Origin: Spirochaetia bacterium
Lineage (GTDB): Bacteria; Spirochaetota; Spirochaetia; UBA9216
Length of the DNA: 64,000 bases
NCBI GenBank assembly: GCA_963677925.2
Contig: CAXXYH010000003.1
Span: 1,760,001-1,824,000 of the forward strand
Direction: 5' to 3'
Shown: piece after piece, positions 1 through 64,000 of the stretch
Layout of the letters: every line of letters begins with the position of its first letter
Position numbering within the stretch: position 1 is the stretch's first letter
Program-made: the position numbers and the translations under genes
Notes under the pieces: generated by a model
What the model was told of the DNA's origin: nothing
Database searches by the model: none
Seen by the model: only the letters and a program-made list of their open reading frames with translations

Positions 1-75
1 GTATGTCTCAAGATCGACATATTCGCTGAAATCAAAATTAAAAATCATCCTTTTTTCATCAACCACCGTTTTCAA
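1..75 (-). CDS. 5' end of a probable NuoF/HydB-like NADH-binding subunit (runs off the window)
   Basis: Open frame TTG(75)-KTVVDEKRMIFNFDFSEYVDLETY... begins 2 nt after the NuoE-like stop; alternative ATG at 48. Identity inferred mainly from gene order. Confidence 0.45.
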   Translation of the reverse strand, partial: MKTVVDEKRMIFNFDFSEYVDLETY

Positions 76-76
76 A

Positions 77-511
77 TTATTCCTCCGTTGTTTCCCTAAT
101 CAGCCTGACAGCTTCCTCCGGATCAAGGTTTCCATACACCTCATCATCAATTCTGATTGCAGGAGACATATAGCAGGCCCCCAGACAGTTAACGCTTTCA
201 AGCGTATACATCCCGTCTTCAGTAGTTTCACCCGGGACTATCCCTAATTCCTGCTGTATGGCAGCCTGTACTTCCGCCTTACCCGCGTTTTCGCATGGAG
301 CGTTTGTACATATCCTGACAAGATGACGACCTCTTGGTTCCAGTGAGATTTCGCTGTAGAAGGATGCTGTCGAATAAACCCGGCTTTTTGTGACATTCAA
401 TTCACGGGCTATCCGTCCAACCTCTTCCTCGCTGACATAGTTTTTTCCGCTGAAGCTCTGGGCATCCAGCAGAAGCTGAAGCAGCGAAGGTTCGCTTAAA
501 ATGGCTTTCAT
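77..511 (-). CDS. NuoE/HydC-family [2Fe-2S] thioredoxin-like subunit
   Basis: ASFY...CTNAPC...CLGACYMSP motif; ATG at 511 follows an AGGGG SD-like sequence (track start 547 also possible). Confidence 0.85.
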   Translation of the reverse strand: MKAILSEPSLLQLLLDAQSFSGKNYVSEEEVGRIARELNVTKSRVYSTASFYSEISLEPRGRHLVRICTNAPCENAGKAEVQAAIQQELGIVPGETTEDGMYTLESVNCLGACYMSPAIRIDDEVYGNLDPEEAVRLIRETTEE

Positions 512-801
512 AATCGACCCCCTTTTTTTACTTGCACCATCTTTCACATTATTTATTTTTTATTGCACCTTCAGATTGTTTAAAAAATTATAAAAATGCT
601 TTTTAATTTTGTCAATAAAATTCTTTACTTCACAACAAATTTATTTTTATGCGCCTTTTATATCATATAGACATTACAGCATTACACAGAGGTAATAAAC
701 AAATACAGTTTGGATCATAAATGTATTGAATTGATGGTTCGGTAAAATTAAATTGTTTTTTTAGTAAGAATTATGGCCTGTGGAGATTAAATAAATGAGA
801 A

Positions 802-2157
802 CTATTTCTTCTTTGGGTAGGTTACCTTGAAATCAACACCTGACTTTTTAATCTTGTAAATTGTATCTTCAAGCGCAGCCCTGCAGGAACCGTCAAATTT
901 TGTAACCTGACTAAGATCAAGCAGGATTTCTTTCCTTTTTTTCTGTGATTCATGTTCGAGAATATTATAAAGATACTGATAATTCGGAAGCGTCATTGCC
1001 CCGCTGACCCTGAAACGTCCGGGCTTTGTGGAGTCAAGCATTATACTAAGCGGCAGGTTCCATTCTTCCAGCGGGGAAATATCATGATGCTCGCTTTCAT
1101 ATTTAACAATCAGCTCGTTGGTGTTCCGCAGACGCTGAACAAGACCCCTGATTAATTCCAGAAACCAGGATGGAACATTATATACATTATTATAAAAATC
1201 TCTTACATCAATGACATGCACTATAGATCTACGGTCTGCTACAACATCAGCCGAACGTATTCCCTCTTTGATAAGTGCCATCTCACCTAGAATATCACCG
1301 CTCTCGGCCGTTGCCAGGGTAATCCGTCCGTTTGAAGTTTCTCTGGAAATTGTAAAACTTCCGTTTTTGACATAGTACATTACATTTTCTATTGCACCCT
1401 GTCTGATGAGAAAATCATCCTTCTCAATATTTCTTACAGGAATGTCAGTCTTTGACAGAATGTTCTGCAGGCCCTTTATTGAAAGTACCTTGTCACGGAT
1501 CAGCTGAATATTCTCAATACGGATACGCTGCTCTGCAACATCGTGTGATTTTATTAAAGTATATATGAAGTTTATTCCGCCCTGATCGATATCTATTACA
1601 TCAGAAAAATCCAGAACAAGAGTCCAGTCTGGCCGGACTCTCATTTCCCTGATTTTCTTATTTACAGCCTCTATTGAGGATTCTGAAAAACGTCCCTTCA
1701 GAAACAATCTGCGTGTTTTACGATCACTTGAAACGGTTTTAATTCCAGTCTGCTCAGAATCAACCAGAGGTTCTATAACAGGCTGCTTTCCGTCGTGCCC
1801 TGAAATATAATCACTAAGCTGTTCGGTAGTAGTTCTTATTCGGCGGACCAGGACCTTGGCAACAGAGACAGCCCAGGATGACAGACCGAAGAGCTCATCA
1901 TCAAGGATCTCGGAGGGAATTTCATTCACCAGAACATCGGATGCAGCTATAACACTGGCGGATCTCTTTACACCGGTAAGAAAGGACATCTCTCCGACAT
2001 ACTGGCCCCGGCCGAGTTCTGTTATCAGGATGTTTTTCCCGTCTTTCTCAATCATCACACTGACCGTACCGGATCTGATTATGTACATATTCCTGGTTGA
2101 GTCGCCAGCCTTGAAGAGAATTTCACCTTTGTTGAAACGAATCAGTCTGGAATTCAT
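802..2157 (-). CDS. cyclic-nucleotide-binding / STAS tandem-domain protein (cNMP-STAS-cNMP-STAS)
   Basis: Two cNMP cassettes (GEMSF..RSASV; GEMAL..RSADV), each followed by a STAS-like motif (LVLDFSDVIDIDQGG; ILLDLSQVTKFDGSC). Confidence 0.75.
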   Translation of the reverse strand: MNSRLIRFNKGEILFKAGDSTRNMYIIRSGTVSVMIEKDGKNILITELGRGQYVGEMSFLTGVKRSASVIAASDVLVNEIPSEILDDELFGLSSWAVSVAKVLVRRIRTTTEQLSDYISGHDGKQPVIEPLVDSEQTGIKTVSSDRKTRRLFLKGRFSESSIEAVNKKIREMRVRPDWTLVLDFSDVIDIDQGGINFIYTLIKSHDVAEQRIRIENIQLIRDKVLSIKGLQNILSKTDIPVRNIEKDDFLIRQGAIENVMYYVKNGSFTISRETSNGRITLATAESGDILGEMALIKEGIRSADVVADRRSIVHVIDVRDFYNNVYNVPSWFLELIRGLVQRLRNTNELIVKYESEHHDISPLEEWNLPLSIMLDSTKPGRFRVSGAMTLPNYQYLYNILEHESQKKRKEILLDLSQVTKFDGSCRAALEDTIYKIKKSGVDFKVTYPKKK

Positions 2158-2226
2158 ATATCAAGAATAATCGAGATCCCGGTTTTTTTCAATTACAGAA
2201 TAAAAATATGGATTTATAATTAATTT

Positions 2227-3204
2227 ATGAAACAGGCAAAGAATATAAAGAAAGAACCCCATGAACTGGCGGTAATAGCTCTGGGCGGAAATGCCATAAT
2301 ACGTAAGGGTGAAAAGGGCGATATACATGAACAGTTCGCCAATACCAGAGAGTCTATGGGCCCGGTGGTAAGCCTGCTGAATAAGGGTTTCAATTTTGTT
2401 CTGACCCATGGAAACGGACCGCAGGTTGGGAATCTGATGCTGATGGTGGATTACGCCAAAGAGAAGGTCCCTGATACCCCTCTGGGAGTTGCTGATGCAA
2501 TGACTGAAGGTTCCATGGGATACATGATCGAGCAGTGCCTTCAGAATATGATGATCAGGGCCGGAATCTGGCGAAATGTAGTAACCATCCCTACTCAGGT
2601 CCTGGTGGATCAGCATGATCCATCTCTGAAGAATCCGACAAAACCTATAGGGCCCTTCTACACCGAAAAGGAAGCGGAGACCCTGGCCGAGGCTACCGGC
2701 TGGACAATAAGGGAGGATTCCGGAAGGGGCTGGCGCAGATACGTTGCATCACCCTATCCGATTGATATAGTTGAGAAGGATGCAATAAAGCTGCTGCTTG
2801 AACAGAATTACGTGGTTATAGCCGGAGGCGGCGGCGGTATTCCTGTTTTCTATGAGAAGGATAAGACTCTTGAAGGGATTGACTGTGTAATTGACAAGGA
2901 TCTGGCCAGCATGAAACTGGCTCTTGCAGTAGGAGCTAAAACCTTCATCATTATTACCGGAGTTTCCCATGTCTCACTAAATTTCGGGAAGCCGGATGAA
3001 CAACATCTGGACCGGATGACACTTGCCGAAGCAAGATATTACTATAACGAGGGTCATTTCGGAGTGGGATCAATGGCGCCGAAAGTGATGGCGGCTATTG
3101 AGTTTATTCAGGCGAACCCGCAGCACAAGGTAATTATCACGGATGTTGAAAACCTTGAAGCATCTCTTGAAGGAAAAGCCGGAACAACAGTTGTCGCATA
3201 CTAG
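2227..3204 (+). CDS. arcC: carbamate kinase
   Basis: VIALGGNA, THGNGPQVG, PTKPIGPFY, GGGGIPV, IDKDLAS, GSMAPK motifs. Confidence 0.95.
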   Translation: MKQAKNIKKEPHELAVIALGGNAIIRKGEKGDIHEQFANTRESMGPVVSLLNKGFNFVLTHGNGPQVGNLMLMVDYAKEKVPDTPLGVADAMTEGSMGYMIEQCLQNMMIRAGIWRNVVTIPTQVLVDQHDPSLKNPTKPIGPFYTEKEAETLAEATGWTIREDSGRGWRRYVASPYPIDIVEKDAIKLLLEQNYVVIAGGGGGIPVFYEKDKTLEGIDCVIDKDLASMKLALAVGAKTFIIITGVSHVSLNFGKPDEQHLDRMTLAEARYYYNEGHFGVGSMAPKVMAAIEFIQANPQHKVIITDVENLEASLEGKAGTTVVAY

Positions 3205-3217
3205 AAAGACGTCCTGA

Positions 3218-4117
3218 TTAAAAAGCAGCAGTGTCAGAGTCCGGCAGTTCACTGAGCAGCATCGAACAGATCCCGAGGACTCCTGCATCGTTGATGTTCT
3301 CGGCTTTTAGAATTTGGACCTTCTCTCCGCTTACAGAAAAGGCTTTCCGCCTTATTTCACATTCAAGCGGTTTGAGCAGAAAATCACCCAGGTTGCCCAG
3401 TCCGCCGCCTATCACTACAGCCGCAGGATTCAGCAGGGTTACAACATTTGAGATCCCTGTCCCAAGGTATTCAAGCAGATGCTCAAAAGCTTTCACCGCT
3501 GAAGACTCTCCATTTTCATAGAGAGTCTTCATATTCTCAGCTGAGACAGAAAAAAGCTCTTCAACAGCCTTGCCTGAGGCTAACTTGTACAGCTCTCCGC
3601 CGCCGGGGAAGATGATGTGGCTAAGCTCGCCTGCGGCACCATGAGCACCCTTATAAACCCTTCCGTCTATGATGATTCCGCAGCCGATCCCCGTACTGAT
3701 ACTGATGTACACAAAATCACTTATATCACGGCCTGCACCGAAGGCTGCTTCACCCGCAGCTGCGGCACGGGCATCGTTTTCAGCGTAAATAAAGGTGCCA
3801 TAGCGCTGCTGAAGTATTTTTCTTATTTCAATATTTTTCCAGCCCTTCAGATTAGGGCAGTCAAATGAGATGCCTGATTTTGAATCGACTGGACCGGGAA
3901 GAGCTATGCCTATTCCTGAAAGCTCACCCGCAGAAAGACCTCCGTCTGTAAGAAGATTATCAATTGTGCCGCAGATATCCTCAATTACATCAGTGCAACC
4001 CCGCTCGGCACCGGTATCTATTCTTAATCTGCCCAGAATCCTGAAATCATCTCCATATTCCGCCAGCACGGAAGCTATCTTGGTCCCGCCGACATCGACG
4101 CCAATAATTCTTTTCAC
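3218..4117 (-). CDS. ROK-family sugar kinase (possible beta-glucoside kinase)
   Basis: GVDVGGTK, ENDARAAA, STGIGCG, GELSH; lacks the CxCGxxGC zinc motif; directly downstream of the GH4 gene. Confidence 0.85.
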   Translation of the reverse strand: MKRIIGVDVGGTKIASVLAEYGDDFRILGRLRIDTGAERGCTDVIEDICGTIDNLLTDGGLSAGELSGIGIALPGPVDSKSGISFDCPNLKGWKNIEIRKILQQRYGTFIYAENDARAAAAGEAAFGAGRDISDFVYISISTGIGCGIIIDGRVYKGAHGAAGELSHIIFPGGGELYKLASGKAVEELFSVSAENMKTLYENGESSAVKAFEHLLEYLGTGISNVVTLLNPAAVVIGGGLGNLGDFLLKPLECEIRRKAFSVSGEKVQILKAENINDAGVLGICSMLLSELPDSDTAAF

Positions 4118-4125
4118 AGAATGCC

Positions 4126-5448
4126 TCAGCGCTCAGCGAACTGCGGTAGAAACTCTTTATGAGCTTCAAGCATTTCATCAAATATTACTCTTGCCAGCTT
4201 ATCAGATGCGACAAGCGGATTTATAGCAAGGGCAAGAACTCCTGTGTTGTAATCTCCTGTCACAGCAGCTTCGGCAGCTGTCCGCTCAAAGGATTTAATC
4301 TGCTGTATAAGTCCCTTCACCGGCACCGGAAGTTCGCCTCTGACAGCAGTCTCGGGACCAGTGCCCGTGATTCGGCAGTTTATCTCGACAGCAGATTCAT
4401 AGGGAAGATCGCTGATAGCACCCCTGTTCATGGTGTTAACTGTCTGAATATCACCCTTATTATTATAAATGGAATTGATGAGGCTGCATGCTGCATCACT
4501 GTAGTAAGCCCCGCCGCGGTTCTCAAGCTGTGCCGGTTTGACATTAAGCGACGGGTCCCTGTAAAGCTCGAAAAGCTCGGTTTCCATAGCCTTTACCTTC
4601 TCGGCTCTTGTACCGTTATGACGATACTCTTCAAGGGCCTCTTCCACCATCTCGTCAGTTTTATAGTAGTAGCGGTGGTAGGGACAGGGCAGTATTTTCA
4701 GCCCCTTAATAAATTCCGGTTCCCATTCAATCGGAGGAATATTACTCATCGTAATTCGGCCCTTCGATTCTATTATGATATCAGGAATCTGCGCAGAGAT
4801 ATCTTCACCGTCAAGATAGGTTTTAAGGCCGAAAACCATGTGATTAAGGCCGGCAAAATCAACTTTCAGCCTTTCGATATCCACGCCCATAACGCCGGCC
4901 AGAGCCTTGTGAATACCTATCGGGACATTGCAGAGACCTACAACTCTTTTATGATCTGAATATCTAAGAAGGGCTTCGGTTACCATTCCGGCCGGATTAG
5001 AAAAATTCACAAGCCAGGCTTCCGGACATAATTCAACAATCTCATCGGCAATTTGAAGAATTACCGGGATGGTCCGGAGTCCAAGAAACAGGCCTCCGGC
5101 TCCGTTTGTCTCCTGCCCCAGAACACCGTGTGAAAGCGGAATTTTTTCATCCTTTATCCGGCCGTCCATTCCCCCTACCCTTATCTGGGTAGTTACAAAA
5201 TCGGCTCCCGGAAGCGCAGCCCGGCGATCAGTAGTAGTGATAATTTTCATGGGAACCCCGGCCTTATCGACCATCCGTTTTGCAAGCTCCCCCACTGTTT
5301 CAAGTTTCTCAAGGCCGCTTTCAATATCAACAAGCCACAATTCTTTTACGGGCAGTTCATCGTAGCGTTTGATAAAACCTTCTACCAGTTCAGGCGTATA
5401 GCTTGAACCGCCTCCAATTGTAACTATTTTTACAGCTTTATTTTTCAT
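4126..5448 (-). CDS. 6-phospho-beta-glucosidase, glycoside hydrolase family 4 (LicH/CelF-like)
   Basis: KIVTIGGGSSYTPE, GQETNGAGG, GLCNVP, GLNH, RGGAYYS; ATG 5448 preceded by GGAGG. Confidence 0.93.
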   Translation of the reverse strand: MKNKAVKIVTIGGGSSYTPELVEGFIKRYDELPVKELWLVDIESGLEKLETVGELAKRMVDKAGVPMKIITTTDRRAALPGADFVTTQIRVGGMDGRIKDEKIPLSHGVLGQETNGAGGLFLGLRTIPVILQIADEIVELCPEAWLVNFSNPAGMVTEALLRYSDHKRVVGLCNVPIGIHKALAGVMGVDIERLKVDFAGLNHMVFGLKTYLDGEDISAQIPDIIIESKGRITMSNIPPIEWEPEFIKGLKILPCPYHRYYYKTDEMVEEALEEYRHNGTRAEKVKAMETELFELYRDPSLNVKPAQLENRGGAYYSDAACSLINSIYNNKGDIQTVNTMNRGAISDLPYESAVEINCRITGTGPETAVRGELPVPVKGLIQQIKSFERTAAEAAVTGDYNTGVLALAINPLVASDKLARVIFDEMLEAHKEFLPQFAER

Positions 5449-5472
5449 GAATAATCCTCCGCTGCGGAAATG

Positions 5473-5498
5473 TAAAAATGTGACCGCACACATTTTTA
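5473..5498. promoter_or_regulatory. LacI-type operator palindrome upstream of the GH4 gene
   Basis: TAAAAATGTG-ACCGCA-CACATTTTTA: perfect 10-bp arms with a central CG, just downstream of the predicted promoter and next to a LacI gene. Confidence 0.75.
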
Positions 5499-5525
5499 TC
5501 ATAACATAAATTTAAACTATGTCAA
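5498..5525 (-). promoter_or_regulatory. sigma70-type promoter for the GH4-ROK unit
   Basis: Minus strand TTGACA(5525-5520)-16 nt-TATGAT(5503-5498) with an extended TG. Confidence 0.6.
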
Positions 5526-6530
5526 TGCAAGACATGAGCTTCGTACTATGAATTCAGAAGCAAGGATCACCTCATCAGGAACTGAGTTTTTACCGGAGAT
5601 AACCGCCATCATCATATCAACAGCAGCAACAGCAATCTTTTCCACAGGCTGCCTGACAGTAGTCAAGGAGGGAGTTATAAACGAAGAATACTGAAGATCA
5701 TCAAAACCGGCAACCGATAAATCCTCCGGCAGTTTAAGACCGGCATCATGAGCCGCCTTAATCATTCCCATAGCCATATAATCATTGGAACAGAACACTG
5801 CAGTAGGAGGATTTTCCCGAGTCATAAGCTCCGAATAGGCTCTGTAACCGCTCTCCAGAGACCAGTCACCGTAATATATCAGCTTTTCATCAGCAGGCTG
5901 TCCGGCGTCCTCAAGCTTCAGTCTGTACCCTTTCAGCCTGTCAGCTGCGTTTATTTCTTCTATATTGCCGCTGACGAAGCCTATCCGCTTGTGACCAAGC
6001 TCCAGAAGATGGGAGACAACACGGGCCGCACTTCCTGTATTATCAACATCAACAAAATTGAATTTCTTCCCCCTGCTTCTGCCCAGAACTACAGTAAAGG
6101 GTATATCATCACCTGAAAGTTTCTCGAGGAAAGGAGCCTCAAACGGGGGAGCAAAAACCATCAGCCCGTCAACCTTTCCCTCCTTATACAGTCCTGAATG
6201 ATCGCTAGCAGAGAGCTCATCATCATGAAGAGATCCCAGAAACAGACTGTAACCGTTTTGTTTGAGCTGTTTTTCAACGGAAAAAAGAAGTTCAATATAA
6301 AAAGGTGCAGTAAGAAGGTATTCTTTTTTCGGGAGAACTATTCCGATGTTATAGGTTTTTCTGTTATTGAGTGCCCTTGCAGCCGCGTTGGGATGGTAGC
6401 CAAGTTCCTCAATCGCCTTAAGGACCCGTTCCTCGGTTTCCTTTTTGACGTTGCCGCATTTATTGACGACTCTTGAAACCGTCATATATGAAACATTGGC
6501 TCTTTTTGCCACATCCTGCTGTGAAACCAC
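5517..6530 (-). CDS. LacI-family transcriptional regulator
   Basis: N-terminal DVAKRANVSYMTVSRVVN HTH, YHPNAAARAL, LSVAGFDD, LTTVRQP. Confidence 0.95.
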   Translation of the reverse strand: MVSQQDVAKRANVSYMTVSRVVNKCGNVKKETEERVLKAIEELGYHPNAAARALNNRKTYNIGIVLPKKEYLLTAPFYIELLFSVEKQLKQNGYSLFLGSLHDDELSASDHSGLYKEGKVDGLMVFAPPFEAPFLEKLSGDDIPFTVVLGRSRGKKFNFVDVDNTGSAARVVSHLLELGHKRIGFVSGNIEEINAADRLKGYRLKLEDAGQPADEKLIYYGDWSLESGYRAYSELMTRENPPTAVFCSNDYMAMGMIKAAHDAGLKLPEDLSVAGFDDLQYSSFITPSLTTVRQPVEKIAVAAVDMMMAVISGKNSVPDEVILASEFIVRSSCLALT

Positions 6531-6549
6531 CCTGTTCTCCGTTTAAATA

Positions 6550-7308
6550 TTAAAGGTGATCTTTAGGAAAAATTATCTCTACTCCGGCCTCTTTGAAGAT
6601 GCCGATATACTCATCAGATATATTCCGGTCGGTAATCAGGTATTGAATATCTTCAACACCACAGTATTTAGACATCGCGATTTTACCGAATTTAGATGAA
6701 TCGGTAAGAATGAAGGTCTGAGGACTCCTTTTGATTATTACCGAGTTGATATCGGCGCGCATCATATCCTTTCCGGTAAAACCTGTGTTCTGCGCAAAGC
6801 CGTCAACACCAATAAATGCCTTGCTGAAGTTCAGATGCTTAAGACATTCCTTTACAAGGTTACCGACAACACACTCACTTTCCGGCTGATAGATTCCTCC
6901 GAGAAGAATAACTCTACCTTCGGAATTTTTTCCTATCTGTCTGGCTATGAAAGCATTCGATGTAATTATTGTAGTAGTCTTGCGCTGCTTGACTATTTCC
7001 TGAGCCAGAAGAGAGTTAATGGAACCCGATTCTATGAAGATGGTTTCCCCCTCTTCAACATAGGAAACAGCAGTCCGGGCAATGCTTAGCTTCTGTTCGT
7101 AATTTATACCCATCCGGTGGGATATATCATCTGTTTCATCAAGAACAGCACCGCCGTGAACCCTTTTGAGAAAGCCGTTGGATTCAAGAGATGTTAAATC
7201 CTGCCTTATAGTAGCGGGAGAGACATCAAGCCTTTCGGCAAGCTCATTAACAGCAGCTTTTTTTCCATCTGACATTATACTTAATATCTGTCTGTGTCGT
7301 TTATTCAT
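6550..7308 (-). CDS. DeoR/GlpR-family transcriptional regulator
   Basis: VSPATIRQDL..LE...RVHGGA HTH, IFIESGS, DSSKFG. Confidence 0.95.
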   Translation of the reverse strand: MNKRHRQILSIMSDGKKAAVNELAERLDVSPATIRQDLTSLESNGFLKRVHGGAVLDETDDISHRMGINYEQKLSIARTAVSYVEEGETIFIESGSINSLLAQEIVKQRKTTTIITSNAFIARQIGKNSEGRVILLGGIYQPESECVVGNLVKECLKHLNFSKAFIGVDGFAQNTGFTGKDMMRADINSVIIKRSPQTFILTDSSKFGKIAMSKYCGVEDIQYLITDRNISDEYIGIFKEAGVEIIFPKDHL

Positions 7309-7310
7309 AA

Positions 7311-8270
7311 TTATTCCAGTGTTAACGCAGCTGCTCCCAGTAATCCGGCATTGTTTCCCAGCGCAGAAGGTCGGATTTCGATTTTATCATACATCATTTT
7401 ATTCACGAGTGACAAGAATTTATGCTCAATCTGATCCAGATAAACCTCGCCGCAATTTGTGAGCCCTCCGCCGATTATAAAGATTTCGGGATTGAGTATC
7501 TGAAAAAGGTTATACAGACCGACACCAACGGCATCAGCTGAATCGCCAAGAACCTTCTTGGAAAGTGCATCTCCTTCCTCAAGGCCCCTCCGCATGGTAA
7601 GACCGTCAAAATTATCTACATTTGAAAGGTCCACACCTATCGTTGATGTCTCTCCGGCTTCGAGATATTTACGGTATAAAGCTGGAAGATACTGTCCGCT
7701 TGAAAGCGACATCATACAGCCGTAGTTTCCGCAGGAACATTGAATATCGGAATGGGGATCAATTATAGTATGACCTACCTCACCTGCAGTACCGGTCATT
7801 CCCCGGATGAGTTTTTTATCAATAATAATTCCGCATCCGACACCGGTACTTACAGTTAGAAAGATCATATCCGAAAAACTTTTGCCCGCACCGAAGCGGA
7901 ATTCTCCATAGGCCTGAGCATTTGCATCATTATCAAGAATTACATGGGTACGGAATTTTCGGGCTACCCGCTCCCGAATCGGATAATTGTTAAAACATGC
8001 CCTGAAGTTACTTGAAGTTATTATAAGTCCCTTCTTGTAGTTCACATGGCCGGCCATGCAGATACCTATGCCGTGAAGCTCTTCATCTGCCACACCGTTG
8101 TTATCCATCAGGCCACGGATAAGGCTTATAACCTTATCCGCTATCCCGTCACAGTCCATGTCTTTGTGATCATATATTTTCAGTTTTTCAACAAGGGTGC
8201 CGTCTTCAAGGAAGAGTCCCGCTGACAGCTTTGTGCCCCCGAGGTCTACTCCGCACAGATATTTTTTCAT
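7311..8270 (-). CDS. ROK-family sugar kinase (GRE locus)
   Basis: GVDLGGTK, DNDANAQA, STGVGCG, GEVGH..CSCGNYGC zinc motif; start taken at MKKYLCG (8270). Confidence 0.9.
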   Translation of the reverse strand: MKKYLCGVDLGGTKLSAGLFLEDGTLVEKLKIYDHKDMDCDGIADKVISLIRGLMDNNGVADEELHGIGICMAGHVNYKKGLIITSSNFRACFNNYPIRERVARKFRTHVILDNDANAQAYGEFRFGAGKSFSDMIFLTVSTGVGCGIIIDKKLIRGMTGTAGEVGHTIIDPHSDIQCSCGNYGCMMSLSSGQYLPALYRKYLEAGETSTIGVDLSNVDNFDGLTMRRGLEEGDALSKKVLGDSADAVGVGLYNLFQILNPEIFIIGGGLTNCGEVYLDQIEHKFLSLVNKMMYDKIEIRPSALGNNAGLLGAAALTLE

Positions 8271-8289
8271 ACAGCCTTCCGGAAAATCA

Positions 8290-9261
8290 TTATACAGCTT
8301 CTCTCTTTCGCTTTCTGCTGTAGCTGTCAAGACAAAGAATGGTTACAACAACAATTCCCCTTATTACTTCCTGAATATAGGGGCTGATCCGGAGCATGTT
8401 CATACTGTTTTCCATAACTCCGAAAACAAGGTAACCGAGCATGGCAAGAGGAGCTCCGCCGACTCCGCCGGCCAGGGAGGTACCGCCTACAACTACCGCA
8501 CTAATTACAACAAGCGGTATCCGGTCTCCGTAGATTGAATGGCCGGTATTAAGTGTTGAGGAAAGCAGTACACCCGAAAAGGATGCCGCAGCACCACAGA
8601 TAACATAGGTTGCGGCCTGGATTTTTTTAACACTGATTCCGGAATATTCAGCAACCTCGAAATCACCTCCGATTGCATAGATATTGCGTCCAAACTGGGT
8701 ATACCGGAGAAGGAAGTGGGTAATTACAAATACAACAAGCATAATGACAATCGAATTCGGTATAAATCCGAAAATTGTTCCGTTACCAATCATCATAAAT
8801 TCATAGTTGTCAGGTGTGATAGGGTGGGCGTCTGTAAGCTGCTGTGCAACACCGGTTAAAACCATTCCCATACCGAGAGTGATTATAAACGGAGCACATT
8901 TCTGATACACGACCAGAAATCCGTTCACAGCTCCAATCAGAGCACCGACAATAACCGCAAGGACTATCGACAGCCAGATCGGAACACCGGCATTCATGAA
9001 CATAATAGAAACTATTCCGCCAAGGCAGAGAGTACCTCCGATAGAAAGGTCTATTCCCTCACCTATAATTACAAGCGTAATTCCGAAAGCAAGAACTATA
9101 TAGATTGATGCGGAATTAAGCAGATCAAGCAGGTTGTAGCTTGTAAAGAAATATGTGGGAAAAAAGAGCATCAGTATAAACATTGCCAGAATAGCCATTA
9201 CCGCTTTCTGCCTTGTAAGCTTCTTTAAAATTGTTTTACCTTTAGGATAATTATTCATCAC
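8290..9261 (-). CDS. sugar ABC transporter permease (RbsC family)
   Basis: GIDLSIG, TQFGRNIYAIGG, AVVVGGTSLAGG motifs; multiple TM segments. Confidence 0.92.
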   Translation of the reverse strand: MMNNYPKGKTILKKLTRQKAVMAILAMFILMLFFPTYFFTSYNLLDLLNSASIYIVLAFGITLVIIGEGIDLSIGGTLCLGGIVSIMFMNAGVPIWLSIVLAVIVGALIGAVNGFLVVYQKCAPFIITLGMGMVLTGVAQQLTDAHPITPDNYEFMMIGNGTIFGFIPNSIVIMLVVFVITHFLLRYTQFGRNIYAIGGDFEVAEYSGISVKKIQAATYVICGAAASFSGVLLSSTLNTGHSIYGDRIPLVVISAVVVGGTSLAGGVGGAPLAMLGYLVFGVMENSMNMLRISPYIQEVIRGIVVVTILCLDSYSRKRKREAV

Positions 9262-9269
9262 CGCGCCTC

Positions 9270-10277
9270 CTAGTGCTGCCTCTTGGTGTCAAGCCAGATG
9301 GCTACGACCAGAACAAGTCCTCTCATGACGTATTGCATGTAAACATCAACCCCCAGCAGGTTAAGACAGTTGCCAAGCAGAATTACAAGCAGCGTACCGA
9401 TTACAGTACGTATTACGCTTCCCTTACCGCCGAGCAGCGAGGTACCGCCAACTACTACCGCCATTATGGCCTGTGTTTCATAGCCTTTTCCCAGAGTGGG
9501 AGAAGCCTGAGTTACCCTTGAAAAGAGAATGATACCGCTTAAACCGGCCATAAACCCGTTGATGGTAAACATGCTGATGATTCCCTTTTTAACAGAAATA
9601 CCGGCAAGTCTTGCTGCGGTTTTGTTTCCACCGAGAAGATTGATTGTACGGCCGAGATAGGTTTTATTCTGAAAAATATAGAGAATTACAAAAACAAAGA
9701 TAAATATCAGAAATGATACCGAGAATATTCCGACCGTACCTGAACCGATAACAGTGAAGAGTGAATAATCAGCCTCCATATATGTCAGGTAGTGGGTTAC
9801 ACCTCCTGTATACAGCATTGCAAGTCCGCCGAAAACAACCATGGTTCCATAGGTGATAAACAGGGCTTCAGCCTGTGTGATAGCACCGCTCACCAGTATC
9901 AGCAGACTGTTGATAAAGCCGCACACCGCTCCGGCAATCAGCCCGATGATAAGAGCCGGAACCATTCCAAGCGGCTCGATAAGTGAGTGGGTGATGACAA
10001 CTACCAGAGGAATTGTTCCGGAAACTGATAGGTCAATAAACCCGCCTATAATTACAAAGGTCATTCCGAGGCAGACCATAATCAGAGGCCCGAACTGACG
10101 CATGATATTCGTCATATTGGCAACAGTCGCAAATTTTGGTTCAACGATTATAGTTACAATGGCCAGTACGGCAATAGCGAAAAGGACCATGTATTCCTTT
10201 GAGAACTCAATAATCGCCTTTCTGATTTTCGAATCAGCAACCGGAACTGCTTTTACTGGTGTATTATTTTCGCTCAT
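9270..10277 (-). CDS. sugar ABC transporter permease (RbsC family)
   Basis: GFIDLSV, TYLGR..GGN..AARLAGI, AVVVGGTSLLGG. Confidence 0.92.
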   Translation of the reverse strand: MSENNTPVKAVPVADSKIRKAIIEFSKEYMVLFAIAVLAIVTIIVEPKFATVANMTNIMRQFGPLIMVCLGMTFVIIGGFIDLSVSGTIPLVVVITHSLIEPLGMVPALIIGLIAGAVCGFINSLLILVSGAITQAEALFITYGTMVVFGGLAMLYTGGVTHYLTYMEADYSLFTVIGSGTVGIFSVSFLIFIFVFVILYIFQNKTYLGRTINLLGGNKTAARLAGISVKKGIISMFTINGFMAGLSGIILFSRVTQASPTLGKGYETQAIMAVVVGGTSLLGGKGSVIRTVIGTLLVILLGNCLNLLGVDVYMQYVMRGLVLVVAIWLDTKRQH

Positions 10278-11782
10278 GATTCCGTCCCTTTATCAATAAA
10301 CTCAAATGCTTTTTCCATTATTTCATGTGTTGACGCCTTTTCAGGATCAAATTCGCCCGTAATCCGGCCGTCACAGATTGTAAGCACACGGTTGCTCATA
10401 TTCAGAACCTCCGGCAGCTCCGAAGATATCAGTATTACAGAACCGCCCTTGCTTACAATATCCTTCATAAGCAGATAGATTTCATACTTCGCACCAACGT
10501 CAATACCCCTTGTCGGTTCATCCATTATCAGGATACGCGGTTCAAGTTCGAGCCAGCGGCCGACTATACATTTCTGCTGATTTCCGCCGGAAAGGCTTTC
10601 AGCCCTTGTTTTAGCCGACGGGGTTTTAATATTAAGAGCCTTAATCTGTCTTTCAGCTATTGCCTTCTCATCTCCCTTTTTAAGAAAGCCAAGCTTTGTC
10701 GTCATCCTGTCGAGACTCGCCATTGAGATATTTGACTCTACGCTGAAGGGGAGAATGAGGCCCTGCAGTTTCCGATCTTCAGGAACAAAGGATATTCCTG
10801 CAGCCTTGGCATCGGCAGGTTCCTTGATTTTTACAGGTTTTCCGTCAATCAGGATTTCATGGCCGAAGGTCCTGTCTGCACCGAAAATTGCCCGGACTAT
10901 CTCAGTCCTTCCTGCTCCTACAAGACCGACAAAGCCCAGTATTTCACCTTTTTTCAGCTTGAAGGATACATCCTTTAATTTCTTTGTATTTATTGAGCGT
11001 ACTTCCATGAGTGTATCACCGACATTTCTAGGACGCTCGGGAAATTCATTTTCAATTGACCGGCCGACCATTTTGGCAATCATTTCACCTCTGGTTATCT
11101 CTCCGATCGGTTTTGTATCGATGACCTTGCCGTCACGCATTACGGTGACCATGTCGCAGTAGTTGAATATTTCATCGAGTTTATGACTTATATAGATGAT
11201 AGATATTCCCTGTTCTTTGAGATGTGCAATAATCCTTGCCAGATGCTTCATTTCATCATCTGTAAGACTGCTGCTCGGTTCATCCATGATAATCAGTTTT
11301 GAGTCGAATGAAAGAGCCTTCGCTATCTCGACCATCTGTTTTTCAGAAACGCTCAAATCTCCAACAAGGGTATATGTATCAATTTTAGAACCTATACTGT
11401 CAAGAAGCTCACGTGCCTTTGCATGCGTGCCCTTCATACCTTTCAACTCTCTGAAACGGCCCAGAAAAACATTTTCTCCCACTGTCATCGTATTTACGAT
11501 ATTCAGTTCCTGATAGATGATACTCAGTCCCATTTCCATCGACTTATGGGGTGTTGTTGACTTGATATCTTTTCCGTCAAAAGTAATTGTGCCTGAATCT
11601 TTTACATGTACTCCTGATAAAATCTTCATCAGCGTAGATTTACCGGCACCGTTCTCCCCTACTATACCGTGAACCGTTCCCCGCCTGACATTAATGGAAA
11701 CATCATCAAGCGCCTTAACACCGGGAAAGGTTTTATTTATGTTTTCAACTGAAAGAATGTATTCCGGCATCTTATCATTCAT
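10274..11782 (-). CDS. sugar ABC transporter ATP-binding protein (RbsA/MglA family, duplicated NBD)
   Basis: GENGAGKST, IIMDEPS, LSGGNQQK, DEPTRGIDVGAK; start uncertain (TTG 11791, ATG 11782 or 11770). Confidence 0.95.
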   Translation of the reverse strand: MNDKMPEYILSVENINKTFPGVKALDDVSINVRRGTVHGIVGENGAGKSTLMKILSGVHVKDSGTITFDGKDIKSTTPHKSMEMGLSIIYQELNIVNTMTVGENVFLGRFRELKGMKGTHAKARELLDSIGSKIDTYTLVGDLSVSEKQMVEIAKALSFDSKLIIMDEPSSSLTDDEMKHLARIIAHLKEQGISIIYISHKLDEIFNYCDMVTVMRDGKVIDTKPIGEITRGEMIAKMVGRSIENEFPERPRNVGDTLMEVRSINTKKLKDVSFKLKKGEILGFVGLVGAGRTEIVRAIFGADRTFGHEILIDGKPVKIKEPADAKAAGISFVPEDRKLQGLILPFSVESNISMASLDRMTTKLGFLKKGDEKAIAERQIKALNIKTPSAKTRAESLSGGNQQKCIVGRWLELEPRILIMDEPTRGIDVGAKYEIYLLMKDIVSKGGSVILISSELPEVLNMSNRVLTICDGRITGEFDPEKASTHEIMEKAFEFIDKGTES

Positions 11783-11834
11783 TTCTCTCAACCTCTTTCT
11801 TTGTAAGCTTTTTCTTTTTTAGATAGATGAGGGA

Positions 11835-11935
11835 GCAATTTCAAAAACTTTTAGAGTCTCACTTCCTGCGTTTTGAAATTGCCTCTATGAATAAGCCCGT
11901 TTAAACATAATCATGTAAAAACGAGCTTATTTCAT
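11835..11935. repeat. two tandem intergenic inverted repeats between the SBP and ATPase genes
   Basis: GCAATTTCAAAA(11835-46)/TTTTGAAATTGC(11871-82) perfect 12-bp IR; second imperfect IR AATAAGCCCGTTT...AAACGAGCTTATT within 11887-11935. Confidence 0.65.
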
Positions 11936-11954
11936 TTCTTTTACCAGTTAAATC

Positions 11955-12905
11955 CTACCACTCAGGAGGAGTGAAAGTATCGATATTTGAAAGGTCTACT
12001 ATATCAAGCGGAATGAAGTTTACAACTTTGATTGATTTGCCGTCCAGAAGATCTCTGGCTGTCTGCATTTCTATCATTGCCATATTTTCAAAGTTCTGCA
12101 TAATGGTGACACTCTGCCGGCCGCTTCTAACCTGGTCAAAACCTGCCCTGTTGCCGTCTACACCTACGATAAATTTTCCGGTCATACCTGCTGCGTCAAG
12201 TGCATTGAGTATACCTGTTGCACCTCCGTCCCAGTGACAGAATATACCTTCAATTTCTTCACCGTATTTAACAATCATGTCTTCCATTATCATCATAGCC
12301 TGGTTTGTATCCCACTGCTGACATGCTTTGTAATCAATAACTTCAAGTTTTGAACCAGCAATTTTCTTGTTGAAACCATCATGTCTCTTGATCTGAGCGT
12401 CATGTCCTGACTGACCGCCTATCTCAACAATCTTTGCACCGTTGGGGAATTTGTTCAGGAATGCCTGACCTGCAGCTTCACCAGCCATAAGGTCGTTAAC
12501 GCCTACGAAGAAATCACGCGCCATGTCAGCACTTTCTGCAGGAACGTCTGATGAGAACATACCTACGATAACACCGGCTTTCTTGGCTTTAATAAGAGCG
12601 GGAATAACCGCGTTGATATCATTGGGGTTAACAAATATAGCTGCGAATTTCTGAGCTACAGCATTATTGATCAGCTGGGTTTCAACCTGAGCATCACCCT
12701 TACCGTCAAGAATTGTTACATCAAAATTATATTCAGCTGCATGTTTTTCAAACATTTTTGCTGCAAAAGCCTGTGACGGATTTGCAATTTCACCCGGAAT
12801 AAAGGCAACTTTTTCCATTCCGCCGGCAGCTTCCTGCTGACCGCCTGCAAATGCCATAGTACCAACCATTAATACTATGCAAATCAGTACAATTACTCTT
12901 TTCAT
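11955..12905 (-). CDS. sugar ABC transporter substrate-binding protein (RbsB-like, Peripla_BP_4)
   Basis: Signal peptide ending AFAGGQQE; LDGKGD, RHDGF, IVGVDG, TIMQNF motifs. Confidence 0.9.
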   Translation of the reverse strand: MKRVIVLICIVLMVGTMAFAGGQQEAAGGMEKVAFIPGEIANPSQAFAAKMFEKHAAEYNFDVTILDGKGDAQVETQLINNAVAQKFAAIFVNPNDINAVIPALIKAKKAGVIVGMFSSDVPAESADMARDFFVGVNDLMAGEAAGQAFLNKFPNGAKIVEIGGQSGHDAQIKRHDGFNKKIAGSKLEVIDYKACQQWDTNQAMMIMEDMIVKYGEEIEGIFCHWDGGATGILNALDAAGMTGKFIVGVDGNRAGFDQVRSGRQSVTIMQNFENMAMIEMQTARDLLDGKSIKVVNFIPLDIVDLSNIDTFTPPEW

Positions 12906-13001
12906 TTAAGTCCTCCATTAAAAAAACAAATTCTTAATTAAAATCTAAACCAACCTAACTCTCTGTTGAAAAAAAGATGCAAACCTCCTTAATACTGATT
13001 T

Positions 13002-13478
13002 TCAGTTTTTATCTGTATCCTTACGGACAAATTCCCTTAATACTGACACAACAAGTTCATGGTCTTCCACATCAGGCAGACCGCTGACTGTTACAGACCC
13101 GATAGTCCCGGTCTCTTTTATTATGATTGGAAATGATCCGCCGAATGGTGCATATTCACCTCCGTCAAGAAAGTAAAGTTCTTCGAGTGATTTTTTCTTT
13201 TCAAGCAGCAGCTCTTTCATATAAAGGGAACTTTTACCGAAGCGGTCCGCGATTCTGCTTTTCCGGATTATCCAGCTGTCGTTATCAGCTGAAGTCCCTT
13301 CAATCGCGTAATGAAATATCTGCTGTCCATGCTTTCTTATATCAACTGTAACTACTTGATCCTTGAGACGGGCTACCTCTACAAGCCTAAGTCCAAGCTC
13401 AAGAGCCATTGAATTCGAAAAAGAACTGAATTGAAGCTCTGAATGCTCTTCGTCTCTGGCTTTCAATATGCTACTCAT
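13002..13478 (-). CDS. heme-degrading-domain (GlcG/HbpS-like, UPF0303) protein
   Basis: GTSADNDSWIIRKS, GGSFPI, TVSGLPDVEDH motifs. Confidence 0.85.
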   Translation of the reverse strand: MSSILKARDEEHSELQFSSFSNSMALELGLRLVEVARLKDQVVTVDIRKHGQQIFHYAIEGTSADNDSWIIRKSRIADRFGKSSLYMKELLLEKKKSLEELYFLDGGEYAPFGGSFPIIIKETGTIGSVTVSGLPDVEDHELVVSVLREFVRKDTDKN

Positions 13479-13503
13479 TTTCCATCTTTCGCCTTAAATT
13501 AAT

Positions 13504-13567
13504 CTTTCGTATGATAGTATTTATTTATCGTATGTGATACGATACACCATCAAATTACAGTTGTCAA
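13504..13567 (-). promoter_or_regulatory. promoter and operator of the UPF0303-ABC-ROK-DeoR operon
   Basis: Minus strand TTGACA(13567-62)-17-TATCGT(13544-39) overlaps the perfect palindrome TATCGTAT-GTG-ATACGATA (13526-44); extra half-site CTTTCGTATG at 13504, 21 bp away. Confidence 0.7.
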
Positions 13568-13645
13568 ATTTTATTTTCAGGGATTCACCCTTTTAATTGC
13601 CAAAATCAGAGTGTTCTGGTAAAAATATGCAGAAAGGATTAACAG

Positions 13646-14566
13646 ATGAACGGAACAGTTTTTGATTTTAAAAGATTCGCAGTGCATGACGGGCCTGGGA
13701 TAAGAACCACCCTATTCCTAAAAGGCTGCCCGCTGGGCTGTCTCTGGTGCCACAACCCCGAAGGTATTAATATCAAACTCAGTCTCTGGTTCTTTGAACG
13801 TAAGTGCATAGCATGTAAATCCTGTGTTGAAACCTGCAGCTTCGGAGCGCTTACAGCAGCATTACCCGGCGAGCCTTTTATAAAAATTGATCATGACAAA
13901 TGCACACGCTGCGGCGACTGTGTCGCAGAATGCCCTACAAAGGCGCTCAGCTTCGACGGATACTATATGTCGGTTGATGAGGCCGTAGAGGAACTGCTTA
14001 AAGACAGGGAATTTTATGAAACTTCAGGAGGCGGTATTACAATATCCGGCGGAGATCCCGTTTTTCAGCCTGATTTCAGCAAAGCGGTATTAAGCGCATG
14101 CAAAGAGCGAGGTGTCCACACTGCAATTGAATCATCCATGTTTACAAAGTCTGAAATTCTTTTAAGTTTTACCGAATGCACCGATCTATTCATAGTCGAT
14201 ATAAAACTGATTGATAACGAGATGCATAAAAAGTACACCGGAACCGATAATCGCATTATTCTTGATAACTTCAAACAGCTGTCTGCAGTCCATTCCGAAA
14301 TACTTGTTCGCATTCCCTTGATACCCGGAATAACAGCAACACCCGGGAATGTTGAAGCAGTTGCCTCCTTTGTATCGGAGACTGCGCCAGGAACGTCACT
14401 TGAATTGATCAATTTCAATCCTCTTGCGGAAAGCAAGTACCATACAATGGACAGGGATTATGAAGTGCTTATGGGACTTGAACCCCTTACCGAAGGGGAA
14501 CTGGATGAGCTGTATTCAATACTTGAGAAATACGAACTTAACCCCGTCAGAGAAAAGAAGATTTAA
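13646..14566 (+). CDS. glycyl-radical enzyme activating enzyme (radical SAM with 2x[4Fe-4S] insert)
   Basis: HDGPGIRT..FLKGCPLGCLWCHNPE, CIACKSC / CTRCGDC ferredoxin insert, GGITISGGDP, RIPLIPG. Confidence 0.95.
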   Translation: MNGTVFDFKRFAVHDGPGIRTTLFLKGCPLGCLWCHNPEGINIKLSLWFFERKCIACKSCVETCSFGALTAALPGEPFIKIDHDKCTRCGDCVAECPTKALSFDGYYMSVDEAVEELLKDREFYETSGGGITISGGDPVFQPDFSKAVLSACKERGVHTAIESSMFTKSEILLSFTECTDLFIVDIKLIDNEMHKKYTGTDNRIILDNFKQLSAVHSEILVRIPLIPGITATPGNVEAVASFVSETAPGTSLELINFNPLAESKYHTMDRDYEVLMGLEPLTEGELDELYSILEKYELNPVREKKI

Positions 14567-14577
14567 GGCATATTAAA

Positions 14578-14620
14578 ATAAAAAAGGCTGAGCAGAACAA
14601 ACTGACTCAGCCTTTTTTAT
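14578..14620. terminator. bidirectional intrinsic terminator between the convergent activase and GRE genes
   Basis: ATAAAAAAGGCTGAG...CTCAGCCTTTTTTAT. Confidence 0.85.
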
Positions 14621-14631
14621 CTGCAGATTAT

Positions 14632-17019
14632 TTACATTGTCTGCTCTGTCCTTGAAATAATATCATTCTGGGTTTCTGTTGAAAGGTTAGTGAAAAAAGC
14701 TGAGTATCCGGCAACCCTGACTACAAGATCGTTATACTCCTCAGGTTTCTCCTGAGCCTCAACAAGGGTTTCCTTATCAACAATATTGTACTGTATGTGC
14801 CAGCCCTTGAGATCATCAAAGAATGTATGCAGCATTGAAATCAGTTTTTCCCGGTTTGCATCTGAATCAAGAACTGCAGGTGTGAATTTCTGGTTGAGCA
14901 GTACTCCGCCCAGGATTCGGTCAGTCGGAAGCTTTCCGATGCTCTGAAGAACTGCTGTCGGTCCGCATCTGTCCGCACCGGCTGAGGGAGAGGCTCCTTC
15001 AGCAAGCGGAGTCCAGGCTTTTCTTCCGTCAGGAGTAGCCGGCACTACCGCACCTGAGGGAACATTACTTGAAATACTGGAAGTACCTCCGTAATAGCGG
15101 CAGCCGATTGCAGGGCTTCCCTTTCTGATAGTGCTGTATTTTTCAACCTCATCAAGGTATTTATCGTAGGCATCACCAAGCAGATTATCTACGTAATCTT
15201 CATCATTTCCGAACTTCGGGGCAAAGTTAAGAAGAATCTGTCTCAGCTTCTCACCTTCCGGCCCTGCGAAATCGTTTTCAATGGCATTCATGAGCTCTGA
15301 GGGGCTTATGCGCTTTTCTTCAAAAACAAGCTTCTTTATTGCAGCAAGAGAATCTCCAAGGTTGGCTATTCCAACCTGAAGACCAGATTCAAAATCATAC
15401 TTGCTTCCGCCTTCATGGATCGTAAGCCCGCGGTCAAGACAGTCATCGGTGAAGGCTGAACAGATAATATCGGGTGCTTCATCCCGCAGTACTACATCAA
15501 TTGCTGAATCGATTGCAACACCGGCCTTTGCAAAAAATCTCACCTGCTTTTCCCAGGCATCCATCACCTGGCTGAAATCGGTAAAATCGGTAAATTTTCC
15601 GGTACCGCTGCAGAAAGTTTTTCCGCTTACGGGATCTTTTCCATCATTAAGAGCCGCAAGGAAAACCCTCATAAAATTGAGAAAGTGCTTTCCGGTACAT
15701 CTGTATCCCCATTTACCGGGCACCGCTGTCTCAATGCATCCGATAGCCGAGTAATCCCAGGCATCTTCGGGTTCAACGCCGAGGTCAAGGAATGATGGGA
15801 TTACTATTGAGTCATTATTGAAAGCAGGCATACCGAAGCCCAGCCGGATTACCCTGATGCATTCACGCAGAAACTCGTTGTCAATTCCCGGATGAAAGCG
15901 GACTGAAAGATTCGGCTGGGTCAGTTTTGTCTCGCCTACTGATTTAAGAATCAGAAAGGATAAGTCGTTTACGGCATCTGAACCGTCCTGAAGCTGACCT
16001 CCTATCGTAACATTCTGATAAAGCGGTCCGCCGGCTGAAAACCGGGTATGCGACCAGGAGCGGATCTTTTTGATACTGACAAGTTTGAGCCAGAGGTTTT
16101 CAAGAAGTTCCATCACCTCATCATCATTTATCAGGCCCTTATCCGCATCCTCTTTATAGAAGGGATACAGATACTGATCCATCCTTCCAAGTGACAGAGA
16201 ATGCCCGTTGCTCTCTATCTGAAGAACAAGCTGCACAAAATATGTCAGCTGAAGAGCCTGGTAGAAGGTCTCAGGTTTACCTGCAGATATGCTGCGGCAG
16301 TTCTTTTCTATTTTTTCAAGCTCTGCTTTCCGCTGCTCACCGGTTTCGGTTCGGCTCATTTCCAGTGCAAGGTCTGCAAAACGGAGTATAAAATCCTGCA
16401 TGGCTTCAAGGCTCATTATAACCGACTGGTAAAACAGCCGCTTTTTAATGTCCTCGCCTGATATAAAATCCGAGGTTTCAAGTTTATCTGAAGCTTTTTT
16501 CTTAAACCACTCCAGGCCGTTTTCAAGAATGAGTCTGAAATGGGCGGCTATGTGCGCATCACCGGAGGTCAAATTTCCTTCAGCCCGAATTATTCCTGTT
16601 TCGTGAATTTCCAGAAGTTCCTCTGCCATCATTGCTCGGCCCTTATCAAGGGTGGTTTTATTTTCCCAGTATCTGCAGAGTTCAAGAAGCTCTTTTTTTA
16701 TTTCATCTGAGGGGTAGAAGGCATCACCGCTTCTTTTCTCAAACTCATCGATTTCTTTTTCAATCCACTCAACAGCATATTCGGGGAAAATCGGAGCAGC
16801 ATAAATAGCAGAAGAATGGTTTCCAACTATCAGATCTTCCGGTTCTATCCTGATACTCATGTTTTCCAGAGTATCCCGGAGAGCATAAGCTCTTTTTATG
16901 ATTACCGGTTTGTCCTCATGCTTTTTATAGGCTTCAGTATAAAACCGAGCCCTTTCAATACACACTGTAGGTTTAGTTTTGAGAATTCTTTCCCGATAGC
17001 TGCTGATTCTGCCAGTCAT
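14632..17019 (-). CDS. glycyl radical enzyme, YbiW/PflF subfamily (probable 1,5-anhydro-alditol-6-phosphate ring-opening enzyme)
   Basis: RVAGYSAFF glycyl motif; single-Cys GCIETAV loop; AEGNLTSGDAH, QIESNGHS, PLYQNVTIGG, KWGYRCTG, TSSIS and GGVLLNQK segments match E. coli YbiW as recalled. Confidence 0.88.
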   Translation of the reverse strand: MTGRISSYRERILKTKPTVCIERARFYTEAYKKHEDKPVIIKRAYALRDTLENMSIRIEPEDLIVGNHSSAIYAAPIFPEYAVEWIEKEIDEFEKRSGDAFYPSDEIKKELLELCRYWENKTTLDKGRAMMAEELLEIHETGIIRAEGNLTSGDAHIAAHFRLILENGLEWFKKKASDKLETSDFISGEDIKKRLFYQSVIMSLEAMQDFILRFADLALEMSRTETGEQRKAELEKIEKNCRSISAGKPETFYQALQLTYFVQLVLQIESNGHSLSLGRMDQYLYPFYKEDADKGLINDDEVMELLENLWLKLVSIKKIRSWSHTRFSAGGPLYQNVTIGGQLQDGSDAVNDLSFLILKSVGETKLTQPNLSVRFHPGIDNEFLRECIRVIRLGFGMPAFNNDSIVIPSFLDLGVEPEDAWDYSAIGCIETAVPGKWGYRCTGKHFLNFMRVFLAALNDGKDPVSGKTFCSGTGKFTDFTDFSQVMDAWEKQVRFFAKAGVAIDSAIDVVLRDEAPDIICSAFTDDCLDRGLTIHEGGSKYDFESGLQVGIANLGDSLAAIKKLVFEEKRISPSELMNAIENDFAGPEGEKLRQILLNFAPKFGNDEDYVDNLLGDAYDKYLDEVEKYSTIRKGSPAIGCRYYGGTSSISSNVPSGAVVPATPDGRKAWTPLAEGASPSAGADRCGPTAVLQSIGKLPTDRILGGVLLNQKFTPAVLDSDANREKLISMLHTFFDDLKGWHIQYNIVDKETLVEAQEKPEEYNDLVVRVAGYSAFFTNLSTETQNDIISRTEQTM

Positions 17020-17044
17020 AATAGCTCCATATATTTTTGTATTT

Positions 17045-17073
17045 ATAGTATTTACTTTTCATATGAAAGTCAA
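17045..17073 (-). promoter_or_regulatory. GRE promoter with palindromic operator
   Basis: Minus strand TTGACT(17073-68)-17-TACTAT(17050-45); the palindrome TTTCATATGAAA (17057-68) occupies the spacer and abuts the -35 element. Confidence 0.7.
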
Positions 17074-17207
17074 TAAATCATAATTGCAAATTCTAAATAT
17101 TAGCCTTTTTATATACATTTATCCTGCTCTTTTACAATTTTCAGGCCAGGACTGCTTCAAAACAGGGCAATATGAATTGCTTTTATAACATTACAGAATT
17201 ATTAAGA

Positions 17208-17249
17208 TTGACAAGCCTCTTTCACTGCCTTATCATCTTTATACGAAAG
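17208..17249 (+). promoter_or_regulatory. promoter and operator of the AroE-like/RmlD-like operon
   Basis: TTGACA(17208-13)-17-TATCAT(17231-36), followed by ATACGAAAG (17241-49), the exact reverse complement of CTTTCGTAT at 13504. Confidence 0.7.
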
Positions 17250-17307
17250 TTATTTATTATCATTTAAACTTTATATATTTTCTTTCAAATAAAACAGGAG
17301 AGCAGTT

Positions 17308-18171
17308 ATGAAAGAACAGAATTATCTGGATAATCTGGTCGGCGTATTCGGCCATCCGGCAGCAGAAAACCCCGGAGTAGTCATACAGGAGGCTGCATTT
17401 GAAGCTATGGGCCTTGAACGCTGGCGCTTTCTTACAATTGATGTTGATCCAGGAAAACTTGCAGATGCCATAGCAGGACTGAAAGCAATGAAAATGAAGG
17501 GCATAAACTGCACAATCCCTCATAAAATTGAAGTTCTTAAATATCTTGATGAAATATCTCCAAGCGCAGAGCTTATCGGTGCAGTGAACATGATAGTAAA
17601 CAAGAACGGAAGACTTTTCGGTGAAAACACCGACGGCAAGGGCTTCATGGAATCACTAAGAAACTCCGGAATCTCTCCTGAAAACAAGAAGGTTTTAATT
17701 CTTGGCGCAGGCGGCGCAGCCCGCGCAATATCAGTCGAACTGGCCTTTGCCGGAGCAGAGCGGATAACCATTGTTAATATCCCCAGGGATGAAGATCTTG
17801 CAGTATCACTGATAGAAACATTAAAGGCCAACACAAAGGTAAACGCGGAATATGTGCCATGGACTGAAAATTTCTCAGTTCCGGAAGATACGGAAATTCT
17901 CATTAATGCGACGCCAATCGGACTGTATCCGGATGTTGATGAAAAACCGCCTATCAACTATGATTCAATCCTGCCCGGAATGTATGTTCAGGATGTAATT
18001 CCAAACCCTGCGTACACACCCTTTCTTGACGAAGCCAAAAAACGGGGTGCCGGATGGAGCACCGGCATGGGAATGCTTATAAATCAGGCAGCTATAAATA
18101 TAAAGATGTGGACCGGCAAAGACCCTGACAAGGAAGTTATGACAAAGGCTTTTCAGGAAGTCATAGGCTGA
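17308..18171 (+). CDS. shikimate dehydrogenase-family oxidoreductase (atypical substrate-binding motif)
   Basis: NCTIPHK, GAVN, NTDGKG, LGAGGAARA, INATPIG; N-terminal GHPAAENPG replaces the canonical GxPxxHSxSP. Confidence 0.85.
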   Translation: MKEQNYLDNLVGVFGHPAAENPGVVIQEAAFEAMGLERWRFLTIDVDPGKLADAIAGLKAMKMKGINCTIPHKIEVLKYLDEISPSAELIGAVNMIVNKNGRLFGENTDGKGFMESLRNSGISPENKKVLILGAGGAARAISVELAFAGAERITIVNIPRDEDLAVSLIETLKANTKVNAEYVPWTENFSVPEDTEILINATPIGLYPDVDEKPPINYDSILPGMYVQDVIPNPAYTPFLDEAKKRGAGWSTGMGMLINQAAINIKMWTGKDPDKEVMTKAFQEVIG

Positions 18172-18189
18172 GTCCGTAAAGGATACAAC

Positions 18190-19056
18190 TTGAAAAGGAT
18201 TTTAGTAACAGGCAGCAGAGGATTCGTAGGCAGCAGGTTTATCCGTGCATACGGTGATATTTTCAGCATTACCGGGACATCATCTGTGGAACTGGATCTT
18301 AAAAACTACAGTGCAGTGCTTGAGACCTTTAAAAACGTAAAGCCTGATATTGTACTGCACACATCAGCAATCGCCCAGACCGCATACTGCAACGATAATC
18401 CTGAACTCTGCCATGCAGCCAATGTAGATGCTTCACTGAATATAGCCAGGGCATCTGATATCTCAGGAGCAAGATTCGTTTTCCTGAGCACCGAGCAGGT
18501 TTTTAACGGCAACAGCAGTCCCGGTCCCTACAGTGAAACAGATAAAGCAGAGCCTGACACCGTATACGGACAGAACAAGCTTGAAGCCGAAGGACAGATT
18601 CAGGCAGTCTGCAGTGACAGCCTTATACTCCGGCTTACCTGGATGTTCGGTGTACCGGAAAACGGAAGCCCCGTATCCGATAACATCCTATGGGGGACAC
18701 TGAAAAACATCATAAAAGGAAAACCTTTCAAGGTTCCGGACAATGAATACAGGGGTCTCACATATATCGGGGATCTAATAAGGGAATTCAGCAGGATTCT
18801 GGAACTTCCCGCCGGTATTTATCACACAGGCTCAGAAAACAGCCTCAGCAGATATGAAACGGTCCGGCTGATCTTCAATGAAGCAGGCCTCGGGGATAGA
18901 TTTGACGAGCTTGTAATCAGGGATACTGAGAAGTACAGGGATGCAGCCAGGGATATAAGACTTGATACATCAAGGCTGAAATCAGCCGGCATTACATTTC
19001 CTGAAAGCACTGAAGCACTGGCCGCCTGCATCAGAGACTACAGCCTTACCTTCTGA
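18190..19056 (+). CDS. RmlD-like extended SDR (sugar/sugar-nucleotide reductase)
   Basis: ILVTGSRGFVG, FLSTEQVFNG, YGQNK catalytic YxxxK, LILRLTW. Confidence 0.8.
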   Translation: MKRILVTGSRGFVGSRFIRAYGDIFSITGTSSVELDLKNYSAVLETFKNVKPDIVLHTSAIAQTAYCNDNPELCHAANVDASLNIARASDISGARFVFLSTEQVFNGNSSPGPYSETDKAEPDTVYGQNKLEAEGQIQAVCSDSLILRLTWMFGVPENGSPVSDNILWGTLKNIIKGKPFKVPDNEYRGLTYIGDLIREFSRILELPAGIYHTGSENSLSRYETVRLIFNEAGLGDRFDELVIRDTEKYRDAARDIRLDTSRLKSAGITFPESTEALAACIRDYSLTF

Positions 19057-19092
19057 TTGATTGGATCGGCGTTCCCGGTATATTATCTGTTT

Positions 19093-19515
19093 ATGGTAAG
19101 CCCCGATCTTCTTGAAAAAGATATCGAAAAAAGCGGAGTATTCTCATTCTCCAGATCAGCCGGTCCCGGCGGTCAGAACGTCAACAAGGTCAACAGCCGG
19201 GTAACTCTTACTGTTCCGGTTGAAGAGATCTACTCACTCAGTATTGAAGAGAAAGACCGTCTCAGAAGAAAACTGGCAGGAAGAATAAACACAAAGGATG
19301 AGCTGTTCATAAGCGTCCAGCAGGAACGCTCGCAGCTTCGAAACCGTGAAATAGCAGTAGAAAACCTGACCCTGCTGATCTGCGACAGCCTTCGAAGAAA
19401 CAAGAAGCGAAAAAAAACAAAACCCTCACGCGCCGCTGTCGAAGCCCGAATAGCCGACAAAAAACGGCGCGCCGGCATTAAAAAGAACCGTAACTTCAGC
19501 AACGGAGATTATTAA
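19093..19515 (+). CDS. arfB: alternative ribosome-rescue peptidyl-tRNA hydrolase
   Basis: RSAGPGGQNVNKV, ERSQLRNR, basic C-terminal tail RKKTKPS..KKRR. Confidence 0.92.
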   Translation: MVSPDLLEKDIEKSGVFSFSRSAGPGGQNVNKVNSRVTLTVPVEEIYSLSIEEKDRLRRKLAGRINTKDELFISVQQERSQLRNREIAVENLTLLICDSLRRNKKRKKTKPSRAAVEARIADKKRRAGIKKNRNFSNGDY

Positions 19516-19517
19516 CT

Positions 19518-20990
19518 CTAACTGTACTTCTTCAGAAGTCCTGTTTTTTCGTTGAACTCCCTGATTTTATCATCCCACTCATCAGCCTTTGAGAACTGGT
19601 CAGTCCAGTAGGTATCATCGTACCACTGGGCATTGAGCTCTTCGACAGTCTTGCCCTGCTGTTCAACCCAGGTGAAATACTTCAGATTATGCATTCGCTT
19701 GCGCTCATAATAGGTGGTCTCAATCATGTTTTCTGTTCCGCAGCCCATCAGGTATCTCTCGTAGCATACTGCTGCCTTCTCATGACTGTACTTACCGTAT
19801 TTCTGATCATACTCGGCAAGCCTGGACTGATACATCTCCATGGAGTCGGTAGCAAGAGAGAAAACGGTGTCGTTCCCGTTCATCTCATAGTATTTGGCCA
19901 TCTTGACTGCCCCGAGCATGTTTGCAATCGAGGATATTCCCAGATATGGAAGTCTTGCAATTACCTCATCGGCTACCCCCTTCTCTTTAAGGTAGGTCTG
20001 CCCTTCCTTCTCATTGAACAGCCGCATTATTCTGATGACAGCCTCATCATCTATACCGGCAGCCATGTCGGTGTTTTTAAGGTTATGAACCCAGGGTACA
20101 TGCTTGTCGCCGATTCCCTCTATTCTGTGGCCGCCGTAACCGTTGTACAGCAGGGTCGGACACTGAAGCGCCTCACCTGCACAGATCTTAAGCTGTGGGT
20201 GTACTGTTTTCAGATACTCTCCGGAACCAAGAGTACCGGCAGAGCCCTGTGTAAGAAAAAGGGCACTGAATCTCTGGCCCGGCTTTTTGTTTTTATTAAA
20301 AACTTCCTCCATCGCAGGTCCGGTAACAGCATAGTGCCACATCGGGTTGCCGATTTCTGAAAACTGGTTAAGGTTTACTATCTGATCGCCGCGTTCGGCT
20401 TCAAGCTCCTTGCACTTGTCATATATCTCTTTTACATTGCTTTCACAGCCATGGGTTGCAAAGACCTCTGCACCCAGATTATGAAGCCAGTCAAAACGCT
20501 CTTTGGACATCTCTTCCGGCAGAATGGCAATTGAATCACAGCCCAGCAGGCATGAATTGTATACTCCGCCCCGGCAGTAGTTTCCGGTAGACGGCCAGAG
20601 GGCCTTCTGTTCAGTCGGGTCAAAATGGCCTGAAACAAGCTTCTCAACAAGGGGGCCGAATGTCGCGCCGACCTTGTGGGCACCGGTCGGAAAGAATTTT
20701 CCTATCAGAAGAAAAATCCTGGCTTTGACTCCTGTTATCTCTGAAGGCATCTCAATATAGTTTACGCCTCCGAAACCTCCGCCCCTTTCAACCGGCTCAT
20801 TTTTCCATGTTATCCGAAAAAGGTTGAGAGAATTAAGATCCTGCATTCCGACATTTTTAAGCTCATCCGCAATCCCTCCGGGTATCAGTTCAGGATTTTT
20901 CATCTGTGCGTAAGTAGGGATTATGATATTTCTTTCCCTGCATCTTTTAATGGTATTTTCCAGGACCTTGTCGCTTGATTTCATCATCAA
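19518..20990 (-). CDS. fold-type II PLP-dependent enzyme (TrpB/cysteine-synthase superfamily), function unknown
   Basis: FPTGAHKVG (PLP lysine), PSTGNY, GSAGTL, HRIEGIG motifs. Confidence 0.8.
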   Translation of the reverse strand: MMMKSSDKVLENTIKRCRERNIIIPTYAQMKNPELIPGGIADELKNVGMQDLNSLNLFRITWKNEPVERGGGFGGVNYIEMPSEITGVKARIFLLIGKFFPTGAHKVGATFGPLVEKLVSGHFDPTEQKALWPSTGNYCRGGVYNSCLLGCDSIAILPEEMSKERFDWLHNLGAEVFATHGCESNVKEIYDKCKELEAERGDQIVNLNQFSEIGNPMWHYAVTGPAMEEVFNKNKKPGQRFSALFLTQGSAGTLGSGEYLKTVHPQLKICAGEALQCPTLLYNGYGGHRIEGIGDKHVPWVHNLKNTDMAAGIDDEAVIRIMRLFNEKEGQTYLKEKGVADEVIARLPYLGISSIANMLGAVKMAKYYEMNGNDTVFSLATDSMEMYQSRLAEYDQKYGKYSHEKAAVCYERYLMGCGTENMIETTYYERKRMHNLKYFTWVEQQGKTVEELNAQWYDDTYWTDQFSKADEWDDKIREFNEKTGLLKKYS

Positions 20991-21174
20991 CCTCTCTGTA
21001 TCAAATAATATTTTAGTTTAACACAGCTTATTCAGCACAGCAACGATGAAAATATCAGCAATTTTTACACAAAATATTTACATTAACATTAATATTTCTT
21101 GCAAATATTTAGCTATACACAATTATATTGCGGCATCCATTATGCAGTATTATAATTAACGAAGGAGGTTCCCC

Positions 21175-22363
21175 ATGAAAATCCTTATTGCAGACAGTCT
21201 GTCTGAAAATGCCGAAAAAAAAACTGAAATCCGCCGGTATGGAAGTCACCTCGGAACCGGGACTTACTGCCGATATCCTGCCGGAAAGAATTGAACCCTT
21301 TGACATCCTTATCGTCCGCTCAACAAAGGTCACTGCGGCGGCGATAGAAGCAGGCAGGAACCTCTCGCTTATCATCAGAGCCGGTGCAGGCGTCAATACA
21401 ATAGACCTGGCAGCCGCGTCAAAGCTTGGAATCCATGTTGCAAACTGTCCGGGCAAAAATACAGCAGCCGTAGCCGAACTTGCAATGGGACTGCTGATTG
21501 CAGTCGACCGGAACATTGCTGCCTGTACCGCCGATTTAAGAGCCGGAATATGGAACAAGAAACTTTACAGCAAGGCAGGAGGCCTGAAAGGCAGAACACT
21601 GGGCATCATAGGGATGGGAGCAATAGGTGCCGCGGTTTCAGAAAGAGCAAAGGGTTTCGGCATGAAAACCGCAGCATGGTCGAGAAGCCTCAATCCTGAA
21701 AAGGCAGAAGAGCTCGGCGTTGAATACTGCAGTACACCTGAAGAACTTGCAGAAATAAGCGACGCGGTTTCGGTGCACCTCGCAGCTTCTGCCGACACAG
21801 TCCACTTCATTGGAACCAGATTCTTCGGTGCCATGAAACCAGGCAGTATCTTTATCAATACTTCAAGGGGTGAAATAGTAGATACAGCGGCCCTGAAGGA
21901 AGCAGTCAAAGCCAGGGGTATAAAAGCGGCTCTTGATGTGTATGAAGATGAACCCTCCGCCTCATCAAAAGAGTTCACAGACACTGAACTTGCCGGGCTG
22001 ATTACCGGAACACACCACATAGGCGCCTCCACAACACAGGCCTCTGAGGCAATTGCAATGGAAACAGTACGTGTCATATCAGAATACCGTCGTACAGGAA
22101 TTCCGCCTAACGTAGTTAACCTCAGAAACAAACCCGAAAATGATATAAACCTGGTTGTAAGACATTTTAATCACGTCGGAGTACTTGCAGGCGTGCTGGA
22201 TGAAATAAGAACAGCCGGTATAAACATAGAAGAAATGCAGAACAGTATATTCGAGGGAGATAAAGCCGCGGTATGTACGATAAAACTTGATGATATACCC
22301 GGAGAGCAGCTGATAAAAACAATCGCAGAATCAGAACATATCATCAATATTTCGGTAAAATAA
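21175..22363 (+). CDS. SerA-like D-2-hydroxyacid/phosphoglycerate dehydrogenase with C-terminal ACT domain; frameshifted as written in an A9 run at 21215-21223
   Basis: GAAGGAGG SD then ATG 21175 MKILIADSLSENAEKK; this frame stops at TGA 21292. The catalytic frame (RAGAG, GMGAIG, INTSRG, DVYEDEP, HIGAST) is +1, and removing one A joins them. Confidence 0.8.
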
Positions 22364-23239
22364 TCAGCCGGCGGCGGACAGGAAGTCACTTATCTCGACG
22401 GTACGGCCGATGATGACATGACCGGTCTCCGGCAGCAGATTTATTTGAGCCCCTGAAACAAAGGTTCTCAGCCTTTCTGCTGATTTTTCAGTATCAAGCA
22501 GAACATCATGATCGCCCCCGAAATACTGGACGGGCATTTTAAGTTTTTTAAGTTCTTCATCAGAAAAGACGGGGATGGGAGCTGTCATCGGTATAAAATG
22601 CTTTGAAACAAGGCGACCGAAAGCAGCAGCCTCTTCCCCTGTATCGGTCTTGTAGCATATAAGCCTGTCAAGTTTTTTTGCACCCCGCTCACCAAGCAGC
22701 ATAAGCGGCAATGCCCGAAAGAGGAAACTCAATCTTGCAGCAGCAAGCCCGGAGGCTGTAAGAAGGCTCAGAGCCCTCACCTTTTCGGGAAACATAACCG
22801 CGTACTGCAGGGCCGCGAATCCGCCGAGAGACTGTCCGACTATGCAGACTTTTTCGCTTCCTCCGCAGTATTCAACGGTTCTCTGCAGCCAGAGCCTGAA
22901 TTCTTCACTGCCTGGAACAAAGCTTAAATCAGAACTCAAGCCCGGCTGTCCGGGAATGTCGACCGCGAATATCCTGAATGCGCCGGACCACTGTTCCACA
23001 TCTCCCATCCATGCAGCACTGTTGCTGGAAGTACCGTGAAGCAGAATTAAAATTGGAGCGTCTTTCCTTCCGAATTCGATTATATGAGTCATAACTGTAC
23101 TTGCACCTGCTCCGGTCTGATTTAACTCTATCGGAACAACTTTCCGGCTATTCTCCACCGGCCATTTCTCAAGGATTTTTCCATACTCAGAATTAACCTC
23201 AGCCTTCCCTTCAGGGGATCTGAAAACAGACTTACTCAT
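22364..23239 (-). CDS. alpha/beta hydrolase
   Basis: LLHG, DIPGQPG, GQSLGG nucleophile elbow, DVLL, TGH. Confidence 0.88.
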   Translation of the reverse strand: MSKSVFRSPEGKAEVNSEYGKILEKWPVENSRKVVPIELNQTGAGASTVMTHIIEFGRKDAPILILLHGTSSNSAAWMGDVEQWSGAFRIFAVDIPGQPGLSSDLSFVPGSEEFRLWLQRTVEYCGGSEKVCIVGQSLGGFAALQYAVMFPEKVRALSLLTASGLAAARLSFLFRALPLMLLGERGAKKLDRLICYKTDTGEEAAAFGRLVSKHFIPMTAPIPVFSDEELKKLKMPVQYFGGDHDVLLDTEKSAERLRTFVSGAQINLLPETGHVIIGRTVEISDFLSAAG

Positions 23240-23693
23240 CAGACTGCTCCCCTATCAGCGGTTCAAGCATTTTCATGATGCTGCTTATAAAAGCAGGACT
23301 GCCGTAAAGAACAAACCTTGCCGTACCTGTTTCAGGATCATGAATAAAATCATATCGAGTCTTTCCCCAGGAAGGATCCTTACAGTTAAGAAGAGCGATT
23401 ATTGTATTAGAAATCCGGGAAGCCTCAGCCCTGCCGGCTTCAGAAAGTTCAATTACAGCCGAAACCCTTACACGATTACTGACAGGCTCACTAGTCCGGA
23501 TATTCGGAATTTCCGGCTGCAGCTCCGTAAGTTCGGCATGGGTATAGGCTTTCAGTGCATCGGCCCTGACCTTCCAGGCCCGGCCGATTTTAACCGCAGC
23601 TATCTTACCCTCCCGAATAAATCTCTGCACCGTCTTCTCATGAAGACCCAGAAGTTCAGATATCTCACTTACTGAATATAGCTTATTTTCCAT
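23232..23693 (-). CDS. excisionase-like (HTH_17) DNA-binding protein with an additional C-terminal domain
   Basis: YSVSEISELLGLHEKTVQRFIREGKIAAVKIGRAWKV; overlaps the hydrolase start. Confidence 0.8.
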   Translation of the reverse strand: MENKLYSVSEISELLGLHEKTVQRFIREGKIAAVKIGRAWKVRADALKAYTHAELTELQPEIPNIRTSEPVSNRVRVSAVIELSEAGRAEASRISNTIIALLNCKDPSWGKTRYDFIHDPETGTARFVLYGSPAFISSIMKMLEPLIGEQSDE

Positions 23694-23701
23694 AATAGGC
23701 T

Positions 23702-23740
23702 CCTTACATTACTTATTATTACCTATTATTCCTTTCAAAG
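23702..23740. repeat. ~10-bp-period direct repeats in the HTH_17 gene promoter
   Basis: CCTTACATT / ACTTATTATT / ACCTATTATT / CCTTTCAAAG in tandem, overlapping a TTGACT-17-TAATAA promoter on the minus strand. Confidence 0.5.
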
Positions 23741-23821
23741 TCAAGGACTATGCGTTCTATCTGAAGAGATTGTTTTGAGTCTTATAAGTATAGATATAGA
23801 CTTTTTATCGAAATAAGCTGG

Positions 23822-24631
23822 TTATATCTCTTTCTGACTGTTTCCCAGATGCTTGAGAGCCTGAGATACTGTCCATCCTTCATGCACAACACCGGCCATT
23901 GCTTCGATCATTACAGCCGGATTCCGGTACTGCCAGATATTACGTCCCATTGCGATGCCGGCTCCGCCCGCCTGAACAGAATAATAAACCTCAGTCATAA
24001 TCTGCTCGATACTGTCGGTTTTAGCTCCGCCGAGAATTACGATAGGAACAAGGCATCCCTCAACAACCCGTGAAAAAAGATCAGGATCTCCGCAGTAATA
24101 GGTTTTTACCACATCGGCACCTATTTCAGCTGCCGCACGGGCGGCAAGCTTTACACCATCAGGATCGGAGGGCTTTCTCTCGGCTCCGGCAGGAATTGCT
24201 TCAATAAGCATGGGCAGTTCCCACTGCTCGCAGCTGTCGGCCGTCAGCGAGGCCTGTCTGGTAAAATATCCCTCACGGGGATGTCCAAACTTAACGGTTA
24301 CTGCTGCACCGCAGGCCCCGAAACGCAGGGCTGTCTCGGCAGTTGATATCATCTCTTCCTCGAACTTCCCTCCCAGAACAGTGAATCCGCCGGTAAGACG
24401 CAGAATCAGGCCCAGCCCCCTGTCGAAGGAAGAGGCTGCAGCACGTGCAAACCCTCTGGTTGTCAACACAGCATCAGCGCCGGAGTCAGAACAGCAGGAT
24501 ATAAGTTCGCCTGGATGATTGATACCCTCCATCGGGCCGGCAATGCCGCCGTGATCGATAGCAACTACAACGGTCCTGCCGGTATCCTTACGGAATATGG
24601 AATTCATTCTTATTCGTTTACCAGTATTCAT
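23822..24631 (-). CDS. class I aldolase, DhnA/FbaB/LsrF family
   Basis: AIDHG, AAEIGADVVKTYY (Schiff-base Lys), PIVILGG, GIAMGRNIWQ. Confidence 0.88.
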   Translation of the reverse strand: MNTGKRIRMNSIFRKDTGRTVVVAIDHGGIAGPMEGINHPGELISCCSDSGADAVLTTRGFARAAASSFDRGLGLILRLTGGFTVLGGKFEEEMISTAETALRFGACGAAVTVKFGHPREGYFTRQASLTADSCEQWELPMLIEAIPAGAERKPSDPDGVKLAARAAAEIGADVVKTYYCGDPDLFSRVVEGCLVPIVILGGAKTDSIEQIMTEVYYSVQAGGAGIAMGRNIWQYRNPAVMIEAMAGVVHEGWTVSQALKHLGNSQKEI

Positions 24632-24641
24632 TTACACCCCT

Positions 24642-26072
24642 TTATTTCACCGAGAGTTTTTTAAAAATATCCTTAAGCGAAGTATATGACTCCCTGTAGA
24701 TCCCGAAGAGATCATCATAGAGCTGTTTCTTACCGGAATCGGGAATATATTCACCTGTTATACGGACAATCCTGTCTGCGGTTTCTGCAAGATTGTCTGT
24801 TTCACCAAGGGCTTTCAAAGCGATAGACAGATCACCCAGAAGTTCTGATTCAAAGGATTCCGGAACAAGAAGCCTCCTGCCGGAGATATCAGCCTTAATC
24901 TGATTCCACAGGGGATTAACAGCAGGACGGCCGGTAATCCGAAGCTCATCAACTAGAGAATCATTCTCTTCCATGACACTGATTACATCACGAATTGCAA
25001 AACCTGTAGATTCAAGCACTGCTCGTACCATGTCGCCGCGTTTATGCTGCAGACCAAGTCCTATAAAGGCTCCCCTGGCAAAGGGGTCCCAGTGCGGGGC
25101 ACGTTCCCCCGAAAGGTAGGGAAGAAAAATAAGCCTGTCTGCTCCAGCTGTCGAAGATTCAGCCTCTCGGACAACGGCTTCAATTTCGGACTCAGCCGCA
25201 AACGCCGTCTGCTTTATCCACTCCAGGGCCTTTCCCGAAGTTGAGATTATCCCTGAGACATTGAACCAGGGCTCGATCACATGTCCGTATCCCATAAGCC
25301 TCGGGTCGGTTATATATTTCTCTGTGCACAGGTTAATGCCTTCAGAAGTTCCGCAGCGGTCACAGGCCCGTCCCGGATACACAGCTCCGGTCCCGAGCAG
25401 GGAAACAACAAAGTCCGGCCCGGCTGATATTACAGGGATTCCCTGAGGCAGGTTCGATTCAACAGCCCCTTTTGCAGTAATCCGGCCTGCAATATGCCCG
25501 GGTTTTACAAAATCAGGAAATTTCGATTTATCAAGTCCAAGCCGGCTTATGAGCTTGGTGCTCCAGAAGTATTTCTCGAAATGCAGGCCCGGAAGAATAG
25601 TAACGGCCTCGCCGGTTAGACGGAAAACCACTGATTCCGGACAGGACAGAAACCAGGCTGTTTTATCGTAGACTTCCGGAAGATTATCTGAAATCCAGAG
25701 CGCCTTCGGCAGGTAGAAGCTGGGATCTATACGGAAGTCATTCACTGAAGCAATCCGGTCAGACTGTTCCGTACCGCGCCTGTCCATCCAGCTCATTACA
25801 GGCTTTAAAAATCTGCCCCCATTATCAACAGGAACAAGAGTCGGTCCGTTTCCGCTAACAACCAGAGCGCGGGGAGCATCATTCATTCCTCTCAGCAGTT
25901 CTGCCGAAACAGACGCTATAGCACTCATCCACTCATCAGGGTCAGCCTCATGATGCCCGGGCGACGGAACCGAAGAGCTCAGACGCCTCACAGCCAGAGA
26001 AATTATCTTCCCGGCCTCACCCAGCAGGGCGGCCTTAAGAACCGTTGTTCCTATATCAAATGCAAGTATCAT
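24642..26072 (-). CDS. FGGY-family carbohydrate kinase (xylulokinase-like)
   Basis: FDIGTT, SWMDRR, GTS, FLPYLSGERAPHWD, RAVLE, WNQIKADI. Confidence 0.9.
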   Translation of the reverse strand: MILAFDIGTTVLKAALLGEAGKIISLAVRRLSSSVPSPGHHEADPDEWMSAIASVSAELLRGMNDAPRALVVSGNGPTLVPVDNGGRFLKPVMSWMDRRGTEQSDRIASVNDFRIDPSFYLPKALWISDNLPEVYDKTAWFLSCPESVVFRLTGEAVTILPGLHFEKYFWSTKLISRLGLDKSKFPDFVKPGHIAGRITAKGAVESNLPQGIPVISAGPDFVVSLLGTGAVYPGRACDRCGTSEGINLCTEKYITDPRLMGYGHVIEPWFNVSGIISTSGKALEWIKQTAFAAESEIEAVVREAESSTAGADRLIFLPYLSGERAPHWDPFARGAFIGLGLQHKRGDMVRAVLESTGFAIRDVISVMEENDSLVDELRITGRPAVNPLWNQIKADISGRRLLVPESFESELLGDLSIALKALGETDNLAETADRIVRITGEYIPDSGKKQLYDDLFGIYRESYTSLKDIFKKLSVK

Positions 26073-27094
26073 AATTCAGTACCAAGAAGAACTCTCTGAG
26101 TATCAGGACTCATAGCCGCCTTTATGCCGTCCTCAAGCCCGTCAAACCCGATAATCCGGCTTATAAGGGGCTTCACATCAATCTTTCCGAACGACAGCAT
26201 CCTTGATGCCTGCAGGAAGTCAGTTTCGGTCCGGCCCTCGGTACCGGTTACAGTTATTTCATTTCTGTGCAGAAAATTCAGATCCACCGGCAGAGCCGGC
26301 TTATCCATCGTGTAGGCTGTATAGATATTTACCCGCCCGTCTTTTCTGATCGCCGAAAAAGCGTTTTCAAGTGCTGAAAAGGCAGGGCTGGCAACCACAC
26401 AGGCATCAGCCCCGACCCCTCCGGTAAGATCCATTATGACTGATACAATATCCTGTTTTGACGGATTAACTGTAAAGTCTGCTCCCATTTCTGATGCAAG
26501 CGCCAGCCTTGCATCATTCACATCAGAAACAGTAACCCGTGCACCCATGGCCAGAGCTGCCTTGAGATGCATCAGCCCCATGGGACCAGCACCGATAATG
26601 AGCAGATCCTCGGATATCTGAAGATCTATCTTTTTAAGAGAGCGGATGCAGCAGGCAAGAGGTTCGGTGAAAGCAGCCTGTTCCAGTGGAAGTTCCGAAG
26701 GTACTTTATACAGCTGTTCAGGCTTCAGAGAGGCAAGTTCAGAGAATCCGCCGAGGGGTTTCAGCCGTCTGTCAAAACGGTTAAGACACATATTGCTCTG
26801 TCCCCTGCGGCAGTAATAACACTCATGACAGCGGTAAACCATATCTATAGCTACGTGATCACCGGGTTTGATCGAAGTAATCACATCATCACCTACATAT
26901 TCAACTATTCCGGAAGCTTCATGACCTGGGATGATAGGATAGTATATCTTCATTTCACCCGAATAAAGTCTCTGCTCAAGTGTGCATATACCGCAGTATT
27001 TTATTCTTACAAGGACCTCAGTTGATTTTGGTACCGGGTCTGCAGCATTTACGATTTCTATACTGCCCGGAGCATTCAGGACCGCTGTTCTCAT
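26069..27094 (-). CDS. zinc-dependent alcohol/polyol dehydrogenase (sorbitol dehydrogenase-like)
   Basis: CGIC, GHEASG, CHECYYCRRGQSNMC structural zinc, EPLAC, GAGPMG. Confidence 0.9.
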   Translation of the reverse strand: MRTAVLNAPGSIEIVNAADPVPKSTEVLVRIKYCGICTLEQRLYSGEMKIYYPIIPGHEASGIVEYVGDDVITSIKPGDHVAIDMVYRCHECYYCRRGQSNMCLNRFDRRLKPLGGFSELASLKPEQLYKVPSELPLEQAAFTEPLACCIRSLKKIDLQISEDLLIIGAGPMGLMHLKAALAMGARVTVSDVNDARLALASEMGADFTVNPSKQDIVSVIMDLTGGVGADACVVASPAFSALENAFSAIRKDGRVNIYTAYTMDKPALPVDLNFLHRNEITVTGTEGRTETDFLQASRMLSFGKIDVKPLISRIIGFDGLEDGIKAAMSPDTQRVLLGTEL

Positions 27095-27127
27095 TTAAAA
27101 TCTCCACTTCTGCTAATCTTATCATAA

Positions 27128-28027
27128 TCAGGTCTTCCTGTGTTTAAATGCAGACACAAGAACCATGGCAATAACAGTAATGATGTAGGGAAACGCGAGA
27201 ATAAAATCTGCCGGGATGTGAATAAAACCCTGGGCATAATTGGAAAAACTTTCTGCAAGACCGAAGACAAAAGCCGCCCCGAGAATCCCTATCGGTGTTT
27301 TACCGCCCAGATAAATTACGACAAGGGCTATCCAACCCCGTCCTGCAGTGATGTTAGGCACATAGGCCCCTATCTTCAGCGTAAGCACAGCCCCGGCAAG
27401 TGCACATGTAAGCCCTGAAATAAGTATGGCAGACATCCTGTAATGGACAGGGTTCAGACCGAGAGCCTGCATGGCATGGGGGTTGCTTCCGGCAGCCCTG
27501 AGCCTGAAACCGTAGGGAGTTTTGTAAATAAGCAGGTATGAAACCAGCACACTCAGCCAACCCAGATACACAAGGATATTATGACCGAGGAGCAGATCTC
27601 CGATAACCGGTATTCCATGCAGCTCCGGTATATTGAGAACCGGAAGATCCGGCAGGTTGGAGAAGGTCAAAACTCCCTTTGTACCGAAAATATGAAAAGA
27701 AAGAACTGTAGTAAGACCGGTAGCGAAAAGGTTAGTGGCAAGGCCTGTGATGAAAACATTGGCCTTCATATATAGTGTTACCAGCCCGAATAAAAGTGAA
27801 AGGACTACTGTAAGCATTATCCCGGCCAGTATTCCCAGAGCAAGGCTTCCGGTTGCTGCAGTAAAAATAACACTGAAAAAAGCTCCGGTAAGCATAAGCC
27901 CTTCGAGGGCAATATTCAATATTCCGGCAAGCTCGGTAAGCAGCCCGCCGACTGCAGCCAGCAAGAAGGGAGTCATTATACTGACTGAATTATGGATAAC
28001 CGGAAGACTGAATTCTCCGCTGTTCAA
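27128..28027 (-). CDS. nucleoside/BMP-type ABC transporter permease (NupC-like)
   Basis: ELAGILNIALEGLML, TPYGFRLRAAG, GRGWIAL, FPYIIT. Confidence 0.9.
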   Translation of the reverse strand: MNSGEFSLPVIHNSVSIMTPFLLAAVGGLLTELAGILNIALEGLMLTGAFFSVIFTAATGSLALGILAGIMLTVVLSLLFGLVTLYMKANVFITGLATNLFATGLTTVLSFHIFGTKGVLTFSNLPDLPVLNIPELHGIPVIGDLLLGHNILVYLGWLSVLVSYLLIYKTPYGFRLRAAGSNPHAMQALGLNPVHYRMSAILISGLTCALAGAVLTLKIGAYVPNITAGRGWIALVVIYLGGKTPIGILGAAFVFGLAESFSNYAQGFIHIPADFILAFPYIITVIAMVLVSAFKHRKT

Positions 28028-29067
28028 ACGTAAGCCCTCCTGTATTTGAGCAGGTTATAGATAACCTTGGATGTTATAAAAAAGAAGATAACAGCCTGCG
28101 CAATTGTAGCCACTTCAATGGTAATATCCGAGTTGATCATCGCCGATTTTGCTCCGGCTTCAATGAAGGCAAAAAACAGGGCTGCCGGAACGACAGCTGC
28201 CGGATTATTTCCGGCAATCAGCGCAACGGCAATTCCATTCCAGCCGATGCCGCCTGAAAAGCCTTTTAGACTCATATGATAAGTACCAAGAACTGCAAGA
28301 CTGCCTGCCATACCATGGAATCCGCCGCTTATGGCCATCGGCAGGACCATGTACAGGCCTGTATTGATTCCCCCGTAGGCGGCAAACTTCGGATTAAGAC
28401 CGCAGATCCGCATTTCATAACCGGTTCTTGTCCGGAACAGAATAAAGTATGCGGCTGCAGCGGCAATAACCGCAATTATCACACTTGAATTGAGATTGGA
28501 CGGAGGAAATATTTTAGTCAGCCAGAAACGGACATCGACAGCAGGGGTGGTAAGCAGATTACTGGCGGTATCATTAAAGACCCCGGTTATCAGGTAATCA
28601 ACCACGTATATTACCGAAGCGGAAATCAGGAATGATGAAATAAGCTCATCGGTTCCCCATTTCATCCTGAAAAAGCCGGAGAGACCGGCTATAAAAGCGC
28701 TGACAATGACTGCAGAGATTACTGCAAGAACGATTCCCGAGATTCCGGGTAAGCCGGGCAGAAGCAGAAGAACCAGAGTTGCGGTAAATCCGCCGGCATA
28801 GACCTGCCCCTCCCCGCCCAGGTTATAAACAGAGCTTCTAAAGGCATATGAAATACCAAGCCCGGTCAATATCAGGGGGACTGCGGCATTGAGCATGTTA
28901 CCAAAGTAATATTTATTGGTAAAAGGTCCCGCAAAAAAGTAGTATATAGTATCAGACGGCGTTTTGCTGAAAACAAAGATAAGAACCAGAAGAACTATAA
29001 AGGCGGCAGCTATAGTAATAAGCGGCGAGGCAAAAGCTACAGCTGTATTTCTGCATAATTTCTTCAA
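28024..29067 (-). CDS. nucleoside/BMP-type ABC transporter permease (NupB-like)
   Basis: YNLGGEGQ, TRTGYEMR..G.N, GWNGIAVALIAGNNP. Confidence 0.9.
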   Translation of the reverse strand: MKKLCRNTAVAFASPLITIAAAFIVLLVLIFVFSKTPSDTIYYFFAGPFTNKYYFGNMLNAAVPLILTGLGISYAFRSSVYNLGGEGQVYAGGFTATLVLLLLPGLPGISGIVLAVISAVIVSAFIAGLSGFFRMKWGTDELISSFLISASVIYVVDYLITGVFNDTASNLLTTPAVDVRFWLTKIFPPSNLNSSVIIAVIAAAAAYFILFRTRTGYEMRICGLNPKFAAYGGINTGLYMVLPMAISGGFHGMAGSLAVLGTYHMSLKGFSGGIGWNGIAVALIAGNNPAAVVPAALFFAFIEAGAKSAMINSDITIEVATIAQAVIFFFITSKVIYNLLKYRRAYV

Positions 29068-30599
29068 AGTTCCGCCTCCTTAAGGCCCATCATATATTCA
29101 CCTATCAGCTCCCTGTTCAGATTCTCTGAATTAGGCTGTTTAAAAACAAAGCGCCCCCGGTACAGCACCATAACAGTATCCGAGAGGGTCAGAATTTCAT
29201 CAATATTAGAAGAAATGAGAATAACTGCGACTCCACGCTCCCTCATTTCAATTATCCGTTTATATATATACTCACTGCTTGCGATATCGAGGCCCCAGGT
29301 GGGTTCAGCAAATAGAACAACATCTCCGGCCGAATCGAGCTCCCTTGCAAGAATAACCTTCTGAATATTTCCGCCGGAGAGTGTTCCGATTGGAGCATCC
29401 CTGAAACCGTCTATCTGATAGGTTTTTATAAGTTTATCCGTATAATCATCGACAGCCTGACGATCAATGATTCCAGCCCTTCGTGTAAAGCTGCGCCGGC
29501 CGGTAATCATTACATTCTCACTCACTGCAGAAGACAGAGAAGCACCCCGCCAAAGCCTGTCGGTAGGCACATATGAAAGACCGCCTTCCCGGCGCAGAGC
29601 TGTATTATCGAAGGTGATGTCCTCATCGTTGTGGTAAATTTTTCCGCTGCTTACCCTTCGAAGACCGGCAATAACATCTTCAAGCTCAGCCAGACCGTTT
29701 CCGGCTACTGCAGTAATACCAACAACCTCACAGCCGGATGCACTGAAACTTATATCTTCAAGTACCGGACGGTCCTGATTTTTGTTGAGAAGATTCACTC
29801 CCTCCATCACAAGAACAGGCTCTCTGCATCCTTCCAATCTTTCGACTTCAGTCAGTTCTATACTTCGTCCTACCATCAGCCTGGAAAGTTCCTTACTGTC
29901 AACTGACACTGTATCGGCGACACCTACCACACAGCCTTTCCGCATTACGGTAATCCGGTCTGATATATCTTTAATCTCAGACAGCTTATGGGTGATAAGA
30001 ATCACGGTTTTTCCCTGAGCTACAAGCTTTTTAAGAGTTTTAAACAGTCTCTCAATCTCGATATCAGTCAGAACCGAGGTAGGTTCATCAAGGATGAGCA
30101 GATCAGCCTTACGGTAGAGCATTTTAAGGATCTCAACCTGCTGCATCTGCCCTACACTTAAATTTCGAATCTTTGCATCAGGTTTAATATGAAAATCATT
30201 TTCCTTAATAAGTCTTTCAACTGACTTAACGGCTGAAGACTGGCTGAAGAAAATACCGGCCTTAACCGGCTCAGCGCCCAGAACGACATTCTGAGCAACA
30301 GTAAACTCCTGAACCAGCCGGAAATGCTGCTGTACCATACCAATTCCCAGCTTTGAAGCCGTCATGGGACTTGTCATCTTCACTTCCCGGCCGTCAAGAA
30401 TTATTTTTCCGCTGTCAGGATGCTCAAGACCGTAGAGAATCTTCATTAGGGTAGTTTTACCCGCTCCGTTTTCTCCCGCTATCGCATGAATTTCACCCCT
30501 GCGTACTTCAATATCTACATCGGTATTGGCATACTGTCCGGTGACCGCATATTGTTTTGTGATTCCCCGCATCTGAAGCCAGGGTTCAACAATTTTCAT
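29064..30599 (-). CDS. nucleoside/BMP-type ABC transporter ATP-binding protein (NupA-like)
   Basis: GENGAGKTT, GMVQQHF, LILDEPTSVL, LSGGNIQKVILAREL. Confidence 0.93.
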   Translation of the reverse strand: MKIVEPWLQMRGITKQYAVTGQYANTDVDIEVRRGEIHAIAGENGAGKTTLMKILYGLEHPDSGKIILDGREVKMTSPMTASKLGIGMVQQHFRLVQEFTVAQNVVLGAEPVKAGIFFSQSSAVKSVERLIKENDFHIKPDAKIRNLSVGQMQQVEILKMLYRKADLLILDEPTSVLTDIEIERLFKTLKKLVAQGKTVILITHKLSEIKDISDRITVMRKGCVVGVADTVSVDSKELSRLMVGRSIELTEVERLEGCREPVLVMEGVNLLNKNQDRPVLEDISFSASGCEVVGITAVAGNGLAELEDVIAGLRRVSSGKIYHNDEDITFDNTALRREGGLSYVPTDRLWRGASLSSAVSENVMITGRRSFTRRAGIIDRQAVDDYTDKLIKTYQIDGFRDAPIGTLSGGNIQKVILARELDSAGDVVLFAEPTWGLDIASSEYIYKRIIEMRERGVAVILISSNIDEILTLSDTVMVLYRGRFVFKQPNSENLNRELIGEYMMGLKEAEL

Positions 30600-30659
30600 A
30601 GTTGCTAAAAAGAACCTCTTCCATCAAGTATAATATATAGATAACAATGAGACCATAAT

Positions 30660-30691
30660 AAAAGAGGGTGCCTTTAAATTAAGACACCCCC
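30660..30691 (-). terminator. hairpin/terminator after the BMP gene
   Basis: Minus strand GGGTGTCTT...AAGGCACCC followed by a T-rich tail. Confidence 0.6.
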
Positions 30692-30719
30692 GTAATTTTT
30701 ACATGTATTCAAGCGATAT

Positions 30720-31784
30720 TTACAGCTGAGGAATCTCAAGAACGAGCCCGCCTGAGGTTATGCTGTCTACAAGGATCTGCTGCTTCTCGCGAATTTCTGC
30801 GCTCACTGTATTAATATAATCGGGATCATCAGAAATAAACTCAACATATCCGTCTTTTGCATACAGTTTTACTGCCTTTCCGTATTCAACATTACCTTTA
30901 ATGGCATCTGAAACTACTTCATAAACGAGTCTGTCCTGATGAAGAGCACCGCTTCCTGCTATCACTCCCGGAGCCTTCGAATAACCGTTGTCGTCCCAGT
31001 ACATCACATATTTACCCCTCTCGGCACAAACCTCAAACACGCCCTGGGCAGCGCCGCCGCAAATTACCCCTATCACATCAACTCCGGAATCAATCATGCT
31101 CCTCGCAAGCTCTGCGGCCTTGTTGGCATCATACCAGTTTCCAATAACACGGTAATCAAGTGTAATTCCCGCGTTTACAGCCTTAGCTCCGTTTTCAAAA
31201 CCGGGAACCATCATTTTATTAAGAGCAGGATATTCCTGGGCAACAATGATACCGATCTTCAGATCGGCGTTAGCACCCTTCATATCACCGGTCGTTATAA
31301 GTCCGGCAAGGTGACCCAGCATATAAGACTGTTCAACCTGGTTATAAAGAAAGCTGGCCATCTGCGGATTGCCTTCGATAAAAGCATCTACAAAGATAAA
31401 TTTCTGATCGGGAAACTGCTGTGCAATATCCATACAGATATAAGGCATTGAAGGATTCGATGTAATAACAGCATCATAGACACCGGTGGCAACAACTGAG
31501 GTCATCTTCTCATTCCACTCTGCCTGATTGAAGCCGAGCTCTACAACCTTCATTGAAGCGCCCGGGGTTTCGGAAATCGCTCTTTCTGCACCTGATACAA
31601 GCTGCTCATATATTGCAGACCCCGCAGTAACTCCGGGAACAACAACCGCAAGCTTAAAATCTTCTGCGGCGGATGAAGTTTCTGTACCTTCGGAACTCTC
31701 TTTCTGTCCGCCGGCAAATACCATTGCAGGGACCGTAATTATCAGCAGAATTAATGCTGCCTTCATAAAATTATTCAGTTTCAT
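30720..31784 (-). CDS. BMP-family ABC substrate-binding protein
   Basis: Signal peptide VFAGGQKE; EQSYMLGHLAG, GFENGAKAVN, GNWYDANKA motifs; ATG 31784 after GGAG. Confidence 0.88.
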   Translation of the reverse strand: MKLNNFMKAALILLIITVPAMVFAGGQKESSEGTETSSAAEDFKLAVVVPGVTAGSAIYEQLVSGAERAISETPGASMKVVELGFNQAEWNEKMTSVVATGVYDAVITSNPSMPYICMDIAQQFPDQKFIFVDAFIEGNPQMASFLYNQVEQSYMLGHLAGLITTGDMKGANADLKIGIIVAQEYPALNKMMVPGFENGAKAVNAGITLDYRVIGNWYDANKAAELARSMIDSGVDVIGVICGGAAQGVFEVCAERGKYVMYWDDNGYSKAPGVIAGSGALHQDRLVYEVVSDAIKGNVEYGKAVKLYAKDGYVEFISDDPDYINTVSAEIREKQQILVDSITSGGLVLEIPQL

Positions 31785-31804
31785 ATTGCTCTCCATATAA
31801 AAAT

Positions 31805-32800
31805 CTAAAGATTTCCGATTGTAGCAACCATAACTGCCTTGATTGTATGCAGCCGGTTTTCAGCTTCATCAAAAACTTTTGAGAACCTGCTCCTGAACAC
31901 CTCGTCAGAGACCTCCATCTCTTTCAGTCCGTACTTTTTATTTATCTCCCTGCCGGTTTCTGTTTCAAGATCATGAAAAGCCGGAAGACAGTGCAGAAAA
32001 ATAACCTCATCATTTCCCGAAGCTTCCATCATCTTCATATCAACCCGGTAAGGTTCAAGAAGTTTTATTCTTTCTTCAAACTTATCCTCTTCCCCCATCG
32101 AAACCCATACATCTGTATAGATTGCATCTGCATCCTTTACACCGGCTTTAATATCATCAGTAATAACTATTTCAGAACCGGTCTCCTTGGCAAGAAGCGA
32201 GACCTCGTCAACCAGAGCCTTTTCAGGATACAGACTTGCGGGTGCCACAATAGTAAAATCCATACCGGTTTTTGCAGCACCTATCATCAATGAATTCGCT
32301 ACATTGTTTCTGCCGTCACCGACAAAAACCAGCTTGCATGCAGACAGCGGCTTGGTACTGTTTTCCATTATCGTAAGAAAATCAGCAAGAACCTGTGTAG
32401 GATGATAGAGATCGGTCAGCCCGTTCCATACCGGCACTCCTGAAAACCGAGCCAGCTGCTCTACAGTTTCCTGTTTATATCCCCGAAATTCAATACCGTC
32501 ATAAAAGCGGCCCAGAACACGGGCGGTATCTTCAACAGATTCCTTCTTGCCCATCTGGCTGTTTGTAAGGAAGGTAACATTTCCGCCCTCATCAAAAGCA
32601 GCAGTCTCAAAGGCACAGCGGGTTCTTGTTGATGTTTTTTCAAATATAAGACAGATATTTCTGCCTGACAGGAGGTTTCCTCTGATACCTGCACGCTTCT
32701 TGTTCTTCAGATCTGCAGACAGATCAAGCAGGTAATTAATTTCTTCGGTACTGAAATCCTTTAGAGTCAGAAAAGACCTGCCCCTGATGTTGATTGCCAT
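31805..32800 (-). CDS. argF: ornithine carbamoyltransferase
   Basis: [31 protein letters not shown]; start MAINIRGRS at 32800. Anabolic ArgF versus catabolic ArcB not distinguishable here. Confidence 0.92.
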
Positions 32801-32918
32801 AAAAACACTCCTATAAAACAAATTGCGTAATAAAAGGTAGTAAACCTGATTATATTGTAAAGAGGCCCCCAAAAGCAAGGTTATTGACTGCAGATAGATA
32901 AAGTATTACCCTTCTCCA

Positions 32919-33662
32919 ATGACTATGAAATTAACAGATAAATCTACTTTTACAGCACTTTTTATACTTTTAGCTGTATTTTTCATTCTTCTCTCCGGGT
33001 GTTCTGTTCAGCAGCAGATAAGCCTTTCTCCGGACGGTTCAGGAACCGCAAAGATGGAGTCGGTTATTGACGATTCATTAATCTTTTACCTTGAGAGTCT
33101 TGCCGAATTAACCGGTGAAAGTACATCGGATGGGGAACTTTTCAACCTTGAAGAAATGAAACAGGGCATAGAAGTAAATCCCGGTGTCAGGGTAACCGGA
33201 ATGAGCAACGATGACAACCGTAAACTCTCGGTTTCCCTGGAGTTCGATGATATAGGCGCCCTTATCGAAGGTTCGACAGGAACTCTGAATAAACGGGCTA
33301 TTTCATTCACAAAAAACGGCAATGAAAGAACCATTTCCATCTACATTGACATCGACAATTTCAAGGATATTGCCCCCCTGTTTCCAGTAGTGGAGGATCC
33401 GCTTTTTGAAGCCTTCGGACCTATTTCAAATCAGGACACTGACGAAGAGGGATATCTTGAACTTATCGAATATGCACTTGGCGAGGGAGGCTCCGAACTG
33501 CTCTCAAAATCCTACATCACAACCGAAATAAAGGTAAAGGGAACCATCGTCTCACAGAAGGGCGGGACCCGGACAGGAGCAGATACTGTCAGCTTCAAAA
33601 TACCTCTTATCAGGGTCCTCCTGCTCGATAAACCGATAGACTATTCAATCACTTTCAAATAG
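32919..33662 (+). CDS. hypothetical lipoprotein (LppM-like)
   Basis: Hydrophobic signal with LSGC lipobox, then LSPDGSGT beta-rich domain. Confidence 0.7.
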   Translation: MTMKLTDKSTFTALFILLAVFFILLSGCSVQQQISLSPDGSGTAKMESVIDDSLIFYLESLAELTGESTSDGELFNLEEMKQGIEVNPGVRVTGMSNDDNRKLSVSLEFDDIGALIEGSTGTLNKRAISFTKNGNERTISIYIDIDNFKDIAPLFPVVEDPLFEAFGPISNQDTDEEGYLELIEYALGEGGSELLSKSYITTEIKVKGTIVSQKGGTRTGADTVSFKIPLIRVLLLDKPIDYSITFK

Positions 33663-33663
33663 T

Positions 33664-33695
33664 AAAAAAAGGGCTGACTTCTTATGAGTCAGCCC
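33664..33695 (-). terminator. intrinsic terminator between convergent genes
   Basis: GGGCTGACT...AGTCAGCCC stem with A7 on the left (U-tail on the minus strand). Confidence 0.8.
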
Positions 33696-33714
33696 CCATA
33701 TCTCTGCTTAACAG

Positions 33715-35919
33715 CTATTTGCTTACGGAAGCAAACTCAGCAGCTTTTTCACCTGCGATTTTGCCTGAGACAAAGGTCCAGGACTGAGCCTGTCCGGCCC
33801 ATGGTGTATATGCCTTTCCTGATGCATTGGTAACACCCTCCGAATCCTGCCCAACAGCAAAAAGATTCTCAATAACACTTCCGTCCTCTTTAAGAACATT
33901 CATGTTTTCATCGATATCGAGTCCTCCGACTGTCGCATAGGCATAACCGGCGGTTATTACTGCATAATATTCAGTATCTTCACCTCCGAGTGACCTGGCA
34001 AGCTCATCCGTATCGCAGCCGATAGCCGAAGCAAGCCCTGCAATACCGTCGGCCTTAATCACATTGCCGTAGCTTTCACCGACGGAAAGAATATCATAGA
34101 TGTCTGTTACCGGCACTCCGGTTGCAAACTCTCCACCCTGACCCATAAACATGGATGTAGCCTTTGCAAAACTGTCTCTAAGACCTGTCCGGGCAATCTC
34201 TGCAATTTCTTCTGCAGTATAAACAACATAATACTGATAACCGGGGGCAAAACATATTTCAACATTCAGCGCTTCATCCTGAGTACCGCTCTCATCGGTA
34301 TCACCCCAGATCTTTCCTTCAGTTGTTACACTCAGCTGATCGGTAGTAAGAGCCAGTGCAGAAAGGATTGCCTTCTGATTCGGGTTGAGATCGTTATTTT
34401 TGATCATATTCTTAACCTGTGAAATGTGAATCATTGGAAGGACATCCATATTCATGAGAGCGCCGCCTACTTCCTGAGCCATTCTGATTCCCGCACCGTT
34501 ATTAACTGTTACGCCAAGGGTGTTTACAGTGCTGCCAAGGTACTCCCTCATCATATGATCATTACCGATAAAACCGCCGGTAGCTATAATTACAGATTTT
34601 CCGTAGATATTGTATTTTGTTCCGTCATAGGAAGAACATCGCACACCTGTTACCTTTCCTGACTTATCGGTAATCAGCTTGTCGGCGGTCAGTTCAAGCA
34701 TGAAATCATTTTTAGCATTCAAGCCTTTTGCAATATCCATAGCCCTGTCAAACTGATAGGTTTTATTGGGTCCCAGTACATTCCAGGAGGTATTATCATT
34801 ATCTGCTGTATAAACACACCAGAGTTTATTCCATTCGGGCTTAACAAAGCTTCCCAGCATTCCGCCCAGACCTTCGAAGGCAAAACTGAACTTTTCTACG
34901 AAGAAATCCAGAGCAGAGCCAGATTCGTAAACAGCCTTTTTGATAACTTCAGGCTTTCCGTCATTTTCTACATAATCAATCCATGTTTCATAAACATCAT
35001 CTTCGTTAATGTAGTCTTTGCCGTCGTTGTAGAGATTTTTCAGATATTCAGAATTAAGAGCCATCGGCCCGTATGTACAGGCAGAATCACCGCCGAGTTT
35101 AGCGGCAGCCTCGATTCCGAACACTGACGCACCTTCAGACGCTGCTGAGCAGTAGGAGAGGATTCCCGATCCGCCAAGGCCTACAACTACTACATCGTAT
35201 CCCTTGAGATCAATCACTTCATTGCGCTTCTCAATTTCAGTATACCAGTCACTGCTTGCCCCGCCGGCCTGTTCAATTGCATCGGCAACACAGTCTCGAA
35301 CAGCATTGGATGAAAATGTTGCTCCGGTAACAGCATCAACTTCAAGTGACTGGTTCTCGAGTATTCTTGGAATATATTTATCAAGAACTGTATAAAACCA
35401 TTCACCGGTGAAGCTTTCATATTCTTCAACCACTTTAATATCAGTAATGGCATTATCAGCAAAGGTTACATCACAGGTCACCTGTCCGGTCCAGCTGAAT
35501 CCGGAAGCTGTAGCTGTATATGTACCGTCTGTTACAGGCATTTTCTCAGAAGGACCTGCAACAGCAGCCTTCGACAGGGCCTTTGACAGTGCCAGCTGCA
35601 CAGCCGACGATGTTGCGGATGCACCTGAAACTCCGTCAATTTCGGAGCTCTGAGCGTCCATAATCTGTTTAACAAGCGATTCAACAGCAGCCTGACCAAT
35701 GGCCTCTGTTTCACCAGAAAGATCAAGGTTGACAGCTGTTATGCTGTCTGCATCTACAGTAACCTCAACGGTTACTTCGCTTATTCCTTTAGCCGATGCA
35801 GAGTAAGTTCCGGGATTATATATTCCTGAGCTGTCTGTATCAACGCCTCCATTCCCTGCACAACCGGCCAGGGCTGCAATAACAGCAGCTGCCAGCAGCA
35901 GAACTCTAGTTAGTTTCAT
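33715..35919 (-). CDS. lipoprotein flavin reductase: two FMN-binding domains + FAD-binding flavocytochrome-c-like domain
   Basis: LAGC lipobox; flavinylation motifs DGVSGAS and DAVTGAT; DVVVVGLGGSG, IATGGF, NLFAVG. Confidence 0.85.
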   Translation of the reverse strand: MKLTRVLLLAAAVIAALAGCAGNGGVDTDSSGIYNPGTYSASAKGISEVTVEVTVDADSITAVNLDLSGETEAIGQAAVESLVKQIMDAQSSEIDGVSGASATSSAVQLALSKALSKAAVAGPSEKMPVTDGTYTATASGFSWTGQVTCDVTFADNAITDIKVVEEYESFTGEWFYTVLDKYIPRILENQSLEVDAVTGATFSSNAVRDCVADAIEQAGGASSDWYTEIEKRNEVIDLKGYDVVVVGLGGSGILSYCSAASEGASVFGIEAAAKLGGDSACTYGPMALNSEYLKNLYNDGKDYINEDDVYETWIDYVENDGKPEVIKKAVYESGSALDFFVEKFSFAFEGLGGMLGSFVKPEWNKLWCVYTADNDNTSWNVLGPNKTYQFDRAMDIAKGLNAKNDFMLELTADKLITDKSGKVTGVRCSSYDGTKYNIYGKSVIIATGGFIGNDHMMREYLGSTVNTLGVTVNNGAGIRMAQEVGGALMNMDVLPMIHISQVKNMIKNNDLNPNQKAILSALALTTDQLSVTTEGKIWGDTDESGTQDEALNVEICFAPGYQYYVVYTAEEIAEIARTGLRDSFAKATSMFMGQGGEFATGVPVTDIYDILSVGESYGNVIKADGIAGLASAIGCDTDELARSLGGEDTEYYAVITAGYAYATVGGLDIDENMNVLKEDGSVIENLFAVGQDSEGVTNASGKAYTPWAGQAQSWTFVSGKIAGEKAAEFASVSK

Positions 35920-36019
35920 TGAGTCTTCTCCTATAGTTAATTATTTATCAATAATACTATTAATGAATAAAAATGTAACTATTGAAGGCTTGGAATGAAG
36001 AGTTTTGGGAAGTAAAAAT

Positions 36020-36055
36020 AAAAAAAGGCTGACCGGAATCAAATCTCAGTCAGCC
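36020..36055 (-). terminator. intrinsic terminator of yajC-secDF
   Basis: GGCTGAC...GTCAGCC stem with an A-run on the left. Confidence 0.7.
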
Positions 36056-36079
36056 CCTCTATCATGTGCAGGAAAAGGA

Positions 36080-37414
36080 TTATTTTTTCTTCCTCTTTCC
36101 GCCTTTCTTTTTTCTTTCGAGATTAGGAATCTCAATTATCTTAGCTGAATCAGATTCTTCAGTTTCAGCAGATTCCTTTTTCTTAACCGTTTCGGAACTC
36201 ACTCCGTATTTCTGCTTATCCTTTGCAACCTTGCGGCTTCTTCGGCTGTTTATCCATCCAAGAAGGACCGGTGATGCAATGAAGATTGAAGAATATGTAC
36301 CTACAACAACACCGACTATCATAGCAAGAGCAAAGTCTTTAATCTGGCCGCTTGCAAAGATGTAGATTGCAAGAACAGCAAGAAGTGTAGTAAGCGATGT
36401 AATTATCGTTCTGCTGAGAGACTGTGTAATACTGGTATTAACAATAGTTTTAAGATCAGCATCTCTCATGAGATTTCTGTTTTCTCTGATTCGGTCAAAA
36501 ACAACGATAGTATCGTTGAGTGAGTAACCTACTATTGTAAGTACAGCAGCTACAGTTGCAGTAACAACTTCCATCTGTGTAAGACCGATGAATCCAAGCA
36601 TTATGAGCACGTCATGTGCAAGAGCTATAATGGCTGATACAGCAAAAGCAAGCTCAAACCTGAACCAGATGTAGATAAGAATAAGTGCAAGTGCAAGTGC
36701 AACAAGCAGGAATACCTGGTTTCCAAGGTCTGCTGAAAATCTGGGACCGACATAGTCGGACTGCTTCACGATTACAGAACCTGTTCCGTAAGCCTTCTCA
36801 AGAAGCTCGAGCACCTTATCGGAATAGACATTGCTGAAATCTTTTGTACCGTCATCCTGCAGGCGGATCAGGAACTCCTGATTGTCATCGCTTCCTACCA
36901 CCTGAATCTGCGGACTTCCTGTCTCAGCAAGAACCTCTCTGATTTCATCTATAGTTACCCAGCTGTCAGCACCTGCATTTGAGTAGTTTACATCTGCTTT
37001 CTCTTCAGAAAGGTCGATGAAATAGACAAATGAAAGTATCTTGTCAGCCGGAACATCAGCCTTCACAACATTTACTGTTACAGAAGGAACTTCAGACATC
37101 GCCTGTGCAAGATCACCGGATGTAGCGTAGTCAGCAAGCTGAAAAGCATAACTGTCGGTAGAACCGCTCTTGGTAAAGATATCAAAGGTAACTTCTTCAT
37201 TTAAGATGTTAAACCTTGCTTCTTCTTCACCGATATAGCTTACTTCCATAACAACAGGGGCAATCTGAATTCTCTGACTTAGTCCTGATTTGAAATCGAT
37301 ACCGAGGTTAAAACCTCCGTTTACAACTGTACCTGCAACACCTGCCAGGATCACCACAATTGAGACGGCGAACATGACGAAACGGATTTTTGTGAACTTA
37401 ATTACTCGTTTCAT
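36080..37414 (-). CDS. secF: protein translocase subunit SecF
   Basis: NLGIDFKSG, VGPRFS, HDV, GYSLNDTIVVFDRIREN, SRTIITS, GTYSSIFIA. Confidence 0.96.
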   Translation of the reverse strand: MKRVIKFTKIRFVMFAVSIVVILAGVAGTVVNGGFNLGIDFKSGLSQRIQIAPVVMEVSYIGEEEARFNILNEEVTFDIFTKSGSTDSYAFQLADYATSGDLAQAMSEVPSVTVNVVKADVPADKILSFVYFIDLSEEKADVNYSNAGADSWVTIDEIREVLAETGSPQIQVVGSDDNQEFLIRLQDDGTKDFSNVYSDKVLELLEKAYGTGSVIVKQSDYVGPRFSADLGNQVFLLVALALALILIYIWFRFELAFAVSAIIALAHDVLIMLGFIGLTQMEVVTATVAAVLTIVGYSLNDTIVVFDRIRENRNLMRDADLKTIVNTSITQSLSRTIITSLTTLLAVLAIYIFASGQIKDFALAMIVGVVVGTYSSIFIASPVLLGWINSRRSRKVAKDKQKYGVSSETVKKKESAETEESDSAKIIEIPNLERKKKGGKRKKK

Positions 37415-39138
37415 TTTTTCCTCCAGCTGATGCTCAGCTTTTTCAAGTGTAGTTGCTGGATACTGAAATCAAATATCAGACGTGACACAAACAGAGCAGT
37501 GAACATTGAAGAAATAATACCTACAGCGAGCGTATAAGCAAAACCCTGAACAGGTCCGGTTCCTATCTGTGAAAGGAACAGAGCCGCAATGAGTGTTGTA
37601 AGGTTTGCATCCATAACAGTCCAGAAAGCCTTCTGAAAACCGGCTTTAACCGAAGCTGCAGGAGACTTGCCCAGTGCATATTCTTCCTTGATTCGCTCAA
37701 AAATAATTACATTCGCATCGACTGCCATACCGACAGTTAAAATCAGACCGGCAATACTTGTAAGAGTAAGGGTAAGATTAAGAACTGAAAGGATAGCGGT
37801 TATAATAAAAAGGTTCAGAACAAGTGCTATGTCAGCAACCAAACCGGCACCCTTGTAGTATATCAGCATGAACACGATAACAAGGAGAAAACCGTAGGTT
37901 ATAGCCTTGATACCTTCAGCAATAGAGTCTTCACCAAGTGAAGCACCGACTGCCTGCTGGTTTACTATAGTAAGTTCAACCGGCATTGCCGCTGTTCTTA
38001 AAACAAGTGACAGGTCATTTGCTTCCTGTCTTTCGAAACCGGTCATCTGAACGCCTTCCCTGATTGCTTCAGAGATTCTGGCACCAGCCTTGACCTTGTC
38101 GTCAAGAACAATAGCAAGAGTTTCACCGACATGTGAGGATGTAAGCTGGTAGAAAATCTCTCCGCCTTCCTTATCAAGGGTGAAGTTGATTACCGGACGT
38201 CCGGTAACTGCATGTGAACCAACCTGTGCGTCTACAATATGCAGACCGTCAAGGCCGGGTTCTTCAGTTATAACCATATCTCTCTGATACTGATCGACAC
38301 CGTATGAATCTTTAGTATAGTAACCTCTTACAACAAGACCTGCATCAAGAACGGTTTCATCAAGAGGATGCCCCGCGTCATCAAGAAGCTTGCCTGAGTG
38401 GCTTGCCTTGTATTCATTCCAGGCTGCTGTACCTTCATCGTTTACGATATGAAAACTCAGGCTGCCCTTACCCTTAAGGAAAGAATTAACCCTGTCAGGA
38501 TCTGCAGCACCGGGAATTTCAATTGCTATACCGGTATCACCCTGCTTTCGAATCTGCGGTTCAGTAACACCGAACTTATCGATTCGGTTGTTAAGAATCT
38601 CAATAGCCTGATCCACCGCTGATGACTGTTCATCTACGGTCGGAGTATGGCCGAGTCTTTCTGCAAGGCTGTCCATGTCAGCCTCAAGAAGGATGCTCAT
38701 ACCGCCTGAAAGGTCAAGACCAAGCTGCAGAACACTGTCCCTGTCATCCTTGTAACCAAGCAGAAGCTCTGCATAGTAGTTTTCAAGAACACTCAGGGCT
38801 TTATCCCTGTTTCGGAATACACCAAGAACATCGGTTACAGACCAGGCATCCGGTGCATCCTTCTCTTCAATTTTGTACTGTTCCTTTGCATAATCGACTA
38901 CAAAGTCGTATTTCTCAGGAACTGCTGCTTTCGGATCTTTGACAGCAAGTGACTGGAGGGTTTCCAGACCATTTTCTGCCATAGTTACCGAATATTCTCT
39001 TATCTGTTCTCTGGATGCTGCTGATAGATCTTTCATCTCCTGTGGAACATTGAAATACCAATTATAGGTAGGCCACAGGAAGACTCCGCACACCAGCACA
39101 ACCAGAATAACGATCAACAATCTGCCTCGTTTGCTCAT
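37411..39138 (-). CDS. secD: protein translocase subunit SecD
   Basis: LGLDLSGG, RIDKFGVTEP, VGASLG, GMAVDANVIIFERIKEE, DANLTT. Confidence 0.96.
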   Translation of the reverse strand: MSKRGRLLIVILVVLVCGVFLWPTYNWYFNVPQEMKDLSAASREQIREYSVTMAENGLETLQSLAVKDPKAAVPEKYDFVVDYAKEQYKIEEKDAPDAWSVTDVLGVFRNRDKALSVLENYYAELLLGYKDDRDSVLQLGLDLSGGMSILLEADMDSLAERLGHTPTVDEQSSAVDQAIEILNNRIDKFGVTEPQIRKQGDTGIAIEIPGAADPDRVNSFLKGKGSLSFHIVNDEGTAAWNEYKASHSGKLLDDAGHPLDETVLDAGLVVRGYYTKDSYGVDQYQRDMVITEEPGLDGLHIVDAQVGSHAVTGRPVINFTLDKEGGEIFYQLTSSHVGETLAIVLDDKVKAGARISEAIREGVQMTGFERQEANDLSLVLRTAAMPVELTIVNQQAVGASLGEDSIAEGIKAITYGFLLVIVFMLIYYKGAGLVADIALVLNLFIITAILSVLNLTLTLTSIAGLILTVGMAVDANVIIFERIKEEYALGKSPAASVKAGFQKAFWTVMDANLTTLIAALFLSQIGTGPVQGFAYTLAVGIISSMFTALFVSRLIFDFSIQQLHLKKLSISWRKK

Positions 39139-39189
39139 TAATTAACTCCGATTGTGGATTAAATTTTGTTTAGAAAACAGTTTGAATGG

Positions 39190-39540
39190 TTAATTCTTTG
39201 TACTTACTTCGCTTACTTCAATAACTTCGCCAATGGCGCTTTTAGCAAATTCAAGTTTTGTATTGTCATCAACCTTTACGACAACTGTATTGTCGGTATC
39301 ATTCACATTGTGAACTACACCACGGATACCACCGATACTCTGTACCTTGTCACCCTTTTTAATGGCTGCAAGCATCTTCTTTGTTTCTTTCTGTTTCTTG
39401 TTCTGCGGTCTGATAATCAGAAAATAAAAGATCGCAATAACCAGACCGAAGGTAACAAAGGTAGTTGCCATTGACCCACCGCTTCCGCCGGAGCCACCGA
39501 AAAGCTGCATTATGGGCATGCTGCCCGTAATAATATTCAT
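39190..39540 (-). CDS. yajC: preprotein translocase subunit YajC
   Basis: FYFLIIRPQNKKQK, KGDKV..IGGIRG; upstream of secD. Confidence 0.95.
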   Translation of the reverse strand: MNIITGSMPIMQLFGGSGGSGGSMATTFVTFGLVIAIFYFLIIRPQNKKQKETKKMLAAIKKGDKVQSIGGIRGVVHNVNDTDNTVVVKVDDNTKLEFAKSAIGEVIEVSEVSTKN

Positions 39541-39602
39541 CAGCTGAACCTTCCTCGATATTAATAGATTTGGACTAAAATAACACGTTTATAAAGCTGT
39601 AG

Positions 39603-40898
39603 TCAAGCTGGATTTACTGCCGCCTCAGCCCTGGAATCAGGAAGGAAAAGAGTAAAAACGACACCTCGTACGGGTTCACCGGCCTCGATGAACTGAGAAA
39701 CCCTTATCTCTCCACCGTGAAGGTTGATTATTTCTCTCGTGATTGAAAGACCCAGCCCGCTGCCGGGCGTTGTACGTCCGGAGTCGCCCCGGTAAAGTCT
39801 TGTAAAAATCAGTTCACGCTGCTGTGCAGGAATGTCAGGTCCGTTATTCGATATTTCTATCATTCCGGGGGCGGCACTTATCCGGACTTTTCCTCCGTCA
39901 TCTACAAACTTGACAGCATTAGAAAGAATATTTCCGACAGCCCTCAGAAGCAGAGGCTGATCGCCGTACAATTTTCCGGCTGTGATATCTTTTTCTATTG
40001 TAATACCCCGGCTGTCAGCCTCAATTTCATATGGAATTATCAGCTGAGAGATAAACTTATGGATATCAATATCTGTTTTATCAATATCACTGCGCGATTC
40101 AATAGCGGTAAGCTCACCTATCGATTCGGCAAGAGATTCAAGCCGTTTAACCTCAGACAGATGTCTTTCAAATCTCTCACCTGTAGGCTCAAGCACTCCG
40201 TCAATCATAGCCTCAAGCTGGGACTTCAGCCCTGCAAGAGGGGTCCGTAAATCATGAGACAGATCCCTAAGCCACTGCCGCTTGTAATCTTCCTGTCTGA
40301 ACAGAACTTCTGAGGTTTCAGACGTATCAACGGACATCTCGGCGAATTCGCTGATGTCAAATTCCCGTGCAGGCACAGTTTTAAGAGACCTGATGTCATG
40401 AATATCATGCCGCAGAATCCCGACCGGCTCGGACATCTTCCGGGAACTTAACCATGCGGCAAAAAAACCGATTACAAGCGAAATCACCACTGAAAGGCTT
40501 GTCAGAAATATAAGCGATACCAGAAAGATGCGGTTTGTCTGATTGTCGGCAAATCCGAGTTCCCCGGCATGAAAATATCCCAGCAGGGCGCCGTCTGCAT
40601 AAATCGGACTTATATCGCCGGTCAGTATCGAGCGGCCCTTACCGCGGTTTGAAAAAATCAGTTCCTTATCGATAGAAAATACAAAAAACGGGTTTGTCCC
40701 CGGAAGCTCAATTTCAGCTTCCGCAATCGAACCGCTTAATATTTCATAAGCTATTGTACGGTACTGCTCGACGCGGGCATTTTCATACCTGGAAAGAACC
40801 AGATTCAAACCGAGGATATAGATTATTATCTGGGTAGCAAAAAGAACTGCAAAGGCGATCATGAACCGTTTGAGTATCCATGAGAAAAAACTGGTCAT
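39603..40898 (-). CDS. sensor histidine kinase (BaeS-like)
   Basis: Two TMs, SHDLRTPL H-box, NILSNAVKF, FTRLYRGD, GSGLGLSI. Confidence 0.93.
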   Translation of the reverse strand: MTSFFSWILKRFMIAFAVLFATQIIIYILGLNLVLSRYENARVEQYRTIAYEILSGSIAEAEIELPGTNPFFVFSIDKELIFSNRGKGRSILTGDISPIYADGALLGYFHAGELGFADNQTNRIFLVSLIFLTSLSVVISLVIGFFAAWLSSRKMSEPVGILRHDIHDIRSLKTVPAREFDISEFAEMSVDTSETSEVLFRQEDYKRQWLRDLSHDLRTPLAGLKSQLEAMIDGVLEPTGERFERHLSEVKRLESLAESIGELTAIESRSDIDKTDIDIHKFISQLIIPYEIEADSRGITIEKDITAGKLYGDQPLLLRAVGNILSNAVKFVDDGGKVRISAAPGMIEISNNGPDIPAQQRELIFTRLYRGDSGRTTPGSGLGLSITREIINLHGGEIRVSQFIEAGEPVRGVVFTLFLPDSRAEAAVNPA

Positions 40899-41593
40899 AC
40901 TCTCCTGCCGTTAAACCGGAAACCGAAACCCCGAACCGTTTCAATCCAGCCGCCGTCACCCAGTTTGGCTCTGATATTCTTTACATGTGTATCGATAGTC
41001 CTCTCGGATCCTTCGGCTACCGAGTTGAGACAGTATTCAAGCAGCTGCACCCTGTTAAACACCTGCGGGGATTTTTCTGCCAGAAAGAGCAGAATATTCC
41101 ATTCCGCAGCGGTGAACAGAAGCGGAGTTCCGTCAAGAAGTATCCGGTGCTCATCCTCTACGATCTGAAGCCTTCCGCCATCCAGCTCATAACTGTGCAA
41201 TACATCGGCTGAGGACGGCGAGCCGCCGCTGCGTTTCAGGACAGCTTTCACCCTGAGAACAAGTTCTTTGGTTGAAAACGGCTTAACCACATAGTCATCG
41301 GCGCCAAGTTCAAGTCCGGTTATCCGGTCTGATTCCTGGTCACGTGCAGTAAGGAATATTATGGGGATGTCACGTTTTTCCTTTATTCGCTTTGCAAATA
41401 AAAAGCCGTCGCCGTCGGGAAGCATTACATCAAGCAGAATTAAATCGGGAGCCGCTCCGGCCGGAGAGTCAAGAAACTTCTCCGCCGGTTTAATTGCACC
41501 GTATTCTTCTACTTCATAGCCTTCAAGCTTCAGATAGCCGGCAGCGGCCTCACGAACATTTTCATTATCTTCAACAAGTAATATTTTTGCCAT
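40895..41593 (-). CDS. OmpR-family response regulator
   Basis: LLVEDN, LLDVMLP, FLTAR, GADDYVVKPF, RTIDTHVKNIRAKL, ETVRGFGF. Confidence 0.95.
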   Translation of the reverse strand: MAKILLVEDNENVREAAAGYLKLEGYEVEEYGAIKPAEKFLDSPAGAAPDLILLDVMLPDGDGFLFAKRIKEKRDIPIIFLTARDQESDRITGLELGADDYVVKPFSTKELVLRVKAVLKRSGGSPSSADVLHSYELDGGRLQIVEDEHRILLDGTPLLFTAAEWNILLFLAEKSPQVFNRVQLLEYCLNSVAEGSERTIDTHVKNIRAKLGDGGWIETVRGFGFRFNGRRV

Positions 41594-41596
41594 TAC

Positions 41597-43186
41597 TTAC
41601 ATATTATCAAGCATTGCCTGAAGTTCAACCTTATATTCTGAAAATTCAAGACCTTCAGCGGAGAGAAAATCCCGTATTGTCACACCTGCTGCACCCATCT
41701 TCATTCCTAGTACGGACTCAATCTGCTCCTTGGTAAGTCCCCAGTCAAGCAGATCGCCGAAGGTTGTATTTCCTTTTATTTCACCTGAAATAACTTCATG
41801 CTCTTCGGCTGCAGCCGGTTCTGAAGAAATCTCTGAAGACTCTGCTTCTGCTTCCCCTGATTCCGGAGAAGCTTTCAAAACATCAAGATCAATTGACAGA
41901 GCCTGAAGCGCTTCAATGTCGGCAGGAGCAAGCTTATCCTTAAGAACCTCAATTGCCGATGAGGGAAGTCTTGTGGTCTCTTCTGGAGTATAAGGAAGCC
42001 CCTTATAACGGGAAACAAACAGTCTTACTGAATCAGTTCCTACTTCTGAACCGTCATCAAGCGGAATGTAGATTTCTTCAAAAAGTTTAATCTGGAAGGC
42101 TGCGGGATTTGAGTCCGTTACTCCAAAGGCCTTTGCAAGAACATCTACATCTATACCGAAAGTGTTTTCAATATCACCGAAGGAGTAGGAACCGCGGATA
42201 TCAGCAGGATTGTATTCACCCGAAAATTCACCGTCTGAATATGTAGCCGGAAGCTTCGTAGACTCGGTGATCCACAGATTCGTAGCCATAGTGAGGCCGA
42301 TTCCTACTATAAATGTGGCCGGAACAATGATTGCAAGGATTTTTTCCTTAACCTGACCTTTGGTAATTTTTTTTGCAGCTACGAGTGCTACCGTATCATT
42401 CACGGGGCATGACTGCTCGCTTGTACATTTCATACAGCTTATACACTGATGATTCCTAACTGTTCCGGCTGTTGACACCTCAATATTCATCGGGCAGGCC
42501 TTATCACAGGCACTGCAGCTTATGCAGGTGTCTGCAGCACGTTTGATTCCGAATATACGGAACAGATTCGAAAGGCCGAGAACCGCACCGTAGGGACAGG
42601 CGTATTTACAGAAGGGTCTCTCAACAAAAAGTGAAAGTATTATTGAAACGGCAAGGATAATATATCCCGATATGGCGACCTCACCTGTCCAGAAATTAAA
42701 AAGAGCATAATAGGGATCGTAGTCGGCAAAGATTATCTTTCCAGTTACAGCAGTCATGTAAATAACCCAGGCAAGAACAATGTAGCGCAGGTATCTAAGC
42801 CACCTGTCAAACTTATATGGAATAAAGCGGTTATACTTCTTTTTAAAGATTTTTTTCCCGATTTTTCCGATAAGTTCCTGGACCGTGCCGAAGGGACATA
42901 TCCATCCGCAGAATACCGGACCGAAGGCGACTGCAAGGACAGCAACAATAATCATCAATATGAAGGATGACTCGTGAGTTTTCTTCACAAATGTTCCGCT
43001 GACAGCATACTGGTATATGGAAACAACTCCGCCGAAAGGACATACGGCATGAAGAGAAGCACTTCCTATTATTGGTATGGCTGCTCCGGACTCCTCCAGG
43101 GTGTGATTAACAGCAATAAGAGCTATTAAAACAAGTAAAATAACCTGAATAACAGTTCTGATACTGCTTCTGCGTTTCTTTCCCAT
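41597..43186 (-). CDS. membrane 4Fe-4S-binding protein (NapH/YccM-like) with a C-terminal extracytoplasmic extension
   Basis: CPFG, FCGWICPFG, FCKYACPYG, CISCSACDKACP, CISCMKC; a TM helix then ~220 aa of soluble acidic domain. Confidence 0.85.
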   Translation of the reverse strand: MGKKRRSSIRTVIQVILLVLIALIAVNHTLEESGAAIPIIGSASLHAVCPFGGVVSIYQYAVSGTFVKKTHESSFILMIIVAVLAVAFGPVFCGWICPFGTVQELIGKIGKKIFKKKYNRFIPYKFDRWLRYLRYIVLAWVIYMTAVTGKIIFADYDPYYALFNFWTGEVAISGYIILAVSIILSLFVERPFCKYACPYGAVLGLSNLFRIFGIKRAADTCISCSACDKACPMNIEVSTAGTVRNHQCISCMKCTSEQSCPVNDTVALVAAKKITKGQVKEKILAIIVPATFIVGIGLTMATNLWITESTKLPATYSDGEFSGEYNPADIRGSYSFGDIENTFGIDVDVLAKAFGVTDSNPAAFQIKLFEEIYIPLDDGSEVGTDSVRLFVSRYKGLPYTPEETTRLPSSAIEVLKDKLAPADIEALQALSIDLDVLKASPESGEAEAESSEISSEPAAAEEHEVISGEIKGNTTFGDLLDWGLTKEQIESVLGMKMGAAGVTIRDFLSAEGLEFSEYKVELQAMLDNM

Positions 43187-43213
43187 ATTAAATCTCCTGT
43201 TCTTTAATGATCT

Positions 43214-43347
43214 ATTGTAAATAGAATAGAAGCAGATTGCAAAAGAAACGGAAGTTTATTGTGAAGATTTCGTGAAGAGGATTTTTTTCATTCTCCCCGA
43301 TCTCTTTTAAACAGCTTCACAATTTCTTCAAAATTGGATTCTACATT
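43214..43347. promoter_or_regulatory. divergent promoters with 11-bp-period CTTCAC repeats (OmpR-type binding sites)
   Basis: GTGAAGA at 43261 and 43272 (minus-strand CTTCAC), weaker copies at 43249 and 43227, then minus-strand TACAAT (43219-14); plus-strand CTTCAC 43315, CTTCAA 43326, then TACATT 43342. Confidence 0.65.
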
Positions 43348-43375
43348 TGTTTCATAAGCTTTAGGAGGCTATGAC

Positions 43376-44173
43376 ATGACAAAGAAACTTTTAATTGCAT
43401 TAACAATTCTGGTTGCAGCTACTGCAACTATTTACGCTAACGGTTCACAGGAATACGATGGAACATACGGCAGCGGAAGAGGACAGGGACAGGGCCTCAG
43501 AGACGGCAGCGGCTACGGCGGCGGTCAGGGCGGAGGCGGAGGCTACGGACGCAGCAGCAGCGGAACAACCTACAGGGAAAACTTCGTTGGAGAACTGGCT
43601 ACTGTATATAATGAAAGTATCGGTTCAGGCGTCCTCACTGACGAAGAGGCAGAAGGGCTTGTGCTGATGGCTGAGGAAGAAAAACTTGCCCGTGATGTTT
43701 ACAAGGCACTGTATGAAAAATGGAATATCCCTGTATTCAATAATATAGGCGACAGTGAACAGCAGCACATGGACGCAGTAGTACTTATGCTTGAAGCCTA
43801 TGATGTAGAAGTACCTTCAACGACAGCAACTCCGGGATCATTTCTGAATGCCGATCTTCAGAAACACTATGATGACCTCGTAGCACTCGGCTCAAAGTCA
43901 TTTGAAGATGCGCTCATGGTTGGAGCTACAATAGAAGATCTTGATATTGCCGACCTGCAGAAACTTCTTGAGAACACAGAGAACGAAGAAGTAGCAATTC
44001 TGTACCAGAATCTGATGAAGGGTTCAAGAAATCATATGAGATCATTCACCGCACAGCTTGAAAGATACGATGAAGAATATGAACCGGTATTCATAACCGA
44101 GGAATACTTCGAAAAAATCCTTAAATACAACAGGGAAATGGCGCCGATTGCCAATCCTGACTATTCACTTTAA
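43376..44173 (+). CDS. secreted DUF2202 ferritin-like protein with Gly-rich N-terminal linker
   Basis: Signal peptide IYANGSQE; EEEKLARDVY, SEQQH, IEDLDI, GSRNHMRSF diiron-type motifs. Confidence 0.85.
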   Translation: MTKKLLIALTILVAATATIYANGSQEYDGTYGSGRGQGQGLRDGSGYGGGQGGGGGYGRSSSGTTYRENFVGELATVYNESIGSGVLTDEEAEGLVLMAEEEKLARDVYKALYEKWNIPVFNNIGDSEQQHMDAVVLMLEAYDVEVPSTTATPGSFLNADLQKHYDDLVALGSKSFEDALMVGATIEDLDIADLQKLLENTENEEVAILYQNLMKGSRNHMRSFTAQLERYDEEYEPVFITEEYFEKILKYNREMAPIANPDYSL

Positions 44174-44211
44174 ACAGATAAGAGGGCAAACCCGACCATC
44201 TGCTTAAAAAC

Positions 44212-44253
44212 AAAAAAGCCTGCTGGAGCTTAAACCTCCGGCAGGCTTTTTTT
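44212..44253. terminator. bidirectional intrinsic terminator
   Basis: AAAAAAGCCTGCTGGAG...CTCCGGCAGGCTTTTTT between convergent genes. Confidence 0.88.
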
Positions 44254-44286
44254 ATTGCCGGATTATTCTCACGGGAAGATACCGAT

Positions 44287-46227
44287 TTAAAGATCCAGAG
44301 CTGCGTGGTATCCAAGATATACAGCGTTTGTTATATTTGACGGCCTTACACAGTCGCCGATGCACCTGACAAATGGAGCAGCATCAAGATAATCCATAGT
44401 ATTTCTCGACTTCTGCCCTACTGCACAGATAACAGTCTTTCCTTCAACAAGAATTTTTTCACCATCCCTGTTTTCACAAAAGACACCGTCCTCAGTAATT
44501 TCAACCGCACGCATTCCGGTATAGGCCGAAACCTTTTGCTCTATTTCCTGGAGGAGCAGAGGTCTGTGCCTGACATTCGAATCTTTCGCAAGCTCCTCCT
44601 GCATCTCGATAAGACTGACTTTTCTGCCTTCATTTGCAAGATGTACAGACAATTCAGCTCCGGAAAGTCCGCCGCCGATTATTACAGCGCTCTCCGCAAC
44701 TGAATCCTGCATTCTGTGATAATCATTCACAACCATCACATTCTCACCATCGATTCCGGGAATCGGCGGAATAACCGGCTCTGAACCTATCGCAAGAATT
44801 ACCGCATCAACAGCCTCGTTCTCGGCATATTCAGAGCTGAATTTAGTATTCAGGCGGATATCAACTCCTTCCTTACGGGCTATTCGTTCCATTGTTTTAC
44901 CAAGTTCATACATTTCCCGCTTAAAGGGAATAGCGCTTTCACAGTTAAGAATACCGCCTGCCTCATTCTGTTCTTCAACAAGAATCACCCTGTGACCGCG
45001 GCGTGCAGCGGTTATTGCCGCTCTTAGACCTCCGGGACCGGCACCGGCAATCATAACCTTGAGCGGATGAATAGCGCGGTGAATCTCAATTCCTGCGACC
45101 TCACGTCCGATAAGGGGGTTAATTGCGCAGCGCCTTGTAGTTGTGGTTGCCCTTTCAGCCATGCAGACAAAACACCTCAGACAGTGCAGAATTTCGTCAT
45201 CACGGTTCATAAGAACTTTTCTCGGAAGCTCATGATCAGCAAGCAGAGCCCTGGCCATCTCAACTACATCAGCCTTTCCGGAGGCTATAATTTCTTCCAT
45301 CATCTCAGGATGATTGAGACCTCCAATAGTCGCTACCGGAACCTTTACATGCTTCTTGATTGCAGCTGCAAGATAAACGTTGTTACCGTGCGGAATAAAC
45401 ATTGAAGGATGAGTTATACCGAAACCGGTCTGATACGTACCAGCCGATACATGAAGCAGGTCGATATCATCTTCAAGCAGCTTTGCAATTTCAATGCCCT
45501 CATTAAGATTATAACCGCCTTTAAAAAGTTCAGAACCGCTGAACCGGAACTCTATGGGAAAGCCCGGACCGACATTGGCCCTCACACTTGCAAGAACCTC
45601 CTTTGCAAACCGGACCCTGTTTTCCAGAGTTCCGCCGTATTCATCCTTTCTGCGGTTGAAAAACGGAGAAAAAAACTGGTTTATAAGCCAGCCGTGTCCG
45701 CCATGGACCATTATCATCTGGAAACCCGCACGCTTTGCAAGTGCAGCGCTGTCTCCATAAGCTTTTACAATTTCATCGATCATCTCTTTTGAGAGCTCTT
45801 TGATAGGCACACCGTCTTTGCGGACACCCTCACTAGGGCCGTACTGATGGAGCTGGAGCTTACTGTCCTTGTCCGCCATATAGGTCCCCGAGTACTGTCC
45901 CGAATGTGAAAGCTCAACACTCGGTACAGCCCCGTGTCGTCTTATAGAATCGGCAGTATGGGCAAAACCATACAATGCTCCCGGAATCTTTAAATCAAGA
46001 TGATATGCATGAGAGCCGTCTGTCTCGGGGTGGACCATCAGCTCACTGACTGTAACAGCGGCGGCACCACCCTTGGCTCTAAGTTCATAAAAGGCAGTCG
46101 AATCCTGCCCGATTACACCGTCAGCGGTAATGTGAGTTCCGCCCATTGGTGCAGAAAACATTCTGTTGCGGAAGACTACATTACCGATTTTGACAGGCTG
46201 GCTTAAGTTGGGATATTTTCGTTTCAT
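44287..46227 (-). CDS. NADH:flavin oxidoreductase (Old Yellow Enzyme TIM barrel + 4Fe-4S + FAD/NAD domain; FadH/BaiCD-like)
   Basis: RNRMFSAPM, HGGHGWLINQFFSP..NRRKDEYGG, ARALLAD, CLRCFVC..CAINP, GAGPGG, GGGLSGAE. Confidence 0.9.
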   Translation of the reverse strand: MKRKYPNLSQPVKIGNVVFRNRMFSAPMGGTHITADGVIGQDSTAFYELRAKGGAAAVTVSELMVHPETDGSHAYHLDLKIPGALYGFAHTADSIRRHGAVPSVELSHSGQYSGTYMADKDSKLQLHQYGPSEGVRKDGVPIKELSKEMIDEIVKAYGDSAALAKRAGFQMIMVHGGHGWLINQFFSPFFNRRKDEYGGTLENRVRFAKEVLASVRANVGPGFPIEFRFSGSELFKGGYNLNEGIEIAKLLEDDIDLLHVSAGTYQTGFGITHPSMFIPHGNNVYLAAAIKKHVKVPVATIGGLNHPEMMEEIIASGKADVVEMARALLADHELPRKVLMNRDDEILHCLRCFVCMAERATTTTRRCAINPLIGREVAGIEIHRAIHPLKVMIAGAGPGGLRAAITAARRGHRVILVEEQNEAGGILNCESAIPFKREMYELGKTMERIARKEGVDIRLNTKFSSEYAENEAVDAVILAIGSEPVIPPIPGIDGENVMVVNDYHRMQDSVAESAVIIGGGLSGAELSVHLANEGRKVSLIEMQEELAKDSNVRHRPLLLQEIEQKVSAYTGMRAVEITEDGVFCENRDGEKILVEGKTVICAVGQKSRNTMDYLDAAPFVRCIGDCVRPSNITNAVYLGYHAALDL

Positions 46228-46343
46228 AGTACTCCTCGGAAAATGAGGTACTATTTATCGATAAATTTATCAATATATTTCATCGAACAGATTCTGTATT
46301 TTTACCCGTAAATCAAAAACTGATATTTAAATGTCAGGTTTCG

Positions 46344-47774
46344 TCACCTCAGACTAAAGCCGCCGATCTTCAAATCAAGGTATTCCTGAATACCTTCAGG
46401 GCCTCCTTCCCTTCCAAGACCGCTCTCTTTAACACCTCCGAACGGCACAGCAACGGCAGTAGGATTGATATCATTAATACCGATAATACCGAATCGAAGC
46501 TGTTCGAAGTATTTCATTGCAGTATTGAGATTCTGAGTGTAGACGTATGAGGCAAGTCCGTAATCAGTATCGTTAGCCATCGTCATAAGGTCGGCATCAT
46601 CTGAATATTCAATTATCGGAGCTACCGGCCCGAAAGTCTCCTCCCTGTAGATAAGCATATCTGGTGTAACACCCTTTAACACAGTGGGGGCAAAGAAGAA
46701 GCCCTTATCAAGCCCCCCATCGGTGAGTCGAGCTCCTCCCGCAAGGCATTCAGCGCCCTTTGAAAGAGCGTCTTTGACCTGATTTTCAACCTTTGCAACG
46801 GCCCTGTCATTAACTAACGGGCCGATACTTATTCCCGCATCAAGTCCGCTGCCCGCCTTCATTTTCTGAACCCTGCCGGTAAATTCGTTTACAAAGGCAT
46901 CCATCTGGTCTTTGTGAACATAAAACCGGTTAGGGCTGATGCAGGCCTGCCCGGTATTAAGAAATTTGACAAGAACAGCACCCTTTACCGCCTGAACAGG
47001 GTCGGCGTCCCTGCATACAATAAACGGGGCGTGCCCGCCAAGCTCAAAGGAGGTCCGCTTCATCCGGGCGGCTGCACGGCCTGCAATCATCTTTCCCACA
47101 TCAGTTGAACCGGTGAAGGTTATTTTACGGACTCTCGGATCATCAATAAGGACATCTCCGATTGGACCGGGATTCATTCCGGTAACAAGGTTCAGAACTC
47201 CAGGCGGAAGTTCCGCTTCCTCAAATATTTTAAACATCTCTACTGCACACAGAGGCGTTGCCTCTGCCGGTTTCACAACCATGCTACATCCGGCGGCAAT
47301 AGCCGGAGCGGCCTTTCTTGTAATCATTGACATGGGATAATTCCACGGAGTAATTGCCGCGGTAACACCGACAGGCTGGTAGCCGGTCATAAAGCGCTGG
47401 TCTGCCCTGGGGGCAGGAATTGTCCGTCCGTAGACGCGCTTAACTTCTTCGGCATACCAGAGCATAAAATCAGCTGCATACTGAACTTCATTTGCTGAAG
47501 CCTTTAAGGGTTTTCCCTGCTCAATGGTCATTGTTCTGGCCAGCTCAGCCTTCTTATCCATCATCAGTTCATAAATCCGGTATAGATATTTTGATTTTTC
47601 ATAGGCCGTGGTCTTCGACCATGTTTCAAAGGCCGCTTCGGCTGCATCAACAGCAGCAAGAGTATCAGCACTTCCTCCATCAGGGAGCTCTGCGACAGCC
47701 TCGCCGGTAGCCGGGTTATATGATGTAAAGACAGCACCGCTTACTGCATCAGTCCATTTTCCGTTAATAAACAT
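46344..47774 (-). CDS. gabD: NAD(P)-dependent succinate-semialdehyde dehydrogenase family aldehyde dehydrogenase
   Basis: Start MFINGKW at 47774 after GGAGG; ITPWNYP, FTGST, ELGGHAP, GQACIS, EETFGP, PFGGVKESGLGREG. Confidence 0.85.
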   Translation of the reverse strand: MFINGKWTDAVSGAVFTSYNPATGEAVAELPDGGSADTLAAVDAAEAAFETWSKTTAYEKSKYLYRIYELMMDKKAELARTMTIEQGKPLKASANEVQYAADFMLWYAEEVKRVYGRTIPAPRADQRFMTGYQPVGVTAAITPWNYPMSMITRKAAPAIAAGCSMVVKPAEATPLCAVEMFKIFEEAELPPGVLNLVTGMNPGPIGDVLIDDPRVRKITFTGSTDVGKMIAGRAAARMKRTSFELGGHAPFIVCRDADPVQAVKGAVLVKFLNTGQACISPNRFYVHKDQMDAFVNEFTGRVQKMKAGSGLDAGISIGPLVNDRAVAKVENQVKDALSKGAECLAGGARLTDGGLDKGFFFAPTVLKGVTPDMLIYREETFGPVAPIIEYSDDADLMTMANDTDYGLASYVYTQNLNTAMKYFEQLRFGIIGINDINPTAVAVPFGGVKESGLGREGGPEGIQEYLDLKIGGFSLR

Positions 47775-47829
47775 AAGACCTCCGGTATTGTTCCAATTTA
47801 TCCGTATATATATTAATATCTTAGCAGAT

Positions 47830-48972
47830 ATGAGTACAGTATGGCAGAAAAAGAATTTAAACCGGGCAGAGCTTAAGACCGATATTGCAGCAATTCTTGA
47901 TGCATCTAAAGCCTGCGGATGGCTTGGAGAAAAATCGGCACCGGTACTGCTCAAACCGAATCTTGTCGTAAGCAAACCGGCCGCCGGAGGAGCAACAACA
48001 CACCCCGAGATAGCTGCGGCTCTTATAGAATATCTTAGCGACAAAGGATACACAGACATCAGGATTGCTGAAGGCTCATGGGTAGGTGATTCCACACAGA
48101 AAGCTTACAAGACCTGCGGATACACCGATCTTCAGAAAAGGTATGGAACAGAACTAATCGATCTTCAGAAGGACGGCGCAGTGCCTGTAGAAATTATGGG
48201 AGAGCAGTATAAAATTTGCCGAAGCATAGCAGATCTCAAGAATAACGGAGGCAGTCTTATAAACCTTCCGGTTTTAAAGGGTCACGGACAGACAAGGGTG
48301 ACATGCGCGCTAAAGAATCTGAAAGGCTGCATTCCCAACTCTGAAAAACGCAGATACCATACTCTCGGTGTCCACCAGCCTGTAGCCCTGCTGAATACTG
48401 TCATAAAACCGGCCTTCGCTCTGGTAGACGGCCTTAACGGTGACCCCTACTGGGAAGAGGGCGGCTCTCCTGAAAAGCGGGACCTGCTTCTATTAGGCCG
48501 GGATCCGGTTTCAATTGACAGTTATGCCTGCATGCTGCTGGGCGTAGAACCTTCAGATATAAAATATATCCGAATCGCAGGTGAGCTTGGGATAGGAAAT
48601 AATATAGGCATAGAGACCGACGTAATTAATCTTGACGGCACTTCCTCTGCGAAGAAGATGAAGCCTGCCGGGTCAGCTGAGGCAGAAAAGATAATTGACT
48701 GGATTGAACAGATTACAGATCAGCGCTCGGCATGTTCAGCCTGTTTCGGTAATCTTGCCACAGCCCTTCGTTCATTTCATAATTCCGACAGAAAAGCAGC
48801 GGAGGCAATCGCTGAAAAATCCATCTGCATAGGACAGGATTTCAGAGGCAGCGAAATAACCAGCAGCCTGATTGGTGTAGGTAAATGTGTAAAGGGCGGA
48901 TTTGAAATCAAAGGATGCCCGCCGTCCGAACGGACAATCCTTGAGGCTCTTGAAAGTCTTTTTGCCAAATAA
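47830..48972 (+). CDS. DUF362-domain Fe-S protein
   Basis: LLKPNLV, TTHPE, INLPVLKGH, ALKNLKGC, DPVSID, C-terminal ACSAC..C..GCPP; start taken at ATG 47830. Confidence 0.8.
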   Translation: MSTVWQKKNLNRAELKTDIAAILDASKACGWLGEKSAPVLLKPNLVVSKPAAGGATTHPEIAAALIEYLSDKGYTDIRIAEGSWVGDSTQKAYKTCGYTDLQKRYGTELIDLQKDGAVPVEIMGEQYKICRSIADLKNNGGSLINLPVLKGHGQTRVTCALKNLKGCIPNSEKRRYHTLGVHQPVALLNTVIKPAFALVDGLNGDPYWEEGGSPEKRDLLLLGRDPVSIDSYACMLLGVEPSDIKYIRIAGELGIGNNIGIETDVINLDGTSSAKKMKPAGSAEAEKIIDWIEQITDQRSACSACFGNLATALRSFHNSDRKAAEAIAEKSICIGQDFRGSEITSSLIGVGKCVKGGFEIKGCPPSERTILEALESLFAK

Positions 48973-49007
48973 AAAAGAGCCGGCTGGAATTACATCCCGA
49001 CCGGCTC
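48971..49007 (-). terminator. intrinsic terminator after the malic enzyme gene
   Basis: GAGCCGG...CCGGCTC stem with an A-run on the left. Confidence 0.7.
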
Positions 49008-49047
49008 CTGATAATTATTTCCGAAAAAGTATTAATTTGAAGCTCTG

Positions 49048-50331
49048 CTAATCCCAGTATTTTTTCATTCTCGAGCGCAGCTCTTCCCGGTAGGCATCCC
49101 AGTCAGTTATCGGCTCACGTGCGTGACCTTCTTCACAGGCTGCCCTGGCTACGGCTATGGCCTCCCACTCAATGACTCTTGGGTCAAAGGGTTTGGGAAC
49201 AATGTATTCCCTTCCGAATGTAAAATCCCGTCCGTAGGCTTTTCTAACCTCATCAGTCACAGGCTCCCGAGCCAGAAGCGCAAGAGCTTTTGCCGCTGCC
49301 ATCTTCATGCCTTCAGAGATGGCAATTGATTTAACATCAAGTGCGCCCCTGAAAATAAAGGGAAACCCAAGGACATTGTTCACCTGGTTGGGAAAGTCGC
49401 TTCGGCCTGTCGCCATAATTACGTCGGATCGTGTTTCCGTTGCAAGCTCATATGTTATTTCAGGGTTCGGATTAGCCATAGCAAAAACTATAGGGTCCTT
49501 TGCCATTGAAAGAAGCATCTCAGGACTCACACAGCCCTCGGTTGAAAGACCGACAAAAACATCGGCACCGTTCATCGCGTCAGAAAGACTTCTTGCATCC
49601 GTCTCAACAGCAAATTCAGCCTTCTGCTCGGTCATCTTCTCATCACGGCCTTTATATATAACCCCGCGGCTGTCGCACATAAGCAGATTTTCTTTTGAAA
49701 CCCCTGCGGCTATAAACATTCTGGCACAGCTTATTCCTGCAGCTCCCGCTCCGTTGAAAACAACCTTCATTTCTGAAATCCGTTTTCCCGCAACTTCCGC
49801 TGCGTTGATCATTCCGGCAGTGCAGATTATTGCAGTTCCGTGCTGGTCATCATGAAAAACCGGAATATCGCAGATCTCTTTGAGCGACTTTTCAATTTTA
49901 AAGCATTCAGGAGCTTTAATATCTTCGAGGTTGATTCCTCCGAAGGTCGGCGACATTGCCTTTACAATTCGTATCAGTTCATCAGGGTCCTGAGTATCGA
50001 GTTCGATATCAAAGACATCGATATCGGCAAATCTCTTAAAAAGAACCCCCTTACCTTCCATTACAGGTTTTGAAGCAAGGCCGCCCCTGTTGCCAAGGCC
50101 CAGAATTGCCGTACCGTTGGAGATAACCCCGACCAGGTTGCCTTTTGCAGTGTACTTATATGCGTTAGCCGGATTTTCGGCAATCTCAAGTACAGGCTTG
50201 GCAACACCCGGTGTATACGCGAGTGAAAGGTCGTCTGCCGTCATGCAGGGCTTGGTGGCGCAAACCTCAATCTTGCCGGGTTTGCCGTTCATACTGTGAT
50301 ATTCAAGTGCTTTCTTTGTCAGTTCATCCAT
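49048..50331 (-). CDS. malic enzyme (MaeB-type catalytic domain, no PTA domain)
   Basis: [50 protein letters not shown]. Confidence 0.93.
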
Positions 50332-50337
50332 ACTAAA

Positions 50338-51462
50338 TCAATCCCATGGAAATTTATAATCCATCTCCCATCTGTCTCTAAGAGCCGACATCTGGTTCCG
50401 GAGAACTTCCGGAACAGGACAGCCGTGCTCTTTTCTGTAATTCCAGGCAAGCCATTCCTTCTCGCCCGCTGTATAAATACGTTCTTCTCCCTCGGCTTTC
50501 TGAGAATTGCGCAGATCCCGCATTATCGAACCTGCGATTTTTGTAAAAATATCAATGCCGAGAAAGAAATCAATATTAATTGCCATAAAAAAGTGTCCAA
50601 GAGGATATGGTATCCGGTTGCCTTCTTCATCAAAACCGTTGAGGGCTTTAAGATACGAGCCGCCCTGAAGTGCCGCTGAAAGGACCTCAACAACCGTTGC
50701 ATAACCGAAGCCCTTATAGCCGCCGGTAATCTCTCCCAGTCCTCCGACGGGAGCCAGAGCAGCCTTGCCCTTTGTAAGATCCACCAGAATCTGATCGGTA
50801 TCAGTCCGTGTCTTTCCGTCCTTGCCGATAACCCAGCCCGGCGGCAGTTCCTTACCGGCTCTTGAGTACATCTCAATCTTTCCGCGCTGGGTAACCGAGG
50901 TAGCACAGTCCAGAACAAAGGGAAACTCTTCATCTGTGGGGAATCCGAATGTAATTGGGTTGGTCCCCAGCATGTTTTCAACACCGAAGGTCGGCGCAAT
51001 AGAGGGTCTGGCATTTGTACCGGTGATACCTATCATACCGGCTTCACTTGCCATTGTTACGTAGTAGCCTGCAATTCCGTAGTGGGTGGAATTCCTGACA
51101 GTAACCATTCCAAGACCGTTTTCCTTTGCCTTATCGATTGCCATCTGCATGGCCTTTTTACCGACAACATGGCCCATACCGTTATTACCGTCAAGAACTG
51201 CGGTAGTCGGAGTTTCCTTGATTACATCTATCTTTGTAACCGGGTTAAGAATTCCCCAGTCAATTCTATCTATATAAATAGGCTTAAGCCTTCCGATTCC
51301 GTGAGAATCTATTCCGCGTTTGTCCGACTCAATTAGGATATCCGAGACGATTGAAGCATCAGCCTCGGGCAGCCCGCTCTTAATCAGGCAGTCCTTCATA
51401 AAACTTTCAAGAACCTCAAAATCAATCCATACACAATCCGTATACGCATCCTGGTATGCCAT
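50338..51462 (-). CDS. Ldh_2-family oxidoreductase (malate/L-2-hydroxyacid dehydrogenase)
   Basis: GIDSHG, NSTHYGIAG, GTNPI, LDCATS, GYKGFG, IYTAGEKE. Confidence 0.88.
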   Translation of the reverse strand: MAYQDAYTDCVWIDFEVLESFMKDCLIKSGLPEADASIVSDILIESDKRGIDSHGIGRLKPIYIDRIDWGILNPVTKIDVIKETPTTAVLDGNNGMGHVVGKKAMQMAIDKAKENGLGMVTVRNSTHYGIAGYYVTMASEAGMIGITGTNARPSIAPTFGVENMLGTNPITFGFPTDEEFPFVLDCATSVTQRGKIEMYSRAGKELPPGWVIGKDGKTRTDTDQILVDLTKGKAALAPVGGLGEITGGYKGFGYATVVEVLSAALQGGSYLKALNGFDEEGNRIPYPLGHFFMAINIDFFLGIDIFTKIAGSIMRDLRNSQKAEGEERIYTAGEKEWLAWNYRKEHGCPVPEVLRNQMSALRDRWEMDYKFPWD

Positions 51463-51477
51463 TTTATACCTCCATAA

Positions 51478-52266
51478 TCAGCCTTTACAGCCTTCCTTAA
51501 TTATTCTGATACCCGCCTCTTCAAAGTCGGGCCTGAAAGACTCATCAAAATCCCTGTCTGTTAGCAGAACATCGGCATTACTCAATGCTGTGGTAAAAAA
51601 GGTAGTTACTCTTCCAACCTTACTGCTGTCGGCGGCAACAATTACCGGTCCGGCAGTCTGTTCGATCATCATCTTGGTTACGGCAGCCTCCTGAGAAACC
51701 GGTGAAGTGATGCCGCTTTTAAGACTGATACCGTCTGCACCGATAAAAAGCTTTGTACCGCTTATCTGCCTTATCAGCTGGGAAGCAAAATCTCCGACAG
51801 TACATCCGGAGTTGGTGCGAAGTACTCCGCCAATTAAAATTATTTCGGTGTCCTCAGCAGGATTTGCCGAAGCGGCTGCAATAACATTGTTTGTTACGAT
51901 TCTTATGGAAGGAAGTGCCGCAATCACACGGATCAGATGGCTGGTTGTTGATCCGCTGTTTACGAAGACAGTATCTCCGGGTTCAATAAAATCAGCAGCG
52001 AGTGCGGCGATTGACTCCTTGGCATCAAGCCGCTCCGAATCTTTTTCACTGAAGCTGCTTTCATTCTTTATATGCCGGGTAAGTATTGCCCCGCCGTGAG
52101 TCCGTTCAAGCAGACCCTCCGACTCAAGCTCGGCAAGATCCCTGCGGATGGTAATGACCGATACATTGAAATGCTTTGAAAGCTCATCAACGCTTATGAA
52201 ACGGCGCTCCTGTATCAGCGATAGTATCTCGGTTCGTCTGCCCGCGGGAATAAGTCCATTTGACAT
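51478..52266 (-). CDS. DeoR/GlpR-family transcriptional regulator
   Basis: VSVITIRRDL..LE...RTHGGA, FVNSGSTT, ADSSKVG. Confidence 0.93.
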   Translation of the reverse strand: MSNGLIPAGRRTEILSLIQERRFISVDELSKHFNVSVITIRRDLAELESEGLLERTHGGAILTRHIKNESSFSEKDSERLDAKESIAALAADFIEPGDTVFVNSGSTTSHLIRVIAALPSIRIVTNNVIAAASANPAEDTEIILIGGVLRTNSGCTVGDFASQLIRQISGTKLFIGADGISLKSGITSPVSQEAAVTKMMIEQTAGPVIVAADSSKVGRVTTFFTTALSNADVLLTDRDFDESFRPDFEEAGIRIIKEGCKG

Positions 52267-52286
52267 ACTTAAAGTATAGCTGGAGA

Positions 52287-52348
52287 ATGAACGTTTGTAA
52301 ATATAATATGAACGTTTTCGGTCTTATTATGACCGTTTTCGACCGTTT
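52287..52348. promoter_or_regulatory. 21-bp-period direct-repeat operator array over the DeoR promoter
   Basis: ATGAACGTTT (52287), ATGAACGTTT (52308), ATGACCGTTT (52329), plus GACCGTTT (52341); minus-strand promoter TTTACA(52301-296)-17-TATACT(52278-73). Confidence 0.75.
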
Positions 52349-52565
52349 ACTTCAGATATGAGGTACCCCTCTCATTTACAATACTTATAAAGTTTTCAAT
52401 TGATCTGTCTCCAGAGCTCTCCATATCAGCCGGGAAGTAGCAGGCAGGCAGTGCGCCCTTGGCCCTGTGGTTAGCCACACATTCACAGCAGATTCCCTTT
52501 CGCCCGCAGCTGAAAGTACAGTTGCAGAATTCCAGATTTCTTTCCTTGTTTTCACACTTAGTCAT
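52347..52565 (-). CDS. small Cys-rich protein (DUF6485-like)
   Basis: CNCTFSC.RKG.CCECV..H..LPACYF..DRS pattern; GAGG-containing SD upstream. Confidence 0.7.
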   Translation of the reverse strand: MTKCENKERNLEFCNCTFSCGRKGICCECVANHRAKGALPACYFPADMESSGDRSIENFISIVNERGTSYLK

Positions 52566-52595
52566 TTTTATTTCTCCTCTTAATATAGAACAGCT

Positions 52596-53381
52596 TCAGA
52601 ACGATGAAGTTAAAAAACTGCTTACCAGCTCTGTAAATTCATCGGGCTCTTCCGAATGTACCCAGTGACCTGCGCCATCAATAGTCTCAAGGTCAGCAGC
52701 AGGAAACAGCTGCATTATTAGCGGAATATATTCATCCTTAACGTAGTCGGATGCTCCGCCGCGTATAAAAAGTGCAGGTCCGCTGTAAACACGGCCGCCT
52801 TTAACCGGTTCCCAGATATTGCTGTAATGGGACGTTATTCCTTTCAGATTGATCCGCCATTTGTAGATTTCACCGTCTTTTTTAAGGTTGGTCAGAAAAA
52901 ACATCCTTAAGGCCCTGTCGGGAACAATTTCTTCAATCAGCTTTCCTGCATCAGAGCGCTTTTTAACTCCGGACAGATCAAGATCACGCAGAGCGTTGAT
53001 ATAGATGGAATATTCAGACTTATACTGAACAGGGGCAATATCAGCCACAACAATCGACTTCACCCGCGCAGGGTTTGCCAGAGCCGATTCCATTGACATC
53101 TTTCCGCCCATTGAATGTCCAACGATATGAAATTCCTGAAGCCTGAGATGATCTGCAAGTTCAATCAAATCTGCAGCCATCAGCGGATAACTCATCTCAT
53201 CCGAGTGAAAAGATTCTCCATGGTTCCGCAAATCAACAGTTATAATCCGAAACTTCCCCGGCGCAGATCTATCAAGCTTTTTTACAATGGTTCCCCAGTT
53301 CTCAGCATTTCCCAGCAGGCCGTGAAGAAAAAAAACCGGAACAGGGGCTTCCGGATTGGTTATTTTATAATTAAGCAGCAC
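52596..53381 (-). CDS. alpha/beta hydrolase, YbfF/ABHD11-like esterase
   Basis: HGLLG..NW, DLRNHG, GHSMGGK, DIAP, AGHWVH; GTG start at 53381 right after the NagD stop. Confidence 0.88.
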   Translation of the reverse strand: MLLNYKITNPEAPVPVFFLHGLLGNAENWGTIVKKLDRSAPGKFRIITVDLRNHGESFHSDEMSYPLMAADLIELADHLRLQEFHIVGHSMGGKMSMESALANPARVKSIVVADIAPVQYKSEYSIYINALRDLDLSGVKKRSDAGKLIEEIVPDRALRMFFLTNLKKDGEIYKWRINLKGITSHYSNIWEPVKGGRVYSGPALFIRGGASDYVKDEYIPLIMQLFPAADLETIDGAGHWVHSEEPDEFTELVSSFLTSSF

Positions 53382-53382
53382 T

Positions 53383-54186
53383 TCAGCTCTCTTCCTCTGA
53401 TTTTTTCCCCGTTTTCGGCGGAATATCCACGACCCCATCCAGAATATAATTCGGCCTGTATGCAAAGCGGTTAATATCATCACGGCTTGTGACGCCGCTT
53501 AAGACCAGTACAGTTTCAATCTCGGCTTCTATTCCGGAGATAACATCAGTATCCATACGGTCTCCGACAATTACAGTATCTTCGCGCTTGGATTCAAGCC
53601 TTTTAAGGGCATGCCTCATCATAAGCGGATTCGGCTTCCCTACAAAGTAGGCTTTATTACCGGTTGCAAGTTCTATCGGAGCCATCAGGGCTCCTGTAGC
53701 CGGAGAAATTCCGCCTTCAATAGGACCTGTCAGATCAGGATTGGTACCTATGAGCTTGGCTCCGCGCATTATAAGATTAACTGCATGCTCCAGCATATCC
53801 ATGTTGTAGGTTTTCGATTCACCGACAACTACATAGTCGGGGTTTACATCATTCATGGTAAAACCGGCATTGTAGAGGGCATTTATAAGACCCGCTTCAC
53901 CGATAACAAAAACTGAACCGCCCGGCTGCTGCTGTTCCAGAAAACCGGCAGTTGCGAGAGCGCTGGTATAGAAATGCTCTTTTTCAACCTCAACACCAAG
54001 TCTGGCCAGTTTCTGCTGAAGCTCAAGGGGTGAGCGCTGACTGCTGTTTGTAAGAAACAGAAACTTTTTATCTTCATCCTTAAGCCAGTTAACAAATTCC
54101 TTCACTCCTGGAAGCAAACGGTTTCCATGATATATAACACCGTCCATATCGCATATGAACGCCTTTTTGTCCCTTAAATCATCCAT
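53383..54186 (-). CDS. nagD: HAD-superfamily IIA phosphatase (NagD-like)
   Basis: DMDGVIY, LTNSS, TNPD, GKPNP, GDRMDTD, VLSG. Confidence 0.88.
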   Translation of the reverse strand: MDDLRDKKAFICDMDGVIYHGNRLLPGVKEFVNWLKDEDKKFLFLTNSSQRSPLELQQKLARLGVEVEKEHFYTSALATAGFLEQQQPGGSVFVIGEAGLINALYNAGFTMNDVNPDYVVVGESKTYNMDMLEHAVNLIMRGAKLIGTNPDLTGPIEGGISPATGALMAPIELATGNKAYFVGKPNPLMMRHALKRLESKREDTVIVGDRMDTDVISGIEAEIETVLVLSGVTSRDDINRFAYRPNYILDGVVDIPPKTGKKSEEES

Positions 54187-54203
54187 AATTCACCTCTTCT
54201 TCA

Positions 54204-54830
54204 TTATATTTTATAACTCAATGTTAATCCATGACCTACCGGAAGTATACTGCTGTATAAATCCTTACGGGCAAAGACCATGCGGTTGTACAGGTCTGTG
54301 TGCCGTCCCAGATTCGGCCTGACTGAATCTTCAACTGCAAACAGAGTATCCTCGGCAATAATCAGTCCGCCCTCTTTCAGGAGCGACACAGTCCGATCGA
54401 GAAGCTGGGGATAAAGATACTTGCCGCAGTCCTGAAATACAATATCAAAGGGGCCGTCAAGCTGCTGAATGATCTCTTCCGCGTCACCTGAAATCGCAGT
54501 TACAATATCATCATATCCTGCAGTCCGGTAATTCTCTAAGGCTTCAAGATGCAGACGGTGTTTTGAATCAATGGTAGTAAGATGCCCGCCCGTAATCCTG
54601 AGCGCTTCAAGAAACCAGAGCCCCGAGCTCCCGTTGCTGCTTCCCAGTTCGAGTACTGCTTTTGCATTCATCAGTCTTACAAGCAGGGAAAGAAAACTGC
54701 CGACCTCGGGTTCGACTTCCGGCTGTACATCATTTCGCCTGCTGTTAGCCTCGGCAATCACGCTGATAACGCCGTTTCCGGGCTTTATAAAGCCTCTAAG
54801 GTATTCAAGTTTATCATCAATATCCTTCAT
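54204..54830 (-). CDS. SAM-dependent O-methyltransferase (Methyltransf_3 / TrmR-like)
   Basis: VLELGSSNG, GDA, FDIVFQD..K..Y, LKEGGLII. Confidence 0.85.
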   Translation of the reverse strand: MKDIDDKLEYLRGFIKPGNGVISVIAEANSRRNDVQPEVEPEVGSFLSLLVRLMNAKAVLELGSSNGSSGLWFLEALRITGGHLTTIDSKHRLHLEALENYRTAGYDDIVTAISGDAEEIIQQLDGPFDIVFQDCGKYLYPQLLDRTVSLLKEGGLIIAEDTLFAVEDSVRPNLGRHTDLYNRMVFARKDLYSSILPVGHGLTLSYKI

Positions 54831-54888
54831 GACGGAATTCTATAACAAAAGTAACACCTTTGTAAGGTAGCCGTGTTATATTTTATCT

Positions 54889-55158
54889 ATGGATGTAAAC
54901 GAAGAAAAATATGAAAGAGCACGCAAACGTGCCCAGGAAAAAATGGGGTTCTTGAGACATCTTGTAACATACATTGTTACGATGGTCTTTCTGGCAGTTG
55001 TCAACAACATGACATGGGGAGGCTACCAGTGGTGGCTTTGGGCAGCACTGGGATGGGGAATAGGAGTTGTTTCTCACTTCTTTCAGGTATATGCCTTTAA
55101 AAACAGCAGCCTTGAAAGAAGACTCATAGAGAAAGAACTGGAAGATATGGAAGACTGA
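54889..55158 (+). CDS. 2TM-domain membrane protein
   Basis: YERARKR..GF..H...Y, W..W..GWGIGV..H pattern. Confidence 0.8.
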   Translation: MDVNEEKYERARKRAQEKMGFLRHLVTYIVTMVFLAVVNNMTWGGYQWWLWAALGWGIGVVSHFFQVYAFKNSSLERRLIEKELEDMED

Positions 55159-55162
55159 GATT

Positions 55163-56047
55163 ATGAGAAGATCTTCGCTTGATTTTATAAATGTTATCGG
55201 CTTCCTTGCAGTTCTCGGTCTGGTCGTTTTTTCGGCTTATACAATGATTTTCAGTAAACCGTATTTTATGGGCGGATTCAGAGACGGATTCCGGGATGGG
55301 TTCAGCAGCGACGACTCATGGTCCTCCGAAAGTGAAGCGGATGAATCGGGCAGCTTTAGTGCCGAATCTGATGTTTCCTATCTGGATATCTCAAATGTAT
55401 CCGGAGATATATCGGTAAAAAGCTCCTCCGGAAGCCTCGTAGAAGTTGAATACTACAAGCACGGTCCGGGAAGGCTCCCTGATTATAAAGTCGAGTACTC
55501 GGGCGAAACAATGATCCTTAAAGCAGTCTATCCCAAAACACCCGGGATTACAGGTTCAATTGATTTCGTACTGATGGTGCCTTCATCCCTGACTGAAATC
55601 GAGGCTTCAACAGTGAGTGGTAAAATTAAAATTGATGAACTTGAATCTGAAACCACGCAGAAACTCAACACAACCTCCGGCTCAATTTCAACAGAGGGCG
55701 CATATGAGCTTGACGCGAAGAGCGTAAGCGGCAGTATTGATTTCAAGGCCCACGGCGGAGATATAAGGGCAACCACAACCTCCGGCCGAATCAGCGGCGA
55801 GAGCGGCTCGGTAATTGACGGCCGAAGCAGAATAACTATAAAATCTGTTTCAGGCGGAGTAAGACTGAAGCTTGATGAACTTGATAATGCGGATATTGAT
55901 CTGCATTCTGTAAGCGGTTCGGTGAATACCGATTTTCCTGTAATGGTAAGCTCCGTTAAAAATAACACAATAAAGGGAAAAATAGGAGACGGAGGAAGCA
56001 GTATTGAGATGAATACTGTTTCCGGTTCTATTAAGCTCAGTGAATGA
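55163..56047 (+). CDS. DUF4097 beta-strand-repeat (adhesin-like) membrane-anchored protein
   Basis: N-terminal TM; repeated [ST][VT]SG.I units. Confidence 0.8.
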   Translation: MRRSSLDFINVIGFLAVLGLVVFSAYTMIFSKPYFMGGFRDGFRDGFSSDDSWSSESEADESGSFSAESDVSYLDISNVSGDISVKSSSGSLVEVEYYKHGPGRLPDYKVEYSGETMILKAVYPKTPGITGSIDFVLMVPSSLTEIEASTVSGKIKIDELESETTQKLNTTSGSISTEGAYELDAKSVSGSIDFKAHGGDIRATTTSGRISGESGSVIDGRSRITIKSVSGGVRLKLDELDNADIDLHSVSGSVNTDFPVMVSSVKNNTIKGKIGDGGSSIEMNTVSGSIKLSE

Positions 56048-56895
56048 ATGGATTAATACTCGAGGGCGGTGGAATGCGCGGAGCCTTCACCGCCGGTGTT
56101 CTTGATGCATTTTTGGAAAAAGAACTTTACTTCGATTATGTATGCGGTGTTTCAGCCGGTGCAAGCAACGGCGCTTCATATATATCAAGGCAGAAGGGCA
56201 GAAACCGCAAAATATTTGTCGAGAAAACAAAAGAGTTCAGCTATTTCAGCCTGAAACACTTCCCGAAACAAAAGAGCTTCCTTGATATCAGACTTCTTTT
56301 CGACACCTACCCGAATAAGCTTGTACCCTTTGATTATAAAACCTTTGATTCAAACCCTGCCCTCTTCAAGGTCTGCCTGACAGACTGTGAAACAGGGAAG
56401 CCTGAATATGTAGAGCGGCACAGTGTCGATCATGAAGAGTTTATGATGAAAATACTTGCCGGCTCAAACAGCCTGCCTCTTGTTTCTCCACCGGTGCAGC
56501 ATATGGGCAGAAAGTTTCTTGACGGAGGCTTAAGCGACTCAATTCCGGCAGAAAAGGCCTTTGAGGACGGCTGCAGAAAATGTGTGGTCATACTTACAAG
56601 GGAAGACGGGTACAGGAAAAAGCCGTCAAAATCAGCAGGAATTACCTCCCTGCTCTACAATGGAATGCCGGGAGTCGGAACAGCTCTTAAAAGCAGACAC
56701 CTTGAATACAACAGGTCGCTTGACTACTGCGAAAAGCAGGAACGTTCCGGAATGGTTTTCCGTATACTTCCGGACGAAACAATGGATGTGGGAAGGACCG
56801 AATCAGATTTTAAAAAACTGGACAGCCTTTACAGACACGGATATGAAAAAGGTCTTAAACTTCACCCTTCAATAACTGAATTCCTGTTCTCCTGA
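56044..56895 (+). CDS. patatin-like phospholipase
   Basis: LEGGGMRG, GVSAGA, DGG motifs. Confidence 0.9.
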   Translation: MNGLILEGGGMRGAFTAGVLDAFLEKELYFDYVCGVSAGASNGASYISRQKGRNRKIFVEKTKEFSYFSLKHFPKQKSFLDIRLLFDTYPNKLVPFDYKTFDSNPALFKVCLTDCETGKPEYVERHSVDHEEFMMKILAGSNSLPLVSPPVQHMGRKFLDGGLSDSIPAEKAFEDGCRKCVVILTREDGYRKKPSKSAGITSLLYNGMPGVGTALKSRHLEYNRSLDYCEKQERSGMVFRILPDETMDVGRTESDFKKLDSLYRHGYEKGLKLHPSITEFLFS

Positions 56896-57824
56896 GACAA
56901 GCCGGCTTCCCTCCTGACTATTATCAGACATCCTGACAGAAGGACAAGGCTTCCGGCAATCTGAATCAAACTGAGCCGCTCATCAAAAAGAAAAAATGAA
57001 ACTATAGAAGCAATCACAGGAATCAACAGTCCGATGGTTGAACTGAACATGATACCGACCATTTTTATAGATGTGTAATAAAAGGAATACGCCAGACCAA
57101 TCCCTACAAGGCTTGAAACGGCAAGTACAGCCCATGCGGACATCGGGGCTTCAGGAAGTATTATCCGGCCCCCACCTTCAAAGAGCATTGTGATAACAAA
57201 CAGCGGAACAACAATTGTAAAAAGAAAGCTTGTTGCAAAATAGGATTCCACCGGAGGAACTCTGGTTTTTATCATGAAAGTGAATAAAGCCCATGAGGCT
57301 GATGAAATGAGAATATAAATAACACCCCTGACAGAATTTCCGCCGGCGGCAGCTGAGGACCCGCTGCTGAGGACTTCAGGAATCAGAGTAAAAGCCAGAC
57401 CGGTCAGCGTGATGATAATTCCTGTTCTAAGAATCCTGTCACGTAAAAAATATCTTTCCGAAGGTATAAAAAGGTAGCTCAGCAGAAAAGAGAATAGAAG
57501 AGTCGACTCCTCGAGTATGGCAGTGATACCGGGAAATAGAAGAAAAACTCCTGCTATCAGAAAATACTGGTGTGTAAAATTAAAAACAGCCGTCAAAATC
57601 AGTGAGGGGACATGCTTTTTCATAAGAACAAACCTCGAACGCAGGCTTGATTTACGCAGACTGACTGCCGTAAAAATCCAGAGTATGACAAGCGACAGGC
57701 TGTATCTGAAGAAATTCTGAAAGCCTACGGAGAACCAGTCTTTAACAAGCCTGATAAGAGTCGGACTGACAGCCCAGCAGAGAACAGACAGCAGGCTGAA
57801 AAGCATGGCGGTTTTTCTTTTCAT
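56862..57824 (-). CDS. DMT/EamA-family transporter
   Basis: About 10 TM segments in two EamA-like halves; C-terminal PV..S.F.FDERL...G..LVL.G. Confidence 0.85.
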   Translation of the reverse strand: MKRKTAMLFSLLSVLCWAVSPTLIRLVKDWFSVGFQNFFRYSLSLVILWIFTAVSLRKSSLRSRFVLMKKHVPSLILTAVFNFTHQYFLIAGVFLLFPGITAILEESTLLFSFLLSYLFIPSERYFLRDRILRTGIIITLTGLAFTLIPEVLSSGSSAAAGGNSVRGVIYILISSASWALFTFMIKTRVPPVESYFATSFLFTIVVPLFVITMLFEGGGRIILPEAPMSAWAVLAVSSLVGIGLAYSFYYTSIKMVGIMFSSTIGLLIPVIASIVSFFLFDERLSLIQIAGSLVLLSGCLIIVRREAGLSQENRNSVIEG

Positions 57825-57909
57825 TGAAACAATATATGATTATTCATAAGTATTTGCCATCGCTCTGATTTATTATTAGAATTATGACAGACGGATATTA
57901 TTTTTTGCT

Positions 57910-58848
57910 ATGAACAATAATTCAAAAACCGGACAAGGAGTAAGGAATATCATTTTTATCATAATTGCAGCTGCAGTCCTTATCATCCTCCTATCAACAG
58001 CACCCTTTCTTATATCAGGAAAAGTTGATGCCGTACCGGTTTCTTTTTATTTTGAACAGAATACTCACCCGGACCACACCGGATATCATACCAGCGATTT
58101 CTCTGTAATGTCGCTTAATATCGGGCACGGCAGGGGCGGCGGCTTCCATCAGATGACACAGGGCCGGAAGAAAATCACATCCAATGCCGATTACATCTCT
58201 GAAATCGTGATGAAGGAAGACATAACGATTACCGCGCTGCAGGAAGTTGACGGACCGGGGCTCTGGAACGGCGGACTTGATTTGATTGAACACCTTGCTG
58301 AATCATCCGGTTATGCACACGGGATATGGACCAAGAATGTTGATATCCCGGCACTCAGCTACGGGACTGCGGTATTAAGCAGCCTCCCCTACTCAACCGC
58401 TGAATCTTTTACCTTCAGGGCAAGACCGGTAGTTCTTCCAAAAGGCTTCACGCTCGGAGTATTCAGAGTATCTGAAACTGACGACCGTCATGTCTGTGTG
58501 GTATCTGTCCATCTGGACCCGATATTCAGTTTGATGAGAAGAAAACAGGCTGATGCTATCATTGAAAAGCTTGCCGCATACGACTACCCTGTGATAATTG
58601 CCGGAGACTTCAACTGCGGATGGAGAACGGGCTCGGCTGTCCAGTATCTTGCCGAAAAACTCAACCTGCAGGCATGGGAGCCTGAATCAAAAAAATACCC
58701 GACAAGACTGCCGGGCAAAAGACGTCTGGACTGGATTTTAATCTCAGACGAAATGGAATTTGTTCATTATGAAACTCTGCCCTACATACTGTCGGATCAC
58801 TCCGCAGTAAGGGCAGATATACGTTTCAAAGAACAGCAGGTTTATTAA
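57910..58848 (+). CDS. membrane-anchored endonuclease/exonuclease/phosphatase-family protein
   Basis: SLNI, LQEVD, YGTAVLS, VHL, AGDFN, LDWI, SDH. Confidence 0.88.
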
Positions 58849-59006
58849 TCTTCAGGTGAGAAATCATCCTTGGATGCGCCGCACATTGGACAAACCCAGT
58901 CTTCGGGGATATCTGCAAATGCAGTTCCAGCTGCTACACCGTTATCAGGATCACCTTCTGACGGATCATAAACATATCCGCATACATCACATACATACTT
59001 CTGCAT
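58845..59006 (-). CDS. rubredoxin (53 aa, absent from the ORF track)
   Basis: Manual translation [53 protein letters not shown]; AAGGAG SD. Confidence 0.95.
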
Positions 59007-59021
59007 CTTATTACTCCTTAA

Positions 59022-59405
59022 TTAGTTGCTTTTCCACAAACCGTGAAGGTTACAGTATTCACGGGCTGTTACATTATCATGGGCTCCACACATGAACTCA
59101 GCTACAGGCTGATCTCCGGGGGCCAGGAATTTCTTACCGCTCTTGCCGTCAAAATTAATCTCGATCCATTCAATAAAATGTTCATCAAGCATAGGATGGA
59201 GAGTACTTCCAACAGTCACCTTGTAACCGCCGTCGATAGCCTCGATCACAGGTACATGCTTTTCGGTTGATGAATCAGCTGCTTTTTCTTCCAGCTTATC
59301 CATTGGTTGTCCGCAGCAGACGAGATCGCCGCCGCCAGCATGCAGAACTTCTACGACATTACCGCAAAGACTGCATTTGTAAACTTCTTTTTTTTCTTTT
59401 GTCAT
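59022..59405 (-). CDS. dfx: desulfoferrodoxin (superoxide reductase)
   Basis: [36 protein letters not shown]. Confidence 0.95.
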
Positions 59406-59416
59406 TTGGCTCTCCT

Positions 59417-59992
59417 TTACCAGTTTTCACCAAGTATTTCAAAATATGCCTTCGGATGTGCACAGGCCGGACAAACTTCAGGGGCTGATTCCGCCTCATG
59501 AAGATAGCCGCAGTTTAGACATCTCCAGACTGTTTTTTCGCTTCTTTTAAAAACTTCTCCGCTTTCAATGTTAGCGAGAAGATCCTTGTATCGTTTTTCA
59601 TGCTGCTTTTCCGAAACACTTACAGCCTCATACATATCTGCAACAGCCTTAAAGCCTTCTTCCCTTGCAATTTTTGCAAAGCCCGGATAAAGGTCGGTCC
59701 ATTCTTCATTCTCGCCTGCTGCAGCTTCAGCAAGATTTTCCGCAGTTGTACCGATTTTTCCAGCAGGATATGAAGCAGTAATCTCTACCATTCCGCCCTC
59801 AAGGAATTTGAACATTCTTTTTGCATGTTCTTTTTCCTGATCTGCGGTTTCTTCAAATATCTTTGATATCTGAACATAACCTTCTTTTTTTGCTACGCTG
59901 GCGAAATAGGTATACCTGTTTCTTGCCTGAGACTCACCCGCGAAGGATTTAAGAAGACATTTTTCCGTCTCTGTACCTTTTAAATTACTCAT
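59417..59992 (-). CDS. rbr: rubrerythrin
   Basis: [37 protein letters not shown]. Confidence 0.96.
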
Positions 59993-60008
59993 TTTACCCT
60001 CTCTATGA

Positions 60009-60863
60009 TTAAATTAATTGATCTTCCAACTCTTTGTAGGTTAAATCAGGGTGGATTCCGATTCTCGACATACTAAAATCATATCTTACAGGATCCCCTT
60101 TGTCAAACTTTTTGAGGCTGTCAGTTATTTCAACGGCAGTTGTAAAATCTGCACTCTTTCTATTAGTGAGTCCCAGAAAGGTACTCACCTTCATTACATG
60201 GGTATCCACCGGGATAATCAGCTGGGATTTGTCCAGTTTCCACCCGCCCGGATCGATATTATCTGATCTTACCATCCATCGCAGAAAAAGGCTCTGTCTC
60301 TTGCAGGCGCTTCCACAGTCCGGGTTGGCGATAACGCTACGTCCCTCAGGGCGTTCACCGGCTGATTCACTGCAGCCGGATACTAACTTACCAGGCCTGC
60401 TGTAAATACTTTTATATATATTCCCGAGCCCCGCAGGAACAAGACCTGTATCAGGAGTCTTCTCAACGCCTGCGGAGAAGCAGTTCTCCAGAGAACCATA
60501 CTCAATATATATCCTGCGAAGACCGGCAAGGAATTTTCCAATATCAGATTCAGAATAAAACCGATACTTCATCCCCGCAGCCAGAGCCGTCAGCTCTGCC
60601 TCTGAACGGTTCACTAGCCCATCATAAGGACTGCCGAGACGTAAAAAAAGTTTTTCAAGAAAATCGAGGATCGCGTTTACACGGCCAAGTGCAAATGCAG
60701 CTGAAATAAAGGCCGAAGCTTCTATATCCTTAAAATCTGTATACCTAAGGGGAAAAATCAAGGGGTCCGGATTTATATACTCCGCTTTATGATACTTCCT
60801 GTAAAATCGTTCCAGTATTTCTGCTGTCTGCTCTTCGGTGAGATTTCTTACCGGTTTTGTCAT
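60009..60863 (-). CDS. TIGR02757/DUF2400-family protein (HhH-GPD-like)
   Basis: [33 protein letters not shown]. Confidence 0.85.
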
Positions 60864-60949
60864 ATAGATAAATTAAGGACTTTATTCAGGAAATTCAAGT
60901 ACAAATAATAATTTTATATAATTATATAGAATATTAACCATATACTAAT

Positions 60950-60992
60950 AAAAACGGTTTAAGACAGTTTTTATAGCTGCTGCCTTAAACCG
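60950..60992 (-). terminator. intrinsic terminator of the Rnf/Nqr-like operon
   Basis: CGGTTTAAG...CTTAAACCG stem with an A-run on the left. Confidence 0.75.
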
Positions 60993-61030
60993 CATTATAA
61001 TGCTGATATGATAGTGTGCTTATAAAAGCT

Positions 61031-61492
61031 TCAAATCTTTATGTCCTTTAAAAACAGCAGAACTTCCGGGTCAAGCCTGAAGAAACTGCCCTTCCCCTGA
61101 AAAAAACCGTGTTCCCTAATCAGGTGAATACCCAGATCAGTATAGAACATTTCTTCTTCGGTTTTTTTATTTGCCACGGTTATAACCGTTTTACGGAACA
61201 GCCCCGGATGATCAAAAGGACATGGAAGCTTGCCGCGTACAGAATCGGCTTTTACCATATAGTCACCCGAGATGCTGATAAAATCACCAAAGCCCTCAAG
61301 TGCTTTTTCCCGCAGGGCTTCCAGACTGTCGGCAATTTCATCACGAGTCAGCCCGATTTTTTCGAGAGTCATTGCATCATGATCGATTATCTCTTCGATG
61401 CTGCGGGAATCTTCACCCATAAAACCGTTAAGAGAAATAACTCCGGGTTTCATGTTTTCTATAATTTTATGCATTGCAGGATTTTCTTTCAT
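61031..61492 (-). CDS. hypothetical protein, last gene of the Rnf/Nqr-like operon
   Basis: GGAGG SD, 15 nt after the NqrF-like stop; motifs CPFDH and HLIREHGFFQG. Confidence 0.75.
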   Translation of the reverse strand: MKENPAMHKIIENMKPGVISLNGFMGEDSRSIEEIIDHDAMTLEKIGLTRDEIADSLEALREKALEGFGDFISISGDYMVKADSVRGKLPCPFDHPGLFRKTVITVANKKTEEEMFYTDLGIHLIREHGFFQGKGSFFRLDPEVLLFLKDIKI

Positions 61493-61507
61493 TTCTACCT
61501 CCGATCA

Positions 61508-62617
61508 TTAGGCGAATTTGTCATAATAAATCAGTTCTTCCGGAACACCCTTGGATGTCAGGACTTTTACACAGGCATCAATCATTCCGGGACTTCCGCA
61601 GAGATATGCTTCTACATTATCCCCGGAAGCAAGTGAATCAGCCACTGCATCGGTAACAAAACCGGTAGCCCCGTCCCAGTTATCCTCTTCAGATGGTTCG
61701 GATAATACCGGAATATATTTATAGTTTGGAAGCTTCTCACTGATTGCAGCCATTTCATCAGGAAGGACTAAATCTTTGCGGGTACGCGCTCCATAAAAAT
61801 ACTTTACATTCCGCTGGTTTCCGTTTTCTGCCATATCCAGCAGGATTGATTTAATCGGGGCATTTCCCGAACCTCCGGCGATACAGATGATATCCCGTTC
61901 GGTATCACGAAGAAAGAAATCACCGTATGGACCGTTCACAGTAACCTTATCACCCTCTTTTAGGAACTGGTGAACGTATGTAGTGCAAATTCCATTTGGA
62001 ACAAGACGAATCTCAAGCTCTACACTATCCTTCACAGATGGAGATGAAGAAATTGAGTAGGCCCGAAATACTGATTCATCGCTGAGTTTATATTCGGGAG
62101 TCATTATCTGGACAAACTGACCGGCCTTGAAGTTGATATCCTCGGGCTTGAGAAGCTTGAAAGTGATTTCCTTGATATCATGCGTAAGATCCTTGATGCT
62201 GGCAACCTCGGTCTGATACTGACGCACACTGAACAGCTCTTCAGGAATTTTGATCTCCATGTCATTCTTAACTTTAACCTGACAAGAAAGCCTTATCTTC
62301 TCAGCCTGCTCCTCCTTGCTTATCCAGGGAAGCTCGGTAGGCAGATACTGACCCGCGCCGTCAAGAACCCTGACCTTGCAGAGCCCGCATGAGCCGCGGC
62401 CGCCGCAGGCTGACGGAATAAATATCTCCTTCTCCATGAGCGTAGAAAGCAGGGTTCGTCCGCCCTTGACGGTGATATCCTTTTTGCCGTTGATATTGAT
62501 GTTAACCTCACCATAATTGGCAATGAAAGCATCTGCAACAACAAGAATTACCGCTAAAATTACTGTCAGGGCTGTAATGGCCCCGATGCTTATTAAAAGT
62601 GCTGATACAGAAAACAT
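61508..62617 (-). CDS. NqrF-like subunit: N-terminal TM + [2Fe-2S] + FAD/NAD-binding reductase
   Basis: SACGGRGSCGLC, RLSCQ, RAYSISS, GPYG, AGGSG, YLCGSP, YYDKF. Confidence 0.88.
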   Translation of the reverse strand: MFSVSALLISIGAITALTVILAVILVVADAFIANYGEVNININGKKDITVKGGRTLLSTLMEKEIFIPSACGGRGSCGLCKVRVLDGAGQYLPTELPWISKEEQAEKIRLSCQVKVKNDMEIKIPEELFSVRQYQTEVASIKDLTHDIKEITFKLLKPEDINFKAGQFVQIMTPEYKLSDESVFRAYSISSSPSVKDSVELEIRLVPNGICTTYVHQFLKEGDKVTVNGPYGDFFLRDTERDIICIAGGSGNAPIKSILLDMAENGNQRNVKYFYGARTRKDLVLPDEMAAISEKLPNYKYIPVLSEPSEEDNWDGATGFVTDAVADSLASGDNVEAYLCGSPGMIDACVKVLTSKGVPEELIYYDKFA

Positions 62618-62627
62618 CGAAACCTCC

Positions 62628-63215
62628 CTAACTTATATTTATCATTCCGGAAAAACCCATAAAGGCAAGGGCCATCATTCCGGCTATGATCAGCGTGATT
62701 CCCGGACCTTCAAGACCTTTAGGAACCGGAGCTGATGCTATCTTTTTCCTGATTCCGGCCATCGCAAGAATGGCAAGAAACCAGCCTACACCGCTTCCCA
62801 GTCCAAAGAAAAATGAAGAAATCAGATCATAATCACGGATTACCATAAAAAGGCTGACACCAAGGATAGCACAGTTTACAGTAATGAGCGGCAGAAAGAT
62901 TCCAAGTGCGGCATACAGACCTTCACTGACTCTTTCAATTATCATTTCAACCAGCTGAACAAAAGCGGCTATAACAACGATAAATACAATAAACCGAAGA
63001 TATTCCAGTCCAAGAGGTATCAGCAGGTAGTGATAGACTATCCAGTTTAAAAGTGTGGTCACAGCCATTACAAAGATGACCGCAGCGCCCAGACCTGTTG
63101 ATGTCTTAATTTCCTTTGAAACAGACAGAAAGGAACACATTCCAAGATAATTAGCAAGCAGAATGTTTCCGGTAAAAATTGAGCCGAAGAAAATGGCTAC
63201 TGGAAGCATGTTCAT
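62628..63215 (-). CDS. NqrE/RnfA-family membrane subunit
   Basis: YLGMCSFL, FIVVIAAFVQ, LPLITVNCAILG. Confidence 0.9.
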   Translation of the reverse strand: MNMLPVAIFFGSIFTGNILLANYLGMCSFLSVSKEIKTSTGLGAAVIFVMAVTTLLNWIVYHYLLIPLGLEYLRFIVFIVVIAAFVQLVEMIIERVSEGLYAALGIFLPLITVNCAILGVSLFMVIRDYDLISSFFFGLGSGVGWFLAILAMAGIRKKIASAPVPKGLEGPGITLIIAGMMALAFMGFSGMINIS

Positions 63216-63805
63216 TCTGACCTCCCTTTAACTATCCAGATAAAGATTGCCAGCATGAAGAAAGCACCGGGCGGCATAATCATGATTGCCCAGTTCGTCC
63301 ACCAGCTTCCGAAAACACTGATTCCCAGGATTGTTCCCGAGCCCAGCAGTTCCCTGAAAAAAGCAATTATTATCAGTACATATGAATAGCCGATTCCCGA
63401 TGCAAGACCGTCGATAAGACTCAGGCCCGGGGGATTGCTGGCAGCGAAGGCCTCCATACGGCCCATTACAATACAGTTGGTGATGATAAGTCCGACATAG
63501 GGTCCCAGCTGCTTCGAAATCTCGGGCAGATAGGCCTTAAGCACTATATCTACAATAATTACATATGTTGCAATGATGAGTGTTTCAACCATCATTCTGA
63601 TTCTGCCCGGTATAACCTTTCGAAGGGCTGAAAATGTGAATGATGAGAGTGCTGTTGTAAACAGAACTCCAAGTGTCATTACAATTGTATTTTCAAGTTT
63701 GTTTGTTACCGCAAGGGTTGAGCATATTCCCAGAATCTGTACAAAAACAGGGTTATCCTTTCCAAGCGGCGATATGAAGGTCTTAGCGATTTTTCCTGAT
63801 GCCAT
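63212..63805 (-). CDS. NqrD/RnfE-family membrane subunit
   Basis: NPVFVQILGICSTLAVT, VGLIITNCIVMGR, PPGAF. Confidence 0.9.
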   Translation of the reverse strand: MASGKIAKTFISPLGKDNPVFVQILGICSTLAVTNKLENTIVMTLGVLFTTALSSFTFSALRKVIPGRIRMMVETLIIATYVIIVDIVLKAYLPEISKQLGPYVGLIITNCIVMGRMEAFAASNPPGLSLIDGLASGIGYSYVLIIIAFFRELLGSGTILGISVFGSWWTNWAIMIMPPGAFFMLAIFIWIVKGRSE

Positions 63806-64000
63806 TACATTACCTCCTTTTCAATCTCTACGGCCTTTTCAACAGCCCTGTTAAAGATATCAAGAACATAGCCGCTGGTACGGGAAGCACCGGTAATGGC
63901 ATCTATCTCGGTATCAGTTGTCGGGGAACCTTCTGGAACCATAGTCAAAGGTCCGGTCTTACCGCGAAGCTGTTCCTTGAACCAGGTTTCAGTTATTCTG
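63805..64000 (-). CDS. 3' end of an NqrC/RnfG-family FMN-binding subunit (partial)
   Basis: Manual translation ...RITETWFKEQLRGK...IDAITGASRTS...EVM-stop; flavinylation motif TGAS; TAA overlaps the next ATG. Confidence 0.85.
   Translation of the reverse strand, partial: RITETWFKEQLRGKTGPLTMVPEGSPTTDTEIDAITGASRTSGYVLDIFNRAVEKAVEIEKEVM

Follow-up and report, generated by a model that had tools for sequence, protein, structure and literature searches.

Profile searches on the window, by which we mean the whole 64-kb stretch of DNA analysed, revealed a cluster in which a glycyl radical enzyme (GRE) gene and the gene of its activase are flanked by a UPF0303-SBP-ATPase-two permeases-ROK-DeoR operon and by an AroE-like/RmlD-like pair, in the content and order that an earlier note on this DNA had described (Table 1). 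No PTS genes were found in this gene cluster by the same searches.

Table 1. Features of the GRE locus, with their positions in the window.
Feature	Position	Strand	Evidence
DeoR-family regulator, at the end of the transport/kinase operon	6550-7308	-	PF00455 150 bits, PF08220 62 bits
ROK-family sugar kinase, no HTH domain	7311-8330	-	PF00480 204 bits
Two CUT2-type ABC permeases (BPD_transp_2)	8290-9261, 9270-10277	-	PF02653 143, 115 bits
Double-cassette ABC ATPase	10274-11791	-	PF00005, two stretches
Periplasmic sugar-binding protein (SBP, Peripla_BP_4)	11955-12905	-	PF13407 166 bits
UPF0303/HbpS-like protein, at the head of the operon	13002-13478	-	PF03928 92 bits, NF002696 170 bits
21-nt element, copy 1, candidate operator/promoter core	13514-13534	.	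Ahead of the UPF0303 operon
Radical SAM activase of the GRE, with ferredoxin-like insert	13646-14566	+	TIGR02494 323 bits, cut-off 174
Bidirectional intrinsic terminator where the activase and GRE genes converge	14578-14620	.	Read directly; fold
YbiW-family GRE, 'KH' subclade (K444, H445, H535)	14632-17019	-	PFL-like and Gly_radical domains
21-nt element, copy 2	17045-17065	.	Ahead of the GRE gene, overlapping its predicted promoter -10
Shikimate-dehydrogenase-family ketoreductase, 5-ketofructose-reductase type (AroE-like)	17308-18171	+	Best PDB 7cok
RmlD-like SDR reductase	18190-19056	+	TIGR01214 142 bits, cut-off 224

The GRE scored 679 bits with the PFL-like barrel (PF02901) and 115 bits with the Gly_radical domain (PF01228), and it possesses the glycyl motif RVxG (RVAGYS, residues 768-773), whose G771 is invariant in alignment A1. 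YbiW structures ranked first among its PDB matches (948-951 bits), followed by glycerol dehydratase (613), propanediol dehydratase (541) and PflD (529). We used 8id7, the E. coli YbiW structure with 1,5-anhydroglucitol-6-P bound, as the reference for alignment and superposition. The AF2 model of the GRE (pLDDT 91) fitted it with a TM of 0.99 and an rmsd of 1.3, at about 53-54% identity. Our 44-row tree contained a YbiW-family clade of 18 rows (SH-aLRT 96) with the subclade of the window GRE inside it (SH-aLRT 99), and the PflD-like sequences fell outside this clade. This places the enzyme within the YbiW group, as had been proposed. In the alignment to 8id7, Cys428 and Glu430 of its GCIET motif correspond to YbiW Cys441 and Glu443, the hydrogen-abstracting cysteine and the glutamate that binds the C2-OH (PMC13450708). 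The two motif differences from E. coli given in the earlier note, RCTGKHF instead of RCTGMSF and RSWSHTRFSAGG instead of RSGSHSKASAGS, could both be read in the same alignment. The W/TRF motif difference is general among non-enteric YbiW homologues and is not peculiar to the window locus.

Apart from M444K, S445H and K535H, most of the conserved blocks of the GRE are identical to those of its YbiW relatives. These three changes, of which 444 and 445 directly follow the Cys loop, distinguish the KH subclade from every canonical YbiW and non-KH relative examined. K444, H445 and H535 were fully coupled in all 14 full-length sequences of the subclade, K535 was found in all aligned non-KH sequences, and the enzyme of locus L096 is intermediate (M444, H445, K535). 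The clade is defined by eight alignment positions; it is derived, and every one of its loci from a named genome belongs to Spirochaetota. Judged from the aligned residues, the lysine appears to have shifted from 535 to 444 and not to have been lost, which would fit anion binding being kept. The sole YbiW-family enzyme per genome was of the subclade type in the window genome and in five other subclade genomes.

The activase is 41-53% identical to the activases of six other GRE loci (L002, L003, L005, L008, L010 and L057), and in three of these (L002, L003 and L010) the related activase adjoins a PflD-like GRE. The arrangement of activase and GRE tail to tail around a bidirectional terminator was confirmed: the hairpin between them, with an A-run and a T-run at its flanks, has a folding energy of -24.2 kcal/mol (z -5.9), and 0 of 200 shuffles were as stable. 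A consensus terminator scan gave no call at this hairpin. The claim of an operator shared by three of the four promoters stood for two of them. The copies upstream of the UPF0303 operon and of the GRE are identical at 18 of 21 positions (3 of 200 dinucleotide shuffles as good), and a search of all 64 kb at up to four mismatches gave no site besides these two. The AroE-like promoter had a mere 9-mer in common, with exact-word sharing at chance level (k=9, 187 of 1000 shuffles as good), and no copy of the shared element was found in the activase promoter.

The ROK kinase probably starts near 8276. The Pfam ROK domain at residues 26-338 is its only domain, and its best PDB match was the S. griseus glucokinase GlkA (3vgk, 170 bits). 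It has the fold family of the ROK glucokinases and all of their kinase and zinc motifs (DxGxT, ExGH and CxCGxxGC intact), but it lies under the TIGR00744 cut-off (201 against 260) and belongs to a lineage found in company with YbiW-family GREs. The best NCBIfam models for the ABC ATPase were monosaccharide ATPases, each under its own cut-off. When the SBP was compared with the curated monosaccharide-binding families, none was above cut-off (RbsB reached 101 bits where 337 are required); its best PDB matches, ribose-binding proteins, did not exceed 85 bits. The UPF0303/HbpS-like protein matched 4clc, the UPF0303 protein YBR137W.

Shikimate dehydrogenase AroE was considered as the identity of the AroE-like protein, whose TIGR00507 score of 220.7 exceeds the cut-off of 200.2. 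The N-terminal Ser-x-Ser (HSxSP) of shikimate dehydrogenase is a substrate-binding motif. The AroE-like protein lacks it: its GHPAAENPG takes the place of HSFSP in M. jannaschii AroE and of HSKSP in a fused AroD-AroE candidate encoded elsewhere in the genome. Its best PDB match, the 5-ketofructose reductase 7cok, scored 247 bits, compared with at most 186 for true shikimate dehydrogenases, and AroE was rejected on these grounds. With 5-keto-D-fructose reductase (Tatumella/Gluconobacter KFR, PMC7954740), its best structural relative, it shares (E/D)NP in place of the HSxSP of shikimate dehydrogenases as well as the catalytic Lys and Asp. Keto-sugar-reducing enzymes of the shikimate-dehydrogenase family are documented (PMC7954740). 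The context of GRE, ROK and ABC genes points to 1,5-anhydrofructose instead of 5-ketofructose, and by our own reasoning the ring ketones of the two sugars may be regarded as structurally analogous.

The best structural match of the RmlD-like protein was T. vaginalis RmlD (32% identity). Its assignment as dTDP-4-dehydrorhamnose reductase RmlD was rejected because it is below the family cut-off and has no rml context, and because an RmlD of 293 bits adjoins RmlC on contig C4, so that the window gene is a paralogue of the rml-cluster RmlD. Both reductases are extra, as had been claimed, beside the fused AroD-AroE candidate and this second RmlD. An unrelated ribosome-rescue gene, ArfB, directly abuts the 3' end of the RmlD-like gene with zero gap, and for this reason operon membership alone is weak evidence.

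We then compared eight genome loci and six metagenome loci of the KH subclade with 74 metagenome loci outside it. DeoR homologues (38-66% identity) were found beside YbiW-family GREs in 6/8 KH genome, 3/6 KH metagenome and 37/74 other metagenome loci, and ROK homologues (at least 38% identity) in 3/8, 3/6 and 30/74, respectively, and also in L004 and L006. The same CUT2 ABC transporter was present in three of the eight KH genome loci (L003, L008 and L057), with 65-69% identity for the SBP, 60-67% for the permeases and 73-76% for the ATPase, and in seven of the 74 non-KH metagenome loci; the SBP showed 40-67% identity in seven metagenome loci. RmlD-like copies (47-53% identical) were identified in three of the eight KH genome loci (L002, L005 and L010). 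AroE-like copies (62-67% identical) were found in four of the 74 non-KH metagenome loci (L102, L129, L130 and L158), within the ABC operon in L129 and L130, and in none of the 14 other KH-subclade loci. UPF0303 recurred by GRE or ABC genes in L112, L129, L130 and L096. The neighbours are thus found with the GRE elsewhere, as had been expected, the ABC, AroE-like, RmlD-like and UPF0303 genes each in a minority of loci. Other sugar oxidoreductases by the GRE were of the GMC (L005, L008, L009, L010 and L095), GFO/IDH/MocA (L008, L010 and L094) and AKR (L003 and L009) families. ROK-type and FSA-aldolase-type GRE contexts showed zero overlap.

Enteric YbiW loci had the order FSA-activase-GRE in 61 of 66 cases. 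Nothing in the window genome, which is 99.6% complete, was above the cut-off for FSA (TIGR00875), and tblastn with Citrobacter FsaA gave no match in this genome or in any spirochaete locus. FSA was present in one of five other KH-subclade genomes. Two TAL_FSA-family proteins (open frames of 346 and 369 aa) showed no Tyr aligned to Tyr131, which we take to be the FSA residue numbering, in a part where the alignment is weak. The earlier statement that the region has neither PTS nor FSA was therefore correct, and for FSA it extends to the genome; two PTS EIIC genes were found elsewhere, more than 500 kb from the cluster. As the known downstream step is missing, the product could differ.

A PflD-like GRE is also encoded in the window genome (654 bits to PflD, 8yjo), and such an enzyme (37-38% identical) accompanies the KH GRE in three of the five other subclade genomes. 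The window genome thereby resembles the PflD/PflC system, a 1,5-anhydromannitol-6-P C-O lyase. In relatives the PflD-like gene is 3-10 kb from the YbiW-like GRE, whereas here it is 150 kb away with no activase alongside; its neighbours are deoC, an MFS transporter gene, genes of AraC-type regulators and one for a conserved, roughly 600-aa protein without a family. The single YbiW-family enzyme and its PflD-like partner form a pair as in E. coli, and the window GRE probably has the same role as YbiW.

We consider it likely, with a probability of about 60%, that the cluster serves a variant of radical 'anhydroglycolysis' by which 1,5-anhydro-hexoses are broken down without a PTS and without FSA. 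Such a variant of anhydro-sugar radical catabolism is the best reading, and not a new system; the latter term, used in the earlier note, was too strong for a rewired form of published anhydroglycolysis that is common in environmental metagenomes. We infer the following order of steps. A 1,5-anhydro sugar (1,5-anhydrofructose, 1,5-anhydroglucitol or 1,5-anhydromannitol) would enter via the CUT2 ABC transporter. If anhydrofructose is imported, NAD(P)H-dependent reduction of its ring ketone by the 5-ketofructose-reductase-like AroE paralogue, the RmlD-like SDR or both would yield the anhydro-alditol. The ROK glucokinase-like kinase would then phosphorylate C6 with ATP, in place of the E. coli PTS step. 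Once the activase had installed the glycyl radical, Cys428 of the GRE would take a hydrogen from C2, Glu430 would deprotonate the C2-OH, and cleavage of the C-O bond in the ring would give 1-deoxyfructose-6-phosphate, to be handled by some non-FSA enzyme. The DeoR protein, probably sugar-phosphate-sensing, may use the 21-nt element to control the GRE gene and the transport/kinase operon at the least. The PflD-like GRE probably serves the mannitol epimer, borrowing the window activase.

The YbiW/YbiY anhydroglycolysis pathway of E. coli is reportedly the work of Ma et al., JACS 2024. In it YbiW ring-opens its substrate as an isomerase (PMC13450708; PMC12441222, section 5.1). The window shares with it a GRE of the same clade and its activase, the conserved Cys-x-Glu and glycyl motifs and a fold near-identical to 8id7. 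In E. coli, however, uptake and phosphorylation are by the PTS and an FSA aldolase follows, whereas the window has ABC import and a ROK kinase, and no FSA was found by the GRE or in the window genome. It further adds the DeoR regulator and the two extra reductases, and M444K, S445H and K535H are specific to its subclade. The E. coli pathway thus seems to be present, differently wired, in environmental bacteria, the host here being a marine-type spirochaete and the GRE of an oxygen-sensitive type. The 1,5-anhydrofructose reductase of Sinorhizobium morelense, which we take to be of the GFO/IDH/MocA family, has counterparts by family in three of the GRE loci (L008, L010 and L094), whereas the window cluster has no GFO-family gene. 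The S. morelense route is aerobic and opens the ring oxidatively via mannose (PMC12441222, section 5.1). The proposed pathway would likewise start with the reduction of anhydrofructose to the anhydro-alditol, but its ring opening would be radical and anaerobic.

The same architecture might instead serve a KH-subclade GRE of changed specificity, which would open or eliminate some other anhydro sugar or cyclic ether in phosphorylated form, or differ in how it binds the phosphate, and give a product not needing FSA. The strict coupling of K444, H445 and H535 in 14/14 sequences against K535 in every aligned non-KH sequence, the eight clade-defining positions with L096 as an intermediate, the failure to find FSA in the window genome and an SBP below the cut-off of all curated monosaccharide-binding families are consistent with this. 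On the other side, the accessory set of canonical-motif relatives is kept, with ROK, DeoR, GFO, GMC, the PflD-like GRE and an ABC transporter of the same family (55-69% identity), the KH type replaces canonical YbiW without coexistence, and the apparent move of the lysine is consistent with retained anion binding. Nor is the absence of FSA specific to the subclade, because canonical-motif ROK-type loci have FSA in 0/30. On balance we regard a changed specificity as rather unlikely. Its fuller form, in which the KH changes retune the GRE to some other sugar phosphate of anhydro or cyclic-ether type and, with the FSA-less genome, make a second radical ring-opening pathway in which both substrate and downstream enzyme are new and which is fed by the shikimate-dehydrogenase-family keto-sugar reductase, is a speculative and unlikely proposal.

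The older name 'probable dehydratase YbiW' suggests that the GRE could be a 1,2-eliminase, with a sugar phosphate or a polyol as substrate, and not a ring-opening isomerase. The next-best structures are indeed glycerol and propanediol dehydratases, and the Cys-x-Glu motif of GREs also occurs in eliminases (PMC13450708). We nevertheless find this improbable, because the enzyme sits within the YbiW clade and shares 53-54% identity with demonstrated isomerases, and because the PflD-like partner fits an anhydro-sugar pair. The flanking genes could also be bystanders, with AroE and RmlD as housekeeping genes and an ABC/ROK operon for an ordinary sugar, for instance ribose or glucose. The TIGR00507 score of the AroE-like protein, the transcription unit that ArfB shares with the reductases and the absence of every accessory gene from many related loci would all agree with that, yet we hold it very improbable: the Ser-x-Ser is missing, a fused AroD-AroE candidate and the rml-cluster RmlD exist elsewhere in the genome, and AroE-like, RmlD-like, ABC, ROK, DeoR and UPF0303 genes recur by YbiW-family GREs on unrelated contigs.

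The window lies in a genome of 5.04 Mb that is 99.6% complete. ORF listing and family scans bore out the gene map of the earlier note, in which a YbiW-family glycyl radical enzyme (GRE) and its radical SAM activase are flanked by a transport operon and a reductase operon.

Genes of the GRE locus and the evidence for their assignment
Feature	Position	Strand	Remarks
DeoR	6550-7308	-	minus-strand operon; ORF listing and family scans
ROK	7311-8330	-	minus-strand operon; ORF listing and family scans
Two BPD_transp_2 permeases	8290-9261 and 9270-10277	-	minus-strand operon; ORF listing and family scans
Double ABC ATPase	10274-11791	-	minus-strand operon; ORF listing and family scans
Peripla_BP_4 sugar-binding protein (SBP)	11955-12905	-	minus-strand operon; ORF listing and family scans
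UPF0303/HbpS-like	13002-13478	-	minus-strand operon; ORF listing and family scans
GRE activase	13646-14566	+	TIGR02494, 323 bits; converges on GRE
GRE, 795 aa	14632-17019	-	PFL-like 679 bits, Gly_radical 115 bits, TIGR01774 984 bits
AroE-like	17308-18171	+	first gene of plus-strand unit
RmlD-like	18190-19056	+	second gene of plus-strand unit
ArfB	19057-19515	+	third gene of plus-strand unit; NF006718, 112 bits

Between the converging stop codons of the GRE and the activase lies a hairpin bordered by an A-run and a T-run (14578-14620; fold -24.2 kcal/mol, z-score -5.9), and none of 200 shuffles folded as well; a consensus terminator scan did not list this hairpin. ArfB, a ribosome-rescue gene, begins at the first base past the stop codon of the RmlD-like gene and appears to be co-transcribed with both reductases. 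The genes that come next after DeoR (3218-6530, same strand) encode a LacI regulator, a GH4 glycosidase and another ROK protein, and may form a separate glycoside module. They are also kept in L001, the nearest named relative, which is a Spirochaetia MAG with a GRE 98% identical to that of the window. A LacI homologue (44%) precedes the GRE in the metagenome locus L104. In L001 (12624-17761), the activase and the SBP match those of the window over 256 aa only (71%) and 245 aa only (62%), and the ABC ATPase and one permease were not recovered in the homologue comparison, which reflects either an assembly error or real decay.

In the PDB the window GRE matched Enterobacter ECL_02896 (6xs4) and E. 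coli YbiW (8id7 and 8yjn) best, with 951 and 948 bits respectively, as against 613 bits for glycerol dehydratase and 529 bits for PflD. Its AlphaFold model (pLDDT 91.0, pTM 0.92) superposed on 8id7, YbiW with bound 1,5-anhydroglucitol-6-phosphate, with a TM of 0.99, an rmsd of 1.3 Å and 53% identity. Passages of a 2026 review (PMC13450708) state that YbiW and PflD open 1,5-anhydroglucitol-6-phosphate and 1,5-anhydromannitol-6-phosphate to 1-deoxyfructose-6-phosphate, and that in YbiW Cys441 is the residue near C2 and Glu443 the base; C428 and E430 of the window GRE align with these two residues in the PDB alignment.

The window GRE belongs to a derived group of YbiW-family enzymes with K444, H445 and H535 (window GRE numbering), here called the KH subclade. 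In a maximum likelihood tree of 44 rows (quick search, LG+G4, SH-aLRT supports), this subclade was monophyletic (99), its sister was a Cyclobacteriaceae sequence with the canonical motif RCTGMSF, and it was nested within the YbiW clade (96), which takes in the enteric enzymes; PflD-like sequences were placed outside that clade. The closest representative in a 50%-identity library was 54% identical to the window GRE and the next 50%. The window's genome and five further genomes of the subclade encode no YbiW-family member besides the KH enzyme, so the canonical type has been replaced there, not supplemented.

The earlier note gave two motif differences from the E. coli enzyme. Both were seen when the window GRE was aligned with the YbiW PDB sequence, and their meanings differ. 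The W322/R326/F327 version of the RS.SH...SAG loop was also found in non-enteric relatives with canonical RCTGMSF (e.g. representative P0001), with near-variants in two further loci (L004 and L006); therefore, the enteric sequence is the odd one. Unlike this loop, the "KH" of RCTGKHF is confined to one subclade. Alignment of nine KH-subclade and ten canonical-motif sequences revealed eight positions that are fixed in the subclade with a residue never found outside it among these 19 sequences (E84, T123, L124, K444, H445, G500, H535 and R641). The canonical counterparts were Met at 444 (10/10), Ser (9) or Cys (1) at 445, and Lys at 535 (10/10); numbered from the PDB alignment, those of YbiW are M457, S458 and K550. 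In an alignment of 86 sequences, K444, H445 and H535 occurred together in all 14 full-length subclade sequences, and every sequence outside the subclade had K535. The subclade, from Spirochaetota in all named genome loci, is marked by three coupled substitutions in the putative pocket region.

One metagenome GRE (L096) has the intermediate combination M444, H445 and K535, and is an evolutionary intermediate of the GRE pocket. It also has E84, T123, L124 and G500 of the subclade, and its cluster reads activase-GRE-ROK-DeoR-SBP-ATPase-two permeases-UPF0303-second ROK.

The genome scan gave 219 GRE relatives, of which 80 were kept, representing 78 distinct loci; 12 of these were non-enteric (L001-L011 and L057). 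When the near-twin L001 was left out, eight kept loci were of the KH type (L002, L003, L005, L007, L008, L009, L010 and L057). DeoR was found beside the GRE in six of the eight (as two ORFs in L003), while ROK (homologues 38-45% identical), the CUT2 ABC set of the window (SBP 65-69%, ATPase 73-76%, permeases 60-67% identical) and an RmlD-like gene (47-53%) were each found in three, and one (L005) had a different, CUT1-type ABC. A GMC oxidoreductase immediately followed the GRE in four, and two had a GFO/IDH/MocA oxidoreductase, whose best curated model was levoglucosan dehydrogenase at 261-274 bits, far under the cut-off of 650. A second, PflD-like GRE was present in three, with a fourth 9.6 kb away in the L005 genome. 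No AroE-like or UPF0303 gene was found in the DNA around the GRE in any of these eight kept loci. Among the canonical-motif non-enteric loci, the order was activase-GRE-ROK-DeoR in L004 and GRE-ROK-DeoR in L006; L011 had no recognisable neighbours beside its GRE. A barrel protein of 265-269 aa adjoins the GFO-family oxidoreductase in several GRE loci (L003:17263-18072, L008:10322-11119, L107, L138 and L142). It is weakly related to ribulose-phosphate 3-epimerase (62-65 bits, rpe cut-off 213) and has no homologue in the window's genome.

A metagenome scan with the KH-subclade alignment as query returned at least 322 relatives, of which 80 were kept, six of the KH type and 74 not. ROK and DeoR occurred in three of the six; the other three were two contigs under 4 kb, with the GRE beside a GMC gene or alone, and a 2.2 kb contig with a partial GRE followed by UPF0303. 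Of the 74 non-KH loci, 30 had ROK (at least 38% identity) beside the GRE, 37 DeoR, seven the ABC set, four an AroE-like gene (62-67%; L102, L129, L130 and L158), two UPF0303 (plus L096 by Pfam), and two a PflD-like GRE joined by its activase and by a conserved protein some 600 aa long (L142 and L158). Since many contigs are short, absences in these loci are weak evidence. In L129 and L130 the gene order is DeoR, UPF0303, AroE-like, permease, permease, ATPase, SBP; this position within the transporter operon is strong evidence that the AroE-like gene belongs to the system. The wiring of GRE, ROK and DeoR is common in the kept metagenome loci, so the system is not unique to this genome.

The ROK-type and FSA-type contexts of the GRE are distinct. 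In Citrobacter (L064), FSA, the downstream aldolase (NF009296, 405 bits), immediately precedes the activase, and an FSA homologue of at least 60% identity was found in 61 of the 66 enteric-type loci among the kept genome loci. In the same 74 non-KH metagenome loci (80 kept of at least 322), an FSA homologue lay right after the GRE in 14 and the ROK kinase was present in 30, both together in none and neither in 30. A tblastn search with FSA gave no match in any spirochaete locus or any contig of the window's genome, where TIGR00875 also had no match above cut-off; this model passed in one of five other subclade genomes (G002 only), three of the five being small, incomplete assemblies. No aldolase and no PTS gene turned up when 37 more ORFs, taken from ten metagenome loci and L004, were scanned with Pfam.

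Two TAL_FSA-family proteins of the window's genome (contig C4; PF00923, 148.6 and 114.3 bits; open frames of 369 and 346 aa) were considered as the missing aldolase. Both retain the Schiff-base Lys along with further conserved residues, but have Gly, in a poorly aligned stretch, where FSA has Tyr131, a numbering that agrees with the Citrobacter sequence. They gave no FSA-like signature and are, like the barrel protein of L003, L008, L107, L138 and L142, no more than candidate substitutes for FSA. With no FSA in the genome, another enzyme would have to process the ring-opened product. A deoC gene (C3:1624751-1625503, L088:9751-10503; TIGR00126, 200 bits, cut-off 117) beside the PflD-like GRE of the same genome is a candidate for cleaving this product, though not one conserved in relatives. 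The genome has a second sugar-redox neighbourhood (L089, C4:272001-290000), which encodes an SDR, an AKR, proteins of the TAL_FSA family and of the tartronate-semialdehyde-reductase-like type, and a GFO-family protein 45-53% identical to those in the GRE loci L008 and L010.

The AroE-like protein passes the AroE model (TIGR00507, 220.7 bits, cut-off 200.2) and therefore risks annotation as a shikimate dehydrogenase. Its best solved relative is 5-ketofructose reductase 7cok (247 bits), as against at most 186 bits for true shikimate dehydrogenases. In shikimate dehydrogenase a Ser-x-Ser motif binds shikimate; M. jannaschii AroE has HSFSP at this place, the window protein AENPG and 7cok ADNPT, and four GRE-linked homologues have (A/S)ENPG in common. 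Contig C4 encodes a 491-aa protein whose C-terminal part is the genome's other AroE (203.6 bits with the AroE model). This AroE keeps HSKSP, and the protein over its full length weakly matches a bifunctional dehydroquinase/shikimate-dehydrogenase model. The RmlD-like protein, with GxxGxxG and YxxxK motifs, reached 142 bits versus a cut-off of 224; a separate RmlD (293 bits) adjoins RmlC (246 bits) on C4. For the RmlD-like protein, the closest structure is that of Trichomonas vaginalis RmlD (185 bits; Foldseek 32% identity, moderate-quality model of pLDDT 72). The Foldseek hit 9gpi bears the name of this same RmlD and was dropped as a clue to anhydro sugars, on which it is uninformative. Both proteins are paralogues, and both have non-standard features.

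PMC7954740 documents 5-ketofructose reductases that are relatives of shikimate dehydrogenases. We infer that 5-ketofructose in its pyranose form and 1,5-anhydrofructose each carry a ring ketone next to a ring CH2-O, and by our own stereochemical reasoning reduction with D-fructose-yielding stereochemistry would turn 1,5-anhydrofructose into 1,5-anhydromannitol. On these grounds an enzyme of this type, the AroE-like protein, is plausible as an anhydrofructose reductase. A section of PMC12441222 describes a specific Sinorhizobium reductase that takes anhydrofructose to anhydromannitol. Between them, the two putative reductases could provide both of the epimers on which YbiW-like and PflD-like GREs act, and the AKR, GFO and GMC enzymes of related loci would fit keto/alcohol interconversion of an anhydro sugar. 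GH31 holds glucan lyases, a possible source of anhydrofructose; the window's genome gave a single weak GH31 match (37.5 bits).

The ROK kinase has all kinase and zinc motifs, and among solved structures S. griseus glucokinase is its closest match (170 bits). The SBP reached at most 85 bits to ribose-binding proteins in the PDB, and the UPF0303 protein matches yeast YBR137W. Two PTS EIIC genes were above cut-off elsewhere in the genome; hence "PTS-independent", as the earlier note put it, holds for the cluster and not for the organism.

The window activase is 41-53% identical to those of L002, L003, L005, L008, L010 and L057, and in L002, L003 and L010 the related activase adjoins a PflD-like GRE. 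Thirteen ORFs flanking the genome's own PflD-like GRE (C3:1625515-1627905, 654 bits to PflD) were scanned, and none is a radical-SAM gene. The window activase may serve both YbiW-like and PflD-like GREs. Contigs C3 and C4 carry seven PFL-like GREs (L079-L085), five of them 31-34% identical to the window GRE, versus only two activase-like genes detected with the window activase as query (coverage at least 60%). The protein of about 600 aa stands directly beside PflD-like GRE/activase pairs on four unrelated contigs (L088:12919-14781, that is C3:1627919-1629781 of the same genome; L003:18135-19952; L142; L158). It has no Pfam or NCBIfam match; a protein-atlas feature search grouped it with Spirochaetota and Bacillota hypothetical proteins, with ROK-family clusters as a weaker lead (0.93), and it could act as a kinase alongside the PflD-like GRE.

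The opening of 1,5-anhydro sugar rings by a radical enzyme was reportedly first described in a 2024 E. coli study, with PTS uptake and FSA cleavage. The earlier observation was essentially right, and comparative genomics supports its interpretation. The locus is best regarded as a rewired variant of that pathway, with 1,5-anhydroglucitol-6-phosphate or a related compound as the putative substrate. PTS is the route of uptake and phosphorylation according to section 5.1 of PMC12441222, whereas the window locus has ABC import and a ROK kinase, adds a DeoR regulator and putative keto-sugar reductases, and, like its genome, is without FSA. Searches of the literature on anhydro-sugar GREs, anhydroglycolysis and anhydrofructose transport, the primary 2024 account apart, turned up no ABC/ROK variant. 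These comparisons indicate that the radical step with an ABC and ROK front end probably occurs in environmental anaerobes (Spirochaetota, one Cyclobacteriaceae genome and metagenome lineages), in variants which, with no FSA present, are without the back end known from E. coli. The locus also points to anhydro sugars as a genuine source of carbon in anoxic habitats. Where FSA is absent another enzyme would handle 1-deoxyfructose-6-phosphate, the 5-ketofructose-reductase-like "AroE" may be an anhydrofructose reductase, and the three coupled pocket substitutions may alter GRE specificity.

An operator motif had been noted at three of four promoters; it stood for those of UPF0303 and the GRE and not for that of AroE. 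The 21-mers at 13514-13534 and 17045-17065, which have the same orientation, share 18 of 21 bases (only three of 200 shuffles were as good), and are the window's only two sites at four or fewer mismatches. The AroE promoter has in common only the inverted 9-mer CTTTCGTAT, and the two divergent promoter regions had no more exact words in common than expected by chance, so the shared element is credited for two promoters, not three. A data-derived 14-mer operator pattern was dropped as circular. Promoter-like sites lie upstream of all four units, with only a modest excess across the region (34 versus 24.9 +/- 5.2 expected from shuffling). The 21-mer was found in none of 16 more distant related loci scanned, and the near-twin L001 keeps both copies with 1-2 changes. 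Lying 36-56 nt (UPF0303) and 26-46 nt (GRE) upstream of the start codons, the 21-mer is a putative DeoR operator.
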